Positions 1 to 64,000 of a stretch of DNA of 64,000 bases are shown here, piece by piece. The position numbers were made by a program, and so were the translations under genes. Below the pieces are notes generated by a model. That model worked only from the letters and a program-made list of their open reading frames with translations, was not told the origin of the DNA and ran no database searches. The stretch is from a virus. Position 1 is the first letter of the stretch. Each line of letters starts with the position of its first letter. The DNA is taken from positions 1 to 64,000 of IMG/VR virus record IMGVR_UViG_3300010412_000005; one strand, given 5' to 3'.

Positions 1-162
1 TCAGAGGCTTGCCAAGGTTTTACAAGCGCCAGGGAATGCGATACCCCAGTTGTGAACGGTTCAGCGATTGCCAAGATGATCAGACGGCAGGCAAAGCCCA
101 CTGCAGCAACCAATCGCAGTGTGAGAGTAACCATCTGCACCCACGTCGCCTAGCCCAAATCC

Positions 163-318
163 TCAGCTTTTCTTTTTAGGCCAACAGACGGTGCGCCCAC
201 CTTGGGGACCTTTCTTACGAGTGACAGCGCACGTAAGTGTTTTACCGTCTTTCTTGACCGTGCGGTAGCGAATCGCCCCGCCTTGTCGAGCCATCTTTCG
301 TTCAGCACTTTTCGGCAT
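163..318 (-). CDS. small basic phage protein (51 aa), not in ORF track
   Basis: Hand translation: MPKSAERKMARQGGAIRYRTVKKDGKTLTCAVTRKKGPQGGRTVCWPKKKS*; ATG at 318 lies 3 nt after the stop of 322..666. Confidence 0.7.
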   Translation of the reverse strand: MPKSAERKMARQGGAIRYRTVKKDGKTLTCAVTRKKGPQGGRTVCWPKKKS

Positions 319-321
319 AGG

Positions 322-666
322 TTACATGCATGGGATGCCGTCCATCGGCGGTTCAGGTTTGACCCTGACTTCAAGTCCCTTTTCGCCGTAGACGTGTTTG
401 CGGTTGTCGACGACTCCAAGCTTGATCTTCTGTTCGTGCGCACGGACAGCGTCCGCGTGACCGCCGCGAGGCTTCACGTCACCGCCAAGACAGGCAACGA
501 ACTGATCATGAGCATCGCCGTATTCACCTTCGGCGTGCATGTCTTCAACGGAACCACTCGGATCGCAGCAGCAATCTCGCTGAACAGCGTGGCGTGGCTC
601 AAGGTAGGCTTTTTCTTTCGGGTTGAGATCTTCCATAGCTTTGTCCTGTTTCCAAAAGGATCTCAC
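322..666 (-). CDS. hypothetical protein
   Basis: ATGA overlap with upstream adenylyltransferase gene; fits the minus-strand operon. Confidence 0.65.
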   Translation of the reverse strand: MRSFWKQDKAMEDLNPKEKAYLEPRHAVQRDCCCDPSGSVEDMHAEGEYGDAHDQFVACLGGDVKPRGGHADAVRAHEQKIKLGVVDNRKHVYGEKGLEVRVKPEPPMDGIPCM

Positions 667-1199
667 ATCCTCTTAATCGTGTCGATCAGGTTGCTTGTCG
701 ATTGTCCAGCAACATGGTCGATGAGTTGAACCTTGGTTCCAGCAGCCTTTGCAGCCGCAAGCTCGTCCTTGTCCAGCGTGCTCATCTTGTAGTCTGCCCC
801 TTTGAACCAATACTCTGGCTGTAGAACCTGGAGAACCTCAGTCACACGCATGTTTGGCCAGATGAAAGCAAACCCAACCGACATGTGCGATGCTACAATG
901 GATCTCCTAAACTCTTCATGCACAACAGGTGTGCGATGTTTCAGCATTCGAAATGACTGGTCTCCGTTGACTGCGACAATGAGCACCATCCTCCAGGGTA
1001 AAGCCCGTTTGCAGCCTTTCAGGAACTCTGAATGCCCATAATGGAACAGTTCAAAGCACCCATTGGTGAGTCCAATACCAGTTCCTTGCCTCCTTAAACC
1101 GCTCACAAACGCCTTGGCTCGATCAAAATCGAACTTTGTCAGCTCAAAATCGTCATGCATGAACGCGTTATCCCTCCGATATTTTGCGTTGTCAATCAT
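663..1199 (-). CDS. rfaE2: cytidylyltransferase-family nucleotidyltransferase, heptose-1-phosphate adenylyltransferase (RfaE2/HldC)-like
   Basis: TNGCFELFHYGH (HIGH-type motif), VAVNGDQS, KGADY and C-terminal GQSTSNLI match the HldE adenylyltransferase domain. Confidence 0.85.
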   Translation of the reverse strand: MIDNAKYRRDNAFMHDDFELTKFDFDRAKAFVSGLRRQGTGIGLTNGCFELFHYGHSEFLKGCKRALPWRMVLIVAVNGDQSFRMLKHRTPVVHEEFRRSIVASHMSVGFAFIWPNMRVTEVLQVLQPEYWFKGADYKMSTLDKDELAAAKAAGTKVQLIDHVAGQSTSNLIDTIKRM

Positions 1200-1289
1200 G
1201 GTCTATGCGTCAAGAGTGAATCCGTGACACCCGAAACGAAATACGTTCAGGTGAGTGACAAGACTCTATGGCTGCTGCAGTCGCGTAGC

Positions 1290-2354
1290 ATGGTGTTGCC
1301 TGTCTATGTCATGAAAGTTTCCATCGACGGAAACGGAGACGAGTTCTTCTGGTTCATCTGGCCTGCAATGGAGTTCAGGGAGTTTGCATACAGGTGGTTC
1401 ATTGAGGCTATGAAGGCTATCTGTGATGTGCAGGTAGGTAAATACTGGAGATGCCCTGACCCGACCAAGATCTCGGACATGCTCGAAAAAGCAGAGGGTG
1501 TCACTCCTGAGTTCTATTATCGCGATAACCAAAGTGAGGACGACAAAGCCCCAACAAGGGTCACTATCTCTGGTGAAACCGTCGAAATCACACCTGGAAT
1601 CCAGGAGGAATTCATTGATGCGCTGGTCGAGAGGACAGCTCTGACGTCTAAACCGACGATGAAGGTGATCCTCAACGCACTTAACCAAGTGATTCTCGAA
1701 TGGTTGATCGTCAAACGAAAGCCAGTGAACATAGGATTTGCGACAATCGTCCCATTGCCATACCGAGAGAACTGGAAGGCTGCTTTGCTGCGGTTTTTCC
1801 CAAAGGCAGCCAACATATTCAGTCGTAAGGAGGGAGAGATTGAGTCATACGCAGAGGAAGTTGGGTTGATGTCTGCGTTTCTGTCCAAAGAACTTCTGTC
1901 AATCGACAAAGAGCGGAATACATGCGAGTGGAAGCTTGAGATCCACCCGAACAAACTGTTCACTGAGACGTCAAAACAGGCAGAAAACACGAAGATTGGG
2001 CAGTTAAGCGGTGCGAAATACAGCGACAGCATTGCCTATGAAATCGCCAAATCCAGAAAAGTCATCCTCACTCTTTTCCGCTACTACGTGGAAAGGTCGA
2101 TGCGGCCTTTTGCCTCTTTTTCTAAAGTGGCTAATCGTGACGGTAAGGTCTTACTACCATGCACATGGGGTGGTCAGAGCAACCAAAAACGCTTGGAGAG
2201 CGCCCATTCTGATCTTGTCCTCACTGGCACCGTGGACTGGAAAAAACCAAGCATCAAATCGCTTGTTGCGGAAACGGTTAGAGACATGCCAGACGTGTCC
2301 GATGCTCGACAGCAATCTGCTGAGCTGCGGATCGCCAGGGAGGATGATCGGTAA
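1290..2354 (+). CDS. protein with internal HU/IHF-like DNA-binding domain
   Basis: EEFIDALVERTALTSKPTMKVILNALNQVILEWLIVKRKPVNIGFATIVPLPYR resembles HU helices 1-2 and the GFGTF strand; ATG 1290 chosen to avoid overlap with the divergent gene. Confidence 0.65.
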   Translation: MVLPVYVMKVSIDGNGDEFFWFIWPAMEFREFAYRWFIEAMKAICDVQVGKYWRCPDPTKISDMLEKAEGVTPEFYYRDNQSEDDKAPTRVTISGETVEITPGIQEEFIDALVERTALTSKPTMKVILNALNQVILEWLIVKRKPVNIGFATIVPLPYRENWKAALLRFFPKAANIFSRKEGEIESYAEEVGLMSAFLSKELLSIDKERNTCEWKLEIHPNKLFTETSKQAENTKIGQLSGAKYSDSIAYEIAKSRKVILTLFRYYVERSMRPFASFSKVANRDGKVLLPCTWGGQSNQKRLESAHSDLVLTGTVDWKKPSIKSLVAETVRDMPDVSDARQQSAELRIAREDDR

Positions 2355-2517
2355 CACTGGAGATACTTTTGGTTGTTGGTGTTTCATGCCATTCGCGGCA
2401 CGCTACAAGTGGAAGAACTGCTGGTTGTGGGAAGAAAACATCACACTGTATAACGCATGGAAGGAAGAACTTAATGGAGACAGCGAAGAGTTTCTCGGAG
2501 CCGCCGAAAGACGATGA
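2038..2517 (+). CDS. Cys-rich putative zinc-binding protein, overlapping previous gene (start uncertain)
   Basis: RLETCQTCP...CGS...GCWCFMPFAARYKWKNCW pattern typical of small phage Cys-cluster proteins. Confidence 0.55.
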   Translation: MKSPNPEKSSSLFSATTWKGRCGLLPLFLKWLIVTVRSYYHAHGVVRATKNAWRAPILILSSLAPWTGKNQASNRLLRKRLETCQTCPMLDSNLLSCGSPGRMIGNTGDTFGCWCFMPFAARYKWKNCWLWEENITLYNAWKEELNGDSEEFLGAAERR

Positions 2518-3010
2518 CATCCTCAGCCCACCGAGCGAGCCGCCAAAGATGGAGGAGATAAACCTCCCTGTCCTAGCCGGTCAGGCACCAGCAAAACTCA
2601 CAAAGGACGAAGCGCTTGTAGCCGCTCAGGAATGCGGCCTTGGTCAGCTTGAGGTTGGGAAATGGGGAAACTATGCGGTTGTAGGGCAGTATTTACAGGA
2701 GCTTGGTGCAATCAAAGTTGCCGCTGGGAAGTTCGCATTCAACAACAAGCAGCGATATGACGTGATGCGAATATGTCGCCGCGCAATGAGGATGACGAAG
2801 GACCCTGAGATGATCGCCAAACTGGCTGAGCAGATCAATAAACTCCTGGATTCCAGCGATTCAACGCTCAAGGAGCTTCTCAAATTCGTGCACACAGGCA
2901 AGATCCAAGAGCCTCAAGATCAACCAAGATTGCAGCTGCCGCCAAGAGGAACTCCAATAGTCGCAGTCCAAGTCAACAACAAGGTAGGCGGAAGAGATGA
3001 CGAAGAGTAG
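2474..3010 (+). CDS. hypothetical helical protein, candidate terminase small subunit
   Basis: AAGGA upstream of ATG 2474; helical core and C-terminal AVQVNN strand often seen in TerS; function is a guess. Confidence 0.5.
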   Translation: METAKSFSEPPKDDDILSPPSEPPKMEEINLPVLAGQAPAKLTKDEALVAAQECGLGQLEVGKWGNYAVVGQYLQELGAIKVAAGKFAFNNKQRYDVMRICRRAMRMTKDPEMIAKLAEQINKLLDSSDSTLKELLKFVHTGKIQEPQDQPRLQLPPRGTPIVAVQVNNKVGGRDDEE

Positions 3011-3019
3011 ACTTCGTGT

Positions 3020-3316
3020 ATGAGTTTTTACACGCCTAACGTCACACACCCGCAGATCACCCGCCGCTGGTCTGGCCAAGCGACGGCAGGTGCTGCAGCT
3101 GCTCCGCTTTCAACGTCCAAGAAATACTGCGCCAATGGAGTATGGGTGAAGAATGAGGACTCCACTGAGAACGTCATTGTCTTGGCACCAAGCGAAACAG
3201 CTGGGTTTCTGTTGTCAGCCAACACATCCAGATTTTTCCCAGACGACGACGTCAGTAAGATCTTCATCCAAAGAGCAGGATCAGCAGATGTCACTGTAAG
3301 CTACTGGGGTGGATAG
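3020..3316 (+). CDS. small beta-rich putative virion protein
   Basis: tight operon spacing; alternating beta pattern (VWVKN...GFLL...KIFIQ...VTVSYW). Confidence 0.65.
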   Translation: MSFYTPNVTHPQITRRWSGQATAGAAAAPLSTSKKYCANGVWVKNEDSTENVIVLAPSETAGFLLSANTSRFFPDDDVSKIFIQRAGSADVTVSYWGG

Positions 3317-3318
3317 TT

Positions 3319-3825
3319 ATGAGCAGATTACGGCACAGACGCAGATGGGTGCCGCTGTTGGTTGCTGAAGATGCCTCAGCTGGCGACCCTGGTGATAACG
3401 ACAACGATCCTGGGGTGACTCCTGAGCCGCCTTACGAGCCGCCTCCAGTTCTTGGTCCTCCAGATGATCCAGGTGTGTTGGGTCCAGGTGTCATTGATGA
3501 GTGGGAGCAGTATGCTGACGAAGATCCAATCAATGGGAAGCGACTTGGCTGGTCCTTGGACGATCCGACAATGCAGTGGCTCACTGCATGGGGAGCAAGG
3601 ACAATCAGGCCAGATGTGCTTGGATTTGATGACTTCGAGTCCTACACAGCAGATGTCAATGTGAATGGCCTTTCTGGTGGAGAAGCTTGGGGTGGAGCTT
3701 TCATCGCGAGAAGAGTTCGAGTTCCGCGATCAAACGGATGGACAGATTTCTCAGATGCAACCACAAGCTCTGACATCAATGGTCAGACCAGCGGAGACTG
3801 GAGTGGTGCTTTCATTGCGAGGTAA
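3319..3825 (+). CDS. Pro/Asp-linker protein with three D-[FW]-E-x-Y...NG...W..A..[AI]R repeats
   Basis: repeats IDEWEQYADEDPING..WLTAWGAR, FDDFESYTADVNVNGLSGGEAWGGAFIAR, WTDFSDATTSSDINGQTSGDWSGAFIAR. Confidence 0.75.
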   Translation: MSRLRHRRRWVPLLVAEDASAGDPGDNDNDPGVTPEPPYEPPPVLGPPDDPGVLGPGVIDEWEQYADEDPINGKRLGWSLDDPTMQWLTAWGARTIRPDVLGFDDFESYTADVNVNGLSGGEAWGGAFIARRVRVPRSNGWTDFSDATTSSDINGQTSGDWSGAFIAR

Positions 3826-3827
3826 CA

Positions 3828-4595
3828 ATGGCAAAAGGTGCTAAAATCAAACTACTGACTAAGGGTGTTGAGACTAGACTTCATGGTGCTATATCTGGTT
3901 CTCAAATCTTACGCAGCATCGGAAGCTCATGGAATGAGATCAGAATAGGAATCTGCGGAAGTCTTGTTGGAGATATAGGAATTGCTCCTCCATACGGCAC
4001 AAGGATATGGCTTGGTGTGTGTTCTGGTAACACGAACGCCATTGGAGATACGACTGTAGGACATGCAGTCGGATGGGGTGCCATAGATCCTGCGTTAACA
4101 CCTACACGGTGGGCAACAAATAGGTGGTCAAGAGCAAATTCAGCAGGTGCATCAACTGGATGTTACTACGTCTATACGTCTGGTATATTCGCTTACGGAG
4201 CGAAGTTCATTGGGAGCAATTTATCGCCAGTTGCTGTCACTGGAACTCTTGGTGGAATCTACCTTTTCGGTGATATCAACGATTCGTCATTCGCAAACTA
4301 CATCAGATGCTGCTTGTGGGTTAACATCCAAAAGGGCTCTCCGAACTTTACGTTTACTGAATATGGATATCCACAAATATCAGCTGGGCCGTCAGCTCTA
4401 GTAACAAGAGACCAATTTATTGTTCAGATGACAGCCGCTGCTCCAAGCTTCACAGGGCATACACGTATAGCGACAACACGGACTCTCGCTGTTGATGAAG
4501 GAGCAGATGGAACACTTGATCATGTAAATATCATGTGGTCATGCGAAAAGCCTGCCCTTTACATTGATGCTCTTGTAGTTGCTCAAATCTCATAG
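3828..4595 (+). CDS. beta-sandwich (lectin-like) putative receptor-binding protein, paralog 1
   Basis: shares W..IRIG, LG.CSGNTN..GD.T..HAVG, SPN[FW], TLAVDE..DGTLDH with the next two genes. Confidence 0.75.
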   Translation: MAKGAKIKLLTKGVETRLHGAISGSQILRSIGSSWNEIRIGICGSLVGDIGIAPPYGTRIWLGVCSGNTNAIGDTTVGHAVGWGAIDPALTPTRWATNRWSRANSAGASTGCYYVYTSGIFAYGAKFIGSNLSPVAVTGTLGGIYLFGDINDSSFANYIRCCLWVNIQKGSPNFTFTEYGYPQISAGPSALVTRDQFIVQMTAAAPSFTGHTRIATTRTLAVDEGADGTLDHVNIMWSCEKPALYIDALVVAQIS

Positions 4596-4598
4596 GTC

Positions 4599-5384
4599 AT
4601 GGATTACCAAGAAGGCAAAATAAGAAGCGTCACAGTTGGTGCTGTGACCAGAAAGCACGCCCACGTTCGCAACTTCCAGCTGATCAGGAAGCTGTCAACC
4701 GACGATTGGAACATCATCAGAATCGGTGTTGCATTCCACATGCAGAACGACACTGAGAGATACCCTCTCATGGGACTTCGATTTTTTCTTGGCCTGTGCT
4801 CTGGAAACACCAACTGCATGGGCGATGCGACTGTAACCCATGCCGTCGGAGCAGGCACGCTGGCGCAGTCTCATGGAGGATACGAAGATTTCAGGATGCA
4901 GAGGATCGTTGGGACCGCAAACACGTTCGACCTGTATATGAACGGAGAGTCAACCGGCGCGATGGTGTTCAAGGGCGATCCATACAATGCGGCAGTTCTG
5001 GCTTCTGGAACTCTGACCGCAACAATCGGTCTTGTTGGAACCCAGGATGGTCGAACTGGGACTCCATATGCCAACTACTTCAGGTGTTTCTTCGTCATTG
5101 AAATGGAAAGAGGATCTCCAAACTGGAACATCAGGGCAGGGTCTTATGCTCTAAACACGTCTCCAGCTCAGTATGCTGTGAACACTGCTGACGTGTTCAA
5201 AGAGCAGATGCTTGCACCAGACACAGGGGCAATATGGGCAGCTCACGCTCCAACAAGCTGGACTACCAGGACGCTTGCTGTAGATGAGGCTGGAGACGGA
5301 ACGCTCGATCACTTGAACTTGGTCTACGATGCTGAATTTCCGTCGATGTATGTTGACCAACTAATGGCAGTAAGGATGGCGTGA
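4599..5384 (+). CDS. beta-sandwich (lectin-like) putative receptor-binding protein, paralog 2
   Basis: WNIIRIG, FFLGLCSGNTNCMGDATVTHAVG, GSPNW, TLAVDEAGDGTLDH, MYVDQLMA. Confidence 0.75.
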   Translation: MDYQEGKIRSVTVGAVTRKHAHVRNFQLIRKLSTDDWNIIRIGVAFHMQNDTERYPLMGLRFFLGLCSGNTNCMGDATVTHAVGAGTLAQSHGGYEDFRMQRIVGTANTFDLYMNGESTGAMVFKGDPYNAAVLASGTLTATIGLVGTQDGRTGTPYANYFRCFFVIEMERGSPNWNIRAGSYALNTSPAQYAVNTADVFKEQMLAPDTGAIWAAHAPTSWTTRTLAVDEAGDGTLDHLNLVYDAEFPSMYVDQLMAVRMA

Positions 5385-5385
5385 T

Positions 5386-6129
5386 ATGTCAGCAAACGTA
5401 AATGATATAACGATCAACTCGATCACCGAAAGGTTGGTCGAGTTAAGCGCTGGTCAGATCTTCGTTCCGCTGAATACAAACACGTGGGACAGACTCAGGG
5501 TAGCTGCTCGTATTTCGATGTGGAATGATCCTGGTGCTGCAGCTTCAACAGGAAGGTTTTTCCTTGGATTGTCCAACGGAAATGCTGCTGGCATGGGTGA
5601 CGCAACTCCAGGACACTGCATAGGGTGGGGCAACTTTGACGTTACTGGCGCGTGGATGGCTATGTCTTCGCGAACTGTATCTGGGACGAGGGTCACATAC
5701 GCTACCTCTGCATTTGCATATCCATGTAAGTTTGTATCTGGAACACCGACTGTAGCCTCTAGCTTTCTTCATTATACAAGGCTCAACGGTAACCTTGCAG
5801 CTCCTACATCTTGGAATCAGTCTTTTGTGACTGTTGAATTCACAAGAGCATCTCCAAACTGGGGTATATCTGGTTGTTGGAACACGAGTGTTTGCGAAAA
5901 CGGAACATCGTATGATGCCAGAATCTTAGCTCAGAACAATATCAGGGGTGTTGCATCATCAAACACAGACTCATTCGCAACATGGGCTGACTACAACAAT
6001 GAGCCACAGGTTACCGTTGCCGTAGATGAAGGAACTGATGGTGTATTGAATCATCTACATCTTTACTGGAATCTATCGAGTCCATACATGAGAGTTCTAG
6101 ATCTCATGGCCTTCGAGATTGCGCCTTGA
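5386..6129 (+). CDS. beta-sandwich (lectin-like) putative receptor-binding protein, paralog 3
   Basis: WDRLRVA, FFLGLSNGNAAGMGDATPGHCIGWG, ASPNW, TVAVDEGTDGVLNH. Confidence 0.75.
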   Translation: MSANVNDITINSITERLVELSAGQIFVPLNTNTWDRLRVAARISMWNDPGAAASTGRFFLGLSNGNAAGMGDATPGHCIGWGNFDVTGAWMAMSSRTVSGTRVTYATSAFAYPCKFVSGTPTVASSFLHYTRLNGNLAAPTSWNQSFVTVEFTRASPNWGISGCWNTSVCENGTSYDARILAQNNIRGVASSNTDSFATWADYNNEPQVTVAVDEGTDGVLNHLHLYWNLSSPYMRVLDLMAFEIAP

Positions 6130-6136
6130 ACAAAAA

Positions 6137-6667
6137 ATGGCACCCGAACAACATAGCGTTGCCGCCTCAAATGACGACAAACGAGAGATCTTTGCCCAAC
6201 TTCATGAGCACTCCGTCGCAATCGCAAGCTTACAGAGCGGTGTTGAAGGGCTCGCAAGCAGCACGGAAAGCGGCTTCCGAAACATCCAAACTCAGATTGA
6301 GAATCTCACGAATTCGATCAGAGCGCAGCGACCACAATTCGGAGTCATCTCATCAATCCTCATTGCAGCTGCGGCACTCATTGTCTCCTTGGCAGGTTTC
6401 GCTCTCAAAAGCGCGGTGCTTCCTGTCCAGCATGATATCGTCTCGAACAAAGAGCTGAACCAAGTTGTCCATGATACTCAAGACTCAAGGATAAAGATTC
6501 TGGAAGATGCCTATCATGCGATGCTTCGTGAACATGGATCAATGGAGTCGAAGATTGCAGAGAATGCAAAGATCATTGATGAGTTTAACAGGCTGATGCT
6601 TCAGAACTATGTCAGCGGCAGCGTTGGAGCTGCAGCAAGCAAACACCAACACACAACAACTGAATGA
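6137..6667 (+). CDS. single-pass membrane protein with coiled coils (lysis-type?)
   Basis: hydrophobic FGVISSILIAAAALIVSLAGFAL flanked by heptad-rich segments. Confidence 0.65.
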   Translation: MAPEQHSVAASNDDKREIFAQLHEHSVAIASLQSGVEGLASSTESGFRNIQTQIENLTNSIRAQRPQFGVISSILIAAAALIVSLAGFALKSAVLPVQHDIVSNKELNQVVHDTQDSRIKILEDAYHAMLREHGSMESKIAENAKIIDEFNRLMLQNYVSGSVGAAASKHQHTTTE

Positions 6668-7137
6668 AGAAATACCTAACAATGATCGGGCTGGCGGCTA
6701 CGCTGGCGTTATTCACCGGCTGCACCACCACTGACCCGGTTACAGGGGAGCGAGTATTCGATCCTGTGAAGACGGATCTGCTCGTAAGCAGCTTGGAAGA
6801 TGGCTTGACCGAAGTGGTCTACTGGACCGCTAAGGCAGATGAGAACACGGCATCTGCGTATCGAATTGCGCATAGCGTTCTGAACACGCTTGTTGTCGAG
6901 GGAGAGACAGTGAACCGAGAGCTGATCAAACAGAGGCTGTCTACTGTGGCAATCGCTGGAATGTCACCTGAAGACTCGAAGGTGTTGATTACTCGGATTA
7001 CGGATATTGTTCTTGGCAAGTGGGACATCATCGCCAATTCGTATATGCGTGTTGGAATTGGCGAGTCACAGGCGGCTAGTATTGCGCTCAACACCTGTAG
7101 AAACGCCATCTTTCGTGGCTTGTTGATGCTCAACTGA
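6664..7137 (+). CDS. predicted lipoprotein
   Basis: MKK + hydrophobic stretch + lipobox LFTG-C. Confidence 0.75.
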   Translation: MKKYLTMIGLAATLALFTGCTTTDPVTGERVFDPVKTDLLVSSLEDGLTEVVYWTAKADENTASAYRIAHSVLNTLVVEGETVNRELIKQRLSTVAIAGMSPEDSKVLITRITDIVLGKWDIIANSYMRVGIGESQAASIALNTCRNAIFRGLLMLN

Positions 7138-7640
7138 TGAAACTTTGGCTGACCATAGCAACAGCCAGCATTGTCCTTCTGGGTGTGAGCTGCACCCAGT
7201 TGGACAATGCATTGCTTGAGCAGCAGGTTAAGGAAGAGATCACCGTCCAAACAAATCTTGTAACCCAGCTTCTTCCCAATGGCCTGCTGTTCACCAATGT
7301 GTTCGTCATGGTGTCGACCAACTACTACACCAACTACGTGACGAACCCAAATGCAGAGGCTGTGGTGAAAGCTACAGACATGATTCCAGTCTACGGAGGG
7401 CTGATCTCTGCAATCGGAACAACCTTGCTTGGGTTGTATCGAGCTGTTAGAAACAAGAAAATTGCAGAAGCGACAGTTATTGCTGTTGATGCTGGACGAA
7501 GAGCTGTTCGTGCTTACGAAAATGGTGGAGCTAAAGTCGATGGGATTTTCAAAGATGCAATGGTGAGGGAGCAACAGGCTCTTGGAATGCAGCCAGACAT
7601 CACCGAAATAGTCAGAAGAAAAACCCAAAAAACGACATGA
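7137..7640 (+). CDS. predicted lipoprotein with internal hydrophobic helix
   Basis: lipobox LGVS-C; YGGLISAIGTTLLGLY helix; TN-rich segment. Confidence 0.7.
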   Translation: MKLWLTIATASIVLLGVSCTQLDNALLEQQVKEEITVQTNLVTQLLPNGLLFTNVFVMVSTNYYTNYVTNPNAEAVVKATDMIPVYGGLISAIGTTLLGLYRAVRNKKIAEATVIAVDAGRRAVRAYENGGAKVDGIFKDAMVREQQALGMQPDITEIVRRKTQKTT

Positions 7641-8500
7641 CTGTAAGAGAATGGCTTAGAAGAATAAGGAGACGACCAATGCCTATCCAATACCCAGAAC
7701 TGAACATCGAGTTCAACGCCAGCAAGATGACGTTTGGACTGCGATCACAACACTATCAGCTTCTTACGCTGAGCAACGGACAGGACTATGATCCGTCAGT
7801 TGCTACCCCAGTCTTGTATCTGCCAAAGCCGATCCAGGGGTGTCCAATTATCATCCGTAACGTGGATGGATCTGTGCAGCAGAACTGGTGGATTGACGTC
7901 AAGAGGTATGACCGCAAAGACATCAATGGCAGCTATGACTACATGCGGTTCTTCACGCCTTACGGATATATCCAGCTTTGGCCTCATGGAGATGACTGGA
8001 TTCAGCAGGGCGTAATTGCCCAGCAAAACTCTTCAGGTCAGAGCATTGGCTATCAGTTTGTCCTTGGCAAAAGTGTTGCACAGTCCATACCAGCAGATAC
8101 ATGGACTGATGTCGCGTGGAACACTGCCAAAAGCGGACCAACTGGGGTTGCTGCAACATCTGTTCTGAATCCTGAATGGGACGCAGCAACTGGACTCCTT
8201 GATCCGACAGCAAACCTTGGAATTCCTGGAACAAGTATGTTCAGGATCTACGGCACGTTCACTTGGGCAAATCCTGGCGCTCCTGACGTTGTCTTAGAGA
8301 CCAGAGCAGTGAGTTCAAGTGGAACCATCGAATATGGTGGGTGGTCTATGGTGTCGGATGGAACAAATGCACCAGAAAATGACAAGCGAGACACGTTTCC
8401 TGCCGATGTTCGACATAAATGGCAGGTGAAACACAATCACAGCGGTGCATTGAATCTTGCATCAGCATCCATGTTTTACTGGAGTCTGAACGGTTGGTAA
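7637..8500 (+). CDS. tail fibre/spike-like protein with C-terminal C1q-like beta domain
   Basis: LYLP...G..IIIRN.DG...ING...YG.IQL...GDDW fibre module followed by QSIPADTWTDVAWNT; start may be 7679. Confidence 0.55.
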   Translation: MTVREWLRRIRRRPMPIQYPELNIEFNASKMTFGLRSQHYQLLTLSNGQDYDPSVATPVLYLPKPIQGCPIIIRNVDGSVQQNWWIDVKRYDRKDINGSYDYMRFFTPYGYIQLWPHGDDWIQQGVIAQQNSSGQSIGYQFVLGKSVAQSIPADTWTDVAWNTAKSGPTGVAATSVLNPEWDAATGLLDPTANLGIPGTSMFRIYGTFTWANPGAPDVVLETRAVSSSGTIEYGGWSMVSDGTNAPENDKRDTFPADVRHKWQVKHNHSGALNLASASMFYWSLNGW

Positions 8501-8503
8501 TCT

Positions 8504-8582
8504 GCGCTCTCTCATGTTGAGGCTGTTTTCGCGAGCATTGGCGTGAGAACAGTGCAACATCAGAGTCTGATGTTGGGAGCGC
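8504..8582 (+). ncRNA. putative structured RNA (four-way junction) filling a convergent intergenic gap
   Basis: hand-derived stems 8504-8510/8576-8582, 8511-8514/8518-8521, 8523-8533/8542-8552, 8555-8563/8567-8575; G-U pairs work only on +. Confidence 0.5.
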
Positions 8583-8583
8583 G

Positions 8584-10104
8584 TCACACAGGCAGGAGGG
8601 AGGATTTCACGATCCTCCCTTCTGTTTTTCCCACCCGTGCATTCCACACGTCCTGCAGTAGCATCGCAGGCTCTTCGCCAGATAGGAGGTAGGTCAAGGA
8701 GTCGAATACGTGCCTGAACTTCGATGGTGCTATCGGCTTACTCAGCGTTGAACCTGCACGCAACGCCTTGACCATCTCTATCGTCATCTTGCACTTCGCG
8801 CTGATCATGATCCTATCCTCATGCAGCAGCACCCTGAGCAAGTTGATTCGCTTCTGGATCGAGCCTGGGAACTTTGGAGCTGCCTGAAGGATCACGTTGG
8901 TCTCTGAGTATTTGTAGACCAGATTGGCGTCGTATCCCTCAGCGCCAGCCCTGTAGTTCGTCAGCGCAGCTGAGTCAGACCAATGCCTCCATACTGGCAT
9001 CTTCTTGCACTGCCTGTTCCACAGATCGAAGTGCTCCATAAACTCATCGACAAACTCTGACAGGCCCATATTGTCATCTGTCAGATGGTTCACTTCGTCG
9101 AGAATCCAGTAGATCTTTCCGTTTCCATCTCCAGGATCAATAACCTCAGCTATGTGCGTGCTGTGATACTTGTCACCCAAGTCCCACCCGCTAAACAGTT
9201 GGTTGCAGTTCTCAGTTGGAAGGAGAACTTCCCAGTCGTCCTTGTTGACGAGCGAACAGTCACCGACGACATGGACTTCTTCCCTGAACTGCTCCCCGAA
9301 TAGCGCACCCTTTGACGCTCGCGTCCACCTTCCTTCGATGTAGCGTGCGTATAGATCCTTGTCGTGGGCAAATCTCTGAATCAAAGCCTCTCGTTCCTCA
9401 TCGCTCAGATACGGGTTGTCATGGATCATGACTTCGATCAGGGCGAGCTGCCTTTGCAGCGCTGGAGTCTTTGAGTCTTGGTCTACGCGATCCTCATACC
9501 ACAGCTTGTAGATCCAGGAATCGGGTCCGTCGTCCGCAGGATTAGTGTCGGACAGCCATAGGTGACCCCAAAAGTCCAACCCAGGCATCCGTAACTGATC
9601 CGACGTGATGTCAAAGACCAGTCTGCTCCTAAAGTTCGATAGCTCAGCGAAGTAGAACATGCTGAACCGGGTTCCCTTGGCGATTGATTCGACTTCGTTT
9701 TCATTGTCGATTGAGTGGAGCTGGATCTCGGATTCCCCTCCATACTGGTTAGCCAGACGGATATACATCATGCGCGTCTGAGCGTCCTGCTTCGGACCTA
9801 AAGTCCCATCGCTTTTCCTTGTTGTTATCTTGGTTGTCCTGGCGTCTAGCCATTCTGGCAGAACAAGTTCGATGACATCATTCCACACTCCACCCGCCTT
9901 TGCGTTCTTGACGGTTTTGGCAAACATGCCAATTCTGGCTCGTGGCGTCTCAACCGCATGCCGAATCAGCCTATGAAGATTGCCCCATGTCTTCCCAGAC
10001 ATCTTAGGGCCAGATGCAAGAATGCATCGTCCAGGGCTGTTGTAGATCTCCAGCTGTTTGGGCGAGAGTTCTGGATACCAATATCCCTGTGCGTCAATAG
10101 GCAT
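8584..10104 (-). CDS. terL: terminase large subunit
   Basis: PKQ adenine-binding motif, Walker A SGPKMSGKT, DTNP coupling motif, DNPYL, nuclease GWDLG and HVFDSLTY. Confidence 0.92.
   Translation of the reverse strand: MPIDAQGYWYPELSPKQLEIYNSPGRCILASGPKMSGKTWGNLHRLIRHAVETPRARIGMFAKTVKNAKAGGVWNDVIELVLPEWLDARTTKITTRKSDGTLGPKQDAQTRMMYIRLANQYGGESEIQLHSIDNENEVESIAKGTRFSMFYFAELSNFRSRLVFDITSDQLRMPGLDFWGHLWLSDTNPADDGPDSWIYKLWYEDRVDQDSKTPALQRQLALIEVMIHDNPYLSDEEREALIQRFAHDKDLYARYIEGRWTRASKGALFGEQFREEVHVVGDCSLVNKDDWEVLLPTENCNQLFSGWDLGDKYHSTHIAEVIDPGDGNGKIYWILDEVNHLTDDNMGLSEFVDEFMEHFDLWNRQCKKMPVWRHWSDSAALTNYRAGAEGYDANLVYKYSETNVILQAAPKFPGSIQKRINLLRVLLHEDRIMISAKCKMTIEMVKALRAGSTLSKPIAPSKFRHVFDSLTYLLSGEEPAMLLQDVWNARVGKTEGRIVKSSLLPV
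8593..8629 (+). terminator. intrinsic terminator, antisense within the terL 3' end
   Basis: CAGGAGGGAGGAT-ttcacg-ATCCTCCCTTCTG (13 bp, one G-U) followed by TTTTT. Confidence 0.7.
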
Positions 10105-10146
10105 GGTGCTGTAGACTTCTGTGGCAGATCATAACACTGATGACTT

Positions 10147-10449
10147 ATGCCTACTCAACTTGCTCTCGACAAGACTGATCCTGCCGTAGCTGACATTCTC
10201 GGAATGCTCACCGAAGGCGAGCCGATCAGTATCATGGTCACGGCCATTCCTGGCCCGACCGCAGACCCGGTTGTTGTGCTGGACGTCACTGACATCGAAA
10301 TCGAGGAGATGGAGAATGAGTCGAAAAGCACCCAACGCTCGGATCTTATGCCAGAAACCCAGCTTAAAGAAGGAGGTTTCGACACAGGACCTGTTGCCCC
10401 AACGAAGAAAAACAAGCCGACGCAGCGCCCAAATCAGCCTCACCAATAA
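10147..10449 (+). CDS. hypothetical acidic protein
   Basis: first ORF of the head operon, 42 nt from the divergent terL start. Confidence 0.65.
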   Translation: MPTQLALDKTDPAVADILGMLTEGEPISIMVTAIPGPTADPVVVLDVTDIEIEEMENESKSTQRSDLMPETQLKEGGFDTGPVAPTKKNKPTQRPNQPHQ

Positions 10450-10693
10450 CGGAGACGGAACTTTTGACGTAGACATCAGCGCCAAGAACCTGCGCCTGCT
10501 GACAAAAAAGCAGGGAAAGGTCATTACGCTGCTTGACATAGAAGACATTGCGCTGGTTGAACTAGCAGTTGGTAACATAGCATTCAAACCCAAAGTCATC
10601 GTCAAGATCGAGAGGCGCATAACAGCAGAGGACAGGTTTAAGATCGCACGCGAACAGGTCAGGCAGAGAATTAAGGAGCCCCAATTACTATGA
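10316..10693 (+). CDS. hypothetical basic protein
   Basis: GAGGAG 7 nt before ATG 10316; ATGA overlap with the portal gene. Confidence 0.6.
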   Translation: MSRKAPNARILCQKPSLKKEVSTQDLLPQRRKTSRRSAQISLTNNGDGTFDVDISAKNLRLLTKKQGKVITLLDIEDIALVELAVGNIAFKPKVIVKIERRITAEDRFKIAREQVRQRIKEPQLL

Positions 10694-13050
10694 CAAAAGA
10701 TCTCATCGAGAAGCTGAAGCTCACGCCGAAAGACCTGAAGCCGAAGTTCTCCCAAAAGACTTGGCCTGACGGAATTCGCAAGCTGCGCAATCTTGTCAGG
10801 GATCGTATTCAAGAGGGGCGAGACTTCAATCTGTCTGACTTCAAATACTGGTGGGCAATGGACGTTGCCTACGATGCACCTTTCAGGCAGGTCACTCCAA
10901 CCGTCATGGCGTCGTTCCTTGAGACGCTTACGACTCAGGACTATTCAAGCGAGGAAGTGCTGAGAAAGGCTGAGCAGTGGGGTTTGACCAAGTTCATCAG
11001 AACCATCAAGACTGAGGACAAGGAGCGTAAGGAGCTGGATATCCCTGTGATGTTCAAGGTGGTGCTTCCATTGACCAGATCCTATCTGAACATACGCTGG
11101 AGTAAGCTCTACAACGACCGCGACCTGCACCCGCTGCTGAGTTTCGAGCCGATCAAATACACCGAACTGAACCGCATTCGGTGCGAGATCTTGACGGATC
11201 GAGTCGAATACATGTCGCATCAGTTCGGATACCGCTCGACTCTCAGGCAGTGGATCTTCAACGCTCTTCACTACGGTATCTCCATCATGTTCCCAATCGA
11301 GGACTGGTATATGGAGAACGAGCTTTACATCGACGGTGACGGGCTGGTTCAGAAAAAGCTGTTCAAGGAGGGGCTTCGATACAACATCCCACATCCAAGC
11401 CGGGTGTTTTACGATCAAGCTCACAGGATTGGCACGATCAACAGCGATTCAGGCTGTGAATACGCCGGTTACTGGCGCGTAGCTCGATACCGTGATGTCC
11501 TCTATTCTGGCAAGTATTGGAATACTGAGCGTGTCTCGATCTACAGACATGACCTGATCCGAAACAATCGGATATTCTTCAACACTGTCTACCCGTGCCA
11601 GATGGAATTCCCAACTGACAATGCACTTGCTACGACTGGTGCAGGCATGATGGACAGGGAAAGCGGTGTGGCTTACTACACCACCAGTCATGAAGACAAG
11701 GCTGTTGTGCTGACTGACATCTTCATGAAGTTCTCACCGAAGGAATTCGGGCTTGCTGACTACGACGAGCGCATGTGGTTCAGGTTCGTCATGGCCAACG
11801 ACGACGACTTTCTCTACGTCGCTCCAATCTGCTACACTCCTCCTGTTTACATGGGGTATGACTACCATGAAGAGCGCAATAGGAATGCCAGCCTCACGCT
11901 TGAGATCCTTCCGTTCCAGGATCACATGTCCAATCTGCTCACGCAGACGATCCTGGCAGCCAAAAGCAACCTTGCTAAGGCTGTGTTCGTCAACACGGAT
12001 CTCGTCAATCAGCAGTATCTCGACAAGCTTGAGAACATGGGCGAGAACTTCTATCGCTCGCTGAACTTCATTCCGTATTCGCAGCGTCAGGTGATGCTCA
12101 AGCAGGATGACATTCGTCAGGCGTTCTACCCGGTAAACTTCCCTGTGCTCAATACGGTAGAGCTGACGAGCGCGATCAGGCTGCTGCTCGATGCTCTGGA
12201 GCGCGTGCTGGTATTCTCAGCTCAGGAGGTAGGCGCAGTTGCAAGCCATGAGCAGACAGCGGAGGAAGTTCGGCTGATTGGGACGGCTGTCAGCAACCGT
12301 GTCCAGCTGACCGGCAGCTTCGTTGATGACGCAATCGACGCCTGGAAGCGCCAGCTTTACAAGGCATTGATGGGGTATGGTCACAAGGAAGTCTGGGCTC
12401 AGATGCCGTCAGACCCTCCAGTCAACGATGCAATGCTCAAGAAGCTTGGGTTCACCGTGGACGAACCTGGAGTCCCAGGTCTAAGCAACACACTGGTCAA
12501 GGGTCCGCTTTCTTCGTTGGCACTTGAGGGCTTCTCAAGCCGCAGAGACGGTCAGGATCGAATCAACGACGTCCAGATCGCAGCCGCGATGACCAATGTG
12601 CTGCAATTCGCCATGTCCAATCAGGTTGCCAGCTTGGCAATCGGCGCTGATCAGTTCATCAAGGTTGTCAACGAGATCGCCCGTATTGCTGGCCTGCCTC
12701 GCGACTTCAAGCTCGTGGTCAAGAACCGCGAGAAGATCGCTGAGATCGAAGGTGGGCAGCCGAACCAGCAGGAGCAGATGCAGCAGATTCTCGCTCAGTT
12801 GTCTGAGCAGATCCTCAATAAGGCTGGAGAGCAGTCTATGCAGATTGCCCAGGAAACGGTTGGGCAGGCAATGCAGCCTGTGGCTGAAGCCGTCCAGGGC
12901 AACGCTCAGCAAATCGCTGCCACTCAGCAGGCTATCGAGCCGATGTCTACCAGCATCGAAGAAATTGCCACTCGACTCAATGAGCTGATTCAGATAGCAG
13001 GTATGGCTGATGGACGTGAACCTAATAGAAATCAGCAGCCCACAGCGTAA
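10690..13050 (+). CDS. portal protein
   Basis: size, position before scaffold and capsid, TAEEV motif (TATE-like), Gln-rich C-terminal barrel as in P22-type portals. Confidence 0.8.
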   Translation: MTKDLIEKLKLTPKDLKPKFSQKTWPDGIRKLRNLVRDRIQEGRDFNLSDFKYWWAMDVAYDAPFRQVTPTVMASFLETLTTQDYSSEEVLRKAEQWGLTKFIRTIKTEDKERKELDIPVMFKVVLPLTRSYLNIRWSKLYNDRDLHPLLSFEPIKYTELNRIRCEILTDRVEYMSHQFGYRSTLRQWIFNALHYGISIMFPIEDWYMENELYIDGDGLVQKKLFKEGLRYNIPHPSRVFYDQAHRIGTINSDSGCEYAGYWRVARYRDVLYSGKYWNTERVSIYRHDLIRNNRIFFNTVYPCQMEFPTDNALATTGAGMMDRESGVAYYTTSHEDKAVVLTDIFMKFSPKEFGLADYDERMWFRFVMANDDDFLYVAPICYTPPVYMGYDYHEERNRNASLTLEILPFQDHMSNLLTQTILAAKSNLAKAVFVNTDLVNQQYLDKLENMGENFYRSLNFIPYSQRQVMLKQDDIRQAFYPVNFPVLNTVELTSAIRLLLDALERVLVFSAQEVGAVASHEQTAEEVRLIGTAVSNRVQLTGSFVDDAIDAWKRQLYKALMGYGHKEVWAQMPSDPPVNDAMLKKLGFTVDEPGVPGLSNTLVKGPLSSLALEGFSSRRDGQDRINDVQIAAAMTNVLQFAMSNQVASLAIGADQFIKVVNEIARIAGLPRDFKLVVKNREKIAEIEGGQPNQQEQMQQILAQLSEQILNKAGEQSMQIAQETVGQAMQPVAEAVQGNAQQIAATQQAIEPMSTSIEEIATRLNELIQIAGMADGREPNRNQQPTA

Positions 13051-13294
13051 CGAGGTTCGCAAGCTCTTCACAGACAGTAAGTTCGACCTGCTCCTGCGGT
13101 GCATCCAGGCAGAGTGTGATTGGCTCACTTGGAATGCCCAAGTAAACAAGGTCGAGTTCCTCTACAAAGAGGAATTTGACCGTGAAGCTATGGCAGGATT
13201 CAAAAAAGCATCTCGACTTGCTGTTGCACTTGAGGTTCTAAGAGAGTATGCAGACGATAAGAAACAGCTCTGCACACTCTCTATTGAACCATGA
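13010..13294 (+). CDS. small helical protein between portal and scaffold
   Basis: usual position for podovirus-type head modules; ATGA overlap downstream. Confidence 0.7.
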   Translation: MDVNLIEISSPQRNEVRKLFTDSKFDLLLRCIQAECDWLTWNAQVNKVEFLYKEEFDREAMAGFKKASRLAVALEVLREYADDKKQLCTLSIEP

Positions 13295-15045
13295 GCGACA
13301 GACCAGCTAGTGAAGAAATCCGAGATACTCTCGGAGCACCCACATTATTGGAATCAGCGCGAGAAGCGCAAAGACGCGCCGGTTCGTCTTCGTCAGGTGA
13401 CGGAGATGGATCAGGAGAAGGAGGAGGGGATAACAACCAGTGGAAGGTTAAAAGCCTCAATCCTATGGCTATAGGAGAAGAGGAAGGCGGTAAGAAGAAA
13501 GAGAGGCAAATCACCCAGAAGAACGGGGTTGTTGAGGACGATGATGGAGTTGAGGACGTTAGAGGAGCAGCTTCATTCCTTGGCAAAAAGCTTTTCGGAG
13601 AGCGCTTCTCTGGCCGAGTGAATGAGAAGGGTCAGCAGCAAGAAGGAGAGGGTGGGGATGGAGAAGATGGCAATGAGGGTAATCGCCAAAAGACTGATGA
13701 TGGTGCAGCAGGCGACAAGGGCGGTAAGACAGGGAAAGAAAAGCAGGGTCAGGATGGGACGGATGATTCCTCTGGCAAGAAAGGGGTGCGCGTCACCAAA
13801 ACGCTGAAGTCCAGTCCAAGGCTTACCAGTGAAGATATTGCCAGTGTTGTAAAGGCGACCATTGAAGCGACTCGTCCTGGGTCTGGGACTTCCACAGCTG
13901 CTTCTGGGGATGGAGAAGGTTCTGTGCATGGCTCTGAAGTTGATTCAGTTCTGAAGTCATTGTCTCCCAAAGACAAGAAGAACTTCGAGATCATCTCCAA
14001 GATGTCGGAACTGAACGAGTCCTACAAGGAGTTGCCTCAGCAGTTTATTGACTTCCAAAAGGCCAAGAAGCAATACGCCGACGACTACAAGAAGGAGCAC
14101 GGAGAAACCGTCAACTGGGAGGACGAAGAGCATGCAAACTGGATCGAAGAAAACCAGCCTCAGTTTGATGAAGAAGACTTCGTCGACGCTCGCATTGAGC
14201 TTCGGGCCGATGCTGTGGCGAGTAAGAGGATGGAAAAGCTCCAAGAAAAACTTACCGAAACAGAAAGACGTGCTACTGAGGGAACCCTCAGAGAGCGAAT
14301 GACTGAGACAGCCAAGGCTGAAATCAGTGCATTCACTGAGGCTTTTGTCCCTGAAGCAGAATGGGATCTGACGACAGCAGCAGGCAGGAAGGCTGCAGCC
14401 GAGGAAGACCCTGTGCTTGGTGGGATAGCTTCAAGGTGGGCCGAAGTCATGGAGCAGGCAGCTGAAAAGCTGATCAGGCTGTATGACGGTGGTGGTCTGT
14501 GGAAAGCCAGCATGAATGACCCAGTCGACCGATATCTGGCAACATTGGCCCAGAATTGGGAGAAAGCCCTGGCTGATCAGGACCCAGAATCCACACTGAA
14601 CAAGGACGGCAAGCAGTTCGCAACAAGGGCTGAATTCCGCAAGATGACTCCAGAAGAGCAGGATAAACACTGGATCATCGGGCGTGAGGAAATGCTCTGG
14701 ATTCTGCCTAGGGACATATCTGAGAAGGCAAACATTGAGAAAGATGAGGAGCTTGTGAGGCTTGAGAAGATCGCCAAGGCACGTGGTTGGAGGTTCGACA
14801 AGGAGTCACTTTCGACACAGAAGAAACGCGTTCGTCAGAACCCTGATGGAATCGACGAGGATGGGCAACGTGCGACAAGAAGCGCGTTTTCTGAGCGCCG
14901 TGGCGAAGAGGAGGTTTCATCCCCAAGCTCAACGAACGGATCAAAAGTCACTACCGTTCCGAATAATCGCGCTGCTTCCAACAAGACTTTTTCGACACTG
15001 CTGGTGCAAAAGTTGTTTGGGAGGCAAAGTGGTAGCAGCGAATAA
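13291..15045 (+). CDS. putative capsid scaffolding protein
   Basis: acidic G/D/E/K low-complexity N-terminus, helical core, directly upstream of capsid gene. Confidence 0.65.
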   Translation: MSDRPASEEIRDTLGAPTLLESAREAQRRAGSSSSGDGDGSGEGGGDNNQWKVKSLNPMAIGEEEGGKKKERQITQKNGVVEDDDGVEDVRGAASFLGKKLFGERFSGRVNEKGQQQEGEGGDGEDGNEGNRQKTDDGAAGDKGGKTGKEKQGQDGTDDSSGKKGVRVTKTLKSSPRLTSEDIASVVKATIEATRPGSGTSTAASGDGEGSVHGSEVDSVLKSLSPKDKKNFEIISKMSELNESYKELPQQFIDFQKAKKQYADDYKKEHGETVNWEDEEHANWIEENQPQFDEEDFVDARIELRADAVASKRMEKLQEKLTETERRATEGTLRERMTETAKAEISAFTEAFVPEAEWDLTTAAGRKAAAEEDPVLGGIASRWAEVMEQAAEKLIRLYDGGGLWKASMNDPVDRYLATLAQNWEKALADQDPESTLNKDGKQFATRAEFRKMTPEEQDKHWIIGREEMLWILPRDISEKANIEKDEELVRLEKIAKARGWRFDKESLSTQKKRVRQNPDGIDEDGQRATRSAFSERRGEEEVSSPSSTNGSKVTTVPNNRAASNKTFSTLLVQKLFGRQSGSSE

Positions 15046-15083
15046 GACATCAGATCCAATGCCGGTTGTCGCGCTATTAACAC

Positions 15084-16784
15084 ATGCCTAGTAACATTGG
15101 TTCCAACATCTTCAGCACGGTCAATCGCTGCGCACCAGCGATAGGCACGAGCTACGACAGTTGCGGAACCGTGACCCGGTGTAATGTGATCGGGGCGACT
15201 CCGTCCGATCTCGAAAGCATTTTCACCGATGGCACGGACTTCCGAGACATGTCGTCGCTGTTGGCTGTGCAGTTCGAGATGAAGGCTTGCGGAACTCGCA
15301 TCAATGGTCTGTTCGACTTCTTGATGGCCAGCTCTCGCAACTTCAGCGGCTTCATCAACAAGAAACGGATTCGCGGAAGCGAGTCGCTTGTTGAGCCGTT
15401 CATCCTTGGACAGCAGAAGTCCATCATCAACGACGAGTATTGGGCAGTCGTCTCTGGCTCTGGAGACGCGGCTTCCTATCAGGTGCACGTAGTCAACCGC
15501 TACGGCATCGAGCTGGATACCGCGTGGTTCGTGCCTGAAGGCAGAGTGTTCATCTTCTCTCGCACCGCTGGCGGATCTGCTACCCGCACCGCTTGGCGTA
15601 TCGTCTCTTCGGAGGATTCCACCTACGCCGGTCAGGCTACGATTCTTCTCACGCTCACGTCTGAGAACGCTGGTTCCTACATGAGCGCTGCGAAGCTGAC
15701 GTTCCCAACGACTGGCTTCCTGGTGCTCGGCACCAACAACGTCTCCGACTGGGAGCGCTACTGCCATAACCGGCCTGCGCTCAACCCGAACCGCTATGTG
15801 CCGTTCTGGTTCCAGACCAGCCGATGGACGATGTGCACGGACTCGCTCTACGAGGAGTGGTTCAACAAGCTCCTGACGACCAACGAATACTTCCGTCAGT
15901 TCGGTGATGTGAACATCGCTGAGCGTAACCGGCAGTATGCCATGCTGTTCCAGCGCGAGTGGCTGAACAGCTTCTTCTGGAACAAGCCGATCTCGGCCAA
16001 CCAGACGTTGTCTCTCTGGAAGAACCTGGAGAAGATCTACACCTACGGTGGTTCTCCGCTGTATCTTCCGAACGAAACCCGCTGCGTTGGCTTCCGCGCC
16101 AATGCCGTTGGTGTTTACGAGCAACTCTACCAGTGCGGTCAGGTGCTCGATCTGCAGAATCAGCAGCTCAACATCATTGAGTTGCTCGACAAGATCTACG
16201 CGATCCACCGATCTCGCAGCTCTCAGGGTAAGGTTGCCGATTCTATCGACATCTACACGGACTCGTTCACGGCCCATCTGTTCCACCGTGCGATGATCCG
16301 CTACTACAACGCCCAGTATGAGGGTCTCGCTCGGTTCAATATCGAGGTTCAGGACGGCGAGCATGGTGTGCTCGGGTTCCGCTGGAGCAGCTACTACCTG
16401 CTGTTCCCCAAGGGTGTGACGATCAACATCATCACGCACTTCTTCTTCGACGACATTGGCGATGCCGGTGAAGCCGAAGACATGACCAGCACCGCTCGGT
16501 TCCTGTGGATTCTGGACCTTGGTGGTGGAATCTATCCTGGCATCATCGCCTCCAACCGAAAGGTCTTCACGACCGGCAGACTGGAGGATCTGGCCAAGGT
16601 GGACAGCGCGTATGCGTGCGTCATGGAGAATCCTACCCAGGAAGTCTCCCTGAACTCTGTCACCTGGACTGGCGTTGTCGAGTGTCCGCCAGACAACCTG
16701 ATCATTGAGAACTTCCGAGATGTGATCCCCGATCACGACGAGAAGTCTGGTGATTATGGCGATGTCTACACCTACATCGACTAA
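15084..16784 (+). CDS. major capsid protein (putative)
   Basis: position after scaffold, strong C-ending codon bias, followed by a terminator. Confidence 0.75.
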   Translation: MPSNIGSNIFSTVNRCAPAIGTSYDSCGTVTRCNVIGATPSDLESIFTDGTDFRDMSSLLAVQFEMKACGTRINGLFDFLMASSRNFSGFINKKRIRGSESLVEPFILGQQKSIINDEYWAVVSGSGDAASYQVHVVNRYGIELDTAWFVPEGRVFIFSRTAGGSATRTAWRIVSSEDSTYAGQATILLTLTSENAGSYMSAAKLTFPTTGFLVLGTNNVSDWERYCHNRPALNPNRYVPFWFQTSRWTMCTDSLYEEWFNKLLTTNEYFRQFGDVNIAERNRQYAMLFQREWLNSFFWNKPISANQTLSLWKNLEKIYTYGGSPLYLPNETRCVGFRANAVGVYEQLYQCGQVLDLQNQQLNIIELLDKIYAIHRSRSSQGKVADSIDIYTDSFTAHLFHRAMIRYYNAQYEGLARFNIEVQDGEHGVLGFRWSSYYLLFPKGVTINIITHFFFDDIGDAGEAEDMTSTARFLWILDLGGGIYPGIIASNRKVFTTGRLEDLAKVDSAYACVMENPTQEVSLNSVTWTGVVECPPDNLIIENFRDVIPDHDEKSGDYGDVYTYID

Positions 16785-16808
16785 GCCTTACAGGCAGTAG
16801 CCTGCACG

Positions 16809-16842
16809 AAAGGGGCGGGGCTTGATCGCCCTGCCCCTTTTT
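16809..16842 (+). terminator. intrinsic terminator after capsid gene
   Basis: AAAGGGGCGGGGC-ttgatc-GCCCTGCCCCTTT then TT. Confidence 0.85.
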
Positions 16843-16859
16843 CGTATAGAAGGTCCGTT

Positions 16860-17300
16860 ATGCCAAAGTTCTTCAAAAAAGAAATCCCCTCACGTCCACT
16901 GTATTTGCCCATCGGCAGGCCGATTACCTTCGAGCACTACGATGACGACTACGGATACCTCAAAACTGATGATGGCTACATCATCGACCAACTATTTCAA
17001 TGCATAGCTTCCTCTCAGGGTGGCGTATCAGAGGTAACCGAAGCGGAATACATGGACTGGCTAAAAAAAAAGAGCAGCATGACATTGCCGCAGCTGCGGC
17101 AGAGAGAGTCAATCGGCCCAGGAGGACGAAGAAGAGCCGGGTTCGGTCAGGTTGCAGCGCCTGTGGTCACTGACGAGCGCACCATTATTGGAACGGCTAA
17201 CGATGCACCTATTACGAACGTCGCAACGCCTCAGCGAAGTGAGGGGTTGAAGGTTGAGCGCACGTTCGTGAAACCGCGAATAGGCAAACTCAATGATTGA
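16860..17300 (+). CDS. hypothetical protein
   Basis: clean ORF after capsid terminator, overlaps next start. Confidence 0.75.
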   Translation: MPKFFKKEIPSRPLYLPIGRPITFEHYDDDYGYLKTDDGYIIDQLFQCIASSQGGVSEVTEAEYMDWLKKKSSMTLPQLRQRESIGPGGRRRAGFGQVAAPVVTDERTIIGTANDAPITNVATPQRSEGLKVERTFVKPRIGKLND

Positions 17301-18174
17301 GCCAGAGTCAGCAATCACTTACACGACGTTCACCGACTTTTGCTCGCGGGTTCGGAAAATTGGTTTTCCTGACGGAGTGGGCGAAACATTGGTAACTGCG
17401 CACACGAACTGGGTCAAAAACGCATTGATCAAGGCGCAGCGATACATCGCGTGCATGCGCAAGATCCAGGTTAGCTTTTACTACAAGGATCAGGTCAATG
17501 ATCACTGTGGTGTGAGCACATTCCAGGGACCGCGTGGGAAGATCAATGCAGTCTATGCGTTCAAGCCTAACGACCCAACAGCATCAGTTGGCAGCGAAGA
17601 TGAGGATGCGCTCTGCAGGAAGTATTTCTACAAAGCCGTAACGCCTCAGCACATCACTAATTGGTCTCGCATAAATGACTGTAGATGGCGAGATCCTTCG
17701 ACTGTGGATTGGCAGACTGGTGCTGAAGTCTGCTATCCATACTACGACTCTGACACTGAGGAAGATGACTGCAAGTGGAAGTATGAAGAGAAGTTCTTCG
17801 CTCGCGGTCAGACAGGCCAGATCTACATGGCTCCTCGATTCCCATGCGGATACATAGTTGCCGTCCACTGGGAGGGAATCAGAAGGAAGTGGGAATCTTC
17901 AGATGCTGTCCCTGATGACGAAGACCTGATTGACTGGGCTGCTTCGTATATGCAAGTCGAGCACATGCTCAGGAACGACCATGACGCTGGAGGCTTGCTT
18001 GCTGCTATGCAGATGTCTGAGCGGACAAAGTTCGCAGACCTGATGTATTGGTGTAATGAGGAGCGAATGATGGCTGCCAAGATGGATGCAACGTCTGGCA
18101 TCGACACCGGCAACCTGCAGGAGATGTTCCAGTCGATTTACCCGCTGCCGACTACTGACGCAGCTAACCCATAA
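17293..18174 (+). CDS. putative head-tail adaptor
   Basis: position; N-terminal TFTDFCSRVR...WVKNAL..AQR helices and C-terminal helices typical of adaptor proteins. Confidence 0.55.
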   Translation: MIEPESAITYTTFTDFCSRVRKIGFPDGVGETLVTAHTNWVKNALIKAQRYIACMRKIQVSFYYKDQVNDHCGVSTFQGPRGKINAVYAFKPNDPTASVGSEDEDALCRKYFYKAVTPQHITNWSRINDCRWRDPSTVDWQTGAEVCYPYYDSDTEEDDCKWKYEEKFFARGQTGQIYMAPRFPCGYIVAVHWEGIRRKWESSDAVPDDEDLIDWAASYMQVEHMLRNDHDAGGLLAAMQMSERTKFADLMYWCNEERMMAAKMDATSGIDTGNLQEMFQSIYPLPTTDAANP

Positions 18175-18180
18175 CGAATC

Positions 18181-18903
18181 ATGCCCTCACCAGTAAGACC
18201 CAACGACCTTTGCTCACTGATTCCTGGAGCGTCTGATCCAGCGTGTCAGTCTGTGAAGTCAGTGTTTCGCGAGATTCCAAATCTAATCTGCGACTTCCTG
18301 TCGTGGATGCTTGATGCAAATGGAAATCTGAGCGACGACTTTATCGCCGACATTGGCGCAACTCTGTCTCCTCCAGGTGCGATCATTGACTATGGCGGCA
18401 TAGCTATTCCTGATGGTTGGCTGCTCTGTAATGGTCAGGCTGTCAGCAGGACAACCTACGCATCCCTGTTTGCTACGATTGGGACCATATGGGGCTCAGG
18501 AGATGGAACAACTACCTTCAATGTTCCTAACCTTCAGAAGCGTTTCACCATTGGATTGTTCACTGGTGTGAACATTGGTGACTTTGGTGGGAGTGCTGAT
18601 GCTGTGGTGTTAAATCATAGTCATGGTTATGGTCGCTTTCAGCTTGGAAACGACAACGTGTGGCTTACTATGGAAAGCTACATAATGCCTGAGACCATGA
18701 AGGCTGGGTTTGTTCGTGGTGATGGTTCAAGCTGGGGAGGAACAACCACACTAACTGAGGGAACAGAGTTTGCTGATGATAACTCGTCTGGACCAAACCG
18801 ACCTGGATTGAAGACCACTATCCCAATCCCTGAAGACAACGCGTCTGGGACTGACCTGAATCTGCCGCCTTACGCTGTAGTCTACAAGATCATCAAGACA
18901 TAA
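18181..18903 (+). CDS. phage tail collar domain protein (short fibre)
   Basis: PPGAIIDYGG..IPDGWLLCNGQAVSRTTYASLFATIGT.WG.GDG.TTFNVPNL and C-terminal NLPPYAVVYKIIK. Confidence 0.92.
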   Translation: MPSPVRPNDLCSLIPGASDPACQSVKSVFREIPNLICDFLSWMLDANGNLSDDFIADIGATLSPPGAIIDYGGIAIPDGWLLCNGQAVSRTTYASLFATIGTIWGSGDGTTTFNVPNLQKRFTIGLFTGVNIGDFGGSADAVVLNHSHGYGRFQLGNDNVWLTMESYIMPETMKAGFVRGDGSSWGGTTTLTEGTEFADDNSSGPNRPGLKTTIPIPEDNASGTDLNLPPYAVVYKIIKT

Positions 18904-21278
18904 TGTCATTCAGACCTGTCACGATCAGGAACCTTGGCGGGTTCTTTGATACTCGGGCGATGCCTGATGAAGTTGGCATCTCCAACTACACTCTTTTACT
19001 CAACAGCAGCATGCGGAGCAGAGGAAAGCGGTGCAGGCGTGGCGGGTGGAAGCGGTTGTTCGATGGAGTAAATGACAACTACAACAACGAGGATCTTCAC
19101 GATCAGCTTCTTGGGCTTCAGTTCTACTACACAAATCTGAGCGCAGTTATCACGACTCAAGAGACTGTTGGTTATCAGTATCCATATTGGATTCCTGGTG
19201 TTACAAACCCAACATCATTTGACGACACGTTCTACGGAACGCAGCCTCAGTATTGGCCAGACCTAATTAACAACGGATACACATTTTTCGATTCTGAGGC
19301 AGAAGGATGGGCGTTTGACAATGAGTTTGTAGGATACCCATACACGCCTTGCGTTGATGGAGTAACTCCGTATTACCCTGGAACGACCTGCCAAAACAGC
19401 TACGCAGACATCTACTGGAGAGAGCTGATTGGTGGAGAATCGTATCCTGGTTACTCATACGGAACACCAGTTCCTGTAGTAACACCAGCCAGGACGTATC
19501 TATACAGCTACTGTGATACCTATCCCTATGTTAGAGATGGGTGCAATGAAGCTGTGACAATGCTCAACAGCATTGGTCAGTTCGACGGAAATCGGGTTTT
19601 GGTAGCCGCAACAAAGAGTCGTATCTATGCGCTGAACTTCGCGACTGGAAACTGGAAGATCGTTGCTGACGGACTTGGAACTGACGAGGGATCTCAACCG
19701 TGCGACACATGCTCGCCTGAAAGATGGATGAGCGCTGTGGTTCAAAACGTCATGGTGCTGACAAACGGAGTTAATACTCCGATGACTTTCAACCCAATAG
19801 ACAGCCCTACGACTTGCGCATTGTGGAGAGCTGAAGTCATTGCAGACATGGACACTCTGAACATCTCGTCTGCTGGCTGTGTTGGGAGCTGGAAAGGGTT
19901 TTCCTTCATTGGAGACGTCGTCCAAGACGGCGTGCGCTACAGGAATCGCATACTGTGGAGTGACTACAATGACCCATACACTTGGGTTCCTGCAGACGAC
20001 AACATCGCAGGGTTTCAGGATCTTGGTAATGACGAGATCATTCTCCAGATCCAACCGCTCAACGACTTCTGCTTCATCTACACAGATCGTTCTATCTATC
20101 GGCTCGCATTGATCGCTACCGATCCTGCGGCTCCCACGTTCGCGTTCGAGGAGATCTATCGCGGAGACGAATCGCTGAAATACAAGTATGCATTCGTCAA
20201 TACTGGCGCGGCTCACATCTTCTGGTCAGAGAACCGAGTCCTGCAAATGACCAGCTTCGACAAGCGCCCTGTTGAACCAGACTGGTTTAGGGCTGTGTCA
20301 AATACTGTGTTCGATGGAATGAGCACTGAGGAGATCGCGTTCGATGGTCTGAACGAAGAGCAGTGCGATCATTTCATCGGAGGATACAACCCTGAGTTCA
20401 AGGAAGTCTGGTTCTCTTGGCCGACTGGTAGCAACACCTGCCCAAATATGTCGCTGGTGTTCAATCTAACGCGCGCTGAGGAAGGTGCAGACTTGGTCGA
20501 CCAAGGATTCACAGCATTCCACTGGTATGACGGGCGCAAGCAGCTGTCTGTCTTTGAGTGGTGGGAGGACATGCAGGTATGCACACGCACTCAGTCTCTT
20601 GATGAGATGGTTAAGGAAGGTCTGCCATACCAAACAACCAGTGATCCCTTCGACAACCCGGTCGCTTCAACATGGAATGCAGCTGATGATTGGGATGCTG
20701 AATCAGATACTGACTCACTGTGCAGGCGCATGGAAGAGTTCTGGATCAATGTGATCTGCAGTGACTGCAACACTGAGAGTCGTTTCGTGATGGCTCACGC
20801 CGACGACAAAGCGCTGAAAGAATACGCAGACAAGACATACTATCGACAGGAACTCGATGGCTCCCTCTACGTTCTCAACGGATACGACACTGTCATACGT
20901 TCTGGACAGTGGGACTTCAAAGACTCGAAAGAAAAACGGATACGTGAGCTTTGGGTTCAGTTCTTGGCTGAAGAGCAGACTGTGCCAAATCTCCTGTATG
21001 GATACATCGGAATCGCACCGTCACCTAATTGCATCACGTGGAAGCAGATCAGGTCTTATGACGACTGCGAGACAGTCACTGAAGGCATTCCGTTGGCGTG
21101 TCCCACTTCGAAAACAGCCGAAGAGCACGAAGAGGATTACACTTTTGCGAACAACCCAACGCACTTCCAGACTCTACTGCGCAGTCGCTACCTTGCATGG
21201 AAGCTGAAGGTGACTGGAACTGGTGGAGGCGTATGCTTCTCCCAGGTGACTCTGGACGTTGAACAAACTCAGAAGTAA
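18903..21278 (+). CDS. tail nozzle / DNA-stabilisation protein (beta-propeller, P22 gp10-like)
   Basis: KRCRRGGW near N-terminus, RILWSDYNDP.TW, YNPEFKEVWFSWP, beta-rich; position before ejection genes. Confidence 0.65.
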   Translation: MSFRPVTIRNLGGFFDTRAMPDEVGISNYTLLLNSSMRSRGKRCRRGGWKRLFDGVNDNYNNEDLHDQLLGLQFYYTNLSAVITTQETVGYQYPYWIPGVTNPTSFDDTFYGTQPQYWPDLINNGYTFFDSEAEGWAFDNEFVGYPYTPCVDGVTPYYPGTTCQNSYADIYWRELIGGESYPGYSYGTPVPVVTPARTYLYSYCDTYPYVRDGCNEAVTMLNSIGQFDGNRVLVAATKSRIYALNFATGNWKIVADGLGTDEGSQPCDTCSPERWMSAVVQNVMVLTNGVNTPMTFNPIDSPTTCALWRAEVIADMDTLNISSAGCVGSWKGFSFIGDVVQDGVRYRNRILWSDYNDPYTWVPADDNIAGFQDLGNDEIILQIQPLNDFCFIYTDRSIYRLALIATDPAAPTFAFEEIYRGDESLKYKYAFVNTGAAHIFWSENRVLQMTSFDKRPVEPDWFRAVSNTVFDGMSTEEIAFDGLNEEQCDHFIGGYNPEFKEVWFSWPTGSNTCPNMSLVFNLTRAEEGADLVDQGFTAFHWYDGRKQLSVFEWWEDMQVCTRTQSLDEMVKEGLPYQTTSDPFDNPVASTWNAADDWDAESDTDSLCRRMEEFWINVICSDCNTESRFVMAHADDKALKEYADKTYYRQELDGSLYVLNGYDTVIRSGQWDFKDSKEKRIRELWVQFLAEEQTVPNLLYGYIGIAPSPNCITWKQIRSYDDCETVTEGIPLACPTSKTAEEHEEDYTFANNPTHFQTLLRSRYLAWKLKVTGTGGGVCFSQVTLDVEQTQK

Positions 21279-21490
21279 TGCCGATCAATGTTCAAGTAAC
21301 TAGGCTTGGTCGCGTCAGACAGCGCGTGCGCACTGATCTCTGGCCTGATCCTCCTATGTTGCCTGACTCGATCTGCGAGCGGTTCCCTGAACTGCGAAAG
21401 TTCAACGAGGATATGAAGCTCTGGTCAGAACGCGTGAAGAACGCTTGGGAGTTTGAACCAGAAACAACAACAGAAGTTTGTCCAGACTAG
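21278..21490 (+). CDS. hypothetical protein
   Basis: TAATG coupling with nozzle gene. Confidence 0.65.
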   Translation: MPINVQVTRLGRVRQRVRTDLWPDPPMLPDSICERFPELRKFNEDMKLWSERVKNAWEFEPETTTEVCPD

Positions 21491-21576
21491 ACAAGTTTCA
21501 CTATTGAATCATTCGACGCTCCAGATCTTGTTGGCTTGCAGGTAGTTCTTGCAAGTAGGGCATGTGAAGGAGCATC

Positions 21577-21795
21577 GTGCAACTAACTGTAGAAGCCATG
21601 ATGAAATATACCTCCAAAGGAATTGGGATGGGAACCGGCACGAATCCATCAAAGACTCGCGACTTCAGTCCTAAGTTCGGTGGATCTGAACAGGGCACGA
21701 GCCGCAAGGCCAAAGGCAACGACGCCAAGTATGCCATCCCTGGACGCCCTTGGTCTCGCAGTGGTCAGGAAACTGACATGCGGGGCTTTAGGTAA
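21577..21795 (+). CDS. small basic Gly/Lys-rich protein (start 21577 or 21598)
   Basis: AAGGAG before GTG 21577; fills the gap on the operon strand. Confidence 0.55.
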   Translation: MQLTVEAMMKYTSKGIGMGTGTNPSKTRDFSPKFGGSEQGTSRKAKGNDAKYAIPGRPWSRSGQETDMRGFR

Positions 21796-21821
21796 ACCAC
21801 AACCTCAACCCAGGAGTCCCC

Positions 21822-21866
21822 ATGCCAAAGAAAGGCTGCAAAAAAGGCGGCAAGAAGATGAAGTAG
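21822..21866 (+). CDS. 14-aa Lys-rich micropeptide MPKKGCKKGGKKMK
   Basis: AGGAG at 21812-21816, ATG 21822, TAG 21864-21866 overlapping the AGGAGG before the next gene. Confidence 0.5.
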   Translation: MPKKGCKKGGKKMK

Positions 21867-21878
21867 GAGGATGAGACT

Positions 21879-22841
21879 ATGAGCTTTGGAATGCTCAACG
21901 CTGCTTTTGGTTCTGACAAACCGAACCTTGGAATGGTTACGGTTGTCAAGAACAAGGAGATCCAAAAGCTTATCGACGAGGGAACCAGTCAGGCTGGGGC
22001 TACCCAAAAGGCAACAGCTGCAGGCGTAGAAGACTGGCGATCTCAGTGGCAGTCTCAATACCTGCCCACGATTCAGCGTCAAATGGGACAGGAGTCTGCT
22101 CTTCTTGATACCCTATACGGAGGCGGATTTGAGCAGAAGCTCGCTCAGCTACGGCAGGGTGAAGCGACTGCTCAAAACCGCGCTCTTGAGCAAACTCTTG
22201 GCAGGCTAAGGTCTGGGCAGGATTTGCAGCGTGCTCGCCTTGGTATCGGCGGAAGGAACACCCAGCAGGACATCATGGAAGCTCGCCTGATGAACGATCA
22301 GGCTACCAGAGTTGCGTTGCAGCAGGCGGCACAGGAGCGAGCTGACTTTGGCAATTTGTGGCAGCAGCAGTTGGCTGGCATGGGACAACGTCAGGCAATG
22401 CAGGAGAAGCTTTCGACGATGCCTTTGCGCGAGGGGCAGATCATGGCCCAGGCGTATGCTACTCCTTTGCAGCTTGCTGAGCAGGTTCGGCAGATGGATG
22501 AAGCCAATAAGTTCCGCAGCCTCTATCGTAAGCGTGATGCGCTTGAGCGCCTGTCCGACATGGAACAGGTTGGAATGCAGCAACTCGGTCAGCTTACTGA
22601 GATGGCTGGCAACGTAGCATCAGTGGCTGGTGCATTCTGCTGGGTTGCTCGTGAGGTTTACGGTGACGAACGGTGGTTGCTGTTCCGTCATTGGATGCTC
22701 ACCCAGGCTTGCGACGGGTTCTTCTATTGGTATGCAATGCTCGGTGAGAAGATCGCCAGAGTCATTCATGGCGATGAGTATTTGAAGAGCTACATCCGTA
22801 ACTGGATGAACACGAAGATCCGCAATGGCAATCGCAGGTAA
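21879..22841 (+). CDS. internal virion (ejection) protein with C-terminal CWVAREVYG domain
   Basis: Q/A-rich helical body; terminal CWVAREVYG...W..FR.W...Y...GE.IA module. Confidence 0.7.
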   Translation: MSFGMLNAAFGSDKPNLGMVTVVKNKEIQKLIDEGTSQAGATQKATAAGVEDWRSQWQSQYLPTIQRQMGQESALLDTLYGGGFEQKLAQLRQGEATAQNRALEQTLGRLRSGQDLQRARLGIGGRNTQQDIMEARLMNDQATRVALQQAAQERADFGNLWQQQLAGMGQRQAMQEKLSTMPLREGQIMAQAYATPLQLAEQVRQMDEANKFRSLYRKRDALERLSDMEQVGMQQLGQLTEMAGNVASVAGAFCWVAREVYGDERWLLFRHWMLTQACDGFFYWYAMLGEKIARVIHGDEYLKSYIRNWMNTKIRNGNRR

Positions 22842-24057
22842 GCCAATCTACGCAGGCGACGTCAATACACTCGCTCAGCTTGATCTGCAGCGATCTATTG
22901 CACAGTCAAAAGCAACTCAGGAAGGCATTGCTGGTGCCAGTCGTGGAGTTGGAAATCTCCTCAGCCAAAAGCAGCAGGAGCAGTATGGAAAGCTCAAGGG
23001 TCGAGAGCTTGACATCCAGGAAGGTCAGCAAGAGCGAGAAGACAAGGAGCGCATGGAGCGCTACACGTTCGAGTCTGCTCAGCGTGCTGCTCAAGAAGGT
23101 TTGCTGGATGCTGACCAGCTCGAAAACATTGCCCCAAGCTTCAAAGATCCAACCCGTCAGGCAATCATAAAGGAAGAAGCAAATAGGCTTCGTGGGCTTG
23201 AAGAGACGATGGATGAGGAAGGTCCTCAGATTGCCAACAGACTGAACCAGTTCACTGGATACGAGCAAAGAACCCTGCAGAGAGCGCGTGAAGATTTGGC
23301 GAAAGCTGAGCAGGGATGGAAAGTCCCTGGAGTCGGCTGGGGTCCTGGGTCACAGGCTAACATTGAGGATGCTCAGAACCGCGTAGCGATGGCTGAGGCT
23401 GCAATCGCAGCCAAGGAAGCTCAGATCTACGAGGCGTATCCACAGTATGCAAACAGACTTCAGCTTGGCGAAGGTGGATACACCTATCTTCCTCGAAGCG
23501 GTAAAAGAAGGGGCATGGGATCTCAGGCTGATGTTCTTCCTCCAGCTGGTGGAGCTGCACAGGGTATAATGGTTGCCCCTCAAGAGCCTGTTGTTGGTGC
23601 GGATATCCTTCCAGAGGACCAGGGTTATGCTCCTCCTACTGGTCAACCAAGCGCAATGGCTCCTGATGTTCTTCCTGCTGCTGAATTTCCAAGGTCTGCG
23701 CGAGGAACAACTATGCCTCGGTCAGCTCCTCCGACAGGACCAGTTGCTGGCAGGGGTTCACGCAGAGCAATAGGGCCAATCCTTGGAACGCCTACAGGGC
23801 GAAATCCTCGTGGTGCGTATCGCCCATCTGCAGTTCAACAAGTCCAGCCGACGACTGAGACAGCAACAACTCCTAGCCAGGAAACGCCTAGCCAAGGACT
23901 ATTACCTGCTAACATCTCAGACCGGCTCGATCAGGAGACACTTAACGAGTTCTACTCGCGAATGGCTCAATTCCAGAGACAAGGTATGTCTTTAGATGAG
24001 GCAAGACGCCGCGCCGGTCTGTGGCTAAAGCAACAGATTGACGCGGAGGTTTTCTAA
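22825..24057 (+). CDS. internal virion (ejection) protein
   Basis: Q/E/A-rich helical N-half, Pro-rich C-half, between ejection-type genes. Confidence 0.65.
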   Translation: MAIAGKPIYAGDVNTLAQLDLQRSIAQSKATQEGIAGASRGVGNLLSQKQQEQYGKLKGRELDIQEGQQEREDKERMERYTFESAQRAAQEGLLDADQLENIAPSFKDPTRQAIIKEEANRLRGLEETMDEEGPQIANRLNQFTGYEQRTLQRAREDLAKAEQGWKVPGVGWGPGSQANIEDAQNRVAMAEAAIAAKEAQIYEAYPQYANRLQLGEGGYTYLPRSGKRRGMGSQADVLPPAGGAAQGIMVAPQEPVVGADILPEDQGYAPPTGQPSAMAPDVLPAAEFPRSARGTTMPRSAPPTGPVAGRGSRRAIGPILGTPTGRNPRGAYRPSAVQQVQPTTETATTPSQETPSQGLLPANISDRLDQETLNEFYSRMAQFQRQGMSLDEARRRAGLWLKQQIDAEVF

Positions 24058-27000
24058 TGCCTGAGTCATACGATCCCTTCTCTGATCTCCAAGATCCAAA
24101 TGTAGCCGTATCTGAACCTCCGTTGCCTCCTGCCCCAGGCAGGCCAGCCGCGCCTCAAGAGCAGCAATTCGACAGAAAGCAATTTGTCGTTGATGTCCTT
24201 GAGGACATTGAGCGGTCGCCTGAGTATCAGGCATACAAGCGCAACAGAAAGGAGGCAGCGCTAAAGGAGGAGCTGCGCCAACAGCGTCAAAGGACGGCAG
24301 ACTTTGGCGAGTCTGTTCTTGGCAACCTCCTACACCTTAAAAGCGGTGACCTTCAGCTTGCCAAGATAGGCGCGATCTTCAGCGGTTGGGCCAACAGGAA
24401 GCTTGGAATGCCAGAGGCTGCTGCGGTAGCAGACCGCAAGGCAGATGAATATCGACAAGAGCAAAAGGAGATTCGGTCTGCTATCGACGGTCTGAATATG
24501 GGTGCTGTTGCAAGGACAGCAGGTCAGTTCGGAGAGTCGTTCATTGTTTCTTCTCCAACGCTGGTGGTTCCAGGAACAGCTGCTACCGCTGCTGCGCGTG
24601 CTGGGTTAGGTGTGGCTGGAGCGAGCATGGTTGGGCTCGGAGCTGGCGCTGGTGTCGGCGGTGGGATCTCTGGCATCTCTGTCTATGACGATGCTCGCGA
24701 TCAATACATCGCTCAGGGATTCTCAGAAGAAGAAGCCAGCGAGATGGCCAAGTATCCAGGCTGGGTGTCTGGTATTGGAACAGCAGCTATCACTGCGTTG
24801 TTCGGACGCACTGGTGTTGAACGCAGCGCATTCCTCAAGCTTCCGAAGGACAAGGTAATTGGAGTTCTGCGTCAGGTTTTCAATCAGGCTGGACTCGAAG
24901 GTCTTGAGGAAGGTGCTGATGAAATCTACCAAAAGATCACCGGCTACCTCACCTACCATCCTGACATGCCTGTTGAACAGGCAATATCGGAGGTTGGAGC
25001 AGCGTTTGGACTTGGTATGGCAATGGGCGGCGGCGTTGAGATCCTTGGTCAGATCGTCAACATGTCCCCTCCTGAGATCAAAGCTCTCAATGAGAGGGAG
25101 TTCCCACGTCCACAAGAAAGGCCAAAGACACGAAAGGAAGCTGAAGGCTCCCCAATTCTTCCAGCGTCTACTCCGAAGCAGGGACAGACCAAGCCTACAG
25201 TCAAATCTGTTCAGTCCAATGAAGAGGCTGCTCGCCAGCTGTGGGGAGCAATGAAGCCTGAAGAAAGGCTGAAGGTCATTGGTCCTCAAGGTGCAGCTGC
25301 TCCACTACCTCTTGAGGCAATCAACTGGGAAGATCTGACTGAGGAAGAGCAGCTCAAGGTCTACGACCAGTTCAATCTGAGCGTTGAACCAGTTGGAGGC
25401 AGGATACCCGCAACGGCTCCTGCGATGCCAACAGCTGAAGATCTTGCTGAAAACGAGAGACTAACCAAGGCCATGAGAATGTCCTTGATTGGGTCTCCTG
25501 AGCATGAAGCTGCTTGGGCAGCTAAGGAACAGCTCAAAGCCAAATACGGTGGGCATGATCTCACCAAGATTGGGACAGAGGTTCCAGTGGCTGAAGCTGC
25601 CGCACCAGCTGAACCAACTGCTCCTGGAGATCAAGCTTGGGCTACGAGGCTATCTCCAAGCGACAGCTTGGCAGTCAGGAGTGCTGAACCTATTGATCCA
25701 ACCACAATAACCAGCGTCACCAAAGATACGAACGACGCTGGTCAGACTGTGTATGCGATCATATACGACAACGGAAAATACATTGGATACGATGACAATC
25801 CAGCGTGGGAGCTTCATCCGTTATTTGGAAAGAAGATAACTCCTGCAGCTCCTGCAGCTCCTGCTGAGCCTGGAGCACTGGCTAACCATGCTGATCAAGT
25901 CACCGTTCCTCAAGGCATCCCTGCTTCTGAGAATACTGCCTACAGATCTCTTGAGACCAATCCCCAGATTACTGTCGAAGAGTTTGCTGGCATGGATAAC
26001 GAGCAACGCGCCAACCATGCTCGGTCGATTGGTCTAAATGCTACAGGTCTGTCCTACGCTGTAGGTCACAATGCAACCGTTACCGAGAATGATATCCTTC
26101 TCCTCAAGACTGCATACGATCAGGCTCGCGCAAGAGGCCAACAGCTTGCTGATGAATCTTCGAAGAGGACGCTGACAGACGCTGAGCTGAACGAGTTGTC
26201 TCAGCTTGGTCAGGTTGAGAACGCGATGGCTGAGGCCATTGGTGCTGCCACTGATACAGGCAGCGCTGGGTTCACACTGCGCAAGCTGCCGAATTACAGG
26301 CCGAACTTCAGGGGTCTGATCAATGAGCCGAAGAGGCAGTCAAACCAGCCAGAGGTTAAGGCAGCCAAGAACCGGGCAGTCACTGAGGTAACTGCACAGA
26401 CATCCGATATCCCCACCACTCTTGCCACAAACCTCCCAGACGACCAGGAGCAGCTCGCTCGCGAGCAGGTGTTCAAAGGACTGAAGCCTGCCGAGTTCAG
26501 CCCAGCCCAGGCAAAGATCTACAAGGGCAGAGACAGGGCTAATTACGACAAGCGCGTGCTTGAGCTTAGGGCTCTTGCCTTCATCGCACCTACCCTGGCG
26601 CGTGGTGAGACTCTTGTGTTCCCTGACACCGCTACGCTTGGGAAGATCAAGAAGAACCATCCTGGCATATACAGACTCTTACAGGATGAGATTTCTAGGC
26701 TTACGACTCCTCCAAGGGCAGACACTCCGTCCCAGGAGGCGGCTGCATCGACTCCCACTCAAGACCTTCCGAAGAACGAGGATCAGTCTAACCCTCTCAG
26801 CTTGAAGGAGATGAGCAAGTCTGCTGTTGAGCATTTCATCTCAACGCTCAACCTTCTGAAGCAGGCTGCAGAGTCAAAGGTCAGATCAGCTAAGCACGTC
26901 AAGAAGCAGAAGAGCGTCCTGGCGAAGCAAGGGAAGACCTTGAAGGAGTTCAAAAAGGTCCAAGCCCTGCACGCTGAAGCACTCCAAGAGGTATCCAGAA

Positions 27001-30000
27001 TCGAAAAGCGGGTTGCCGGTTTGAGGAGCCAGCTCGCAGAAGCCGCCGCTGTTGCGCCTACGGCTGAGAATGCGCGGTCTATCCTGACCACCCTGGTGTC
27101 CAGGACCCAAAACAAGTTACGGCTCGCCAGAATCAATTCTCAGCGTTTGCAGGAGCAGCACGATTCCCTGATCGCTCAGGCTCAGGCAGCACTTGATGCA
27201 GTCCCAGTCGGTCCAGCAAGCCCAACCACCCTGGCTAAGATCGCTGATCTCAGGGCAAGAGCTGAGACTCTTGGCAAAAAGAAGATGGCTCAGGTCAAGA
27301 CCGTTGAGAGCCTTCAGGCAGAGATCAAGGAATACCAGCGCCAGATCGAGGACATCAAGAGGATGCCCAAGGATGCGCCCATTGATCGCGAAGCTATCAG
27401 ATCTCAGATCAAAGACCTTGAGGCTCGACGTCAACGTGTATCAGAAAAAATTCCAGGCAGGGCTGAGGCGATGGATACCCTGCGTAAAAGGTTGGTAGAC
27501 TTGGAGTTGCAGTATCGCAAGGCGTTCTTGGAAGAGGTAGATGAGCGATCTGGTGGCAAAGTCTCCGAGTTCATGCAGAAGCGAGAGGCTGCTGGTGCTG
27601 AATACAGAGGAACATCATGGGCCATTGCAAACATCAGGGCCGCATTGGCGACATACGGATACCAGTTCGATGTCCAGCCATACGTGAGGAAGTTCGTAGA
27701 AAGGGAAGTCACTGATCCTGTCACTGGTCAAAAGGCAGTCATTAAGGAATACACCAGACGTATCGGTGGGACAGTAGGGGCGGTAATTGCTCAGAGACTA
27801 AGGGCTGGCGATGTTGAGGTTGCGGAACAGTTTGAGGCTAATGACTTTCTGACTATCAGACCAGTTCCAAACTTCTTCGTAAGAGAAGGTGAGGAGATCA
27901 ACTGGCCAGAAGCCGCCAAGTCTTTCCTGACGCTGATCGAGAAACCAACAGAAGCCCAGAAGAAATCTGCTGAAGGCGTTACGAGTTCAGACTCATTCGT
28001 TGCGTGGTTTAAGGAGAACATCGTTCCAGCCGTCATGGGGATTCAGGAGCGTTTGTCGAAGGCTGAAGCTGCTTTGACTGAACTGCAAAACAGCGTGTCT
28101 GACTTCGGGCTGACCAAGCAGTCGACGTGGTCCTATGATGCGAAGTCGAACGAATTCAAGTGGGGCATTGACTCGTTCCTGGCACCAGATCCGAACTACG
28201 TGGTCTGGATGTCTGAGATCAACTCACGAAGCCCTCTCGGTTCTGACCCTTCCAGCACCGTTGTAATCCCTCCTGGAGCAGGGCAGAGCTTGCCGCTTGA
28301 GCCAGACTTCGAAGGTGAACAGGTCAAGATTCCGCATGTTCACCCTGGAGATCGCCCTCAAACCAAAGAGGGTATGTTCAACCCTGGCAAAGGAGACGTC
28401 ACGTGGCAGATCGCATACTACACCCAGGATGATGATGGCAGGATGGGTGACACGATTGTGGTCTTGCAGCGCAGCCATCATAGGGTGTTTCACATCGTCA
28501 CGATTAAGGATGGTGTTGTCGTTGAAGATGTTAGGGCTCCTCAAGACAAGACAACTGGACGGACAAACTACAAGACAGCTGTCCAGGCTGCTCAGTCAAA
28601 ACTCAAGGGTAAGATTCAGTCTGCGTTCTGGACAGCTGAGCGAGGTTTCCAGATCCCAACTGTCTACAGCCTGTCTCCTCTCACTGATGGAACAGTTCCT
28701 TCAAACGTGAGTGGGCAGGGAAGCGTTCTTTGGACTCCTGCCGTAGAGCTGGACAGTATCGAGGATGCTCTCTATCGAGCTGCTGCAGCTGGTGAACTCC
28801 GACCAGGGATGAGCAAGGATGCCATCTCTAAGGCAGTAACCAAGGCTGTTGCTGGCATAAGCCCTTGGCACTATAGCGCTTACAAAAAGAGCTTCCAGGC
28901 TCAGCGCTATTGGAGATCTCAAGCCGAGAACATCATTCGCAACGCTACACAAGACGCGATCATGGCGACACAGATCGCCAGTTCTGGTCGAAAGCCAAAC
29001 ACTGAAGTTCTCGCACGGGCATTTGGAATCGCAAACCCAACATTCACGCCGAAGAAGATGCCTAAGCTTGAACTGGCTCAAGCTGAATACATCAGAAGGG
29101 CTCTGAGTGTTCCACGTGGAACAACGGACTTCCAGGAGACAGTCGAAGTTGAATCGACGTTTGAAGTCAAATACCCGCGCACGACGCAAACCAGAGAGAA
29201 CGGTTCTCGCGTTGTGTCAATCGAGCTGGATCATCCGACAGCACCAGCCGTTTTGGGGACTCCGTATTTCAGAAGGACTACGCCGCTGGTAGCCAAGCAG
29301 GAAGACTCAATCATCATTACCAAAGATGGCAGAGCATACGGATGGTTCGTGTTTACTGAAGCCACCACAGCTGCTGAGAAGAACAACATCTTCGCAACAA
29401 TCGACGGAAATCCATCTGCCACTGCATACACTGAGACAGTCACTAAGCGTGCACCGCGCATGAAAATGGACCCCGCTGACAGGGTGGAGCACGCTGAGGA
29501 TTATCTGCAATCTCGTGTTGTTCAACGACTTGAGCAGCCAACGAACAATCCTACCACCCAGCAGCTTGCAGCTGAAGCCGCAGCTACGGTCGACAAGCTT
29601 AGAGAAACGAAGACTGGCAGAGATATTCTGCAGAACTTCCTTGAGGATGCGCGTGATGTCCGACTTGGCAGAAGCCGGTTCGTCAACAACATGCTGCGGC
29701 TCTTCAACACTGCTTCATTCAGTGAGCAATACGCCGTTCAGGTTGATGACAGCACAGTCGAGCGATACGTGGATGTCTCCATTCCAAACGTGATGGAGAA
29801 GACCAGGGTTCTGGTCGAAGCAAACACCACCAACGAAGAGGCGTATGCTGCTGCTGTTTCCCAGTTGGTAGACCAGATGTCGATGGCTGTGTCTCCACAG
29901 ATGCTCAGGATATTCGGAGTCAGTGGAGCTACCTACAGCGAGATGTCCTACGAGCCAAACCTGGACGGCTACGTCAGGCTCAAGAAGGGCATGGAGGCTC

Positions 30001-33000
30001 CTGAGAACCGCGTTCGAATCAAGGAGCTGAACGACATTGCTGACCTGGGCAAGAACCACCCAAGCTACAAGCTGGTCAAGGGCAGGTTCACGATGGGTGT
30101 TGGGTATGAGCGCATGGCTGAATTGCTTGCGGAGGTTGGGCTTAACCCAAGCCTGCTGACAAAGCCGAAGCCGGGTCAGAACGTGCAGCTTGAGTTCGTT
30201 GGGGACGATGGCGTGACCAAGATCATGCACACCATCGCGACTCCGAAGACCAATGAGCGTGTGCTGCGTAGGAAGACGAAGGCTGGCAAGGTTGTCGAGA
30301 CGAAGATTCCGTTCGAGTCTGTGGTGGTTGGAAAAATGTTCGACTACTACGTCGAACGCATCCAGCAGATCTACAAGCGCATCCAGGATCATCAGGTAGC
30401 CAGGGCAAACATGAAGGCTCTGGTTGCAAGAAGGCTGTTCGCTGAGGCTTTCAGGCTTCCAATCATCGAAGGTCCGTTTAAGGGTGTTCTCCTTCAGGCC
30501 AAGAACCAGCAGAGGAATCCAAGACATCAGATGCTTGGGCGAGCCAAGGCTGTCATCGGGGCAGAGCAGGCTGCTGCTGGAAAGAAAGCTGAGGAGGAAT
30601 ACCTGCCTGAAATTGATACGAGCGGCTTCTACGAGTATCGACTCGTCAGCAATAAGATCTGGACGAAGGCCAAGTTCGAGACCGACGAAAACGTCAAGTT
30701 CCAGGCGTCATTCATTCCGCTCGGAACTGTTTTGCTTCAGGTTGAAAGCGAAGGCGAGTTCCACAATCGTCAGACAGTCAGCACCAACGCAATGGAGGCT
30801 GAGGAGGTTGAGCTTGAGCGAAAGAAAGGCGAGACTGACGAGGAATATGAAGAGCGAGTTGAGATGGCAAAGCTCAAGTCTCGCTTTGATGTTAAGGCTG
30901 TAGAAGCTTTCTTGGCTGTAGAGAAACAGCCTAAGACAGGACGACACTTTGCACGCATAGTCATTCGCGGTGGAACTAAAGCAAAGCCTGAATGGGAAAC
31001 TATCTACCGCGTAGACCTTCAGAAGCTTCAGAATAGCGGACTTGCAAAACCATTTACCAAAGAAGAAACCAAGAGTGGGAAGACTGATGGCTGGTATATC
31101 AACAGGCATGCAGTCAACAACTCTGCATGGTGGGAAGTCGCTAAGCCTGATAGGCGTGACTATCTGAGTCCTGAAGACTTTGCAAACTACTATCCACACA
31201 AGCTCGGGCTTCTTCCTGGAGATGTGCTTGCACAGGCTCGGTGGGTTTCGATGGTGTCTGAAGGAAGTGATGCAGAGAGAATCATCAATGAGCGCGTCAG
31301 TGGATTGAGCAGCACATCGGTAGGGACGTTCAATCAGAAGATCACTGAAGCTGCACCAGATACATTCTCTGCTACCCGTTTCAACATGGAAGATGTTGAG
31401 GGTGGAAACTTGATGGATTGGCTTGAGGAGAATCTAAGCAAGTCAGCCAAAGGTATAGAGATCCTCAAGCGTATTCACTCCATTGACCCTCTTGCTGAGT
31501 TGACACCTGAAGGTAGAGATCCTTGGCAAATCGTCAGGGATGAGATCCTTGTCATAAACGGAATTCCTATTGGCAAGGATGCTACTAAGACTCAGGAACA
31601 GCTTGCTCTTGCTGACAAGATTGAGAAATCTCTGAATCGGGTTCATGAGTCTCGCGTGTCTGGTGGTGTTCAATTCCGTGGCGGTGGTCGCAGGACACGC
31701 ATAAGCGATGTCAATCCAGACGTCATCAACAAGCCTGCTATAGGCAAGGCTGCAATTCGCGAGCTGATCAACACTGAGAACAACGGATTAAGCCCAAGAG
31801 CGAAGCGGCTTGCCAACCTGATGCTCGATGTGCTTCCTGATACGATCCTTGAAGATCTTACGTTTGTGATCACTCCTGGATACGAGATCGGCAACGACGC
31901 GACAGTCGAATACACCGGGTCATTTAGCCATGCTTGGAGAATCGCAAGGTTCGTCAGCACATCTGGAAGTGTTCACACAGCTGCTGAGGAACTCGCGCAT
32001 GCTGCTGCCATGTTCCTTCCTGCTGAGCACAAGGGAGCCGTTGAGGAATATCGGCAAATTGAGATACGTCAGGCTCTTGAGAACCCAACCACTCCTGAGA
32101 TCGTAAAGACTTTCCTGAAGGACATGGAGGCTAACGGTGGTGCGTTCACCAGTGAAGACTTCATGCACCGCAGGGGTAATCAATACCTGCTGCCTTACTA
32201 CCACCTGATCAACACAGATGAGTTCTTTGCCCATAACATGGTTGCTGCCACTGATCGTAAAGGCAGGACAAACCTGCAGAAGGCAGTTGATAAAGCAAAG
32301 AGCATCATCTCTGGGTTCCTGAAGGGAATCAAAAAGGCGATGCGCATGATGAACGCGCAGCGCGATTCTTACTTCGACGAACTGATCGCCAAGTTCGAAG
32401 CCGGTGACTTTGAGGTTACAGCCAACGGTGGGTTCTTGCATGAGATCAATAAGGACGTAGACATGGGCGCTGTTGCCGTCGCGTGGACTGCTGGTCAGGT
32501 CAAGCGCCAAGCAGAGACTATCCCAGTTTCTACTGCGGGTGGTCCTGCTTTGGCGTTTACCAAGGCGCAGCGAGGGACTGTAATCGCGGCTGGAAATGTA
32601 GAACCATATACCATCCTTTCCGCCCTTACTGCCAAAAGAGAGGCACAAGGAAGAAAGCTCAGCGCAAAGGCAAAGCAGATCTGTCTGATCGACAACTTCC
32701 AAGAAGTGATCGAAACCGTCCGTAATGTGTTCAAGGTTCCGATTGGACAGTTCAAAGACACGATCACCAATCTTCCAGCTGTATGGCTGAAGGAACAAAC
32801 AATCTTAGCTGCAAGCTCGTCCGTGAACTTCATACGCGAGCGAATGAACAAGGTTAAGAAAGCCAGGGATACATGGATGGCTAAGCTAACGTCTCCTAAG
32901 TTCATTCAGGACATGAGGAAGTTTGCTAAGCTGAAGATCGAGGTTCTTGGCCAAGAGGCAATCGCTGCAAGACTCGAAGAGCGCATTAAATCTCATCTTG

Positions 33001-36000
33001 CTTTGCTGCGTGCGCGTCTTGCAGATCCGAATCTTGATCCCAACAGCCCATTGGCAGCCAATGCAGCTCGCGAAATAGATCTTTATGAATCATATATGAC
33101 CTACTCTATGGGCATCGCCCAGAAGGTAGAGCAGATGATCACAGCATTGTCGCTGACTGAGCAGGGCAACGAGCTGCTGCAGAATCCTTGGGGAAATCTT
33201 GATCCTCGCGCAGTAACGAAAGCATATAAAGACACTGCTCCTCCTCCAGAACAGCTTCAGGTTGGCAATGCAATCATAGAGGCAGCTGCATACTTCATAG
33301 CAACTGAACCAGCTATAAGGCAGTTGATGGCAGCTGCTGTGTATCAGGCTGACCCTGAAGTAGCAAACTTGACTGATCAGTTGACGATGGACATGACCAA
33401 CATGATGGACGAGTTGGTCAAAGCTCCAGCTGGGTTACGTGCAGTCGGCAAGGGCGACGACTTGGTTAACAAGTTCATGCGTCTGATCAGAGCCACGCAG
33501 AAGTCGACTGCTGCCGAGACGAAGGCAAAGACTGTTATGCGAGCGCAGCAGATTAAGCTTCGTAAAGTGATCAACAGGGCTCAGATGCTTGATGAAGCAT
33601 ACGAGTTCTACCAGGAGCTGATGGCAGATCCTGATTGGATCGCATACGAAGGTGAGATTGCCGATCTTGCTGGTGCTCTTCACATTCCAGAGAACTGGAA
33701 ACATGTCGGTAGCGATCCTGTGTCAGGCATTGTGAAGATGCCGCTTCCGATGACTGCTCCGAAGGTAACGACCAGTGGAACTGAGAACGCATACCATGTT
33801 GTAAAACTGCACGACAACTTGGCCAGATGGGAGGCTGAGCGCGTAAAGGTTCAGGAGTCCATTGATCAGATGACTCAGTGGCTAGTAAACAATGGCAACG
33901 ATGAAACTCTTGATGCCAAGTATTTCAAGTCGATGATTAAGTATGGGCAGATGCTGCTCGACTCATCCTTGGTAAACGACATACAAGGCAATCACCAGGG
34001 TGGGTTCAACTTCATCAACGCGATCTTCAATAAGTGGACCGCAATGTGGGAAGGTATTGCTCGTTCGGCTCCAGTGCGTGCAATTCAGAATTCGCGTATT
34101 GCTGTCAGAGCGTGGAGCGATTCGATGTTGCTCATGAACAAGTGGTATCAGAAGTGGGGTGATCGGATTGCAACACTTCTGCATAAAGCCACAGACTCTC
34201 ACAGCGACATCGTTGATATCAGTGACAGAAACAAGTCTGTCTACGACTGGTTCAATGAGGTAGGCAGAGAATTGTTCCACCTTGCCAACGAGGGATACGA
34301 TCCGAAAGCAGGAGATACTCTTCCTGATGCTCAAATAGAGATCACGCAGGACGATATCAACTGCCTAAAGGAAATGGTTACTGCAGCAGACGAGGCATAC
34401 GAGATTGATGTCACGCGAGGGCGAGAAGTAATTCCTTCAAGGACCGTAACTGACGAGTTCATTCCTGGAATGCCGTATCAACGTCGTGCTATGAAGCTTG
34501 TTCAATACATGCTTCCACGCACGTTCAACAAAGCTGCAATGGACTTTACTAAGAAGTGGCTCATTGAGCATGCTGGTTACGACGCTGATCGTAATAACTA
34601 CAGTTTCAGGGATATGGCTGGAGCTACTGAGCTTCTCGATCAGCACTGGTATCTGTTGAAGGCGTTCCTCAGCGACAGAGACCTTGGTTTCACTGACAAG
34701 AAGAGCCCACTGGAAGTAGGTGCATACCCGGCATTGCTTGAAAAGATCAGAAATGAAGAGATAACCAACGTAGAAGACTTCCTGGCTGCGCTCGATACGT
34801 TCAGCATCACTGAAGAAAACTTCGATGCACGACAGCAGTTCTGGAAGGACTTCTTCCATCTGCAGAAGGGAATCTACAATAAGGCTGTTACTGACAAATC
34901 GTCAGAGACGGATTCACAGCGTAAAGGGGTTTACATTCCATTCGAGCAGGAGAACTCATTCACGCGTGGTCGCGGTCAAAGGATCGCGCCGTATGCATGG
35001 TATAATCACGGATTCCACAGCACGGCACAGACAATGTCGTTCATGCTGAATGGATCTTCCCACTATCTGAACTGGGTAAGCAGATCAGTAGAGGACTCTA
35101 TCCTTGTATTGAAGGACATGCAGGACGATTACCAGAAACGCATTGATGCGTTGGAAGGAAAGAGAGAGCCGAGTAAGGAGACAAGGAAGCGTAGGCTGAT
35201 TGAGGAAACCAAAGCGAATCGTCAGGCGATGCGCCTGAACGAGGAGCGAATTAAGCTTGAGGATATCGACAGCACTATCAAAGCGCTAAGAGACTTCAGA
35301 ACTGAACTTCAGAAGGTATTCGCCTCTGAAGGTAAGCTGCTTGAAGAAGAGACGCTGCAGTGGAACAGGTTCTTTGGCCTGTATATGGGTGGTGCTATCT
35401 CAAGCTTCCGCACTGGCATTCAGAACATGCTGCAGTCAGCAATCGGTTACTCGTCTTGGAGGTTGCAGCGTCTGCGTGGTGGAATCTTCAGTGTGTGGCC
35501 ACAGCATGCGTTTAGGCTGACCTGGGATCTTGCACAGATGGCACCATACTCAGCTATCCGTGCAATCTACGATGCTGCTCCATTCATTGGGAAGGTGCAT
35601 TACATCAAAGCTCTCAAGGAAATGGGCATGCTGTTCAGCGTGTCGAACTATCAGAAGTATGGTCTGGCTAACATCCCTCGTCAGGTAACGCTCACGTTGA
35701 ATGAGTTGTTCTCTGACATGGTTCAAGACCTTGCTGATGGAGCGTGGAAGCGAGGAAGGATTTACAGAGAACTCGCAGAGCGCGGACTTAACAACCCGTT
35801 CAACACGCGCTACCACCTTGAGTCGGTTGCGGAGTCGTTCACAAGCCTTGGAAGGATTACATACAAGGAGACTGACAAGCCTGTTGCTGCAGAAGGTCCT
35901 GTTGATTGGGTGTGGAAACAGATGTGGAACGTGCTCAAGACTACCGGCAAGGGTATGCTTGGAGCTGTTGATATCGGCATGGCGCTTACGATAAGGCCAT

Positions 36001-37541
36001 TCCTTCCTCGCGCTGGTGACATGATGGCTAATCAGGTTGCAGCTGAGACAGTGTTCTCAGCTATGCACGCAGTAGAAAGCAGCCTTCGGCACAACTACCT
36101 GAGAGCTAAGGATCGTGGTGCTGATCCTCGCATCGTTGGAACAATTCTTCCAACTGATGTGCTGCCGCGTTGGTTCAGGCTTCCGCGCAACAATCTGTCG
36201 GCGCTGTCTGATCTGAAGAACTGGTTCCAAGGTGCTGCCGTTGATCTCAAGGGCGCAATCAATGACTTCTATGATCGCCTTGATGCTGCCGGTGATGATC
36301 CGAAAGCTCTTGGTGAGGTTCGGTTCCTTGATCATGAGCAGATCTGGAATCTTGCTCAGCAGCATCTTGAGGATGTTAACGTGGCAACGCCCGCCAACCG
36401 TCCAGCCATCGCAAAACGGAACACGATCAACCGTATTCTGTTCGCACTCAAAGGATGGAGATGGAACATGTTCAGCAAGATCATGGACATGATGGGTGGT
36501 GCCATGATGAAGCATGAGAGCGTGGCGCTAAGAGCATGGGAGAAGTTTGGAAATATGTATTACATCCTATCCGCAGCAGCCATCGGTGGTCTCGCTGGGT
36601 ATTGGTTGTTGGAGACGCTGACAAGGGCGATCTACCTTGCGCTATTCGGAGAGATCCGAAGCGTCAGAAAGCTTGAGGATGTGTCTGCTAAGCCAACCGA
36701 AGTTGCTGTCGGAATGGCATCCATCGTTCCGTTCCTCGATACCGCTGTGAACCTCACGTTCAACACGCAGCCTTCCAAGGCAAGATTCAGTCCTGGAAGT
36801 CTGGTCGACAGCATGATGCTTCAGGTCATGAACTACGTTGCTGGTGCATACAACAGCAAGGATCTGACTTACGGTGTCGACCGCGCTGTCGTGACGTTAC
36901 AGCCGACAATCGGCAAGCTTGTGATGAACAGGATGCCGGGTGCTACCGGCAAGATCGAGAACTGGAATGCCAGCAGGCTCCTGATCAGGCATGGCGAAGA
37001 TTCGTGGCTCAGGGAGTCAAGGTTCGGTGGTCAGATGTCTGGAATGTTCGTGACTCCATACACGCCAATCGCTGACCGCATGGTGAACGCAGCCATGCAG
37101 AACGATATCGGAAGGGTCCAGGAAGAATACATGGACGGCGTGACTCAGATGGTGATGAACGAGAACATCCCATACGAGGAAGCCCAGCGTCGTATGCGTC
37201 AGATGTTCACCAGTCGCAATCCATACGACCGCGCATACAAGCGCAGGCTGACATCTATGGAAAGGGCTCAGGTCCTCAACAAGATGGACATGGACGACAG
37301 GGACAGAGTCCAAGCTGTTGAGCGCAAGTTTGAAGCAGCAGCCAACGCCATCGGCGCGAACGTGAACTTCGAAAAGCAGGAGCGTCTGTTCAAGGCTGGA
37401 AAGACAGCAGTATCGCGGTTGCAGGCCATTCGAAAGCAGAGACGTGCAATGCTCATGAGCAACTCTGCAGCTCGCAGGGCGAGCATAAACATCATGGATC
37501 GCAGTCGTGGACTGTTGACTCGTGGACGAGTCTTACTATGA
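24057..37541 (+). CDS. giant internal virion / polyvalent-type protein (4,494 aa)
   Basis: YDPF N-terminus, Gly-rich hydrophobic helices, EGLEE motif, coiled coil, degenerate zincin motif EELAH...DEFFA, helical C-terminal region. Confidence 0.8.
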   Translation: MPESYDPFSDLQDPNVAVSEPPLPPAPGRPAAPQEQQFDRKQFVVDVLEDIERSPEYQAYKRNRKEAALKEELRQQRQRTADFGESVLGNLLHLKSGDLQLAKIGAIFSGWANRKLGMPEAAAVADRKADEYRQEQKEIRSAIDGLNMGAVARTAGQFGESFIVSSPTLVVPGTAATAAARAGLGVAGASMVGLGAGAGVGGGISGISVYDDARDQYIAQGFSEEEASEMAKYPGWVSGIGTAAITALFGRTGVERSAFLKLPKDKVIGVLRQVFNQAGLEGLEEGADEIYQKITGYLTYHPDMPVEQAISEVGAAFGLGMAMGGGVEILGQIVNMSPPEIKALNEREFPRPQERPKTRKEAEGSPILPASTPKQGQTKPTVKSVQSNEEAARQLWGAMKPEERLKVIGPQGAAAPLPLEAINWEDLTEEEQLKVYDQFNLSVEPVGGRIPATAPAMPTAEDLAENERLTKAMRMSLIGSPEHEAAWAAKEQLKAKYGGHDLTKIGTEVPVAEAAAPAEPTAPGDQAWATRLSPSDSLAVRSAEPIDPTTITSVTKDTNDAGQTVYAIIYDNGKYIGYDDNPAWELHPLFGKKITPAAPAAPAEPGALANHADQVTVPQGIPASENTAYRSLETNPQITVEEFAGMDNEQRANHARSIGLNATGLSYAVGHNATVTENDILLLKTAYDQARARGQQLADESSKRTLTDAELNELSQLGQVENAMAEAIGAATDTGSAGFTLRKLPNYRPNFRGLINEPKRQSNQPEVKAAKNRAVTEVTAQTSDIPTTLATNLPDDQEQLAREQVFKGLKPAEFSPAQAKIYKGRDRANYDKRVLELRALAFIAPTLARGETLVFPDTATLGKIKKNHPGIYRLLQDEISRLTTPPRADTPSQEAAASTPTQDLPKNEDQSNPLSLKEMSKSAVEHFISTLNLLKQAAESKVRSAKHVKKQKSVLAKQGKTLKEFKKVQALHAEALQEVSRIEKRVAGLRSQLAEAAAVAPTAENARSILTTLVSRTQNKLRLARINSQRLQEQHDSLIAQAQAALDAVPVGPASPTTLAKIADLRARAETLGKKKMAQVKTVESLQAEIKEYQRQIEDIKRMPKDAPIDREAIRSQIKDLEARRQRVSEKIPGRAEAMDTLRKRLVDLELQYRKAFLEEVDERSGGKVSEFMQKREAAGAEYRGTSWAIANIRAALATYGYQFDVQPYVRKFVEREVTDPVTGQKAVIKEYTRRIGGTVGAVIAQRLRAGDVEVAEQFEANDFLTIRPVPNFFVREGEEINWPEAAKSFLTLIEKPTEAQKKSAEGVTSSDSFVAWFKENIVPAVMGIQERLSKAEAALTELQNSVSDFGLTKQSTWSYDAKSNEFKWGIDSFLAPDPNYVVWMSEINSRSPLGSDPSSTVVIPPGAGQSLPLEPDFEGEQVKIPHVHPGDRPQTKEGMFNPGKGDVTWQIAYYTQDDDGRMGDTIVVLQRSHHRVFHIVTIKDGVVVEDVRAPQDKTTGRTNYKTAVQAAQSKLKGKIQSAFWTAERGFQIPTVYSLSPLTDGTVPSNVSGQGSVLWTPAVELDSIEDALYRAAAAGELRPGMSKDAISKAVTKAVAGISPWHYSAYKKSFQAQRYWRSQAENIIRNATQDAIMATQIASSGRKPNTEVLARAFGIANPTFTPKKMPKLELAQAEYIRRALSVPRGTTDFQETVEVESTFEVKYPRTTQTRENGSRVVSIELDHPTAPAVLGTPYFRRTTPLVAKQEDSIIITKDGRAYGWFVFTEATTAAEKNNIFATIDGNPSATAYTETVTKRAPRMKMDPADRVEHAEDYLQSRVVQRLEQPTNNPTTQQLAAEAAATVDKLRETKTGRDILQNFLEDARDVRLGRSRFVNNMLRLFNTASFSEQYAVQVDDSTVERYVDVSIPNVMEKTRVLVEANTTNEEAYAAAVSQLVDQMSMAVSPQMLRIFGVSGATYSEMSYEPNLDGYVRLKKGMEAPENRVRIKELNDIADLGKNHPSYKLVKGRFTMGVGYERMAELLAEVGLNPSLLTKPKPGQNVQLEFVGDDGVTKIMHTIATPKTNERVLRRKTKAGKVVETKIPFESVVVGKMFDYYVERIQQIYKRIQDHQVARANMKALVARRLFAEAFRLPIIEGPFKGVLLQAKNQQRNPRHQMLGRAKAVIGAEQAAAGKKAEEEYLPEIDTSGFYEYRLVSNKIWTKAKFETDENVKFQASFIPLGTVLLQVESEGEFHNRQTVSTNAMEAEEVELERKKGETDEEYEERVEMAKLKSRFDVKAVEAFLAVEKQPKTGRHFARIVIRGGTKAKPEWETIYRVDLQKLQNSGLAKPFTKEETKSGKTDGWYINRHAVNNSAWWEVAKPDRRDYLSPEDFANYYPHKLGLLPGDVLAQARWVSMVSEGSDAERIINERVSGLSSTSVGTFNQKITEAAPDTFSATRFNMEDVEGGNLMDWLEENLSKSAKGIEILKRIHSIDPLAELTPEGRDPWQIVRDEILVINGIPIGKDATKTQEQLALADKIEKSLNRVHESRVSGGVQFRGGGRRTRISDVNPDVINKPAIGKAAIRELINTENNGLSPRAKRLANLMLDVLPDTILEDLTFVITPGYEIGNDATVEYTGSFSHAWRIARFVSTSGSVHTAAEELAHAAAMFLPAEHKGAVEEYRQIEIRQALENPTTPEIVKTFLKDMEANGGAFTSEDFMHRRGNQYLLPYYHLINTDEFFAHNMVAATDRKGRTNLQKAVDKAKSIISGFLKGIKKAMRMMNAQRDSYFDELIAKFEAGDFEVTANGGFLHEINKDVDMGAVAVAWTAGQVKRQAETIPVSTAGGPALAFTKAQRGTVIAAGNVEPYTILSALTAKREAQGRKLSAKAKQICLIDNFQEVIETVRNVFKVPIGQFKDTITNLPAVWLKEQTILAASSSVNFIRERMNKVKKARDTWMAKLTSPKFIQDMRKFAKLKIEVLGQEAIAARLEERIKSHLALLRARLADPNLDPNSPLAANAAREIDLYESYMTYSMGIAQKVEQMITALSLTEQGNELLQNPWGNLDPRAVTKAYKDTAPPPEQLQVGNAIIEAAAYFIATEPAIRQLMAAAVYQADPEVANLTDQLTMDMTNMMDELVKAPAGLRAVGKGDDLVNKFMRLIRATQKSTAAETKAKTVMRAQQIKLRKVINRAQMLDEAYEFYQELMADPDWIAYEGEIADLAGALHIPENWKHVGSDPVSGIVKMPLPMTAPKVTTSGTENAYHVVKLHDNLARWEAERVKVQESIDQMTQWLVNNGNDETLDAKYFKSMIKYGQMLLDSSLVNDIQGNHQGGFNFINAIFNKWTAMWEGIARSAPVRAIQNSRIAVRAWSDSMLLMNKWYQKWGDRIATLLHKATDSHSDIVDISDRNKSVYDWFNEVGRELFHLANEGYDPKAGDTLPDAQIEITQDDINCLKEMVTAADEAYEIDVTRGREVIPSRTVTDEFIPGMPYQRRAMKLVQYMLPRTFNKAAMDFTKKWLIEHAGYDADRNNYSFRDMAGATELLDQHWYLLKAFLSDRDLGFTDKKSPLEVGAYPALLEKIRNEEITNVEDFLAALDTFSITEENFDARQQFWKDFFHLQKGIYNKAVTDKSSETDSQRKGVYIPFEQENSFTRGRGQRIAPYAWYNHGFHSTAQTMSFMLNGSSHYLNWVSRSVEDSILVLKDMQDDYQKRIDALEGKREPSKETRKRRLIEETKANRQAMRLNEERIKLEDIDSTIKALRDFRTELQKVFASEGKLLEEETLQWNRFFGLYMGGAISSFRTGIQNMLQSAIGYSSWRLQRLRGGIFSVWPQHAFRLTWDLAQMAPYSAIRAIYDAAPFIGKVHYIKALKEMGMLFSVSNYQKYGLANIPRQVTLTLNELFSDMVQDLADGAWKRGRIYRELAERGLNNPFNTRYHLESVAESFTSLGRITYKETDKPVAAEGPVDWVWKQMWNVLKTTGKGMLGAVDIGMALTIRPFLPRAGDMMANQVAAETVFSAMHAVESSLRHNYLRAKDRGADPRIVGTILPTDVLPRWFRLPRNNLSALSDLKNWFQGAAVDLKGAINDFYDRLDAAGDDPKALGEVRFLDHEQIWNLAQQHLEDVNVATPANRPAIAKRNTINRILFALKGWRWNMFSKIMDMMGGAMMKHESVALRAWEKFGNMYYILSAAAIGGLAGYWLLETLTRAIYLALFGEIRSVRKLEDVSAKPTEVAVGMASIVPFLDTAVNLTFNTQPSKARFSPGSLVDSMMLQVMNYVAGAYNSKDLTYGVDRAVVTLQPTIGKLVMNRMPGATGKIENWNASRLLIRHGEDSWLRESRFGGQMSGMFVTPYTPIADRMVNAAMQNDIGRVQEEYMDGVTQMVMNENIPYEEAQRRMRQMFTSRNPYDRAYKRRLTSMERAQVLNKMDMDDRDRVQAVERKFEAAANAIGANVNFEKQERLFKAGKTAVSRLQAIRKQRRAMLMSNSAARRASINIMDRSRGLLTRGRVLL

Positions 37542-37548
37542 TGCGCAC

Positions 37549-38316
37549 ATGACCTACGCTGTAGCTATTGGCGCTGCTGGTTACCCTCACTTCGTTGAGT
37601 TGAACATCTGCCTTGTCAGGGACGTCCTTGGCAAGGACACACCTGTCGTTGTGTGTGACGACTACTCACAGGATAGCCCACAGATTGAGCGAGTAGCAGC
37701 GAAGCGAGATTGTTTCTACATGCGCAATGACGTTCCCCTTGGCCACTTTCAAGGGGATGTCCAGGCGTTTATACATGCCCTATCACTTGCTGAGGTAGAG
37801 AAGCGAGACATTGCTTTGAAGCTTAGCCAACGCTGCTCGATCTGCAGTCCAGATGTGAAGGCTATCGTTGAAGCAGCGTTCCTAGCAGACGATAAGATCT
37901 CAGTTGTATGCCCAGGAAGACCTGACCCTCGAAGAATCAGGAAGGGTCACGAACAGTTTGCTCGCTTCCCAATCCTCACCGACATCGTATTCATGAAGGC
38001 GAACTCAGTATCGCCAGAGTTCATCAAAGAAGCGTATCTCCAGCAGGTAAGGAACGGTAAGGCTTACCACGATTGCTTCGTTGAGGTTTTCTTTTGGAAC
38101 CTGAAGGAGAAGCAGATGCCGAACCGCGTCCACCTTTGCCCCGCTTTGACCGACCATCGCGGTGGGCAGCCGCCGCTTTACTTGCGCCGTTATCAGAACA
38201 CGCAGCTTGACTACCAGCGCTACGGCGACCGATATGGGATACATCCAGTCGCTTGGGAACTGGAGGAGCGGGTGAAGCTGACGAAGCGCTACGATCCACG
38301 TCCGAAGGCGTTTTGA
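37549..38316 (+). CDS. GT-A fold (GT2-like) glycosyltransferase
   Basis: PVVVCDDYSQD motif, N..LGH..GD, IALKLSQ in place of the DxD strand. Confidence 0.6.
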   Translation: MTYAVAIGAAGYPHFVELNICLVRDVLGKDTPVVVCDDYSQDSPQIERVAAKRDCFYMRNDVPLGHFQGDVQAFIHALSLAEVEKRDIALKLSQRCSICSPDVKAIVEAAFLADDKISVVCPGRPDPRRIRKGHEQFARFPILTDIVFMKANSVSPEFIKEAYLQQVRNGKAYHDCFVEVFFWNLKEKQMPNRVHLCPALTDHRGGQPPLYLRRYQNTQLDYQRYGDRYGIHPVAWELEERVKLTKRYDPRPKAF

Positions 38317-38701
38317 TTCCAACAGCTTTCAGGTATTTCTGGAATGCTTCTCTGCACAGCCACTTCGTTTTGCTTGATCTGATCACATCATCATCGCTGT
38401 GAGGAGTGCTGGTCTCGACGATGACGTTCGAGGAATCAACACCTATGAACGAGTGCCAAGTCTTGCGAGGAATAGTTACGCAATCAGATGGAACAAGCAG
38501 CGTGCATTCGTTGCCTATGACAAGGATCACCCGGCCACTCATAACTGTGAACGTCTCGGTCTTCTTCGGGTGCTTGTGGTAGCTGCACTGCCATGCCTTG
38601 TTGAGGATGAGAATCTTGCCGCAGTATAGAGAGTTGTTCTCAAGCCACAGCTCTTGACCCCAGTCTTTGTGGTGTATTTCCCAGGTGCGTTTCTTGATCA
38701 T
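38024..38701 (-). CDS. cupin, sugar isomerase-like, with long low-complexity tail
   Basis: KDWGQE, CSYHKHPKKTETF, WHSF, ETST..DDD cupin motifs. Confidence 0.8.
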   Translation of the reverse strand: MIKKRTWEIHHKDWGQELWLENNSLYCGKILILNKAWQCSYHKHPKKTETFTVMSGRVILVIGNECTLLVPSDCVTIPRKTWHSFIGVDSSNVIVETSTPHSDDDVIRSSKTKWLCREAFQKYLKAVGIKTPSDVDRSASSASPAPPVPKRLDVSHIGRRSAGSQAACSDNGASKAAAAHRDGRSKRGKGGRGSASASPSGSKRKPQRSNRGKPYRSLPAGDTLL

Positions 38702-40218
38702 AGGACCATCTTTCTCATTTCATCTACGGCGTTTATTACTTGGTCGATTGTGACTGCACGCATACACTCACCGTTGCTCTTGGTGAATGTCGTTCCTCGT
38801 TCTCTATGCCTCGCTCCAATCTCGGGGAAAAGATCCTCATCAGCCTGAAGTGTCACGCACCATCCAGAGCTTAGGATGAACTCTGGATATGTGACTCCGA
38901 ATATGGCAATGGATGGGAGCTTTTGAGACATGGCTAGATGAAGTGGAAAGCTGTCCAGACCTATGAACATGTCTGACTCTGCCATGATTGCCGCGCTTTG
39001 GTGAATGTCAGTGCGTCCTCTGTAGTCTAATGAAGCTGAGATTGGAAACGTGTTGTGACTTCCAAGGACAATCACCGCCCATCCGTTCTGCTTCAAGTAA
39101 TTCGACACTGCAGCAAATCCACTCATGCTCCAGTTCTTTCCAGCCCATGTGGTTGGACCTGGGGCTATGACTGCTCTTGGCCTGTGAACCTGGGCCAGTT
39201 GTTGCTTAGCCCATTCAGTGCTCTCCTCATTTACAGGCATGTCCAGAGAATAGTCAGTCACCTTCACATCAGCCACTTCAGCGTAGCTGTCGATGATGTG
39301 CTTCATCGGCCTGTTCTCATACGCCATGTTCAGGTCAATGATCAGTGAGTCTGCACCTGGACGCAGGCTTTTCGTAGCTGTGTGAACCAGAGGATTGTTC
39401 GCAAACAGAGCTGGGAACTGCGTGATGATGTATATTGGAGACAGGGGCTTATCCTTCTTCAACTGCTTGATGATTGGAGTTGTCAGAAGAACGTCTCCAA
39501 TAGCCGCATCGCGCTTGATGACGATTGGGTAGTTGAACTTGCGCACCTTCAGATAATGCGCCCATACCCTACAGAGTGTCAGGTGGTTTTTCTCCTGAAA
39601 GAACCGAACGCGAGATACATGACGGGCAGTTGTGTTTGGCCAATGAAGAACCCTGATGCCAACTCTGTGTATGCTGTATCCTTTTTCCCTGCACCGCAAA
39701 CTCAGATCAGAGTCCTCTCCGTAGGCAAACTCCAGGTAGTTGCTAAAAAGACCCAGCCTCTTGATAACTTCGGTCCTGCACATGAGGCAGGAGCCTTCAA
39801 GGTATTCGAATGCTCCTGGCTTTCCGTGAAAGTGCGGCGTGATCTCTGAGCAGTTTCCGAAAGGTCCACTAAGAGCAGCCTTTGGATCAGTCTTAAATGG
39901 TTGCTCAAGCTGTCCCAGCCAATGGGGTGGAACGGCGGTGTCGTTGTTGAGCAGGACGAAATAGGGAGTGTCGCATAGTGAGAACGCATACTTGTGTGGA
40001 ATTTGGAATCCGTAGTTCTCAGGATTGTTGACTATCGTAACTGAACCTGCTGGAAGCTTCTTCTGCACAGACTCGAATAGATTGAGAGTCCTATCTGTGC
40101 TTCCGTTGTTCGTTAGGATGAGATTGTAATCCCTGCTGTGCGCTATGACTGACTCAAGGCACCGCTTGGTTACGTCCACCTTATTGAAGGCAACAATGCT
40201 GACAGTGTATCGCGCCAT
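38698..40218 (-). CDS. fused GT2 + GT9 (heptosyltransferase-like) glycosyltransferase
   Basis: NNGSTD, LLNND, EDSDLSLR (GT2); AIGDVLLTTP, K.W, DSFPLHLA, IFG.T (GT9). Confidence 0.9.
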   Translation of the reverse strand: MARYTVSIVAFNKVDVTKRCLESVIAHSRDYNLILTNNGSTDRTLNLFESVQKKLPAGSVTIVNNPENYGFQIPHKYAFSLCDTPYFVLLNNDTAVPPHWLGQLEQPFKTDPKAALSGPFGNCSEITPHFHGKPGAFEYLEGSCLMCRTEVIKRLGLFSNYLEFAYGEDSDLSLRCREKGYSIHRVGIRVLHWPNTTARHVSRVRFFQEKNHLTLCRVWAHYLKVRKFNYPIVIKRDAAIGDVLLTTPIIKQLKKDKPLSPIYIITQFPALFANNPLVHTATKSLRPGADSLIIDLNMAYENRPMKHIIDSYAEVADVKVTDYSLDMPVNEESTEWAKQQLAQVHRPRAVIAPGPTTWAGKNWSMSGFAAVSNYLKQNGWAVIVLGSHNTFPISASLDYRGRTDIHQSAAIMAESDMFIGLDSFPLHLAMSQKLPSIAIFGVTYPEFILSSGWCVTLQADEDLFPEIGARHRERGTTFTKSNGECMRAVTIDQVINAVDEMRKMVL

Positions 40219-40219
40219 A

Positions 40220-40981
40220 TCACAGCGACCCTCGTTCTCTCAGCCACTGATGTGCGAAAGTTGGGTGGTATCCTTTATAGGATTGAAGCTTGTCGCACCA
40301 GTCGCCAACTTCCCACCAGTCATGCCTGTTCTGTTGTTCAAATTCAATGAACCTTTTGTCTGCCTTGCCAAACCAGAGCATGTTGTTCTCCCTGTTCTTC
40401 CTGTAGAACGCCTGATAATCGCGGAGGAATCCGTAGTGAAAGATGCGAAGCTCAGGGTGCCTCTCTGCACGTTCTCTTATAGGAGGTTCGCCATCGTGAT
40501 ACGGTTCATCTGATGGCATGAACAGCTCTGACGGACCCATTCGAGCAACGTATCTGCCAACGCAATGGCCATCAGGTATCAGCGTCCACGCATCTCTTAC
40601 GAAGTTGAGTCTCTCAAACCATGCGCATGCTTTGCGTTCTGCAATATCCAAGACTCGCTTGTGGCATTCCTCGCTGTCATCGAGAACCTCGTCTGCATCT
40701 AGCCACAGTTGCATTGGATGCTTCAGCAGCTTACGAGCTTCGTTGATCGCATTCACAAACCAACGTGGCTCACCGACAGGATACGTCCAAGGGACCTGGA
40801 CAACCTTGATCCTTGGCCATTCAATCGACAGTGCAGCCAGTCTGGATTGAGTGTCGTCTGTGCTTTCAGCATGACAGATGACTATCTCATCGCATACAGG
40901 GACTAAAGACCGCACGCACTCTTCGATGCAGATATCGAAGGTGGTAGCGTTTCTGACGAATGTGTAGCCAGAGATCTTCAC
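40220..40981 (-). CDS. GT2-family glycosyltransferase
   Basis: ISGYTFVRN, DEIVI..STDDT, LDADE, IFHYGFLR. Confidence 0.88.
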   Translation of the reverse strand: MKISGYTFVRNATTFDICIEECVRSLVPVCDEIVICHAESTDDTQSRLAALSIEWPRIKVVQVPWTYPVGEPRWFVNAINEARKLLKHPMQLWLDADEVLDDSEECHKRVLDIAERKACAWFERLNFVRDAWTLIPDGHCVGRYVARMGPSELFMPSDEPYHDGEPPIRERAERHPELRIFHYGFLRDYQAFYRKNRENNMLWFGKADKRFIEFEQQNRHDWWEVGDWCDKLQSYKGYHPTFAHQWLRERGSL

Positions 40982-41739
40982 AGTGCTCCGCGTTCTTTGA
41001 GCCAGTCGTGGGCAATAAGGGGATACCTGCCGTCATGGGTAAGGCACCGATCCTTCCAAGGAACGTAGTGCCAGTATTCCTTACCCTCGTTGACAGCCTT
41101 TTCGATTGTTCTGTCCCATGTTCCGAAGAACATGTTCTGCACGTCCTTGACCTTCTCAACCATCACCGATTGCTTGCGCATGAATCCAAGATGGTAGATG
41201 ACGAACGAAGGATGGTTTCTGCCCATACGGCGCATGTCGCATTCTCCGTTCGGTTGCGGTTCATCGGCTGGCATGAAGAGTTTCGTAGGCCCAAGTCTGG
41301 CAACTTTGTGACCGCATACAACGTCATGAGGAATGATTGTGCGGACGTTTCTGATGAAGTTGACTCGGTAAAACCATCCACACCAACCATTCTCTGCCCA
41401 TCTTCGCATGACTTCATAGGTCATCTTGTCGTCGTTGAGGACTTCGTCGGCATCCAGGTAGAACTGACAGTCATACTTCAGGTGCGCACGAACCCTGTTC
41501 ATCCACTTGATGATACAGTAAGGATCGTTGACTGGGTTCGGCCAAGGTAGGTTGATGACTCGTAATTGAGGAACCTGAGATTTGAGACTTTCGAGAAAGT
41601 CACGCGTTCCATCATCAGAGTCGGAGTCGCAAGCCACGATCTCATCGCATACAGGAGCCATTGATCGGATCGCCAGATCCACGCAATAGTCATGCTTGAT
41701 GACGTTCCTTGCACATACATAGCCAGAGATGTTTTTCAT
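40978..41739 (-). CDS. GT2-family glycosyltransferase (paralog of neighbour)
   Basis: ISGYVCARN, DSDSDDGT, LDADE, IYHLGFMR. Confidence 0.88.
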   Translation of the reverse strand: MKNISGYVCARNVIKHDYCVDLAIRSMAPVCDEIVACDSDSDDGTRDFLESLKSQVPQLRVINLPWPNPVNDPYCIIKWMNRVRAHLKYDCQFYLDADEVLNDDKMTYEVMRRWAENGWCGWFYRVNFIRNVRTIIPHDVVCGHKVARLGPTKLFMPADEPQPNGECDMRRMGRNHPSFVIYHLGFMRKQSVMVEKVKDVQNMFFGTWDRTIEKAVNEGKEYWHYVPWKDRCLTHDGRYPLIAHDWLKERGAL

Positions 41740-41987
41740 TTGAGTCTCTTCATCCAATCTTCAGCTGCACCAGCTTTAATAAGGAACTCCTTCAGAACAT
41801 TGATGACATCCTCGCGACGTGCATTGGACACGTAGTTCATCGTTCCTTGCTTGTCCTTGTCGTCGTTAAACCCGAAGGTGAACAACACAAATCCAAACCC
41901 ATCAGGAATAGTTGCCTCGATCTGCTGAGCGGCATCTTGGAGGTATTGCTTATATCCGTCTGGTAATGGCTGGGGATCACTTGTCAT
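41736..41987 (-). CDS. small hypothetical phage protein
   Basis: GFGFVLFTF...NYVSNARREDV; coupled to neighbours. Confidence 0.7.
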   Translation of the reverse strand: MTSDPQPLPDGYKQYLQDAAQQIEATIPDGFGFVLFTFGFNDDKDKQGTMNYVSNARREDVINVLKEFLIKAGAAEDWMKRLK

Positions 41988-42543
41988 GTCTAACCTTGAG
42001 AACTGCCAGCATTGTTCCTTCTATGTGCATGACGTCATACTCGGGCGGCAGTTCTTTTAAGACCCGAGTAGGACCATCCTCGCACTTACTCTCCACGTCA
42101 TGCCACATGATCGTCAGGTCACGTGTCTTGGCGTAGTCCAAAGCTTTCATGGTATCCACTCTGACATAGTCATACTGATGGTTTGCGTCGATGAACACGA
42201 AGCCAATGCCATCTGGATACGGAAAGATCCTGCTGTCGATGCTGTATGTTCTGACGTTAGGAAGATGCTTTGCCTTAACCGCTACGCGAGCAGCAGCGTC
42301 CTCGCATGTTAGGGTTGGCATGTTCTTATTGTCTTCCCAGTCAACCGCATGGACAATCCTGTCTGGAAATCGAAGAGCAAAGTTCAGCGTTGTGTGACCT
42401 ACGTTGGCTCCAATTTCGAGGATGTCACCTTTGCACTCACCAGCAAGTTGGAGGAGAATCTGCGTCTCTCCAGGTCCTGTGTAGTGCGGTGGAGCTGGTA
42501 GTGGTTTCTCAAACCAACCTGGGTTCTGTGGAATCGTTCGCAT
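41977..42543 (-). CDS. class I SAM O-methyltransferase (Methyltransf_24-like)
   Basis: ILEIGANVGHTT, FVFIDANHQYDYV, WHD. Confidence 0.85.
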   Translation of the reverse strand: MRTIPQNPGWFEKPLPAPPHYTGPGETQILLQLAGECKGDILEIGANVGHTTLNFALRFPDRIVHAVDWEDNKNMPTLTCEDAAARVAVKAKHLPNVRTYSIDSRIFPYPDGIGFVFIDANHQYDYVRVDTMKALDYAKTRDLTIMWHDVESKCEDGPTRVLKELPPEYDVMHIEGTMLAVLKVRHDK

Positions 42544-43312
42544 CTTGCATCAATAAGTTAAAGAATTGCTGGTTTCTTTTACGGCAATCATCGAGCAAAA
42601 GTCTAGGAGCTACATTAAGGACAGCGCTACCAGTCTGCTCAACGTAGTTCTCTTTGTTTGCATACACTCCATGCCAAGGAAGACCTGCGAAGAATCTGCT
42701 CATCCACGCATTCATTACAATGACTGGCTTTTGTATGAGCATGCTCCAATACGCACCGTGATATGAGTTGGTTAGGACCACATGCCCCTTGCTCAAGAAG
42801 TCGATGATCAGCTTCATGTCATCGGTCTCGAAGTTGGACATTCTTGGGTGCGGAAGATCGAGCGGAAAGTCATCGTGGTAATACATCACGTATGCCTCAT
42901 TCGGTCTCGGTCTATGGATCAGAAACTCAGAATGCATGCATGAAGCGCACGGAACGTAGTGGAATGGATTGGTCCTATCCCTGAGTCCAACGATATCAAA
43001 CTCTTTAAGCCACTCATGCCAATGACCATGACACATGTGGTGGTAATTACTCCCAACACCCCACATGACAACCTTACAGTCAGGGTTCAACTCCTTAGCC
43101 TCATGCAACGCCTTTCTCATTGCGTCATCTACCTGCGTATGAAGCATCCCTCCACCGCCGAAGATCAACATGTCGATAGGAACGCGCTGCTTCCACTTGA
43201 AGATGTCAAAGCTTTGGCACTCGTGCTTCGACCAATCGAAGTAGTGGAATGGATTACATAGTATATCCCCTACGTTCGATGTGTCATGGAAATGGACGAA
43301 GGCAATCTTCAT
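42509..43312 (-). CDS. polysaccharide pyruvyltransferase-like protein
   Basis: NVGD, GGGGM, WGVG, VGLRD, TNSYHG motifs. Confidence 0.8.
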   Translation of the reverse strand: MKIAFVHFHDTSNVGDILCNPFHYFDWSKHECQSFDIFKWKQRVPIDMLIFGGGGMLHTQVDDAMRKALHEAKELNPDCKVVMWGVGSNYHHMCHGHWHEWLKEFDIVGLRDRTNPFHYVPCASCMHSEFLIHRPRPNEAYVMYYHDDFPLDLPHPRMSNFETDDMKLIIDFLSKGHVVLTNSYHGAYWSMLIQKPVIVMNAWMSRFFAGLPWHGVYANKENYVEQTGSAVLNVAPRLLLDDCRKRNQQFFNLLMQDANDSTEPRLV

Positions 43313-43989
43313 TTAGTTGTTCGATACAACTTTGCGAAGTCCCACTCTTTCTGGATACCGATGCCAAATCGTTGAGGAGGCATCACATGCGTATTGTCTT
43401 GAAGCCCAGCATCAATGAAGTGTTGGTTCCAATCGGAGTGTGGAAGCGTGGTCAGATGAGGCTCGTTGCCTGCTCGTGGACCTGTCTGTCCTGGGTTGAT
43501 CAGCAAGATGTGAAGCAAACCACCTGGAGCCATGATGCGATTCAGTTCCCTGCATGCATTAGGAACGTCCTTTAACGGAATCATTGTCATGACTCCGATG
43601 CAGTAGACAAAGTCGAACGAGTTATCATCGAATGGAAGCTTGGCTCTGAGATCTCCAAAAGGAATCTTCAGGTCGAAGTGCTCAAGTCCAAGCCGTCTCG
43701 CTGCCTCAGAAAACTCGCAACCCATGATGCGGAATCCATGCTTATGGAAGTCCACCATCATGTTCCCAGGCCCACAGCTAACATCGCATATCCTGGGATT
43801 GGAAGGCAGCAAGCTGTCCTTAACAAGGGCTGACACATACTGGCGAAGGCTGTGCGCATCCCTATCAATGCGTCTTCGGCCAACCCTGTTTGGTGCCATC
43901 CAATACTTCTCTCCGAAGTCCTCTGGGTTGTATCCATTCTGGATAATCTCAGGTGTCTTCTTACGCTCTGGTAAAGATTGAACTATCAT
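43309..43989 (-). CDS. class I SAM methyltransferase
   Basis: DVSCGPG, LPFDDNSFDFV, RIMAPGG. Confidence 0.88.
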   Translation of the reverse strand: MIVQSLPERKKTPEIIQNGYNPEDFGEKYWMAPNRVGRRRIDRDAHSLRQYVSALVKDSLLPSNPRICDVSCGPGNMMVDFHKHGFRIMGCEFSEAARRLGLEHFDLKIPFGDLRAKLPFDDNSFDFVYCIGVMTMIPLKDVPNACRELNRIMAPGGLLHILLINPGQTGPRAGNEPHLTTLPHSDWNQHFIDAGLQDNTHVMPPQRFGIGIQKEWDFAKLYRTTK

Positions 43990-44726
43990 AGGCGATCAGT
44001 GTGCGGCATTGGGACTCGTCCGTCTATTCCAACCCATAGATTTGGCCTTCTCCAGACCGTGTTTCCGATTTTGCGGCTGCTCTCAAGAATTGTGTTCTGC
44101 TTCAGCCCCTCTGCAATGGCGCGGCAGACGGATTGATTGCCAATGAACAGCTTCGCCCCGGCTATGAGTCTTGCAGCGTCAATGAGCTGAGGAGTCTCAG
44201 CGTATGGGATTGGACCGCATTCCTCTTGGAAGTTGTCGTATTCGTCCAGCCTACCTATGAAGACAGCCACGTTCTTGTAGCGCTCATAGATCCTCTTCCA
44301 GCTGAACATTGGGTTCCTATATCGAGGGGTCCGATTGATTATGACCGGCCTGCCTGGAACCTCTGCCTTGTGATCGACGGTCAACCAAGGATGGTTAGAC
44401 TCATCAGGAACCTGGATTAACTCTGCATGATACTGGCACAAATTCTTCCAGCGCTTGAAGTTGTTGATCAGATAGTTGCGGTATGGATCGAAGTCAACAT
44501 CCCATCTTTGGCTTGGCTTCTGGATGTAGCAGTCTTCGATGTATGGCTGGACCCGTATCAAAGACGCAACGCTCTCACCCCATTCATCAGTAAATGGGTG
44601 GAGGGTTCCCTGCTTCCTTCCTAGGACGAACGTGAACTTCTCGTGACCCCTTTTCTTAGCCAGAGTTCTGGCAGCAGGAAGGCTGTAAAGAACATCCCCT
44701 GCATCTCCTGAGTGGATGAACGTCAT
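43986..44726 (-). CDS. GT9-like (GT-B) glycosyltransferase
   Basis: HSGDAGDVLYSLP and AKLFIGNQS correspond to GT9 IGD and FIGNDS motifs. Confidence 0.7.
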   Translation of the reverse strand: MTFIHSGDAGDVLYSLPAARTLAKKRGHEKFTFVLGRKQGTLHPFTDEWGESVASLIRVQPYIEDCYIQKPSQRWDVDFDPYRNYLINNFKRWKNLCQYHAELIQVPDESNHPWLTVDHKAEVPGRPVIINRTPRYRNPMFSWKRIYERYKNVAVFIGRLDEYDNFQEECGPIPYAETPQLIDAARLIAGAKLFIGNQSVCRAIAEGLKQNTILESSRKIGNTVWRRPNLWVGIDGRVPMPHTDRL

Positions 44727-44729
44727 TGA

Positions 44730-45014
44730 TCAAGCTCCGAAGCTATATTCAATTCCATACTTTTTCTTCAGGTCTGTCGCCTTGATCTTTGCCCATTCCC
44801 AAGCAGAGGACGAGTGGATGAAGTGCTCAGTCTTGCGTTTCTGGTGGAGGACTGGCTTGCCGTAGTGCACCCTCCCCTGGCACACCGCTGGTTCCTTCCA
44901 TCGGAATACCCAAGCTTGCCCGTCTCTTGTTTCCCTTCCTGGCACCTTTACGAAAGATATTCTTGCGTTGAACCTTCTTTTTCGGGGCTTCTTGTTTGGA
45001 TTCTGGTCGCTCAT
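44730..45014 (-). CDS. small basic hypothetical protein
   Basis: ends 3 nt before next start; overlaps upstream tail. Confidence 0.6.
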   Translation of the reverse strand: MSDQNPNKKPRKRRFNARISFVKVPGRETRDGQAWVFRWKEPAVCQGRVHYGKPVLHQKRKTEHFIHSSSAWEWAKIKATDLKKKYGIEYSFGA

Positions 45015-45603
45015 TTTGGGGTTGTGGGTTTGGAGTTGGTTCGACAGCTACCTGATTCGGTTCGCTGTTCCGAAGCGCTTCTGGGTGTGTCGGTCTGCCG
45101 TGCATCTCTCTGGCATTTGGCCCAGCAAAGACGGCTGGCTTCAGCAGATCTGGGTTAACGTCATCGCCCTTGGTCGGGCGTGGACGCAGGTCGATAGACT
45201 CAGAGTCCACCCCAAAGGCAGGCTTGGCAGCGCTTGGAGCAGGACTAGGGGCAGGGCGTGGCGCTGTCCTGGGCGTAGGAGGCGTTTGGGGTTGGGGTGG
45301 TGTCTTGGCACCCGACAAACTCCTGACGGCTCCTTGGGGCATCTTAGGCTCAGGAATGGCCTGTTGCTCCTCAGCCTTGGATTTGGGCCTGATCCTCCCC
45401 TTACCGATATACATGCACTCGTAGTCATTCGCCTTGAACGTGAACGACATTGTGCCTGGAACGCTGCTTGGGGTTCTACCCCAGCACAGCAGCTCGCTGC
45501 CTTGGGTTGATATTACGATGCCAGTGGTTCCAATGTCTTGGCCCTTAACTACTTGCACGCAATCGTTTGGCTCGATGATGATAGCGCCGTCGATCTCTTT
45601 CAT
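44827..45603 (-). CDS. KOW/SH3-like domain plus Pro-rich tail protein
   Basis: PNDCVQVVKGQDIGTTGIV KOW-like motif; ATGA overlap with recombinase. Confidence 0.6.
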   Translation of the reverse strand: MKEIDGAIIIEPNDCVQVVKGQDIGTTGIVISTQGSELLCWGRTPSSVPGTMSFTFKANDYECMYIGKGRIRPKSKAEEQQAIPEPKMPQGAVRSLSGAKTPPQPQTPPTPRTAPRPAPSPAPSAAKPAFGVDSESIDLRPRPTKGDDVNPDLLKPAVFAGPNAREMHGRPTHPEALRNSEPNQVAVEPTPNPQPQNERPESKQEAPKKKVQRKNIFRKGARKGNKRRASLGIPMEGTSGVPGEGALRQASPPPETQD

Positions 45604-46592
45604 AGGTTCTTTCTGAGTGTGAGCATTGCTGTCTTTGCTGAAGCCGCTGTCGGCACAAAGTAATGGTCGAGTGTCTGCCTATCCTTGATCCCAACGATTG
45701 AGCGAACCGCTTCGCTGTCTGCTCCGTTCGTTATCAGTCTGGTAATCAACGTCCTACGGAATGTGTGGAACGTCTTGTCGACGATCTTGCACTTCTTGCG
45801 GAGCCATCGGTTGAACTCAAGGACTGCCTGATACCCTCCGCGCTTGTCGCTGGTCATTGCCTGGAGGACAGGGCAGAGATACCCACTGTCGTCTGGAGGG
45901 TTGAACTTTAGGTAGACTAGCAGCTTGGCCAAGTCAGACCCAGACAACCAAGGTATGCACACAGACATTCCACTGCGCTTGGTCTTACGTGGGACCAGCG
46001 TGATGACCTGCTCTTGCCAGTCAATGTTCTCGTAGCGCAGGTTGGCAACATCAACCATCCGAAGTCCTGTGTTCCAGCCGACAATCGCTGCGTAGTTCCA
46101 GATCGTGCCCTTCGATTTCTTGACGATCAGATCGTATTCATCCTCAGTGAACGTCTCTCTCTTGAGGGGCTTAGATCCAATGCGAACCCTGACGTCATCC
46201 CAAGGGTTCCCATCTATTGAGCCCATCTGTAACAACCACGCAAAGAACTGCTTAACGTGTATTCGGTAGCTGTCTATGGTGTTGGGAGACAGGGCTCTAT
46301 CTTTGAGAGCCTCTATCCAAGTCTCAAGCAGCTTCGCTGTGATGGTCTGTGTGTCTAGCAAGTCGGTGAATGCGATGAAGTCTGTTAGAGCTTTGCGGTC
46401 TTGCCTGATGGTTTCGTAGGTCAGCTTTCTCTTGGCTCGTGTCTCCAGATATTGCTCAGCTGCCTGAATGATGGCCTGCTGATTCAGGTTCACCTTGGCC
46501 GATGGGCTTCGCTTTTCGAGGGCGACCGATAGTCTTGGGAGCTTTTCCGCTTTCTTCGTAGTCGGATCTGATTCTAATTTGTTGGGTGACAT
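45600..46592 (-). CDS. tyrosine recombinase / integrase (start uncertain)
   Basis: LSPNTI core-binding motif, TGLR, RKTK, HTFRR, terminal HY. Confidence 0.88.
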   Translation of the reverse strand: MSPNKLESDPTTKKAEKLPRLSVALEKRSPSAKVNLNQQAIIQAAEQYLETRAKRKLTYETIRQDRKALTDFIAFTDLLDTQTITAKLLETWIEALKDRALSPNTIDSYRIHVKQFFAWLLQMGSIDGNPWDDVRVRIGSKPLKRETFTEDEYDLIVKKSKGTIWNYAAIVGWNTGLRMVDVANLRYENIDWQEQVITLVPRKTKRSGMSVCIPWLSGSDLAKLLVYLKFNPPDDSGYLCPVLQAMTSDKRGGYQAVLEFNRWLRKKCKIVDKTFHTFRRTLITRLITNGADSEAVRSIVGIKDRQTLDHYFVPTAASAKTAMLTLRKNL

Positions 46593-46896
46593 AACCTTGT
46601 GTAAGGCCACGCCCAATAGTCTTCAGTCCATCTCGACTCCAGGCGCGGCGTAGATAGAACAGTTTCTTGCGCGGTCGGAGAAGGTCCAACCCGCAACCAT
46701 CAGCAAATCTGAGAGCGTCACCAACAGCCACGTGCTCCCAGGTTGGCTGCAGCGCAATCCAGTTGGTGACCTGATACGATAGCCCAGCGTCCTTAGCTAT
46801 CTCGCGGAGTGACTTAGCCTTGGCCTTTCTGCGTGCACAGAGTCTGGCTATGCAGGGTGGAATTTGGTCGAGATGTTGAAGCAGGTTGCTCTTCAT
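46456..46896 (-). CDS. HTH DNA-binding protein
   Basis: SLREIAKDAGLSYQVTNWI helix-turn-helix. Confidence 0.65.
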   Translation of the reverse strand: MKSNLLQHLDQIPPCIARLCARRKAKAKSLREIAKDAGLSYQVTNWIALQPTWEHVAVGDALRFADGCGLDLLRPRKKLFYLRRAWSRDGLKTIGRGLTQGYVTQQIRIRSDYEESGKAPKTIGRPRKAKPIGQGEPESAGHHSGS

Positions 46897-47798
46897 AGAT
46901 CCGCGTTATGCGGAACAACATGAGGCAATTCTGTCTCCTGTGTCAACTGCCTATCTACCAGCACCGGCTTACAGATGAGGTTGAGTCTCTCGACTATAGG
47001 AATTCCGATTGAAGGAGTGAACATGGCAGCCAGCTCATTGCCATCACAGTTGCTCGTCACAACTAGGCCAAGCTTCTGCTCGTGTCTCAGCTTGATGAAG
47101 TTGAATACCTCTTCCTCGATCCTCCTTCCCTCGCCCCTGAACTTTCCAAGATCATCGAGAAGGAAGAATGGAACCATTGCATCATTCTCATACCAATCCC
47201 ATAGCGTCTTGTTCGCTATGTTTCTCTCAATCATAGCGCGGAATGAGCGAGGATCGTAGCACCTGACTTCGTTGCCAAGCTTGAGCTGGTTGATTGCCAT
47301 CTGGTATGCCATGCGGCTTTTGCAGCACTGCGGTGGACCATAGAAGATCACGCCTCTTTGACCTTTAACCCAGTCTCCGTGCGTCTTCCAGATGTTCTGA
47401 GGAAACCGTTCCTCTTCGCTGTCTTGGTAGATTGGAGGAACCCAGGTCTTCAGTCGTTTATCGAACTGCGTCTCTGGTCTTCCCCTGGTCTGCTCAGCTT
47501 TGTGCCTGAAGTATTCGACAGTCGATGGTCCGAGTTGACCGTCGCACTTTGGGCAAACAATCCTGAGCATGATTCCACTATCTCGATAGAAGTCCAATCC
47601 GTGCTTATCCACTTTGACACAGCGCTCTTGTCCGCAAACTGAGCAGTTGTATCTGAAGTCAACCATCTCTTCTTGGTAAACTGTTTGGACATCTATCTGC
47701 TCACAGGCATGGTGCGTCAAATGGGGCTGGTGGTGTAAGTGTCGGGTCCTTGGGTGGTGTGGCATCGAAGAACTCCTCATGTAGTCGTTCAAGCTCAA
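46893..47798 (-). CDS. DnaC/IstB-like ATPase with N-terminal Zn knuckles
   Basis: CSVC...CPKC; GVIFYGPPQCCKS, LLDDLG, VTSN, ERL. Confidence 0.8.
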   Translation of the reverse strand: MSLNDYMRSSSMPHHPRTRHLHHQPHLTHHACEQIDVQTVYQEEMVDFRYNCSVCGQERCVKVDKHGLDFYRDSGIMLRIVCPKCDGQLGPSTVEYFRHKAEQTRGRPETQFDKRLKTWVPPIYQDSEEERFPQNIWKTHGDWVKGQRGVIFYGPPQCCKSRMAYQMAINQLKLGNEVRCYDPRSFRAMIERNIANKTLWDWYENDAMVPFFLLDDLGKFRGEGRRIEEEVFNFIKLRHEQKLGLVVTSNCDGNELAAMFTPSIGIPIVERLNLICKPVLVDRQLTQETELPHVVPHNADL

Positions 47799-47991
47799 GT
47801 ATCTGAGAGCGTTTATCAGGAGGAAGGAGATCTATCAGGATCTTCTTCTGATTCCTCAGATTCTTGATTTCCTTGAATTGATCTATCGTCTGGTTCACGT
47901 AGAAGTTTACCTTCGCTTGCAGCCTTCCGTTCTCCTTCTTTAACGAAAGGATCTTCTCCTTCAAACTGATCAAGATTTCGTCGTTCGACAT
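47701..47991 (-). CDS. coiled-coil hypothetical protein
   Basis: heptad-rich; same-strand gene array. Confidence 0.6.
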   Translation of the reverse strand: MSNDEILISLKEKILSLKKENGRLQAKVNFYVNQTIDQFKEIKNLRNQKKILIDLLPPDKRSQILELERLHEEFFDATPPKDPTLTPPAPFDAPCL

Positions 47992-48229
47992 TTCGCCTTA
48001 GTCCTTTTTCTTTCGCCATCATCATGGCGATACATTTCCTGACTTCTCTCTGCCACTTGCGGTGCTTCTCTGATTTAGGATCTTCGTTATACAGATTGTT
48101 CAGAAGCGCACGTGCATCGGCTGGGATCATGTCCCAGTGCATGGCACAGAACAAACCGTTGTCGTCAATCGCCTCAGATCCGCACGCGAACGCTTGGCAC
48201 TCTTTCTTTCCGTTATTCGTTTTGGTCAT
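47816..48229 (-). CDS. hypothetical protein with C-x4-C...C-x2-H motif
   Basis: CQAFAC...FCAMHWDMIP. Confidence 0.65.
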   Translation of the reverse strand: MTKTNNGKKECQAFACGSEAIDDNGLFCAMHWDMIPADARALLNNLYNEDPKSEKHRKWQREVRKCIAMMMAKEKGLRRNVERRNLDQFEGEDPFVKEGERKAASEGKLLREPDDRSIQGNQESEESEEDPDRSPSS

Positions 48230-48644
48230 ATACTCTGTTTAATGGACCGAACCCCTTACTGATGTCAAACGTATCACCCAGAAGAATCATTTTGTTTTGT
48301 ATCTCATCTCGTATTTCTTCTGGTAGCATTTCCATTAGCTCTTTCAGCTTTGTCTTCCAGTCATCTCCTGGGTTGTTCTGAAGCTCATCAACCTTCTTAA
48401 TCAGGTCGTTAACATCTGGAACCTTTGGAGTGAGAATGGCCTCACGATCTTCATCGCTCAGTTCCTCGGTCTTCACTTCACAGCCAGTGACTTCAGCAAG
48501 CCACTGCGGAATACCCTCAGCCACTTTCTTTGCCATGAGCATAGCAACAGCTCGCTCAGCATTTGTCATATTCTCTTCATCAGTGCGCTGATGGCATGCA
48601 ATGCATCCGTCTATGTCTTCGATCCTGAAGCTTAACGTAACCAT
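48213..48644 (-). CDS. hypothetical protein
   Basis: same-strand array, short overlaps. Confidence 0.65.
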   Translation of the reverse strand: MVTLSFRIEDIDGCIACHQRTDEENMTNAERAVAMLMAKKVAEGIPQWLAEVTGCEVKTEELSDEDREAILTPKVPDVNDLIKKVDELQNNPGDDWKTKLKELMEMLPEEIRDEIQNKMILLGDTFDISKGFGPLNRVYDQNE

Positions 48645-49138
48645 GTTGTTTTTCCTTTCTGTGTGGTTTGTTTGTTGTCAACCTGAGACTCAAGTGAGTT
48701 CAGGTAGCTTCCCCGGTTAAACCACGTTGCCGGGTAAGGTATCTTGTCTTTATCAACCCTACGCGTAATAACGTAGGCTGCATATACCTGGACAGCTTTT
48801 AGAAGCCATGCCGCTTTGTCTTGCGTTCGAACTGGTATAGCTGCGTCGGACATAGCTTTGCGAATAGCTTTGTATGCAGCATGCCTGTCCCTTCGTCTTG
48901 GATATGCGTTGTAGATATCTGCGACAGCATTCTCAACGAGTTCATCCTTTCGTTTCTTTGGTTGTCCAAAGATGTGGTTGGCAATCTCTTCAGATGAACG
49001 CGATACTGCAGCAGTGGCCATGTCATAGCGCAGAACAACAGCAGTTTCTGAGATTCTGATGCTTGTATCCTTTGCTGGGCATGCTGCGACTACCTGCCTG
49101 ATGCATTCAATCGCCTTGATGAAATCGCTTCGCCTCAT
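48632..49138 (-). CDS. replication initiator / replisome organiser C-terminal-type domain protein
   Basis: IYNAYPRR..R..AYKA...IPYPATWFN motif of phage replication proteins; near DnaC-like gene. Confidence 0.7.
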   Translation of the reverse strand: MRRSDFIKAIECIRQVVAACPAKDTSIRISETAVVLRYDMATAAVSRSSEEIANHIFGQPKKRKDELVENAVADIYNAYPRRRDRHAAYKAIRKAMSDAAIPVRTQDKAAWLLKAVQVYAAYVITRRVDKDKIPYPATWFNRGSYLNSLESQVDNKQTTQKGKTTWLR

Positions 49139-50001
49139 AACGGCAACCTCCTGTCAAGAAGTGATCTTTTGCAGAAGTATATGTGTTGGTTTTCTCTGCT
49201 GCGTGCCAGTAAAGAGTGAGCGAACTGATCGTGACTGGTGCTAACCTCGATGATTGTGTTCTTGTTGCCTTGAATGACAGTTCCGCTTGACGAAATCCAA
49301 CATCTATTCTTTAGACGTTGGAAGTTGTTCGATGACAATGCACACGCTCTTCTTGTATGCCCTGTGTCGTTCCATAGTATAACCTGCTGTCTGCGTGCAT
49401 TCATCTTTTCCATGCTGTGACCATTCCAGCTTTTCTCACCAAGCCAGTAAGATCGCATCCAGTCTCCAATTATTGCCTGCGTAGTTGTGAACCAACTTCG
49501 GATTCTGACTACGTTCATACATGTAACAGAGACTTCGTAAAATGGAGGATACTTCCTCATCTCGTCCCTGCCTTTACTACAGCACGATGTCGCAGGGAAT
49601 ACCCTGATATGCACATGTATGTAGCAATCGGACACAGCCTCGAACTCGTCCTTCTTTTTGTGATGCTCACTTGCAAGTGTGGACTCTACTGAATTGTGAC
49701 CAAGCTGGAATGCGCGCTGGTTGAGTGCATAAGCTGTCACAGCAACAGATCCATCTCCGCACGGAAACACAGAAACAGCTGCTGGTGCAACCCACAGAGC
49801 CAATGGTGTTGGCCATGCTGCAATCAAAGTGATGGACTGACTGAAGACAGCGCGGTCGAACTTCAAGCTCGCATCCCTTGAGAACCAGTCTATCGCTGAC
49901 TGAGTTGTTTCATCGTATATTTTTGTCAGCGGTTCCTTCTGATCTACGATTCCTTTGAGCATTCCTTTTGCGTCAGGTGGATACGCCTTTTGTAGAAACA
50001 T
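49135..50001 (-). CDS. hypothetical protein
   Basis: 288-aa ORF with GGAG upstream and ATGA overlap downstream. Confidence 0.6.
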   Translation of the reverse strand: MFLQKAYPPDAKGMLKGIVDQKEPLTKIYDETTQSAIDWFSRDASLKFDRAVFSQSITLIAAWPTPLALWVAPAAVSVFPCGDGSVAVTAYALNQRAFQLGHNSVESTLASEHHKKKDEFEAVSDCYIHVHIRVFPATSCCSKGRDEMRKYPPFYEVSVTCMNVVRIRSWFTTTQAIIGDWMRSYWLGEKSWNGHSMEKMNARRQQVILWNDTGHTRRACALSSNNFQRLKNRCWISSSGTVIQGNKNTIIEVSTSHDQFAHSLLARSRENQHIYFCKRSLLDRRLPL

Positions 50002-50048
50002 ATAACTCCACTCTCATTCCTTGTAATGACGGACGTTGCCGTCAGGGT

Positions 50049-50507
50049 TTATTGTTTTTCGCGAACGATCTGACTCACTCGCGCTTGTGTTATTCCGAAC
50101 TTGTTTGCAAGTTGCTTCTGCAGAGCTTGCCCGTTGGCATATAGCCTGCGGATCTCGTCACGCTGTTTGTCTGTTATCTTTGCATTCGAATTGTTTTCTC
50201 CATGCCCAATAGGAGGACGAATTGGAACTCCTTTGGAGATTGCATCCTTGATGTTGTCTCTGTTTGTTCCGAGCCAAAGGTGATCTGGATTGATGCACCT
50301 TTTAACGTCGCATGTGTGGCATACAAACATGCCATCTGGAATCGCACCCTTCCATACTCTGTAAGCCACCCTGCTTGCTGCCATTGTCACAGTGCAGACT
50401 GCAATGCATCCATATCCCTTGCCATAAGATGGACCTGTGAAGATCCAACATCCATTGTCGTCAATCCGATACCGTTTGAGATGCGTCAACGCCCGTTGTT
50501 GGATCAT
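50049..50507 (-). CDS. HNH homing endonuclease
   Basis: CWIFTG, GYG, VCHTCDVKRCINPDHLWLGTNRDN, GENNSNAK, C-terminal HTH. Confidence 0.92.
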   Translation of the reverse strand: MIQQRALTHLKRYRIDDNGCWIFTGPSYGKGYGCIAVCTVTMAASRVAYRVWKGAIPDGMFVCHTCDVKRCINPDHLWLGTNRDNIKDAISKGVPIRPPIGHGENNSNAKITDKQRDEIRRLYANGQALQKQLANKFGITQARVSQIVREKQ

Positions 50508-50892
50508 GGATGACAGTCTCGGTCCAACTTCCTTTGATCCTTTGAGCCATAACCCAACGAAACGTCGGGTATGCCTTGGCAGCTGCCCTGAGTTTAACCT
50601 TTGCGTCGTCATAGATGTATTCACCTTTCACTTCCCAAAAGGTATTCACATCCCCAACGAAGAAGTCGCATTTATACCACGCCTTACCTTCACCAACTCT
50701 TAGGTTGATATCCTGACAGTGGATGTATTTGTAACCCCTTGCTTTGAGGATTTCATACCACTCCTGCTCAGCCTTTGTCATCTCGACAGGCTGATGCTCC
50801 ACACGCTTAACGTGTGGCTCTGGCGGTGGAAGCTGCCCAAGCTGGGCAAGGGCTTGCCGTTGATACTTCTCTGGTAGATCAGAGATCTTCAC
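50461..50892 (-). CDS. PD-(D/E)XK nuclease (DUF1064-like)
   Basis: YKCDF...WEVKG...DDAKVK. Confidence 0.75.
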   Translation of the reverse strand: MKISDLPEKYQRQALAQLGQLPPPEPHVKRVEHQPVEMTKAEQEWYEILKARGYKYIHCQDINLRVGEGKAWYKCDFFVGDVNTFWEVKGEYIYDDAKVKLRAAAKAYPTFRWVMAQRIKGSWTETVIHDPTTGVDASQTVSD

Positions 50893-52039
50893 GAATCGGC
50901 CTCACCCGCTTCTGAGGTTCTTTGACAACCAGATTCGGTTCGATCTGTTCACGCCATGCCTTGAGCGCAGCTGCTTTGTTGCACTCAGCCGCATCCATGA
51001 AACGTGACACCCATACCTCCCTAATCTTTCCTATTGGAACTGTCAGAAGCGATGCGAACTCCTTGCCATCGCTGAAGTATTCCTTCACCAACTTGAATAG
51101 ATCGTTCGGGTGGTTGACCGTGTGACCTGATGGATGGTCATAGATCTCATATTCCTTGATCTCTCCACGTGCAACGCGCTCCTTGAATAGGTCCCTCACC
51201 TTCGTGCAGACCTGCTCGATCTGCGTGAGCTTTGGATATAGCGCAAGAAGCTGCTCATTGCTGAGAGAGTTGCATAGTGAGAACTCATGCTGCAGCACAA
51301 GCCCAAACGATTGACGTTGTGGGCACACCGCTGACACAGGACAGTATGTGCAGTGATCTCCTGGTATGCGTGGCTGGTTTGCGTCGTCTGCTTTCCACAG
51401 CGCACGCAGCAGTTGATTGCGTATGGAAAGGCAGTCGTCGACAGTCATCCTGACTATGATGGCGCGTGAGCTAACAAGAGGTTGGAAGATCGCACCGTAA
51501 AGCTTTTCGAACTTCAATCCATTGAGCTTCTCATCGAACGCCATCAGCGTAAGGTATGTCTGCAGCTGCCAGTTCTTTGTGGCAACAGGAACAGGCTTTG
51601 GTCCGCGCTTGTAGTCTTCACAATACCACGTGCCTTGTCCGTCAGTTCCGAAGTAGTCTGGCTCACCAGACATCACGAACTGGTCCTTGTGCTTCATCCA
51701 TAGACGCATGCGCACCCAGTTCTTGTTGATCTTGTCAGGACCACCAAACAGATCCTGAACTGTCATGTCGTGCATCAGTGTGCACTTCTCCGCTACGAAC
51801 TCCTCGATCTCACCAAGCCCAATCTCAACAGGCTTGCCGTCGATCATGCATTCGATGGCATCGTGAGTCTCGGTGCCGCTTTTCGCGATGGGGCTTTCTT
51901 CTTCTTGCGAGTGCTCCCACGTTTTTTTGGCGTAGAGGTAGCCTGGGCAGGCGATGATTCGGTGGGCTTCGCTTGCGCTTGGGAGCCCTCTGCGCTCATC
52001 GGTCTGATCCTGTTCTGCGGTCTGATTGATTTGAGCCAT
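50879..52039 (-). CDS. Cas4/DUF2800-like PD-(D/E)XK exonuclease
   Basis: SAS...CPG, GT.TH, GEPD, DYKRG, WQL..Y, HCTYCP...CP. Confidence 0.82.
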   Translation of the reverse strand: MAQINQTAEQDQTDERRGLPSASEAHRIIACPGYLYAKKTWEHSQEEESPIAKSGTETHDAIECMIDGKPVEIGLGEIEEFVAEKCTLMHDMTVQDLFGGPDKINKNWVRMRLWMKHKDQFVMSGEPDYFGTDGQGTWYCEDYKRGPKPVPVATKNWQLQTYLTLMAFDEKLNGLKFEKLYGAIFQPLVSSRAIIVRMTVDDCLSIRNQLLRALWKADDANQPRIPGDHCTYCPVSAVCPQRQSFGLVLQHEFSLCNSLSNEQLLALYPKLTQIEQVCTKVRDLFKERVARGEIKEYEIYDHPSGHTVNHPNDLFKLVKEYFSDGKEFASLLTVPIGKIREVWVSRFMDAAECNKAAALKAWREQIEPNLVVKEPQKRVRPIREDL

Positions 52040-52311
52040 GACATTATCTCCACTGTGCTTGGCGGTTCTCTCCTGTTAAGCAGCTGGATCAGCCTCTGCA
52101 GTTTGCGTAGATCTGCTCCAACTTTTGATTGCTTGCCGGTTCCCCAGCACTCATCGCATGTATCCTCAGTAAGAGCAGCCCCGCCAATACCCTCCATATA
52201 TGTGGAGGAACTAGCGTAGATCTTGTTTCCTGATCCACCGCATTGAGGACAAACGTCCCAGGTCTGGATGCTCCTTAGAGAGAGCATCCTCTCATAGACT
52301 TCATCTGTCAT
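51844..52311 (-). CDS. DnaJ-type zinc-finger small protein
   Basis: CPQCGGSG and CDECWGTG; GGAGG upstream. Confidence 0.7.
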   Translation of the reverse strand: MTDEVYERMLSLRSIQTWDVCPQCGGSGNKIYASSSTYMEGIGGAALTEDTCDECWGTGKQSKVGADLRKLQRLIQLLNRREPPSTVEIMSWLKSIRPQNRIRPMSAEGSQAQAKPTESSPAQATSTPKKRGSTRKKKKAPSRKAAPRLTMPSNA

Positions 52312-52320
52312 GTTACCTCC

Positions 52321-53235
52321 TTATTCTTCAGGGAACATTTCGTCTGATCCGCCGTCTGGTGCAGGATTCGACGAAGGAGGCTCTGCCCCTGGAGGGGCAT
52401 CGTTGGGGTCTGGCTCCTCTTGCAGTTGTCGTCTGGCTCTTTTCTTCGGAGCCGGTGCTGCAGGTGGTGTGGTCTGCTCTTTCGTGAGATCGCTCTCCCC
52501 TGGCTCAGGAGTCTCAACACTTGCAGGGATGTCGATTGCTCCCTCGATCTCGGCTGCTCTGCTGACAACCTCACGCACGTCAGGCGACAGGTCAGCAGTC
52601 TTAGCCAGCTGTTTGAGTGCTGTCTTGGCCCACATTGCTTCAGGCCATTGGACCCAAGGGCTGGATGCGGACGATGCACCACGCGCCGACTTCTTGACTC
52701 TCTCGACGTAGTCAGCATCAACCCACACGAAATCCTCGCCGTCCTCACTGTTCTTTTTGTAGGACACGTAGGCTACGGCACCGATCATCTTGCCGCGATC
52801 ACCGCCAATGCGCGGCTTGTGAACCATGTGCCTGTTCGAGCCAAAGCTGATATCAAACTCATCATTCGCACAGACAGTGGCTGCATACACGTTGGTAACG
52901 GTTGCGCTACGGCGCATCATCTTCAGGTAACCCTGGTATCCGATCATCAACTGGCACTCGTAGTTGGGACCATTGCGGAACGGAATCAGGTAGGCTTCAC
53001 CTGTGATTGAATCAGGGACAAGGCGGATCTGTGCGAGATCCATCATGCATTGCATCAGGCTGTCCTGAGTGCAGCGATACAGCAGTGGGTTCTTGCGCAT
53101 GGCTGTCAGCGCCACACGAACGAAGAAGTCTGCTGGTATTTGAGAGCCAAGGGCTTTCGAAAGTTCACCCTTCTGCCGGTCAAGCAGAGCGATGATGTCC
53201 TTGGGTTTGGTAGTGGTAACTGCGGTTGTCGTCAT
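52321..53235 (-). CDS. recT: RecT single-strand annealing protein
   Basis: GEAYLIPF, QLMIGYQG, SPW...EAMWAKT; adjacent exonuclease. Confidence 0.92.
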   Translation of the reverse strand: MTTTAVTTTKPKDIIALLDRQKGELSKALGSQIPADFFVRVALTAMRKNPLLYRCTQDSLMQCMMDLAQIRLVPDSITGEAYLIPFRNGPNYECQLMIGYQGYLKMMRRSATVTNVYAATVCANDEFDISFGSNRHMVHKPRIGGDRGKMIGAVAYVSYKKNSEDGEDFVWVDADYVERVKKSARGASSASSPWVQWPEAMWAKTALKQLAKTADLSPDVREVVSRAAEIEGAIDIPASVETPEPGESDLTKEQTTPPAAPAPKKRARRQLQEEPDPNDAPPGAEPPSSNPAPDGGSDEMFPEE

Positions 53236-53243
53236 AGGTGTTT

Positions 53244-53272
53244 GTTCTGACTCCAGGTTTTCTGTTTGTCAA
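53244..53272 (-). promoter_or_regulatory. candidate promoter for recT
   Basis: perfect TTGACA, 17 nt, CAGAAC (poor -10), 8 nt to ATG. Confidence 0.35.
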
Positions 53273-53586
53273 GCAGCGCCATCACTGGATTTCTGACGCT
53301 CTTGTTTGCATTGTTTTGCAAATTCTGTGGCCATCGTAAACAGGGGATCAACCTTCTGTTTTCCTGCGAATGTGTTTCCAAGTGCTACGTCTTCATGGAA
53401 CCACATCAACCATACATCAGCATCGTTTGGCATTCGATTCCACTGCTTGTAGAACTTACCAATACGAAGGCCGAGTAAGTAGTATAACATGCATACGTTC
53501 TCGTCAGACATGCCATCGCCAACAAGTCCCAATACCTTCAGCAGTATCTCAGGACTAGATAGTTCAGTTGTGTTCTGGGTGGTCAT
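53269..53586 (-). CDS. hypothetical protein
   Basis: same-strand array. Confidence 0.65.
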   Translation of the reverse strand: MTTQNTTELSSPEILLKVLGLVGDGMSDENVCMLYYLLGLRIGKFYKQWNRMPNDADVWLMWFHEDVALGNTFAGKQKVDPLFTMATEFAKQCKQERQKSSDGAA

Positions 53587-54004
53587 GATCCTTTATGGCT
53601 GTGTCGTCATTGGAGGCGAATACAACTCCGACTTCATTAAGGTTAATAGTCTTGCCTACCTTCTTTCCTGTTTTCTTAGCTATCACTTCAGAAAACTTCT
53701 TCATGACTACTTGCTTGCAGTCGTCGCAGTCATCAACGAAGTGAGCATGCAGACAGTTGCCTTGCTCAGTGTAGTGAACATGAAGTTCATCACCTTTGTC
53801 TACCAAACTCTGGCACACGTAGACTGCAAATGATTCATCCTCGATGTTATGAGCAAGCAAAGAGATCTTGCACGCGAACTCAGCTGGATACTTATCCGCT
53901 TTCTCTCCAAGCTTTTCCTTAATCCTTGCCATGTCTTCGTCAGATGGTTTCTTTACTGCGAAGACAACATAGTATTTGTGCGGTTTAGTTTTTACTTCCT
54001 TCAT
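53564..54004 (-). CDS. hypothetical protein
   Basis: same-strand array; C.H...CDDC. Confidence 0.65.
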   Translation of the reverse strand: MKEVKTKPHKYYVVFAVKKPSDEDMARIKEKLGEKADKYPAEFACKISLLAHNIEDESFAVYVCQSLVDKGDELHVHYTEQGNCLHAHFVDDCDDCKQVVMKKFSEVIAKKTGKKVGKTINLNEVGVVFASNDDTAIKDHDHPEHN

Positions 54005-54350
54005 CTGTTGGTCTTTCTCTTCCGAGTATTTCGTCCATTTTGTCTTCAGGTATGTAGATAACCTTGCCTCGGAAATCAGGGTTTATCTTTTCGTTAGCAG
54101 CAAGCGTGAGCATCACGCCTCGTGTGTCGCTGTAGAAAGCAGTGTGTCCTGCTTGAATCATCTTCCAATGCTTAACGCAAAGGCCGCGCCTAAACATGTG
54201 CTGACTCGCATCAGCTATCTGACCGGGCGCTATGATGTGATCTCTGAATGAGGATGTCTCCCCTGTTGGTTCAGCGCATATCAGACACACGTGAATCAGC
54301 ATGTCTGGTGTGGGCATCTTTGGTGTTGATTCGGGTATGTTACGAGCCAT
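53985..54350 (-). CDS. hypothetical Zn-binding protein
   Basis: CLIC...CVKH; start uncertain. Confidence 0.6.
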   Translation of the reverse strand: MARNIPESTPKMPTPDMLIHVCLICAEPTGETSSFRDHIIAPGQIADASQHMFRRGLCVKHWKMIQAGHTAFYSDTRGVMLTLAANEKINPDFRGKVIYIPEDKMDEILGRERPTDEGSKN

Positions 54351-54381
54351 CTGCCCGTCATACGCCCACACAATGCGTGTG

Positions 54382-54630
54382 TCAATCTGGTGTGTCAGGA
54401 TTATCAAGAGTCGACGTCTCACCGAAGTCGACGATCTTGGTTCCCTTGTCTGCGAGCCTCATTACAACGAAGCACTCAGCTTGTGCATCTAGCTTTTTCT
54501 GGATTGCTCTTGCCTGTCGTGCAGCATCCACATAGTTCTGCGCCTTGACTGCAATCTCCCACGTCACAATGAACTCTTCATCTGGATGCCCGTTTCTTTT
54601 GAATCGTTCTCCGTTGAGGTAGTCGATCAT
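54382..54630 (-). CDS. hypothetical protein
   Basis: VTWEI...A....AARQA pattern; ATGA overlap. Confidence 0.6.
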   Translation of the reverse strand: MIDYLNGERFKRNGHPDEEFIVTWEIAVKAQNYVDAARQARAIQKKLDAQAECFVVMRLADKGTKIVDFGETSTLDNPDTPD

Positions 54631-55133
54631 ACCTTAAACTGATTAGATCCTGGTGGATTGCCCATGCGTTTCTTGATCGCATCTGGAATGCTAGATGAAT
54701 CAACTGGCACCTTTTTGATGTTAATGAATGGAGGAGGATCTTCTCTCAGCTTATCGAAGAAGTCCTTGATTGAACACCAGTCATACTCAGTGAAGTGAGC
54801 AGTTGTCTTCCACCTGCTACACCAGTTGGCTACGACGTCGATTGCTTTCTTGATAGCATCATCACGCGAAGCCTCCGATCTCTTCATCACGTTGTTAGAC
54901 GCCAACCTCATGTCTTTACTGTCGAATACGTTGTAATCTAAGTATAGCCGTATTCTCCAGTGCATAGTGTAGTTGGTGTCATCCTCAACCAGTATTGCTG
55001 TGATATTGGCAACAGGTCTTTTGTCAGGTCTGTCGCTAAGCTCAAGAAACCACATGCCTCCCATCTTGTAGCTCGCCTTCAGTTTGACACCTGCGAATAC
55101 CATCGTGTCTCGTTGTCTTTTTGCATCAGCCAT
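54627..55133 (-). CDS. hypothetical protein
   Basis: same-strand array. Confidence 0.65.
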   Translation of the reverse strand: MADAKRQRDTMVFAGVKLKASYKMGGMWFLELSDRPDKRPVANITAILVEDDTNYTMHWRIRLYLDYNVFDSKDMRLASNNVMKRSEASRDDAIKKAIDVVANWCSRWKTTAHFTEYDWCSIKDFFDKLREDPPPFINIKKVPVDSSSIPDAIKKRMGNPPGSNQFKV

Positions 55134-55818
55134 TAGGTCTATCTTTCTTTTCTGCCGCTTGGTTTATTACTTGTTCTGAGTGCTGCTTGTATAGCTGGCA
55201 GATCTTGACGGCAGTATCTACCTTGCACTCCATACTTATGCGTATGCTTCCACCTTTGCATACAACTGTGATGTGCTCTCCGTTGGGTAGCCGGTCGTAG
55301 AACATGTATCTACCCATTGAGGATGTAGTTGTCGTAATTCCGCATTCAGCTTTCAATAGATCAATCTCTTGAAGTGAAGCGCGGTGATTGCTTTCAGCTG
55401 ACAGCATGCGCGTAACGCAGTTGTCAAACTGCTGCAGATACTCAGGCAGGAACCGTTTACGAATTGCATCTGCGATTCGTATTATAGGCTTCATCCTGCT
55501 TGATGTTATGCTCCTTGGAACATCACTGATGTCTGGAGCAAATCCAACTTCGAGTTCTTCAGACGTTGGATACTCTCCATATATCCTAACATGTGTCGGC
55601 TTGTTCTCCATCACCAGGATGCAGATAACCGGGTTGACTCCTTTGATCGCAGCGTTGAGCTGGATCTTGCACGCTATAGGATAGTGATACTCATGATAGC
55701 GTGGATTGATTGGCAGCACTGTGCCGTTAATGATTGGTGCAAGGTCTTTGCACAGTTGCTGTGTTGCTTCTATTAGTATTGTAGCTTTTGATCTCCTTTC
55801 ATCGAGTGACTCATTCAT
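55126..55818 (-). CDS. hypothetical protein
   Basis: same-strand array, ATGA overlap. Confidence 0.65.
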   Translation of the reverse strand: MNESLDERRSKATILIEATQQLCKDLAPIINGTVLPINPRYHEYHYPIACKIQLNAAIKGVNPVICILVMENKPTHVRIYGEYPTSEELEVGFAPDISDVPRSITSSRMKPIIRIADAIRKRFLPEYLQQFDNCVTRMLSAESNHRASLQEIDLLKAECGITTTTSSMGRYMFYDRLPNGEHITVVCKGGSIRISMECKVDTAVKICQLYKQHSEQVINQAAEKKDRPNG

Positions 55819-56078
55819 GCAAACTTCTTTCCAAGTGTTCGCTTGAGCTTTGGCATGATTTGTCCAGCGCAGTTTCTGACCACAAGCTCAGCGGTTTTGC
55901 TTTCGCCATCACGATACGACTTCCTCTTTATCTCCGCTTTCTTCAAGCGATAGTTAACCTGACTCTCAGACAGGTTCGTTCGTGCAGATATAGCTCTGCT
56001 ATGCCATCCAATGTCACCAAGGAATGCGCAGAACAGGTCGTTATCATCCATGAACGTGATCTTGGTCTTCTTCATCAT
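55815..56078 (-). CDS. small HTH protein
   Basis: GWHSRAISARTNLSESQVNYRL helix-turn-helix. Confidence 0.65.
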   Translation of the reverse strand: MMKKTKITFMDDNDLFCAFLGDIGWHSRAISARTNLSESQVNYRLKKAEIKRKSYRDGESKTAELVVRNCAGQIMPKLKRTLGKKFA

Positions 56079-56251
56079 AGCGTCTTGCCTTTCGATGGTG
56101 CTGCGTTCACGACTGCACGAATGGCAGCCTCTGCTCCACGCTCGACACGATCAAGTGTCGCCTTGCTAACCTGTGTCCAGGTATGAGCACGCGTTTGCTT
56201 GGCGTATTCGAGCACTCGCTTCTTAACTGCAGCTCGATTGATTAGGCTCAT
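56075..56251 (-). CDS. putative histone-fold protein (58 aa), not in ORF track
   Basis: MSLINRAAVKKRVLEYAKQTRAHTWTQVSKATLDRVERGAEAAIRAVVNAAPSKGKTL*; ATGA overlaps at both ends. Confidence 0.7.
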   Translation of the reverse strand: MSLINRAAVKKRVLEYAKQTRAHTWTQVSKATLDRVERGAEAAIRAVVNAAPSKGKTL

Positions 56252-56508
56252 CGACTCCTCATTCGGTTGGCCAGCGTCATTCCCCTGGTGAGAACGTGCA
56301 GGTTCATGCCACAGCTGGGACAGAAGTTCGCAATGACAGTCTGTTCAGGCTCGTCACCCTGAACAATCTCTTTGCTTCTCCTTCCACCGCCACGCGTTGT
56401 CATGCCTCCATGCACGCGTGACGTGTGCATAGCTAGAGCCTGCTTGGCTGACTTGATGTTGGTCTTGTGGAACTTCTTACCGCATTTACCGCATGTAGTT
56501 GTTGTCAT
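56248..56508 (-). CDS. C2H2-like zinc-finger protein
   Basis: CGKCGKKF...LAMHTSRVH plus FCPSCG; AAGGA upstream. Confidence 0.7.
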   Translation of the reverse strand: MTTTTCGKCGKKFHKTNIKSAKQALAMHTSRVHGGMTTRGGGRRSKEIVQGDEPEQTVIANFCPSCGMNLHVLTRGMTLANRMRSR

Positions 56509-56563
56509 TGTTTTCCTTGTGATTGCTCGGGTTCGTTGAGATCAGAGTTGAGCAGGCTCTGGT

Positions 56564-57487
56564 CTAATCGGATTCGATGTCGTCGTTGATGAACTGGCGA
56601 GACGGGCGAATGGTAATCATCTTGTCGATCTCACCCTTGAGATCAGAGAACTGAGATGCCATGCGCTCTCTCATTCCGTCATCACCACGCATCATTTCAC
56701 TGAACGCTTTGGGATCGTCCACGTCTGACATGACAGACTCAGCCTTCTTAACAAGCTCTGCCAAGTCTTTATCATTCATGATGTTCCTTGCATTGAACGT
56801 CTCAAGGAACTCTCTGATGTTTTCAATAGTCGAAGACTTGAAGGTCTTCGCTTTCTCGCCTGGAGCGACGGTCAGTCGCTCGACAGCATGGTCGATGAGT
56901 TTGGAGAATGACATGCGTAGTGTCACAAGGATCTTCTCCTGCGCATCCAACCATATCTGCTCACTCTTCTTCTTGGCTGCGAGGTAGAGTTCTTTCGGAA
57001 GATTCTCAGGCACGCCAAACGAGACGGGTAGCCATGTGAACCCGAACTTAACCTCCATGATGTTCGCCTCTGGATAATCACCAGGGCTGTAGTAAGGACC
57101 AAGCTCCTGTCTGTCCAAGTATTCGATGGACTTGATGTCAGCGCACAGGTCAGGAACCATCACAGACTTTAGCGTCTGCTGGTCCTGTGTGATGCGTGAG
57201 TTGATGGAGTCATACTCGTTGAGTTTGACCATGAAAATGCCAACCTTGAAGAAGGATGGCATTGACCTGCTTTGGACCCAGGCTTTCGTCTCGTTCTGGA
57301 ACTGAACGATGCGGTCGTATTGCTTCGATGTAGTCAACCGCACAGTCTTTCGCAGGCGTTTGGCATTGACCTTGTCACGGTCTGCCTCCTCCTGTGATAC
57401 CTTGACTGTCTTGCGGTTTGACCAGCGCTGCACACTGAAGTTCAGAGCGCAGCAATCCTTGAATAGTTCTACACTGAGTTGCTTCAT
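56564..57487 (-). CDS. DUF3150-like protein
   Basis: W...K, PSFF..G.F.V, Y...DYP, FKSSTIEN...F...F...NI.ND..L pattern. Confidence 0.6.
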   Translation of the reverse strand: MKQLSVELFKDCCALNFSVQRWSNRKTVKVSQEEADRDKVNAKRLRKTVRLTTSKQYDRIVQFQNETKAWVQSRSMPSFFKVGIFMVKLNEYDSINSRITQDQQTLKSVMVPDLCADIKSIEYLDRQELGPYYSPGDYPEANIMEVKFGFTWLPVSFGVPENLPKELYLAAKKKSEQIWLDAQEKILVTLRMSFSKLIDHAVERLTVAPGEKAKTFKSSTIENIREFLETFNARNIMNDKDLAELVKKAESVMSDVDDPKAFSEMMRGDDGMRERMASQFSDLKGEIDKMITIRPSRQFINDDIESD

Positions 57488-57747
57488 TCTTGCCTTGTTG
57501 ATTCGGCACGTTGCCGAGAGGTTATGTCTAAGACCCAGCCCATAGCCTTTATGACAGTCTCAAATGGAGCGTCACCAGGACCAGTAAGCCGCATCACTAC
57601 TCTATTCTTCTTATCGAACTGATACACTGTGTTTGATCGTGGAACACCGTAGACACCCATGTCTTTGAGAATACTGATCAACCCTTGCGTCCATGTGATC
57701 GCTCGATCCATTCCTTCTGGTGTGTTGATGTTCCATTCCTTCATCAT
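57484..57747 (-). CDS. hypothetical protein
   Basis: ATGA overlaps; W....I..LK..GV..VPRS...Y..DK. Confidence 0.65.
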   Translation of the reverse strand: MMKEWNINTPEGMDRAITWTQGLISILKDMGVYGVPRSNTVYQFDKKNRVVMRLTGPGDAPFETVIKAMGWVLDITSRQRAESTRQE

Positions 57748-58136
57748 ATAGTTCCTTCCTCTCCGAATGTTGGGCATGGATCTGCATCAGCCCGATGCCA
57801 TAGATGCAGACAGTTCTTGGCGATGTTCACATGCACCCGTGCCTTTGGCCAGATGCTGATCGCCATACGTTCGTCTCCAATGAAGACGCGTTTGATCTCC
57901 TTCATCTCTTGATAGGATGGGAGTCTGTCCTTGTGGCTCACCGATACGTGAATCCATTCCTGGCCATCGCAATACTCAATGAACTCCTCGTTGTCAGGGA
58001 TGGTGATGATAACTCGGAGCGGCAGTGTCTTGTGTTCAAAGACCTTGCCTCGTGGACCCCAGTCTCCGAGTTGTTTCCAATACTGCCGCATCTCTGGTGG
58101 TTGCGGCAGGAAACTCTCGACGCTCGTGTATATCAT
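57744..58136 (-). CDS. conserved phage hypothetical protein
   Basis: WIHVSVS...RLPSY.EM..IK..F...HVN...CLHLW pattern common in phages. Confidence 0.75.
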   Translation of the reverse strand: MIYTSVESFLPQPPEMRQYWKQLGDWGPRGKVFEHKTLPLRVIITIPDNEEFIEYCDGQEWIHVSVSHKDRLPSYQEMKEIKRVFIGDERMAISIWPKARVHVNIAKNCLHLWHRADADPCPTFGEEGTI

Positions 58137-58339
58137 GCGCGGAGTTTCTGCTTCTGCTTCTGGCTGCGGTTGCCTTGCTTCTGCCTGCGAACAGGACCAC
58201 CCATTCCTTTGCTGATCTCAGCAAGCAACTGCTCAGCCGTTGCGTGGTTTGCACCGCTGATCTTGTCAGTGGTAAACTTCATGCTGCCATCTGCCAGCAT
58301 TTCGAACTCGATCTCGTCGTATTGTCCTTCGTCTTGCAT
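58133..58339 (-). CDS. DUF2997-like small protein
   Basis: IEFEMLADGSMKF...ISG...H..AEQL and Q-x-Q tail; follows AAA and DUF1257-like genes. Confidence 0.6.
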   Translation of the reverse strand: MQDEGQYDEIEFEMLADGSMKFTTDKISGANHATAEQLLAEISKGMGGPVRRQKQGNRSQKQKQKLRA

Positions 58340-58347
58340 GTTATTCC

Positions 58348-58779
58348 TTAGTGTTTACCCCAGCAGAACCCAGTGAAACCGCCTTTGTCTTCCTGCTTTC
58401 CAAACTGCGAACCGAAGCCAGTGCCGATTCGCTTACGCAGTTTGCCTTTGCCAGTCTTCTGGTCATAAGAGAACTCCCAACCAGGAAGACTGGTGACCCT
58501 CTTCTTCATCATCTCCCAGATGTAGCTACGCTTGATCTCTCTCATCATAGCTTCATCACCCTGGTCTCGATACCACCGAAGGGAGTTAGGAACTCTCCTC
58601 CTGTCATACGTTATCACGCCAGTCCTCTGGTTGTAATTAACTCCATCGCCATAGACTGACTTGTTGACGTGATCGACAGACACGCTTCGCCAGCCATCTT
58701 TCTCAAGAGATCTGGCAAGTATGTCTAGGTCGAGTGCTAACATGTTCAGCTCATTGAGCTGCACCGTATCACATGGCAT
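58348..58779 (-). CDS. DUF1257/Ycf35-like protein
   Basis: DLDILARSLEKDGW...IKRSY...GW pattern and position after Ycf46-like ATPase. Confidence 0.55.
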   Translation of the reverse strand: MPCDTVQLNELNMLALDLDILARSLEKDGWRSVSVDHVNKSVYGDGVNYNQRTGVITYDRRRVPNSLRWYRDQGDEAMMREIKRSYIWEMMKKRVTSLPGWEFSYDQKTGKGKLRKRIGTGFGSQFGKQEDKGGFTGFCWGKH

Positions 58780-58784
58780 AACTG

Positions 58785-60437
58785 TTACTCCTTGCTGGAT
58801 GGTTTAGTGAAACCGAATAGAGTTCCAGCCGCCTCCATCACGGTTTGTTTAGCCTGAGAACTACTGTTCCCAGGATATTGGTAAGGACCCTCGTATGATG
58901 CGCTGATGTAGTTGCCGTGCGCAGACTTGCGAAGTGATTCTATCCTGTCACGCGCAGAGATGGCAACAGGCACAACAAACGAACTCGCTTGCTTGAGCGA
59001 GCACCCTAGATTGTAAGCATTGAAGCAGCACTGCTTTATTTCAGCACCAGTCCAGCGCTCGTCAATGAACCCAAGCTCCTGCTCAGGGATCTCGTATTGC
59101 TTGCGGTAGATGTCCCAGATCATCTGCCGCTCATCATCATCAGGAAGGTCGAAGAAGAATGTGCCGAGACCGAAGCGGCGTCTCAACTCAGGAGGAAGAG
59201 CAGTAATCGAGTTACAGGTTGCAATGAAGATGATGTTTGATCTCGCCATAGAAAGGATGACTTGCAATCCGTAACGCAAGCGTGCCTCAGACTCGCCAAC
59301 GTAGCTCGCTTTCATGCCTGCGAAGTCAAGCTGTGCTGTCAGGATGCCAGCCTCGTTGCCGGTAGCCTTGGCCATCGCTGACTTGGCTGCACCTGGAGGA
59401 CCAATAAAGATCATGCCGGTCACGTCGTTGTCCTGCATCCAACTGAGCAGATACCCAGTCAGTGATGTCGTGACACCGCTCATGTCTGTGCCGGTGCCAG
59501 CAAAGTGTTTCTCGATCTCGTCGATAAAGACCACAAGCCTTGGCCTACGCTTACCATTGATCAGCAGCTTCATGAATGTCTTGATGTTGCTGCAACCTCC
59601 GATGGTAGAGAATGTCTCTGCACCTGCGAACACAGACAGGCCAGGGGTTCGGTTCAGCTCCATGATCTTCTGGCTACGCAGCAATCCCATCTCAACCTTT
59701 CCCTTGCGTATGCTGAGACTGAACACCTGCTCGACACCGAACGCATTCAAGCCAGTAAGCGTGTCGACAATGGAGTCAACGTCCTCCAACTTAGGAGTAT
59801 TGTCTGCGCCTGCATGAGCGTCTTGCCACGTGGATTCCGCAATCTCGGCAATCTCATCGTCGGTAGGTAGCGTCTGCCTCAGCGTGAGAACATCGCTCTT
59901 GAGTTCTCTTGGTAACTGGAATGAATTGCCCATCATGATGAGCATGCACGAGCGAGCCTTGAACAGATCTCTCAGGTTCCAGATTGCTTGTTTGATACCC
60001 TCATTCTCCATGAACCAATGAGCGTTATACATCACGAACGTGGTGTTCTTTGGAGCAACAGTAAGGAAGTCCAGGCATGCACCAGGAGCTTGAGTTGCTG
60101 ACTTGACGTTGTTGTCGAACGCAAGAACCTCACCTTTATTGTTCATGTCAGGTGGTTGGATCTCCTGCCCAGTATAGGCGACAAGCATCTGACACAGCAG
60201 CTGCCTGCCAGTGCTGCCCTTGATGCTAAGACATGACAGACCGTTGCACAGGTCCCACTTGAACAGAACAGGAGCATCGCTGATTGTCTCATACAATCTG
60301 GCGATGTTCATCAGACTGTCGCGTGGATCTGGAGTCTCAAGTGCCACAATAGGAACACCGCAGTTGCGTGCATACCTAAGTGTGATCATCCACTGGGACT
60401 GTTTCTTTTTACTTTCCTTCGGTTTCGCTTTGACCAT
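58785..60437 (-). CDS. Ycf46-like AAA+ ATPase with rearranged ATPase domain
   Basis: inactive-type N-domain (WD...G, LPREL, LTGL), IGG, FIDEIEK, WMQD, GPPGAAKS, YVGESE, ATCN, LPPEL, FFFDLP, WTGAEI. Confidence 0.88.
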   Translation of the reverse strand: MVKAKPKESKKKQSQWMITLRYARNCGVPIVALETPDPRDSLMNIARLYETISDAPVLFKWDLCNGLSCLSIKGSTGRQLLCQMLVAYTGQEIQPPDMNNKGEVLAFDNNVKSATQAPGACLDFLTVAPKNTTFVMYNAHWFMENEGIKQAIWNLRDLFKARSCMLIMMGNSFQLPRELKSDVLTLRQTLPTDDEIAEIAESTWQDAHAGADNTPKLEDVDSIVDTLTGLNAFGVEQVFSLSIRKGKVEMGLLRSQKIMELNRTPGLSVFAGAETFSTIGGCSNIKTFMKLLINGKRRPRLVVFIDEIEKHFAGTGTDMSGVTTSLTGYLLSWMQDNDVTGMIFIGPPGAAKSAMAKATGNEAGILTAQLDFAGMKASYVGESEARLRYGLQVILSMARSNIIFIATCNSITALPPELRRRFGLGTFFFDLPDDDERQMIWDIYRKQYEIPEQELGFIDERWTGAEIKQCCFNAYNLGCSLKQASSFVVPVAISARDRIESLRKSAHGNYISASYEGPYQYPGNSSSQAKQTVMEAAGTLFGFTKPSSKE

Positions 60438-60657
60438 GTTGTTTTCCTTTTTCTTCGTCGGGTTGTTGTTGTTCGATCTGCTCAGCGACGAACCTAAGCA
60501 GCTTCGGCAGCATGAACACGACTTGAGGGTCGTAAGTGGTCACGCTAAATCCACTTCCTTTGGAGCCATCAATGACTATCAGTAAGGTTCCACGCGCACG
60601 TTGATCCATGAAGATCTGCGTGCATTCAGGATCATATTTTCCAGGTCCTAGTGCCAT
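60409..60657 (-). CDS. hypothetical protein
   Basis: GPGKYD...G..GSGFSV; same-strand array. Confidence 0.65.
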   Translation of the reverse strand: MALGPGKYDPECTQIFMDQRARGTLLIVIDGSKGSGFSVTTYDPQVVFMLPKLLRFVAEQIEQQQPDEEKGKQHGQSETEGK

Positions 60658-60660
60658 AGC

Positions 60661-61170
60661 TTAATCCAGTTGCCAATCCGCCTTGGCTTGCGTTTCGTTA
60701 GGGTAAAAGACTTCGGCAATGATGTTGCCGGGTATGTCTTTGATACCAATGATCAGTCCGCTGATGCCAAACTTGCCAATGAATCTGGCAAATCCACTGC
60801 CGTATAGTGTGGCATAGCGGTCCTGTGTTTTGAGATGAACACCGATAGTTGCTTCATCTCCCCAGTCATCTTGTGTCTCAGGCACACGCTGGCCTGGATC
60901 TTCAAGATAAATGCTTTTCCATTGCTCGAAGCCGATAACTGTCAGCCCATCGGGTGCTGACAACACGTTTCTTGCTTCGTATGAGTATCCGATGCTGTTG
61001 AAGTAGCTGTTCATCAGCCGTGCACACTCCTCTGCCTTCTCTCGTGACATGATACATGGAGATGGCATTCCACTATTACCGTCGACACAAGCGAACGGTC
61101 GAACCTTACCGGGTGGATCTCCAACCTGATGGAGATACCACTTGTCGTTGGCTTTAATTGGATTGCTCAT
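60661..61170 (-). CDS. hypothetical protein
   Basis: ATGA overlap; ends WQLD. Confidence 0.6.
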   Translation of the reverse strand: MSNPIKANDKWYLHQVGDPPGKVRPFACVDGNSGMPSPCIMSREKAEECARLMNSYFNSIGYSYEARNVLSAPDGLTVIGFEQWKSIYLEDPGQRVPETQDDWGDEATIGVHLKTQDRYATLYGSGFARFIGKFGISGLIIGIKDIPGNIIAEVFYPNETQAKADWQLD

Positions 61171-61979
61171 GTGTATTTCACATTGATTGCACTGTTGAGA
61201 CACTTACGACAGAACTTCTCACCAAGAGGTTCCTTGATGAGATCAGCCATTGTGTATTCGTCGTCTAGCGGAGTGCTTCGCCATGTCTTGAGATACTCAA
61301 TCAGATATGAAGGCATGTGCAGCAAGCCTATAACCCTGAACTGCAGCAGCCATAGCATGATAAGCTCCCATCCCCAGAAGCAGTATTCACGGAAGTCGTT
61401 GTGCTTCCTGTAGAATCTGCCATCTGTGATAACGTCATCGCTTGCAAGCGATTGGTATGTATCCATCCAGCAGTAGTCTGCTTTCTGTCCTTTGATGACT
61501 TTGCGTGCGTCACCAACGTGGATGTGAATCTTCTTCATCTCTGGTCGACGTTCGTGCATGCGTGCGAACAACCTGATCACATCCGTGTTGATCTCAGCAA
61601 CGTGAACCTCCTTGACGTCTTTCTTGCGTGCGCAGCGCAATGGGAAGTAGCCAAGGCCAAGGCCAGCAGTCCATACGACACCGTTGGCTCGCTTAATTGA
61701 CAACTCGGATGCCTGCACTTCCATAGCGGTAAGAGACATCCATAGTTGCCCGTCTACTTTGAGCTGTGGAATCGCACCTGGAACGGATGCTCTGAAGTTC
61801 TTGTTGAAGTAATCATCGCATCGCATCGGTGGTTTTGTAGCCAGCGTGATCGTTGCTGTGCCTTCCGTCATCTCACGTTTCACATCCAAGAAGTCGAGTG
61901 CCTTCTTCCAGAATGCATCCGTGAATGGATTGCCTACCGGCGTGTTTCTTCTGGTGCCCATTGCAGATACCTTTCGCAT
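61167..61979 (-). CDS. spermidine-synthase-like class I SAM methyltransferase
   Basis: WMS.T.ME, VWTAGLGLGY, EINTDVI, GDA. Confidence 0.75.
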   Translation of the reverse strand: MRKVSAMGTRRNTPVGNPFTDAFWKKALDFLDVKREMTEGTATITLATKPPMRCDDYFNKNFRASVPGAIPQLKVDGQLWMSLTAMEVQASELSIKRANGVVWTAGLGLGYFPLRCARKKDVKEVHVAEINTDVIRLFARMHERRPEMKKIHIHVGDARKVIKGQKADYCWMDTYQSLASDDVITDGRFYRKHNDFREYCFWGWELIMLWLLQFRVIGLLHMPSYLIEYLKTWRSTPLDDEYTMADLIKEPLGEKFCRKCLNSAINVKYT

Positions 61980-62161
61980 TCAGCTTTGTTGAATCCATCG
62001 ACATAACCAACGCCATCCCACCGTATGCTGACACCAGGATCACTGCCTATTGAGTAGTGCTCGATCACAGTGCCAACTGTGTTGGCTGGAACACCTGCCC
62101 AGCTCACGATGGTTTGGACTCGGTCACCTATTTTAATTGTGGTGATGTCCATGATGGTCAT
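61934..62161 (-). CDS. small SH3-like protein (start uncertain)
   Basis: IKIGDRV...GTV...VSIRWD. Confidence 0.55.
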   Translation of the reverse strand: MTIMDITTIKIGDRVQTIVSWAGVPANTVGTVIEHYSIGSDPGVSIRWDGVGYVDGFNKAECERYLQWAPEETRR

Positions 62162-62429
62162 GGTGGTCTGGCTTGGAACAGTGACCACCTGGGATCTCCT
62201 TTTCCAACTCTTTCACAACAGGATCGTCGTGTCCTTGCACTACGCTTTGCATGGTAGATCTGAGCATTCTCAGCTCCTGCGTAGACTCAGCAAGGTAGTT
62301 AGTGATTCCATGAACATGATCATGAAGCATGCGGCGTGTCCTCCGCTGCTCAGTAATCAGTTGTCCAATGCCTGCTGCTATTAACGCAAGAAAGGTTAAC
62401 AGCCCGATGATAGATATGAGTTCAAACAT
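62133..62429 (-). CDS. small membrane protein
   Basis: N-terminal hydrophobic LISIIGLLTFLALIAAGIG; AAAGGA upstream. Confidence 0.6.
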   Translation of the reverse strand: MFELISIIGLLTFLALIAAGIGQLITEQRRTRRMLHDHVHGITNYLAESTQELRMLRSTMQSVVQGHDDPVVKELEKEIPGGHCSKPDHHDHHGHHHN

Positions 62430-62748
62430 ACTTAGTTCCTTTTTCATAGCAGAGTGAGTCGAGCACACTCAGGAACTCTGCCCTTTTCCTTGGGTGTGCC
62501 ATGATGTCAACGAGCAAGCGAAATACCTGCTCGTTCTCTGGGTCTTTGTTGCCTGCGCGTATGAATCGAGCATTCCAAAACAGAAGATCGAATCCATCAC
62601 ACACAGCTATCCATACTCCCTTGTTGGTTGTTGTTGTTTTCTTTTCAAGGACTACACGCTGAGCATGAATGTCCCAAGTTACCTTGAGCCATCCCTTGAT
62701 TAGCTTCTTGTCCTTGCCAGTGGCTTTAACTAACGCGTATGTATCCAT
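62422..62748 (-). CDS. hypothetical protein
   Basis: GAGGAG upstream; same-strand array. Confidence 0.65.
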   Translation of the reverse strand: MDTYALVKATGKDKKLIKGWLKVTWDIHAQRVVLEKKTTTTNKGVWIAVCDGFDLLFWNARFIRAGNKDPENEQVFRLLVDIMAHPRKRAEFLSVLDSLCYEKGTKYV

Positions 62749-62938
62749 GCGATAGCTCCTCTACCTTCTTGCAGATGTCATCGTATTCCATGTCCATCCA
62801 TACGCAGTCATCAAGAAACGTGTCGATGCGTGGGGTCTTAATGCGCTTGCGCTGCATCGCTTTCCGATACTGCTGCAGATAGGCTAGAACTACGTGAACA
62901 TTGCCTTCAGGCGAACCTCGCTTGATAGTTATGCTCAT
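62726..62938 (-). CDS. hypothetical protein
   Basis: GSPEGN motif; ATGA overlap. Confidence 0.6.
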   Translation of the reverse strand: MSITIKRGSPEGNVHVVLAYLQQYRKAMQRKRIKTPRIDTFLDDCVWMDMEYDDICKKVEELSHGYIRVS

Positions 62939-63135
62939 CGTTTACGGCGCTGCATATTCCAGATCACCAGACTTTTGCCATGCGAGCTGAACTGTGCGTG
63001 TTCCATAGGAACCAGCGACTTGATAACTGGATGTCTCCAGTAGTCAGGTTGCTTACGCCTGTTCGACTTGTGACGCGGGTCAGTGTGTCTGGTTTGCTGG
63101 CCTTTCCTCCTGAACTGTGTGAAGACGCCACTCAT
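62935..63135 (-). CDS. small basic hypothetical protein
   Basis: ATGA overlaps on both sides. Confidence 0.55.
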   Translation of the reverse strand: MSGVFTQFRRKGQQTRHTDPRHKSNRRKQPDYWRHPVIKSLVPMEHAQFSSHGKSLVIWNMQRRKR

Positions 63136-63380
63136 CGCAGTGCGGCGTCAAGTTTTCGGATCTCGTCTGCTGACAATCTGGCAATTCTGCCAGTGTTGAC
63201 AGCCCTCATAATAGCTCGTGCGCAACGCGCATAAGCCTCGTGGTTTGCCTGTTCACGGGTGCTGCCGAAGCCGGTGATACCGTTCGTCAGCCTGCACATG
63301 AACACGGTGTTGTTCTTCACAAGTCTAGTCTCTTGGATCTTGACGTGTGAAGCCTCTGCCTTTGCTTGACGTGTTGTCAT
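63132..63380 (-). CDS. hypothetical protein
   Basis: AAGG upstream; same-strand array. Confidence 0.6.
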   Translation of the reverse strand: MTTRQAKAEASHVKIQETRLVKNNTVFMCRLTNGITGFGSTREQANHEAYARCARAIMRAVNTGRIARLSADEIRKLDAALR

Positions 63381-63439
63381 TGCTTACCTTGTCTACAGAG
63401 CCCCAACTCTGTGTTGTTCTACCTCCTTGAAAACTTGCT

Positions 63440-63718
63440 CTACACTTTGAACCTGCGCTGAACCAACTGATACTGAATGTCAGTGAGTTGTTTCATCACT
63501 CCTTCTGCCTTGATCTTTTCAATCTCATCATTCGGAAGCTTCCTCGTCTTGCCTTCACTGGTGAATCCGAACATCTGTGTGCACGCTGAGCAAAAAGACA
63601 AACAGTTCTCGTCGATTTGAAACTTCGCATTCTTGTTGCATACAGGCAGCTGACTGATGACCGTCATCTTGTTGCCGCAGTGCGGACATTCATGTGGGTG
63701 AATAAGGTGTGTTCTCAT
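63440..63718 (-). CDS. zinc-ribbon hypothetical protein
   Basis: CPHCG...CSAC. Confidence 0.65.
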   Translation of the reverse strand: MRTHLIHPHECPHCGNKMTVISQLPVCNKNAKFQIDENCLSFCSACTQMFGFTSEGKTRKLPNDEIEKIKAEGVMKQLTDIQYQLVQRRFKV

Positions 63719-63999
63719 AGTTCTTGTAGGTCGAATTCATATTCCAATCCTTTCTCTAGGCACATGCGAAGATCTAAGTTTGGAATCACGTGATAGTCGA
63801 TGTCGTCGATGCTAACTCCGTCATCCAGAAGATATTCAACTGCTTTGCTAAGTCTGTATGGCTCAGCGACAGCAACTCTTCCAGTCTCACCTTCATACCT
63901 TGCTTTCCAAAAGCGCTTCTGGTGAAGCAGTGTGCAATCATTTGCAGTGTCTGACGTGATGATGATTACATTGGTGATCTGAGGATTGACGTGTAGATG
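63715..63999 (-). CDS. partial hypothetical protein (5' end outside window)
   Basis: open frame HLHVNPQ...EFDLQEL* ending in ATGA overlap with 63718 start. Confidence 0.55.
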   Translation of the reverse strand, partial: HLHVNPQITNVIIITSDTANDCTLLHQKRFWKARYEGETGRVAVAEPYRLSKAVEYLLDDGVSIDDIDYHVIPNLDLRMCLEKGLEYEFDLQEL

Positions 64000-64000
64000 C

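Follow-up and report, generated by a model that had tools for sequence, protein, structure and literature searches.

An uncultured phage with a genome of 76 kb carries an ORF with three short repeats that is followed by three paralogous ORFs. This arrangement raises the question of whether the four genes encode a single device, with one repeat for each paralog, and how the parts of such a device would be joined. The window that we analysed comprises 64,000 nt of this phage. Its cassette contains the following features, the repeat protein being called the hub and the paralogs the heads:

3319-3825, + strand: hub, 168 aa (ORF read from the sequence)
3319-3369, + strand: basic N-terminal peptide of the hub, residues 1-17, MSRLRHRRRWVPLLVAE (read from the sequence)
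3370-3492, + strand: flexible hub linker rich in Pro, Asp, and Gly, residues 18-58 (composition; pLDDT 34-52 in the hub model)
3493-3600, + strand: repeat 1, residues 59-94, IDEWEQY...NGKRLGW...WLTAWGAR (repeat HMM, i-E 2e-6)
3622-3711, + strand: repeat 2, residues 102-131, GFDDFESY...NGLSGGEAWGGAFIAR (repeat HMM, i-E 5e-12)
3736-3822, + strand: repeat 3, residues 140-168, GWTDFSDA...NGQTSGDWSGAFIAR (BLASTP versus repeat 2, E 3e-8)
3828-4595, + strand: head paralog 1, 255 aa, predicted ConA/legume-lectin-like beta-sandwich (AF2 model and fold search)
4599-5384, + strand: head paralog 2, 261 aa, 34% identity with paralog 1 (family HMM)
5386-6129, + strand: head paralog 3, 247 aa, more diverged than the other two (family HMM)

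The hub and its repeats

The first-pass annotation had described this layout correctly, i.e. a hub with a basic N-terminus, a Pro/Asp linker, and three repeats, followed by three paralogs of about 250 aa, which are related according to BLASTP and end in LYIDALVV, MYVDQLMA, and MRVLDLMA, respectively. It had also pointed out that the junction at 3825/3828 is out of frame: the stop codon of the hub (3823-3825) and the ATG of paralog 1 (3828) are separated by 2 nt and lie in different frames, with a GAGG immediately 5′ of the ATG. The paralogs were said to lack the repeat segment, and the repeat HMM indeed matches none of the paralog ORFs of the window. No model of Pfam, PHROG, or NCBIfam matches any of the four proteins. 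The first-pass annotation had stated that such a motif often opens ConA- or LamG-like domains; no Pfam match bears this out, and the natural fusions described below are in line with it indirectly.

The hub opens with MSRLRHRRRW, and its N-terminus contains only about seven hydrophobic residues. Arg-rich N-termini recur among the hubs of the relatives, which are designated by L and P numbers where they have to be told apart (MPNPxxxRR in P0153, L012, and L021; RR-rich in L055-L059). The basic peptide would presumably tether the hub to a partner protein or to the virion.

The repeats follow the pattern DxFExY...NG..G.W..AFIAR. Repeat 1 is the most diverged copy in the hub and has an insertion, repeat 2 is nearest to the family consensus, and repeats 2 and 3 are 47% identical (BLASTP E 3e-8). 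The repeat HMM was built from other loci, and repeat 3 is too diverged to be matched by it. The ortholog P0153 conserves each of the window repeats individually, repeat 1 position by position with 47% identity and repeat 3 likewise with 47% identity. Repeat 3 finishes at the C-terminus of the hub, 5 nt ahead of the gene for paralog 1, and the last repeat is usually located at the C-terminus in related hubs, too.

Modelled alone, the hub has no confident fold (pLDDT 44.5, pTM 0.29), and for the hub of L004, which has 124 aa and is paired with one head, the Atlas model reaches a pLDDT of 0.31. A beta-trefoil, in which three repeats would form one autonomous domain and the number would be fixed at three, was rejected in view of these values and of the existence of hubs with two, four, and six repeats. 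Two further candidates were also discarded. A hidden homology of the C-terminal domain of L001-type hubs to the heads is not supported (hhalign probability 0.2%; in some of these hubs, Pfam recognises Ig domains and nothing else), nor is a homology of the 98-aa ORF at 3020-3316 of the window to L001 3390-3725 or to the domain at the N-terminus of the L040 hub (BLASTP E 0.58 and 0.56, respectively).

The heads and their predicted fold

The three paralogs have mutual identities of 25-34%, and even the most distant pair, paralogs 3 and 1, is recognised by BLASTP (E 4e-18). The family HMM matches paralogs 1, 2, and 3 with E values of 2e-51, 9e-51, and 6e-50, respectively. The head family comprises 1,401 representatives at 50% clustering and is unannotated; for the three paralogs, no match to any curated family of lectins, LamG domains, or glucanases was found in Pfam, PHROG, or NCBIfam, even at E ≤ 1. 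A tblastn search with one head and with the portal against the GenBank phages (50,697 deposited genomes) gave no match, and a word-indexed homologue search returned near-identical copies only. A large family that is unnamed in Pfam, PHROGs, and NCBIfam and absent from 50,697 phage genomes implies that a common attachment design of environmental phages has gone unnoticed.

In the conservation profile of paralog 1, three blocks are conserved (residues 61-80, 161-180, and 221-240), and residues 81-160 are variable; this stretch probably forms ligand-binding loops. In the tree, all three paralogs of the window fall into a single clade (SH-aLRT 99), within which paralogs 1 and 2 group together (SH-aLRT 96). 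The two heads of L011 also form a pair (SH-aLRT 96), and the three heads of L019 group with L016 (SH-aLRT 94). These separate clades show that the sets of paralogs expanded independently.

The first-pass annotation had guessed a ConA-like fold, and this guess was borne out. The AF2 model of paralog 1 alone is a whole, confident domain (pLDDT 84.9, pTM 0.87). Foldseek gives probabilities of 0.99-1.00 to ERGIC-53 and legume lectins, and VIA matches ERGIC-53 and legume-lectin-like domains with a Z score of 10.6 across residues 1-255 of the model (8jp4_A, 5zbt_A, and 1r1z_A, rmsd 3.4 Å over 174-177 residues). The fold neighbours include lectin domains of phage baseplate or receptor-binding proteins (RBPs), such as Douge (Z 9.9), the CBM2 of J-1 Dit (Z 8.1), and TM4 gp23 (Z 7.9). 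On the basis of these models, the window paralogs are ConA/legume-lectin-like sandwiches. They share the beta-sandwich with the L-type lectins (legume, ERGIC-53, VIP36) and the phage CBMs over the whole head (Z 8-10.6); the sequence identity to these is 5-13%, and the heads have no Pfam match. In addition, these lectin domains and CBMs are embedded in larger proteins, and no repeat scaffold docks them. In phages, the ConA-like fold typically binds host surface glycans.

Related loci: adjacency, fusions, and counts

A search with a 16-row alignment of heads yielded about 55 related loci. In about 40 of the 55, the end of the repeat protein and the start of the head gene are no more than a few bases apart, with gaps from −41 to +22 nt among the loci whose hubs end without a C-terminal domain (for hubs with such a domain, the longest-ORF call overlaps further). 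The junction frames 0, 1, and 2 are similarly frequent, and thus a frameshift or readthrough that fuses the hub to the head was rejected as a general mechanism. About eight distinct complete loci have no repeats upstream of the head, including L020, L032, L038, L041, and L042, showing that heads can exist without a detectable hub.

The first-pass annotation had suggested looking for fused versions, and natural fusions were found in L044, L047, and L049. These single chains consist of a collagen-like stalk, one repeat, and one head, the repeat being directly N-terminal to the head and contiguous with it, without a linker. They fill the syntenic slot that is occupied by hub and head in L004 and L008. 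In these fused relatives, as distinct from the window, Gly-X-Y triplets extend over about residues 33-100 and precede a globular head at the C-terminus; NCBIfam models for collagen-like adhesins match residues 32-101 with an E value of 1.9e-5, which is below the curated cut-offs.

We compared the numbers of repeats and heads in clusters with more than one head paralog; as the HMM gives too low numbers of repeats, several of the hubs were counted by eye. The ratios of repeats to heads are as follows:

Window: 3:3
L019: 3:3
L043: 3:3 and 4:4
L003, L011, and L035: 2:2 each
L031: 4:2, the exception

The two numbers are thus equal in seven of the eight multi-paralog clusters (permutation P 0.004-0.007, with loci that are not phylogenetically independent, so that their kinship inflates the apparent significance). 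In L043, a four-repeat hub is followed by four heads, and the device seems to be branched, one head carrying a second hub. Hubs whose heads are distinct paralogs have repeats that resemble each other less than those of other hubs do (mean identity 0.43 versus 0.52, one-sided P 0.024).

The expectation of the first-pass annotation that the repeat count follows the paralog count is therefore correct for seven of the eight multi-paralog clusters and fails as a general rule: the commonest layout is three repeats with one head gene (14 of the 26 single-head loci), and 2:1, 4:1, and 6:1 are also seen. The prevalence of the 3:1 layout indicates that the rule would be one repeat per head subunit, and not one per gene. 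This mismatch of counts in single-head loci requires that several copies of one head are present per hub there, which is an assumption. The view of the repeat protein and the paralogs as one device with one repeat per head gains from adjacency, fusions, matching counts, and independent expansions; in its form of one repeat per gene it is not supported. The series from a fused chain via a split hub with one head and a hub with matched paralogs to a branched form illustrates domain fission and co-expansion clearly. The gene arrangements suggest that a multi-headed attachment build with one repeat per head may be widespread, yet unannotated.

Possible architectures of the device

We consider it reasonably probable that the cassette is a hub-and-head adhesin module of the rope-and-bead type. 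The hub would have no fold of its own and would consist of the basic N-terminal peptide, the flexible Pro/Asp linker, and three repeats of about 30-40 aa, each of which would form short beta-strands that pack onto a single lectin-like head. We infer that hub and heads bind physically by strand addition, one repeat per head subunit, with the docked repeat sitting where the single repeat sits N-terminal to the head in the natural single-chain versions. In most relatives, a single head gene would fill every position of the hub. In this phage, the head gene has been triplicated and has diverged, so that three different heads would be carried by the hub, probably in a fixed order, given that conservation is particular to each repeat. 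The conserved framework blocks, together with the variable residues 81-160, could provide up to three binding specificities per stalk, and the hub with its heads may be attached to the virion and bind glycans or receptors. If one short repeat docks one lectin head, the rope-and-bead principle would extend to a different bead fold, the number and specificity of heads could be changed by duplicating a gene together with a repeat of 35 residues, and the pair of a compact docking tag and a head could be used for engineering multivalent binders or the host range of phages.

A reading that goes further is a true split-domain system, in which one chain donates missing N-terminal strands to several heads, each repeat being specific for its own paralog. 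This appears doubtful. A complex prediction with hub residues 52-168 and the three paralogs gave values of 0.36, 0.47, and 0.46 for the hub, compared to 0.00 and 0.00 for unrelated partners; when an unrelated protein replaced paralog 2, the value was still 0.59, and the separation stayed below the required margin, so that the prediction speaks neither for nor against a complex. If such strand donation were true, the number, order, and branching of heads (as in L043) would be encoded by the string of repeats; no counterpart has been described for such a multi-head adhesin that could be programmed genetically.

Strict donor-strand complementation, as proposed by the first-pass annotation, in which the heads are incomplete sandwiches that lack the first strand or strands and are unstable until a hub repeat fills the gap, is possible, yet we are inclined to doubt it. 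The contiguity of repeat and head domain in the fusions is in line with it, as is the observation that the last repeat often stops exactly at the start of the head gene, as if a gene had been cut inside a domain. The hub is disordered when modelled alone, and the alignments enter the chains of L-type lectins about 20-45 residues in (peanut lectin from residue 20, ERGIC-53 from residues 69-77), which would agree with the absence of the first strand, although these are ranges of first and last aligned residues only. However, paralog 1 by itself is modelled as a complete domain, which by the criterion of the first-pass annotation counts against an open groove. Members of the family without a detectable hub also speak against incomplete heads, and some of them have their own Tat signal, which implies autonomous folding before export. 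Alternatively, the heads could form closed trimers, i.e. homotrimers in most phages but, in this one, a heterotrimer of its three paralogs, which the three-repeat hub would staple together as a single-chain replacement for a trimeric stalk instead of stringing independent beads. Three is the modal number of repeats in the single-head loci, the collagen stalk of the fused forms is an obligate trimer, and there are exactly three paralogs in both the window and L019. Nevertheless, we think that such a trimer is not likely, since hubs with two, four, and six repeats are common, L043 combines a four-repeat hub with four heads in a seemingly branched form, and ConA-like lectins typically assemble into dimers or tetramers rather than trimers.

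The gene context bears on the question of whether the proteins belong to the virion at all. The cassette of the window is about 12 kb away from recognisable tail genes (a fibre with a collar domain at 18181-18903) and precedes three membrane or lipoprotein genes (6119-7640). The hub of L010 has a Sec-like signal, and Tat signals were found on the heads of L010, L020, and L027 as well as on P0010, P0017, P0031, P0076, and P0080; some heads are extended at the N-terminus by about 50 aa, and these extensions, considered as fused repeats, turned out to be Tat-type signals (RRxF[IL]K) instead. These genuine-looking signals fit poorly with cytoplasmic assembly onto virions, and some of the related loci are derived from bacterial MAGs (Verrucomicrobiota, Bdellovibrionales); the hosts of the phages that carry the head family are probably Verrucomicrobiota and neighbouring groups. 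The proteins might accordingly be exported and constitute a lectin complex of the periplasm or the cell surface that acts during infection or lysogeny, e.g. in surface remodelling or superinfection exclusion. We regard this as improbable, because the window heads have no signal peptide, the N-terminus of the hub has so few hydrophobic residues, and relatives lie within tail-fibre clusters: in L008, a gene for a collagen-like fibre protein is located directly upstream of the cassette, and in L019 the gene for the central tail fibre J lies downstream (E 1.7e-130). The fused forms are typical fibre proteins with a collagen stalk, and the downstream lipoprotein or TM protein was rejected as a conserved partner, its versions in the window (7137-7640) and in L001 (6752-7258) not being significantly similar (E 0.13). 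Lastly, the genes could be neighbours only, the repeat protein being an independent fibre segment, a glycan-binding peptide repeat, or an assembly chaperone, and the matching counts being due to coincidence or shared ancestry. The counts differ in most loci and the loci are related to each other, but repeat and head share one chain in the fusions, the seven equal counts come from independent expansions, and hub ends are strictly juxtaposed to head starts in distant lineages as well, so that we give this explanation very little credence.

The hub-and-head module can be compared with several known systems. If strand complementation holds, it would resemble the chaperone-usher pili (Fim/Pap), in that a strand of one chain completes or extends the beta-sandwich of another. 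However, the Fim/Pap pilins are Ig-like, lack the last strand, and form head-to-tail polymers with the aid of a chaperone and an usher, whereas here a single chain would supply strands to the N-terminal edge of several heads with a ConA-like fold; chaperone and usher families were not found among the scanned neighbour genes. In the lactococcal phage TP901-1, BppU holds BppL. According to two reports, the anchor of branched RBP systems such as Klebsiella phage KP32 gp37/gp38 displays exchangeable RBPs, resulting in a wider specificity, and the N-terminal parts of these RBPs are structural, while the distal parts bind (PMC13082707, PMC13579863). The anchors of KP32 and TP901-1 are folded domains (T4gp10-like and the C-terminal trimer of BppU, respectively) that dock trimeric RBPs, in contrast to the disordered tandem-repeat peptide and the lectin-like heads described here, and no domain related to these anchors was detected in the hub or the heads with Pfam, PHROG, and NCBIfam.

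The closest parallel to the hub-and-head module is offered by the chain-like tail fibres of the podophages GP4 (PDB 8JOU), VP1, and A1002, in which a rope has tandem docking sites for separately encoded beads (PMC13730344). The rope of GP4 is encoded by a separate gene, each bead unit of A1002 forms an augmented beta-sheet with the rope, with the gp40 and gp41 beads at defined positions, and beads of the GP4/A1002 type have about 140-170 aa and bind as dimers (PMC13730344). As in these phages, a scaffold with tandem repeats is encoded here beside the gene or genes for the putative beads. The heads differ from the GP4/A1002 beads in being predicted to be ConA-like, in their length (225-260 aa across the family, 247-261 aa in the window), and in belonging to an unannotated family. 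8JOU is absent among the fold matches listed for paralog 1, which does not exclude similarity. The presumed docking motif also differs from that of the GP4/A1002 rope, being DxFExY...NGGxGW..AYVxR, with only two to six repeats and mostly three. Unlike the GP4, VP1, and A1002 systems, the head family described here also includes the single-chain fusions with a collagen stalk and a branched form.

Hub and head proteins of the cassette

The four open reading frames (ORFs) that the first-pass annotation had described, i.e. a repeat-bearing "hub" gene followed by three paralogous "head" genes, were found exactly as reported.

3319-3825: hub (168 aa)
3828-4595: head paralog 1
4599-5384: head paralog 2
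5386-6129: head paralog 3

The hub has the architecture noted before: its N-terminus is basic and is followed by a Pro/Asp-rich linker and the three repeats. Its stop codon is separated by 2 nt from the ATG of the first head, which lies in a different frame. Repeats 2 and 3 share 47% identity (E 3e-8), repeats 1 and 2 are recognised by a repeat HMM derived from other loci, and each repeat is individually conserved in the ortholog P0153 (47% identity). Modelled alone, the hub has no confident fold (pLDDT 44.5, pTM 0.29; 19-row alignment), and the hub of the related locus L004 is likewise disordered in its ESM Atlas model. The canonical hub of related loci comprises 124-144 aa, with a short conserved N-terminal peptide, MRSLSLxDLxFLA, and then three copies of DDMESYxD..LNGGxGWxGAYVxR. 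Hubs beginning with this peptide form a second class beside those with Arg-rich N-termini, which are common to distant loci (window 3319-3369, MSRLRHRRRW; MPNPxxxRR type, P0153, L012:4712-4999, L021:3539-4984). The N-terminal peptides may dock onto the virion or an upstream fibre protein.

The three heads are 25-34% identical (E 4e-18 for the most distant pair) and are the only copies in the genome. Neither hub nor heads have a matching model in Pfam, PHROG or NCBIfam. A profile of seven heads, searched against 1.84 billion cluster representatives, retrieved 1,401 relatives at E ≤ 1e-3, of which 240 reached E ≤ 1e-30; nearly all relatives are free-standing proteins of 220-250 aa. BFVD contains one family member, without a name, and tblastn against 50,697 GenBank phage records found no cultured phage carrying the module.

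The model of paralog 1 (150-row alignment) is a confident all-beta domain (pLDDT 84.9, pTM 0.87). Its whole length can be superposed on L-type lectins (ERGIC-53, a legume-lectin-like domain, and VIP36; Z 9.9-10.6), and further matches are the lectin-like domains of proteins from phage baseplates or with receptor-binding function, i.e. Douge (Z 9.9), J-1 Dit CBM2 (Z 8.1), and TM4 gp23 (Z 7.9). The earlier guess of a ConA/lectin-like sandwich is thus right. Conservation is mostly confined to residues 61-80, 161-180, and 221-240, while residues 81-160 are variable among the three paralogs as well as across the family, and are also the least confident stretch of the model. This is the pattern expected if binding loops vary on a framework that stays constant.

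Related loci and the ratio of repeats to heads

A total of 59 loci were recovered by scanning viral contigs and species-representative genomes. ORFs were called in all of them, heads were marked by the family HMM, and repeats by a repeat HMM that was built iteratively. Most loci have a gene for a repeat-bearing protein directly 5' of the head gene and in the same orientation, the distance between the two being -41 to +22 nt (excluding the hub-with-CTD loci, whose longest-ORF call overlaps further), and the last repeat is usually the extreme C-terminus of the hub. The junction frames 0, 1, and 2 are all represented, which rules out a frameshift product joining hub and head and shows that the two are separate, coupled genes.

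The first-pass annotation had asked whether the repeat number tracks the paralog number. The two are equal in seven of the eight tandem multi-paralog clusters:

Repeats : heads in tandem multi-paralog clusters
Equal: window 3:3; L019 3:3; L043 3:3 then 4:4; L003, L011, and L035 2:2
Unequal: L031 4:2 (the only exception)

A permutation test of count equality gave P 0.007 within the set, and P 0.004 when the repeat counts of the single-head loci served as the reference distribution. In L043:1303-7751, on a 238-kb viral contig, seven tandem head paralogs follow a 3-repeat hub; the third (3610-4989, 459 aa) carries four extra C-terminal repeats and is followed by four further heads, apparently a branched hub-on-head arrangement. 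In a quick-search tree of 63 head domains, the window paralogs make up a clade by themselves (SH-aLRT 99), as do the two of L011 (96), and the three L019 heads group with L016 (94), so that the paralog expansions were independent. Repeats within a hub are somewhat less similar to each other when the head paralogs are distinct (mean identity 0.43 versus 0.52 otherwise; one-sided P 0.024).

This equality does not extend to the single-head loci, for which 3:1 is the modal layout (14 of 26 distinct loci) and 2:1, 4:1, and 6:1 are also found. The supportable rule, with good comparative evidence, would thus be one repeat per head subunit and not per gene, the subunits stemming from a single gene or from matched paralogs.

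Two further observations concern particular loci. L055, L056, L057, and L058, four separate contigs of the MAG OTE_25_metabat_226, carry near-identical hub and head pairs (branch lengths 0-0.009), which points to a multi-copy element, to strain variants, or to an artefact of the assembly. The gene immediately 5' of the L001 hub, L001:3725-4486, encodes a 253-aa protein whose translation looks LamG-type by eye; if so, it would be a second kind of lectin head within one cassette.

Probable site of action and proposed mode of hub-head binding

The cassettes of relatives lie within tail-fibre clusters. In L008, a collagen-like fibre protein is encoded directly upstream of the hub, in L019 a gpJ-like central fibre downstream of the cassette (E 1.7e-130), and L002, L003, and L025 resemble these two. 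Fused versions of repeat and head, sought among the relatives, exist in three loci:

L044:4482-5717: single-chain fusion
L047:4497-5732: single-chain fusion
L049:4410-5654: single-chain fusion

These proteins of 411-414 aa consist of an N-terminal peptide, a Gly-X-Y stalk, confirmed to be collagen-like, one repeat, and the directly abutting head domain, and their genes share a syntenic slot with the hub and head of L004 and L008. Since the collagen stalk is trimeric, the assembled fibre would bear three repeats and three heads. By analogy with these relatives, we infer that the window cassette is attached to the virion.

Alternatively, hub and heads could form an exported complex, as export signals are present in several relatives:

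L010:4351-5696
L020:4911-5651
L027:4812-5624
Proteins P0010, P0017, P0031, P0076, and P0080

The L010 hub has a Sec-like signal, and several heads have twin-arginine RRxF[IL]K signals. Such signals are unexpected on parts of a virion assembled in the cytoplasm. The probability of an exported complex is nevertheless considered to be low. The same Tat signals imply folding of these heads before export and thus bear on the claim that each hub repeat completes one head in trans by strand complementation. The head may be an incomplete fold with its first strand supplied by the repeat: the structural alignments begin 20-45 residues inside the L-type lectin chains, and in the fusions the repeat sits precisely at the position that a first strand would take. 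However, the head models well on its own, and certain family members occur without a detectable hub.

The rope protein gp39 of the podophage A1002 carries eleven bead dimers, each of which forms an augmented beta-sheet with one of its docking sites; positions 1-7 are taken by gp40 and positions 8-11 by gp41. In GP4, a rope from a separate gene carries five gp80 dimers (both PMC13730344). Judged from genomic evidence, the window module would work like this rope-and-bead design. In contrast to GP4 and A1002, it has beads of another, lectin-type fold that is larger, a distinct rope motif, and small repeat numbers, and its family also has single-chain and branched forms. The module thus appears to be a system of the rope-and-bead kind made from two undescribed protein families. 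While the original observation is confirmed, its interpretation is partly supported, and the binding mechanism is a proposal.

Genome setting

The source record is a complete virus genome of 76,545 bp with direct terminal repeats. Landmarks in the window are:

8584-10104, minus strand: terminase
10690-13050: putative portal ORF (our own assignment)
18181-18903: tail-collar fibre gene, 240 aa (Pfam Collar, E 5.4e-22)

The putative portal ORF has no match in PHROG or the family library, nor by tblastn among the 50,697 GenBank phages. A family match is likewise lacking for the majority of the structural ORFs. The window also contains one ORF of 4,494 aa. The phage is highly divergent. The collar-domain gene, the sole classically recognisable fibre gene within the window, is ~12 kb away from the cassette, which lies between the small-terminase candidate region and three membrane/lipoprotein genes. 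In the region 2300-8700, genes are closely spaced and promoter or terminator signals never exceeded chance. The three small membrane-type genes directly 3' of the heads (6119-7640) may be a lysis cassette:

Gene 1, 182 aa: mid-chain TM helix and coiled coil
Gene 2, 157 aa: lipoprotein signal
Gene 3, 167 aa: lipoprotein-like N-terminus and C-terminal TM helix, a unimolecular-spanin-like layout

Follow-up and report, generated by a model that had tools for sequence, protein, structure and literature searches.

A putative two-helix histone-fold protein family carried by phages and mobile elements

What is encoded by an open reading frame of 58 codons that overlaps the genes on both of its sides in the genome of an uncultured phage, and could so short a product still fold, pair and bind DNA as histones do? 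The window analysed here comprises positions 1-64,000 of the IMG/VR record IMGVR_UViG_3300010412_000005, which is 76,545 bp long, has direct terminal repeats and is rated 100% complete. The window has a GC content of 50.7% and 0 tRNA genes, and codes for a terminase large subunit, a virion structural protein, an integrase-like protein, an exonuclease and an ATPase. The 58-codon ORF sits among tightly packed minus-strand genes, in a long run to which the exonuclease and the ATPase also belong. The features at the locus are as follows.

56075-56251, minus strand: gene for a predicted two-helix (alpha3-less) histone-fold protein of 58 aa, stop codon included (ORF, family, selection, AlphaFold2 model)
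56255-56260, minus strand: Shine-Dalgarno sequence GAGGAG, 3 nt before the ATG and within the end of the upstream gene (read from the sequence)
56192-56236, minus strand: predicted helix alpha1, RAAVKKRVLEYAKQT, codons 6-20 (DSSP on the model; K/R10 kept in 96% of the family)
56165-56191, minus strand: predicted loop L1, RAHTWTQVS, codons 21-29 (family consensus R.HKFTRVS; Q27 replaces the family R27)
56102-56164, minus strand: predicted long helix alpha2, codons 30-50 (26 residues from S29 to G55, gap-free against the histone HTkC)
56078-56101, minus strand: predicted loop L2 and protein end, APSKGKTL, codons 51-58 (alpha3 absent)
56248-56508, minus strand: upstream neighbour, 86 aa, zinc-binding candidate (C6-x2-C9...H28-x4-H33, C63-x2-C66)
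55815-56078, minus strand: downstream neighbour, 87 aa, weak winged-HTH match (HTH_24)
56564-57487, minus strand: 307-aa gene two genes upstream, weakly similar to an ORF of viral contig L027 and to a DUF3150 protein of locus L032

A sequence-only reading of this stretch had placed a 58-aa ORF at these positions, and it is present there on the minus strand with the sequence given; the residue stretches quoted in that reading are correct, with residues 19-25 (QTRAHTW) skipped. Both of the 4-nt overlaps that it described also exist: the gene shares an ATGA with the upstream 86-aa gene (TGA of that gene, ATG of this one) and a second ATGA with the downstream 87-aa gene (TGA of this gene, ATG of that one). 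The ORF is a real gene and not a chance ORF, since it belongs to a family with at least 276 representatives and its differences from a 93%-identical relative, on the metagenome contig L040, are biased towards synonymous changes. Fourteen codons differ by synonymous changes only and four by non-synonymous ones, and 13 of the 19 base differences fall at third codon positions, showing that the gene is under purifying selection in comparison with this relative.

The size of the family became apparent when the representatives of 1.84 billion clusters (at 50% identity) were searched exhaustively with HMMER, which retrieved at least 276 of them at E<=1e-3, 14 of them at E<=1e-10; a word-indexed search returned three close relatives only, 84-97% identical. 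Most members are 57-85 aa long and follow the consensus LINR..VK...L..A...R.H.FTRVS...LD..E......I...V...PSKGKT[LI]. Positions L14, R21, V28, P52, S53, G55 and T57 are kept in at least 90% of members, with the L2 columns P52, S53, G55 and T57 at 91-98%. The proteins end almost directly after GKT[LI], with 0-1 further residues in 112 of 150 members and three or fewer in 134. The candidate DNA-contact columns of the two loops hold R27 in 87%, K56 in 74% and T57 in 95% of the family. The copy studied here carries Q27, K56 and T57 at these positions; its close relatives likewise have Gln at 27, and no basic residue at position 57 offsets the change. The core net charge of the 58-aa protein is +8, and the family median is +6.5.

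Curated collections do not describe this family. Searches of Pfam, PHROGs and NCBIfam with the 58-aa protein returned nothing usable, Pfam searched with 148 family members (E<=0.01) gave scattered chance matches and no consistent family, and no member was matched in PHROGs or NCBIfam. All of the source names of the family records read 'hypothetical protein'. Two longer members, P0033 and P0086 (104 and 119 aa), are matched by the family profile over two stretches of each, and one of them resembles a tandem doublet, in which a copy lacking L2 precedes a complete one. Fusions of this sort are typical of how histone folds evolve and are compatible with dimerisation.

The fold was predicted with AlphaFold2. 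With an alignment of 148 sequences the model reached a mean pLDDT of 93.7 and a pTM of 0.69, with a helix at residues 6-20, a loop at 21-29, a second helix at 30-50 and a tail at 51-58. This is the layout that had been read from the letters alone, namely a short helix, a TQVS loop, a long helix and a PSKGKTL end. With only four close sequences the pLDDT was 71.7 and the model had no Foldseek match, so that the deep-alignment model was used instead.

A Foldseek search of this model against the PDB gave nothing at E<=1e-3, as expected for a protein of only 58 residues. All of the 50 matches listed were histone-fold chains, at E 0.85 or worse, with TM scores over all 58 columns of 0.70 for HTkC and 0.69-0.70 for HBb. 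An alignment independent of Foldseek, run against 48,161 representative PDB chains, also placed histone-fold chains at each of ranks 1-16 (Z 4.3-5.8), including TAF4 (Z 5.8), HTkC (Z 5.1), HLp (Z 4.8) and HBb (Z 4.7), together with H3/CENP-A and giant-virus histones. The first non-histone fold appeared at rank 17 (Z 4.2, rmsd 5.2). For such a predicted model, Z values of 5-6 and Foldseek E values around 1 are weak in absolute terms, and it is the uniformity of the list that carries weight. A fold search of BFVD gave no significant match. A ribbon-helix-helix protein, with an N-terminal strand followed by two helices, was also considered; no such chain occurs among the 50 matches listed from the search of 48,161 chains, and this reading therefore gained no support.

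The family HMM, searched against all PDB sequences, matched a single entry at E<=10, chain 9f2c_A (HTkC), with E=3.2e-4 from alignment A2 and E=3e-5 (27.4 bits) from alignment A4. The A4 alignment to HTkC covers 30 columns without a gap, starting at RVS, passing along alpha2 and reaching the glycine of L2. Among named language-model clusters, the ten that score best are all of the histone clan (PF00808, PF09123); their scores of 0.85-0.88 serve as leads only. The profile search that the earlier reading had proposed against histone families succeeded in one part, the match to HTkC; the Pfam models PF00808 and PF09123 matched neither the 58-aa protein at E<=1 nor the six-frame translation of the genome at E<=10. 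Since the sequence profile, the predicted fold, the language-model neighbours and the covariation described below agree, the proposal of a histone-fold candidate is borne out: the model supports a histone-type fold of two helices in which alpha3 is absent, and the profile match places the family as a distant homolog of the alpha3-truncated histones.

Alpha3-truncated histones keep 3-4 residues of alpha3, and their alpha2 is shortened by 4-5 residues relative to nucleosomal histones (PMC11390915). Except for the phage category, they carry an RxTxxxxD motif, in which R and D structure L2 and T contacts DNA (PMC11390915). The family resembles them in its homology to HTkC and in the length of its alpha2, the stretch from S to G being 26 residues, as in HTkC. 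In contrast, the protein ends at KTL, so that the truncation of alpha3 is complete instead of leaving 3-4 residues. The motif is also incomplete: T57 is kept (95%), the clamp R is lost through a one-residue deletion relative to the GRKTL of HTkC, and the D is absent because alpha3 is absent.

HTkC, the crystallised face-to-face alpha3 histone of Thermococcus kodakarensis (9F2C; PMC11390915), is similar in size (58-59 aa) and aligns gap-free through the RVS of L1, the length of alpha2 and the G.KT[LI] of L2, the superposition on the predicted model giving Z 5.1 and an rmsd of 2.1 A over 52 residues at 23% identity. HTkC, which forms a torus-shaped tetramer, has a short alpha3 and the RxTxxxxD clamp, whereas family members end at KT[LI], lack the clamp R and D and have an L1 about five residues longer. 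Small basic alpha3-type folds are likewise found in HBb (Bd0055) of Bdellovibrio bacteriovorus (8CMP/8FVX/9F0E; Z 4.7, rmsd 2.2, 24% identity), a dimer that bends DNA (PMC11390915), and in HLp of Leptospira perolatii (9QT0; Z 4.8, rmsd 2.2). Both of them are cellular, abundant chromosomal proteins with an RKTxxxD motif and a C-terminal segment after L2, whereas members of the family come almost exclusively from phage contigs, match no Pfam family and stop at L2. The best score of all belongs to the histone-fold domain of TAF4 (1H3O; Z 5.8, rmsd 1.9, 49 aa), which is seen as alpha1-L1-alpha2 only and is a eukaryotic protein-interaction module pairing with TAF12. This resemblance is one of shape only, because the identity is 16% and there is no match at the sequence level.

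Among phage proteins, the 'phage histones' of Schwab (A0A2E7QIQ9, A0A516LIY4; PMC11390915) and the VTTHFP group of Liu (PMC13681535) are, as described there, also phage-encoded, of the alpha3 type and devoid of RxTxxxD. A0A516LIY4 (139 aa) is a weak structural match (TM 0.59, rmsd 2.0, 49 columns, 18% identity, E 3.3). By those descriptions both groups have a long C-terminal tetramerisation helix, whereas the 58-aa protein ends at L2, and their pattern K10/G17/R30/K49 does not fit the R21, R27, P52, S53, G55 and T57 of the family. Closer in kind are VHHHFP and BBVHFP, short histone-fold proteins of Caudoviricetes in the IMG/VR catalogue that are described as untested at the bench and as having no C-terminal tetramerisation helix (PMC13681535). 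VHHHFP is described as an alpha3 fold with a 7-residue flexible loop and conserved K8, K9, K47 and R48, and BBVHFP as having a C-terminal helix (PMC13681535). The K/R10-11 of the family could correspond to K8-K9 of VHHHFP as described; there is no conserved adjacent K-R pair near L2. These descriptions set the PSKGKT[LI]-ending family apart from VHHHFP and BBVHFP, and the family may overlap the Liu catalogue.

The manner in which the chains might pair was addressed by covariation. A set of 284 non-redundant members was aligned to the family HMM and analysed by MI-APC and mean-field DCA (Meff ~235), with the caveat that the sequences are related and several of the coupled columns are nearly invariant. 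Packing of alpha1 on the N-terminal half of alpha2 within one chain would account for 9-36, 17-25 and the strongest coupling of all, 13-32 (z 9.7). Also among the strongest were couplings from L1 to L2, namely 27-57 (z 6.0), 29-57, 28-55, 28-52 and 21-53, and two within alpha2, 35-47 (z 5.4) and 32-51, which join positions 12 and 19 residues apart on the same helix. Provided that residues 30-50 form one continuous helix, the L1-L2 couplings are impossible within a single chain, because the two loops cap opposite ends of a helix of ~30 A, and the couplings 35-47 and 32-51 are equally impossible there. The sum i+j is 80-86 for the L1-L2 and alpha2 couplings, and 74 for 21-53. This pattern supports an antiparallel alpha2/alpha2' pairing that would cross near residue 41 and set L1 beside the L2 of the partner, as in the histone handshake; a dimer built as an antiparallel four-helix bundle would leave much the same i+j pattern.

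Individual substitutions follow the same geometry. Positions 35 and 47 are oppositely charged in 46 sequences and never (0) carry charges of the same sign. R27 is also missing in six of the eight sequences without T57. In five of these six the basic residue has moved from 27 to 57 (R27 to Q, G or I; T57 to R or K); they are 32-50% identical to one another, and their nearest relatives, at 43-67% identity, are in the R27/T57 state, as are all three nearest relatives for four of the five. Since each swap sequence has R27/T57 nearest relatives, the exchange took place several times independently. In the nucleosome, the L1 arginine and the L2 threonine of the partner are neighbours in the L1L2 DNA-binding site. 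The 58-aa protein very probably pairs like a histone. A subgroup found in L008, L009, L011, L012 and L028 has GLTRVS in L1 and ends in GKTF followed by a 6-residue tail (QPYNII or MPYNIL); in it position 25 changes from F to L while position 58 changes from L to F (MI-APC rank 83 of 1485), possibly another L1/L2' compensation.

The best explanation, which we hold to be reasonably probable, is a minimal alpha1-L1-alpha2-L2 histone-fold dimer that binds DNA non-specifically and serves as a small architectural protein in the replication/recombination phase. According to this proposal, a histone-fold protein reduced to alpha1, L1, alpha2 and L2 would pair head-to-tail, with the alpha2 helices of two copies crossing antiparallel near residue 41 and the L1 of one chain adjoining the L2 of its partner. 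The dimer, with a predicted net charge of about +16, would contact DNA non-specifically through its paired loops (R27/S29 of the family with K54, K56 and T57) and also through the basic N-terminal end of alpha1 (N5, R6, K10, K11). Phage DNA or host DNA would be its target, and its role that of a small architectural protein during the replication or recombination phase of infection. That the 58-aa protein binds DNA is probable from its residues; the reading is supported by its charge of +8, by the family median of +6.5 and by neighbours from DNA metabolism. We infer the mode of binding (bending or coating), its timing and the target DNA as parts of this best explanation. The modest scores, the lack of a Pfam histone match, the absence of alpha3 and of the R..D clamp, and the uncompensated Q27 count against it. 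The most likely role is that of a small, non-specific, dimeric protein that binds and shapes DNA.

A bolder form of the proposal appears unlikely. It takes the protein as the smallest working histone, a handshake dimer without alpha3 or the R-D clamp, from a phage-only lineage used as the phages' own chromatin, with cellular copies only in PVC-group MAGs and probably on mobile elements. Such a protein could, for instance, coat replicating phage DNA against host nucleases or displace the nucleoid proteins of the host.

It is distinctly improbable that the histone fold is present and does not bind DNA, the protein being a protein-protein module, a decoy or poison subunit for an alpha3 histone or nucleoid protein of the host, or a bridge between phage proteins. 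Bridging of this kind has its counterpart in the TAF and NF-Y histone folds. The best structural match, the TAF4 domain, is indeed a protein-interaction module seen as alpha1-L1-alpha2 only, and the L1 arginine is missing from this copy. Moreover, the cellular genomes with family members are PVC-group MAGs, and 'bacterial dimer' histones are listed for Planctomycetota and Chlamydiota (PMC11390915). However, the protein is strongly basic (+8 in 58 aa), K/R10, K54, K56 and T57 are conserved as in DNA-binding histones, and the covariation is in keeping with a symmetric homodimer. A sample of 201 Planctomycetota genomes contained no PF09123 match, and there is no sign of a host partner, because 300 other sampled genomes of Verrucomicrobiota lack the family.

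Equally doubtful is the view that the protein is unrelated to histones and has come to look like them by convergence, as a generic basic hairpin of two helices, for instance a small nucleic-acid chaperone or antitoxin-like protein. Its appeal lies in the modest structural scores (Z 5.8 or less, Foldseek E 0.85 or worse), in the ease with which two-helix models match many things and in the failure of every curated histone HMM to detect the protein. However, convergence sits poorly with a family profile that reaches HTkC alone in the whole PDB, at E=3e-5 and gap-free from RVS to the L2 glycine, with histone-fold chains at all of the first 16 fold-search ranks, with ten best named language-model clusters that are all of the histone clan, and with L1-L2' and alpha2-alpha2' couplings that match the geometry of a histone dimer.

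From the neighbouring genes, a C2H2-like finger and an HTH protein, the earlier reading had proposed an early three-gene module that would coat phage DNA or remodel the host nucleoid. Both neighbours are only weakly typed: the 86-aa protein has a C-x2-C-x18-H-x4-H pattern plus a second CxxC and sub-threshold zinc-ribbon matches, and the 87-aa protein matches HTH_24 at E=0.0028 with 17.6 bits against a cut-off of 21.9. The module itself did not survive. The trio of zinc-finger, histone-fold and HTH genes is kept, with both ATGA overlaps, only in the near-identical L040, and no homolog of the zinc-finger or HTH neighbour lies beside family members in 26 other viral contigs. The L027 ORF that resembles the 307-aa protein lies near a family member.

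The least probable reading, a sequence-specific regulator of phage genes built on a histone-like helix-loop-helix dimer and acting with the adjacent zinc-finger and HTH proteins, could draw on the translational coupling to two putative DNA-binding proteins and on a weak HTH_31 match over residues 17-48 (E=0.054), but that match scores 14.3 bits against a cut-off of 27, the model shows two helices and not an HTH bundle, the two neighbours are not conserved with the family, and the highest conservation lies in the loops, which contact the DNA backbone in histones, and not in a recognition helix.

Across the family, the neighbours are mixed and mostly DNA-related. In viral contigs they include a MoxR-type ATPase with DUF2201/VWA, DUF932, GP88 and HNH proteins, and in MAG loci a WGR-ATP-dependent ligase, a beta-clamp-like protein, DUF3150 and a PD-(D/E)XK nuclease; no universal gene partner was found across the family loci examined. 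Since the neighbours vary and the trio is not conserved, the family appears to function alone, in regions given to replication, recombination and accessory genes.

The distribution of the family was followed with a degenerate DNA pattern, consisting of TRVS, 22 codons (N66) and PSKGKT. It matched 27 IMG/VR contigs of 5-139 kb, 26 of which code for true members, and only five places in a set of 185,579 prokaryote species with one genome apiece. The five lie in Phycisphaerae, Verrucomicrobiae and Verrucomicrobiota MAGs and one unclassified MAG, and the named family records are Chthoniobacter and Kiritimatiellae MAGs. In a Verrucomicrobiota sample the gene occurred in one of 301 genomes, which was already known to carry it. 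Among 50,697 GenBank phage genomes no match was obtained by megablast with the region, nor by tblastn with the 58-aa protein and two family members, and a search of viral contigs for related loci with the single 58-aa protein as query found none. The nearest language-model clusters are 89-100% viral. Because of this distribution over viral contigs, few MAGs and viral language-model clusters, the gene belongs to phages and mobile elements and not to the host chromosome. The few cellular records point to the PVC superphylum as the likely host range. One Verrucomicrobiota MAG holds two copies (L032, 2395-2691; L033, 5176-5376), each flanked by a WGR-ATP-dependent DNA ligase on one side and a beta-clamp-like protein of 495 aa on the other, with DUF3150 at one of the loci; this suggests a mobile element present twice, or two prophages related to each other.

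If the predicted fold is right, the family shows that two helices and two loops can suffice for a histone fold that keeps the residues and covariation pattern of a histone dimer. To our knowledge, bacterial and phage histones were recognised only in 2023-2025, and we know of no bench test of any phage alpha3-type histone-fold protein of the kinds compared here. The family is large and yet missing from Pfam, PHROGs, NCBIfam and the 50,697 deposited phage genomes; current annotation therefore overlooks it. With 58 residues, the protein is easy to produce and assay, and a co-structure with DNA would tell whether DNA binding of the histone type can do without alpha3 and the R-D clamp. Since phage alpha3-type histone-fold proteins have already been catalogued by computation, as described in PMC11390915 and PMC13681535, the family is a variant among them and not a new kind. 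What is new here is the covariation of the dimer, the PVC association, the lack of conservation of the neighbours and the Q27 of this copy.

Other genes of the window deserve mention. A single ORF of 4494 aa (24057-37541, plus strand) spans 13.5 kb, or ~18% of the 76.5-kb genome. It is one of the six largest structural-side ORFs, none of which has a Pfam match at E<=1e-3; the other five, near it, are at 10690-13050, 13291-15045, 15084-16784, 21879-22841 and 22825-24057. The integrase-like protein (45600-46616, minus strand; phrog_1, E=2.4e-39) is found in a genome with direct terminal repeats, and may be a marker of a temperate lifestyle or a recombinase with another role. Finally, four genes upstream of the histone-fold gene, a 130-aa protein (57744-58136, minus strand) has a clear match to DUF7694 (E=7.5e-23) and to phrog_7839.

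Follow-up and report, generated by a model that had tools for sequence, protein, structure and literature searches.

The question raised by this phage locus is whether the core of an AAA+ ATPase can carry its Walker B segment ahead of its Walker A segment and still be a working P-loop machine. Few protein machines have been studied as well as the AAA+ proteins, and domain models and annotation pipelines rely on their linear order of Walker A, Walker B and sensor 1, which is taken to be a fixed property of the fold. The window (the whole stretch of DNA that was analysed, 64,000 nucleotides, positions 1 to 64,000 of IMG/VR record IMGVR_UViG_3300010412_000005) holds a minus-strand open reading frame at 58785-60437, which is an intact frame of 550 amino acids with an AAGGA-like ribosome-binding site 5' of the ATG at 60437. 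Its motifs run IGG..IK (residues 279-286), VVFIDEIEK...LLSWMQD, GMIFIGPPGAAKS...YVGESE, IIFIATCN, LPPELRRRF (414-422) and FFFDLP (427-432). The Walker B segment PRLVVFIDEIEK covers residues 299-310 (nucleotides about 59543-59508, with the Walker B pair D306/E307) and LLSWMQD covers residues 330-336, while GMIFIGPPGAAKS, carrying the Walker A pair K352/S353, covers residues 341-353 and starts at nucleotide 59417, followed by YVGESE at 379-384 and by IIFIATCN at 402-409, in which N409 is the sensor 1 residue. The linear order is thus 306/307, then 352/353, then 409, rather than the canonical Walker A, Walker B, sensor 1. The catalytic set is nevertheless present (K352/S353, D306/E307, N409 and R420/R421), with Ala rather than Gly at position 6 of Walker A. 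A sequence-only reading had proposed this motif order, and the motif positions in the intact frame bear it out; the coordinates it gave (59537-59430 for the Walker B block and about 59415 for the start of the Walker A block) were correct to within a few bases, and the Gly to Ala change that it noticed in Walker A (GPPGAAKS) is real, since 227 of 377 homologues have Ala at position 6, 114 have Gly there and 22 have Ser. The parts of the gene are as follows.

58785..60437, minus strand: whole gene, an intact ORF whose product is a Ycf46-like AAA+ protein of two domains, permuted in its AAA core (P0001)
59652..60437, minus strand: N-terminal domain, residues 1-262, AAA-like alpha/beta without a Walker A (alignment and AF2 superposition)
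59559..59603, minus strand: helix alpha-0 region with IGG..IK, residues 279-293, ahead of the core as is normal (AF2 helix 283-293)
59424..59543, minus strand: block B, relocated, residues 299-338 (AF2 strand 301-305, helix 322-336)
59241..59423, minus strand: block A, residues 339-399 (AF2 strands 340-345 and 366-370, helices 352-363 and 382-398)
58878..59240, minus strand: block C, residues 400-520, in its normal position (AF2 strands 402-408 and 426-428, lid helices)

Block B holds strand s1 with Walker B (VVFIDEIEK; D306, E307) and then helix aX with LLSWMQD at its end; block A holds s2 with Walker A (K352, S353), a1, s3, the pore loop YVG (379-381) and a2; and block C holds the sensor-1 strand (N409), LPPELRRRF with the conserved Arg pair R420/R421, s5 (FFFDLP) and a helical lid with WTGAEIK. 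The N-terminal domain is common to normal-order Ycf46-like relatives and aligns with that of the Rhizobium phage RHph_I4 protein; WNLRD..FK, LP.EL and DV motifs are conserved within it in the homologue alignments, and G281 of the IGG..IK motif is near-invariant (296/297). The family name is provisional, the libraries searched having no Ycf46 model. The layout itself was found in full, being a protein of about 500 amino acids in which an N-terminal AAA-like domain lacking a P-loop precedes an AAA module that carries DEIEK and W(M/L)Q, as judged from a full-length alignment with the normal-order proteins of RHph_I4 and Planctomycetota and from the match to phrog_8638 (E 5.9e-37, in four stretches).

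Standard domain models recognise the protein only in fragments. PF00004 matched it well above threshold (E 1.2e-13; 52 bits, the cutoff being 21.2) in three stretches, the same result being obtained from the whole genome, and its best stretch placed residues 342-392 on profile positions 1-51; for PF07724, residues 296-313 fell on profile positions 72-89. A profile of the family compared with VAT (5vc7) also matched out of order, family positions 297-368 falling on chain residues 44-114 and positions 254-304 on chain residues 100-151. As a single gapped BLASTP alignment can bridge the swap, a “91% coverage” of homologues does not establish colinearity; the order was instead judged from motif positions and from BLAST run block by block. 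Against 29 normal-order relatives, block B (296-340) fell after block A (339-400) and immediately before block C, which was itself matched in 28 of the 29; in the normal-order protein L039, for example, A lay at 275-334, followed by B at 335-374 and C at 377-489. Per-block identity to these relatives was 41-53%, with block B in the same range and block A at 45-47% identity to block A of the Planctomycetota relatives. At the level of primary sequence, comparison with the Planctomycetota relatives and RHph_I4 shows a clean block exchange, A-B-C having become B-A-C. A regular-expression search had assigned a canonical order to P0089, P0112, P0115, L134 and L137, but these were chance G..G..K[ST] matches.

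Such an order could in principle arise from faulty assembly, or mark this gene as a single decayed or rearranged copy of an otherwise normal AAA gene. We found no point in support of this and give it next to no credence. The genome is that of a complete phage (a 76,545-bp record with terminal repeats), the frame is intact, and in homologue alignments of 11, 119, 297 and 377 sequences the swapped order was present in every sequence, the sources being independent metagenomes, MAGs and IMG/VR contigs together with the cultured Tunturiibacter phage Tunturi_3 (gp103). Catalytic residues are near-invariant: E307 in 377/377, K352 in 375/377 (the other two being gaps), D306 in 372/377 (the remaining five being Glu), N409 in 372/377 (one Leu, the rest gaps) and R421 in 372/377 (the rest gaps). 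Because the order is conserved family-wide, both misassembly and a decayed allele are refuted. The permuted order was also seen in 33 genome loci (Acidobacteriota, Nitrospirales, Planctomycetota and others) and in all 80 of 80 IMG/VR loci, and the spacing from Walker B to Walker A in the permuted set clusters at 39-46 residues, whereas in canonical relatives Walker A lies ahead of Walker B by about 59 residues. A profile search of the full library gave 14,087 matches at E<=1e-3; at E<=1e-30 there were 3,123 cluster representatives, of which the best 150 are full-length or near full-length. The ATPase is a member of a large and apparently single-origin Ycf46-like AAA+ lineage, carried mainly on phages and prophage-like regions.

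The sequence-only reading is supported in that two adjacent blocks are exchanged while the flanks stay normal and all motifs are kept, as profile matches, block-wise BLAST and the normal-order alignment agree, and the out-of-order profile matches that it expected were obtained from both Pfam and the VAT comparison. Its suggestion to look for further proteins with Walker B before Walker A was answered by 377 of 377 aligned close homologues, so that the outcome which it named as fatal (colinear closest homologues, with this copy a lone decayed one) did not arise. The arrangement that it called rare belongs to a large family rather than to one uncommon protein.

In an unrooted tree of permuted and normal-order proteins, made by a quick search, the permuted proteins formed one side of a branch with SH-aLRT support of 99 (97 with the rearranged columns removed), a separation which fits a single origin. 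The exchange is equivalent to circularly permuting the internal segment [A+B]. It could therefore be the product of duplication and later trimming, and the most economical route would be a tandem duplication of [A+B] from which the first A and the last B were then lost. Of some 460 sequences inspected, none was an intermediate of such a duplication (A-B-A-B or B-A-B, in which Walker A has a Walker B on either side).

The AF2 model of the ATPase suggests that the fold has survived the exchange. It was predicted with a pLDDT of 92.1 and a pTM of 0.86, with pLDDT values of 96-98 across the core strands and a single dip, to about 71, in the loop 311-320 that immediately follows s1. The whole model matched the p97/Cdc48 D1-D2 pair (Z 19.5, 400 residues aligned, rmsd 4.3), and the AAA module alone matched FIGNL1 (Z 15.4, rmsd 2.7, 210 aligned), Vps4 (Z 15.7) and p97 D2 (rmsd 2.5-2.9), overall at Z of about 15 and rmsd of 2.5-3.2 A over 198-212 residues. 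Covariation was examined by mean-field DCA for ten strand pairs (371 sequences, Meff 264, with the gap state excluded and in zero-sum gauge). The top four strand pairs were s1-s4 (0.869), s2-s4 (0.547), s1-s3 (0.472) and s2-s5 (0.349), which are exactly the adjacencies of the sheet order s5-s2-s4-s1-s3, and the same four came out on top when the analysis was rerun with 297 sequences and two pseudocounts. The signal is modest, s1-s4 alone lying above the 99th percentile of the null comparison. The strongest single coupling, L301-A398, lies at the old alpha2-to-beta3 joint, and aX couples to a2 and the pore loop. A DCA that kept the gap state and applied no gauge fixing was dominated by indel artefacts (315-317 with 451-456), and its s3-s5 signal was spurious, disappearing in zero-sum gauge without the gap state.

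These data show the relocation of a beta3(Walker B)-alpha3 unit of some 40 residues, from between alpha2 and the sensor-1 strand to a place between alpha0 and the strand of Walker A. Along the polypeptide the order is accordingly alpha0, beta3/Walker B, alpha3, beta1/Walker A, alpha1, beta2, the pore loop, alpha2, beta4/sensor 1, beta5 and the lid, with two connections alone altered (alpha3 to the P-loop strand, and alpha2 to the sensor-1 strand). Prediction and covariation support an unchanged three-dimensional arrangement, in which the moved strand would lie between the sensor-1 strand and beta2 in a sheet of order 5-1-4-3-2, so that the Walker A Lys/Ser, Walker B Asp/Glu, sensor-1 Asn and Arg pair could form a normal AAA active site. 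Alternatively the strand-helix unit might pack elsewhere, or swap into the neighbouring subunit, giving a different fold or assembly; the AF2 model is of a monomer, the sheet order was deduced from covariation and superposition, and covariation does not separate contacts within a chain from those between chains. We regard this as quite improbable, since s1-s4 and s1-s3 are among the best four strand pairs and score on a par with the canonical controls s2-s4 and s2-s5, the core strands are predicted with high pLDDT, and about 210 of the roughly 255 residues of the module superpose on canonical AAA domains, which leaves only the beta-3 slot for the remaining strand.

The rewired P-loop domain is probably functional, to judge from conservation, the predicted fold and covariation. 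The ATPase would form rings, hydrolyse ATP and remodel a protein substrate, and its D1-like N-terminal domain would be inactive. The fold might instead be kept as a nucleotide-binding switch or scaffold rather than as a hydrolysing motor, because of the Gly to Ala change in the P-loop or of the altered wiring. The usual Gly of GPPGAAKS is Ala in 227/377 homologues (about 60% of the family), which could lower or abolish hydrolysis, and the pore-loop aromatic is mostly replaced by Leu (position 379 being Leu in 234, Ile in 20, Phe in 15 and Tyr in 9 of 297 sequences). However, the Walker B Glu, the sensor-1 Asn and R421 are residues that in AAA+ proteins matter for hydrolysis rather than binding, and the first is invariant here and the other two present in 372/377. 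The canonical Gly is still found in about 30% of the family, and in some permuted members inteins have targeted the P-loop and the sensor-1 site, suggesting that these motifs are under selection. We therefore consider a switch or scaffold unlikely, though less so than the misplacement of the moved strand. Taken as a whole, the explanation of an apparently single-origin Ycf46-like lineage with a relocated beta3-alpha3 unit, a retained three-dimensional site and an ATP-hydrolysing remodelling activity is one that we hold with good confidence.

The genes downstream of the ATPase point to the setting in which it may act.

58348..58779, minus strand: 143-amino-acid gene directly downstream of the ATPase, with the slot and size of the DUF1257 partner in related loci
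58133..58339, minus strand: 68-amino-acid gene, with the slot and size of the DUF2997 partner in related loci
57744..58136, minus strand: 130-amino-acid DUF7694 gene inside the module (PF24746 E 7.5e-23; phrog_7839 E 1.1e-15)
56564..57487, minus strand: 307-amino-acid DUF3150-like gene (cluster-2 HMM E 1.5e-57)

The DUF3150-like gene is the most constant neighbour, adjoining the permuted ATPase in 76/80 viral loci, and a member of its cluster carries PF11348 at 9.4e-08. Its protein was modelled with a pLDDT of 83.4 by AF2 and matched DUF3150 proteins in BFVD (TM 0.73-0.78, E 2e-12), and a PDB-wide fold search with it gave generic helical-bundle matches only (Z<=8.2). By HMM, DUF1257 (Ycf35-like) was present in 43/80 and DUF2997 in 42/80 viral loci, and both were also found in many genome loci. 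In this phage, neither of the two small genes matched a Pfam (E<=10), PHROG or cluster HMM, and hhalign gave probabilities of 2-8% for the 143-residue protein (one or four sequences) and 2.6% for the 68-residue protein. Atlas leads connected the first to a cluster with DUF1257 in 25% of its members (0.88) and the second to DUF2997 clusters (0.79 by features, TM 0.63 by structure). The permuted AAA gene and the DUF3150-like gene, often with DUF1257 and DUF2997, make up a very common phage module, and the ATPase may act in the early/replication region of the phage with the DUF3150-like protein and the two small downstream proteins.

No description of a Walker B/Walker A rearrangement, and no functional study of this module, was found in the literature (coverage was thin for subscription journals). 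With somewhat better than even confidence, we suggest that this is the first recognised natural non-circular permutation of an AAA+/ASCE core that stays catalytically active, a single relocation of the Walker B strand-helix unit having founded a lineage of thousands of phage-borne motors. A large, conserved lineage of this kind, with the three-dimensional active site apparently kept, implies that the ASCE core tolerates rewiring of a central strand. In classical AAA proteins helix alpha3 is the position of an inter-subunit signalling element; if our explanation is true, alpha3 is here wired to the P-loop strand, and the pore-loop helix alpha2 to the sensor-1 strand, making a natural experiment on chain connectivity. 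The lineage would probe how far folding, and the link between ATP hydrolysis and the pulling of substrate, depend on connectivity, and the permuted and normal-order Ycf46-like proteins offer a matched natural pair in which allosteric coupling and routes of folding can be studied. Annotation at present falls short for thousands of proteins of phages and prophages.

The nearest normal-order relatives are QIG76105 of Rhizobium phage RHph_I4 (annotated as “ATPase domain-containing protein”), the Planctomycetota proteins L037, L039 and L048, and phrog_8638. They share with the phage ATPase a length of about 500 amino acids, the same AAA-like N-terminal domain, the IGG..LK helix, the SLVG.SE pore loop, the DEIEK..G.DSGV..L.W(M/L).D block, the ATxN sensor 1, LPPE..R..F..FF.DLP and the WTGAE lid, and both types have DUF1257, DUF2997 and DUF3150 neighbours. 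They differ in running Walker A, pore loop, Walker B, WMQ, sensor 1, with PF00004 matching in one stretch (profile 1-129), in an overall identity of 22-30% to the permuted proteins, and in lying on the opposite side of the branch with 97-99% support. The best structural matches to the ATPase are classical-clade AAA unfoldases (p97/Cdc48/VAT, NVL/Rix7, Vps4, spastin and FIGNL1), which share Walker A and B, sensor 1, the Arg pair and Ala at the sensor-2 position (GAE), but identity to these is 14-22%, the phage N-terminal domain lacks a P-loop, and the chain order of the core differs, so that profile matches come out of order. Rearranged motif order with retention of fold and activity has a precedent among P-loop NTPases in the circularly permuted GTPases YlqF/RbgA, YjeQ/RsgA and YqeH, of the TRAFAC GTPase class, in which the whole G domain has undergone a true circular permutation (G4-G5-G1-G2-G3). 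The phage ATPase differs from these in belonging to the ASCE/AAA+ class and in having an internal exchange, with the termini of the domain unchanged.

The gene of the ATPase P0001, a Ycf46-like AAA+ protein, has an AAGGA-like ribosome-binding site upstream of its ATG at 60437, and the protein carries its Walker B motif ahead of Walker A (hereafter permuted order), as the sequence-only reading had proposed with motifs and coordinates that proved correct:

58785-60437, minus strand: ATPase open reading frame, intact, 550 amino acids
P0001 residues 279-286: IGG..IK
P0001 residues 299-310: PRLVVFIDEIEK, Walker B, with D306 and E307
P0001 residues 330-336: LLSWMQD
P0001 residues 341-353: GMIFIGPPGAAKS, Walker A, with K352 and S353
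P0001 residues 379-384: YVGESE
P0001 residues 402-409: IIFIATCN, sensor 1
P0001 residues 414-422: LPPELRRRF
P0001 residues 427-432: FFFDLP

The gene's start (60409-60437) and the stop of an upstream 82 amino acid ORF overlap by 29 nt. Most homologues begin near M17, lacking the Lys-rich first 16 residues of P0001; translation may therefore actually begin at the ATG at 60389.

The Pfam AAA profile PF00004 matched P0001 significantly (E 1.2e-13) but split over three stretches, the best of which placed profile positions 1-51 on residues 342-392, while the Walker B region of PF07724 (positions 72-89) matched upstream residues 296-313. Among PDB sequences, VAT (5vc7) was likewise matched out of order, family profile positions 297-368 falling on chain residues 44-114 and positions 254-304 on 100-151. 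P0001 was cut into block B (the Walker B unit, 296-340), block A (Walker A to helix a2, 339-400) and block C (sensor 1 to lid, 400-520) for BLAST against 29 normal-order relatives. Wherever A and B both matched such a relative, B came behind A and immediately ahead of C (A at 275-334, B at 335-374 and C at 377-489 in L039, a Planctomycetota protein), and the closest of these relatives were 41-53% identical in each block; the rearrangement is therefore a clean exchange from A-B-C to B-A-C with zero residues lost. The breakpoints are loops just upstream of three beta strands.

An AlphaFold2 model of P0001 (119 homologues; pLDDT 92.1, pTM 0.86) contained helix 283-293, strand s1 (301-305, Walker B), helix aX (322-336), s2 (340-345, Walker A), helix 352-363, s3 (366-370), helix a2 (382-398), s4 (402-408, sensor 1), s5 (426-428) and lid helices. 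The whole model aligned with tandem-AAA p97/Cdc48 D1-D2 (Z 19.5, 400 residues), and the N-terminal domain is thus predicted to be an AAA-like domain without a P-loop. The C-terminal module matched FIGNL1 (Z 15.4, rmsd 2.7, 210 residues), Vps4 (Z 15.7) and p97-D2 (rmsd 2.5-2.9), with about 210 of its roughly 255 residues superposed; the remainder roughly equals the relocated unit in length, which is expected because the aligner keeps chain order.

Sheet order was probed independently by mean-field direct-coupling analysis (DCA; 371 sequences, Meff 264). Four of the ten strand pairs led the ranking, s1-s4 (0.869), s2-s4 (0.547), s1-s3 (0.472) and s2-s5 (0.349), the remainder scoring 0.315 or less, against null percentiles of 0.340 (90th), 0.426 (95th) and 0.780 (99th); the same four led with 297 sequences at two pseudocounts. 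These are exactly the adjacencies of s5-s2-s4-s1-s3, the arrangement that a canonical 5-1-4-3-2 sheet takes when the moved strand fills its beta-3 slot, and a given set of four pairs would top the ten by chance once in 210. The strongest single coupling, L301-A398, joins both ends of the old alpha2-to-beta3 joint. V303 was coupled to F404, I402 and L370, and aX to a2 and the pore-loop region (T323-K376, S325-A373/E384, W333-L395, Y329-L387).

A word-indexed search gave 2,065 matches, the top 120 at 40-69% identity. When 1.84 billion cluster representatives were searched exhaustively with a profile, 14,087 matched at E<=1e-3 and 3,123 at E<=1e-30; the 150 best matches were full-length or close to it. 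Permuted order was common to all aligned homologues in successive sets of 11, 119, 297 and 377. In the last set E307 was kept throughout (377/377), K352 in 375 (the other two being gaps), S or T at position 353 in 374, and N409, R421 and D306 each in 372, the other five having Glu in place of D306. In one-genome-per-species contigs, 33 bacterial loci at >=36% identity were permuted (Acidobacteriota, Nitrospirales, Planctomycetota, Chthonomonadales and others) and 31 at 22-30% were normal-order; Walker B lies 39-46 residues ahead of Walker A in the permuted class and about 59 residues behind it in the normal class. All 80 of the best IMG/VR viral loci were permuted.

The sequence-only reading had named misassembly, or a lone decayed allele among colinear homologues, as grounds for rejecting the swap, and neither holds, the close homologues all being permuted. 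Misassembly is excluded by the family-wide order, which gp103 of Tunturi_3, a cultured Tunturiibacter phage, also shows, and by the source genome, a phage record of 76,545 bp that is complete and bears direct terminal repeats; a decayed allele is excluded by the permuted order of all 377 homologues with near-invariant catalytic residues.

The rewired ATPase site is probably active, judging from its residues. Walker A position 6 (A351, 59385-59387) is Ala in P0001 and about 60% of the family (Gly in 30%, Ser in 6%), and the pore-loop aromatic, Y379 in P0001, is Leu in most members, and a slow or switch-like ATPase is therefore a less likely alternative; however, the hydrolysis residues (Walker B Glu, sensor-1 Asn, Arg pair) show almost no variation, and inteins have settled in the P-loop and sensor-1 site of six permuted homologues, a colonisation pattern typical of functionally constrained sites. 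They lie before the residue aligned to C408 (AT|CN; P0124, P0224, P0240), after G349 (GPPG|C; P0136, P0251) or after K352 (GK|S; P0186), are 157-401 amino acids long with a Cys start and HN end, and some hold LAGLIDADG or HNH homing endonuclease domains. Position 351 covaries strongly with C282 (59592-59594; DCA 4.07, fourth strongest), a residue of the GGC loop that precedes helix alpha-0, perhaps a sign that the adenine-side loop and the unusual P-loop compensate for each other.

Rhizobium phage RHph_I4 QIG76105 resembles P0001 in its N-terminal domain and motifs but has the motifs in canonical order, PF00004 matching it in one stretch (profile 1-129); the closest normal-order relatives are the Planctomycetota proteins L037, L039, L048 and L082. 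In an unrooted tree from a quick search (58 permuted and 29 normal-order proteins, permuted blocks re-ordered for alignment only) the permuted proteins formed one side of a single branch (SH-aLRT 99; 97 without the columns of residues 292-404), which fits a single origin. To our knowledge normal order is universal among the remaining AAA+ proteins, and we therefore infer that the permuted state is derived. Relative to the internal segment A-B, the order B-A amounts to a circular permutation, and duplication followed by trimming is the standard model for permutations; by analogy, tandem duplication of this segment would have given A-B-A-B, and loss of the first A and last B would have left B-A without the fold ever being broken. 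Duplication intermediates were not seen among some 460 sequences inspected.

The ATPase gene lies within the phage's minus-strand early/replication region, with these genes nearby:

50879-52039: exonuclease-like gene
56564-57487, minus strand: DUF3150-like protein, 307 amino acids (cluster HMM 1.5e-57; BFVD DUF3150 TM 0.73-0.78)
57744-58136, minus strand: DUF7694 protein, 130 amino acids (PF24746, E 7.5e-23), between small genes and the DUF3150-like gene
61167-61979: methyltransferase-like gene

Elsewhere in the window, a terminase large subunit match lies at 8584-10104 (minus strand), and in the late/structural region a giant 4,494 amino acid ORF (24057-37541, plus strand) had no PHROG match at E<=1e-5, its neighbour at 18903-21278 matching virion structural protein phrog_3287.

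The order 3' of the ATPase is a 143 amino acid gene, a 68 amino acid gene, the DUF7694 gene, a 97 amino acid gene and the DUF3150-like gene. No other gene neighbours the permuted ATPase as constantly as the DUF3150-like gene, which is present in 76 of the 80 viral loci (DUF1257 in 43, DUF2997 in 42); its AlphaFold2 model (pLDDT 83) has a small beta region and long helices, and matched nothing among solved structures above helical-bundle noise (Z<=8.2). Bacterial loci often also carry SSB and a radical-SAM (Fer4_12) gene, the latter in 19/33 genome loci compared to 2/80 viral loci; in a Bryobacteraceae MAG (L003, 7507-11273) the genes after the permuted ATPase are DUF1257, DUF2997, radical-SAM Fer4_12, DUF3150 and SSB, and similar genome loci exist. 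The window's 143 and 68 amino acid genes match the DUF1257 and DUF2997 partners in size and place, with atlas leads only and no significant match to either family. P0001 would be a ring-forming, ATP-driven protein remodeller, acting with its DUF3150-like partner early in infection.

A literature search found no functional study of the ATPase/DUF3150/DUF1257/DUF2997 module, and no AAA+ protein whose Walker B motif precedes Walker A was described in the full-text literature covered, many subscription journals lying outside it. The closest precedent known to us is the circularly permuted GTPases, which belong to another class than the permuted AAA proteins and are permuted in a different way.
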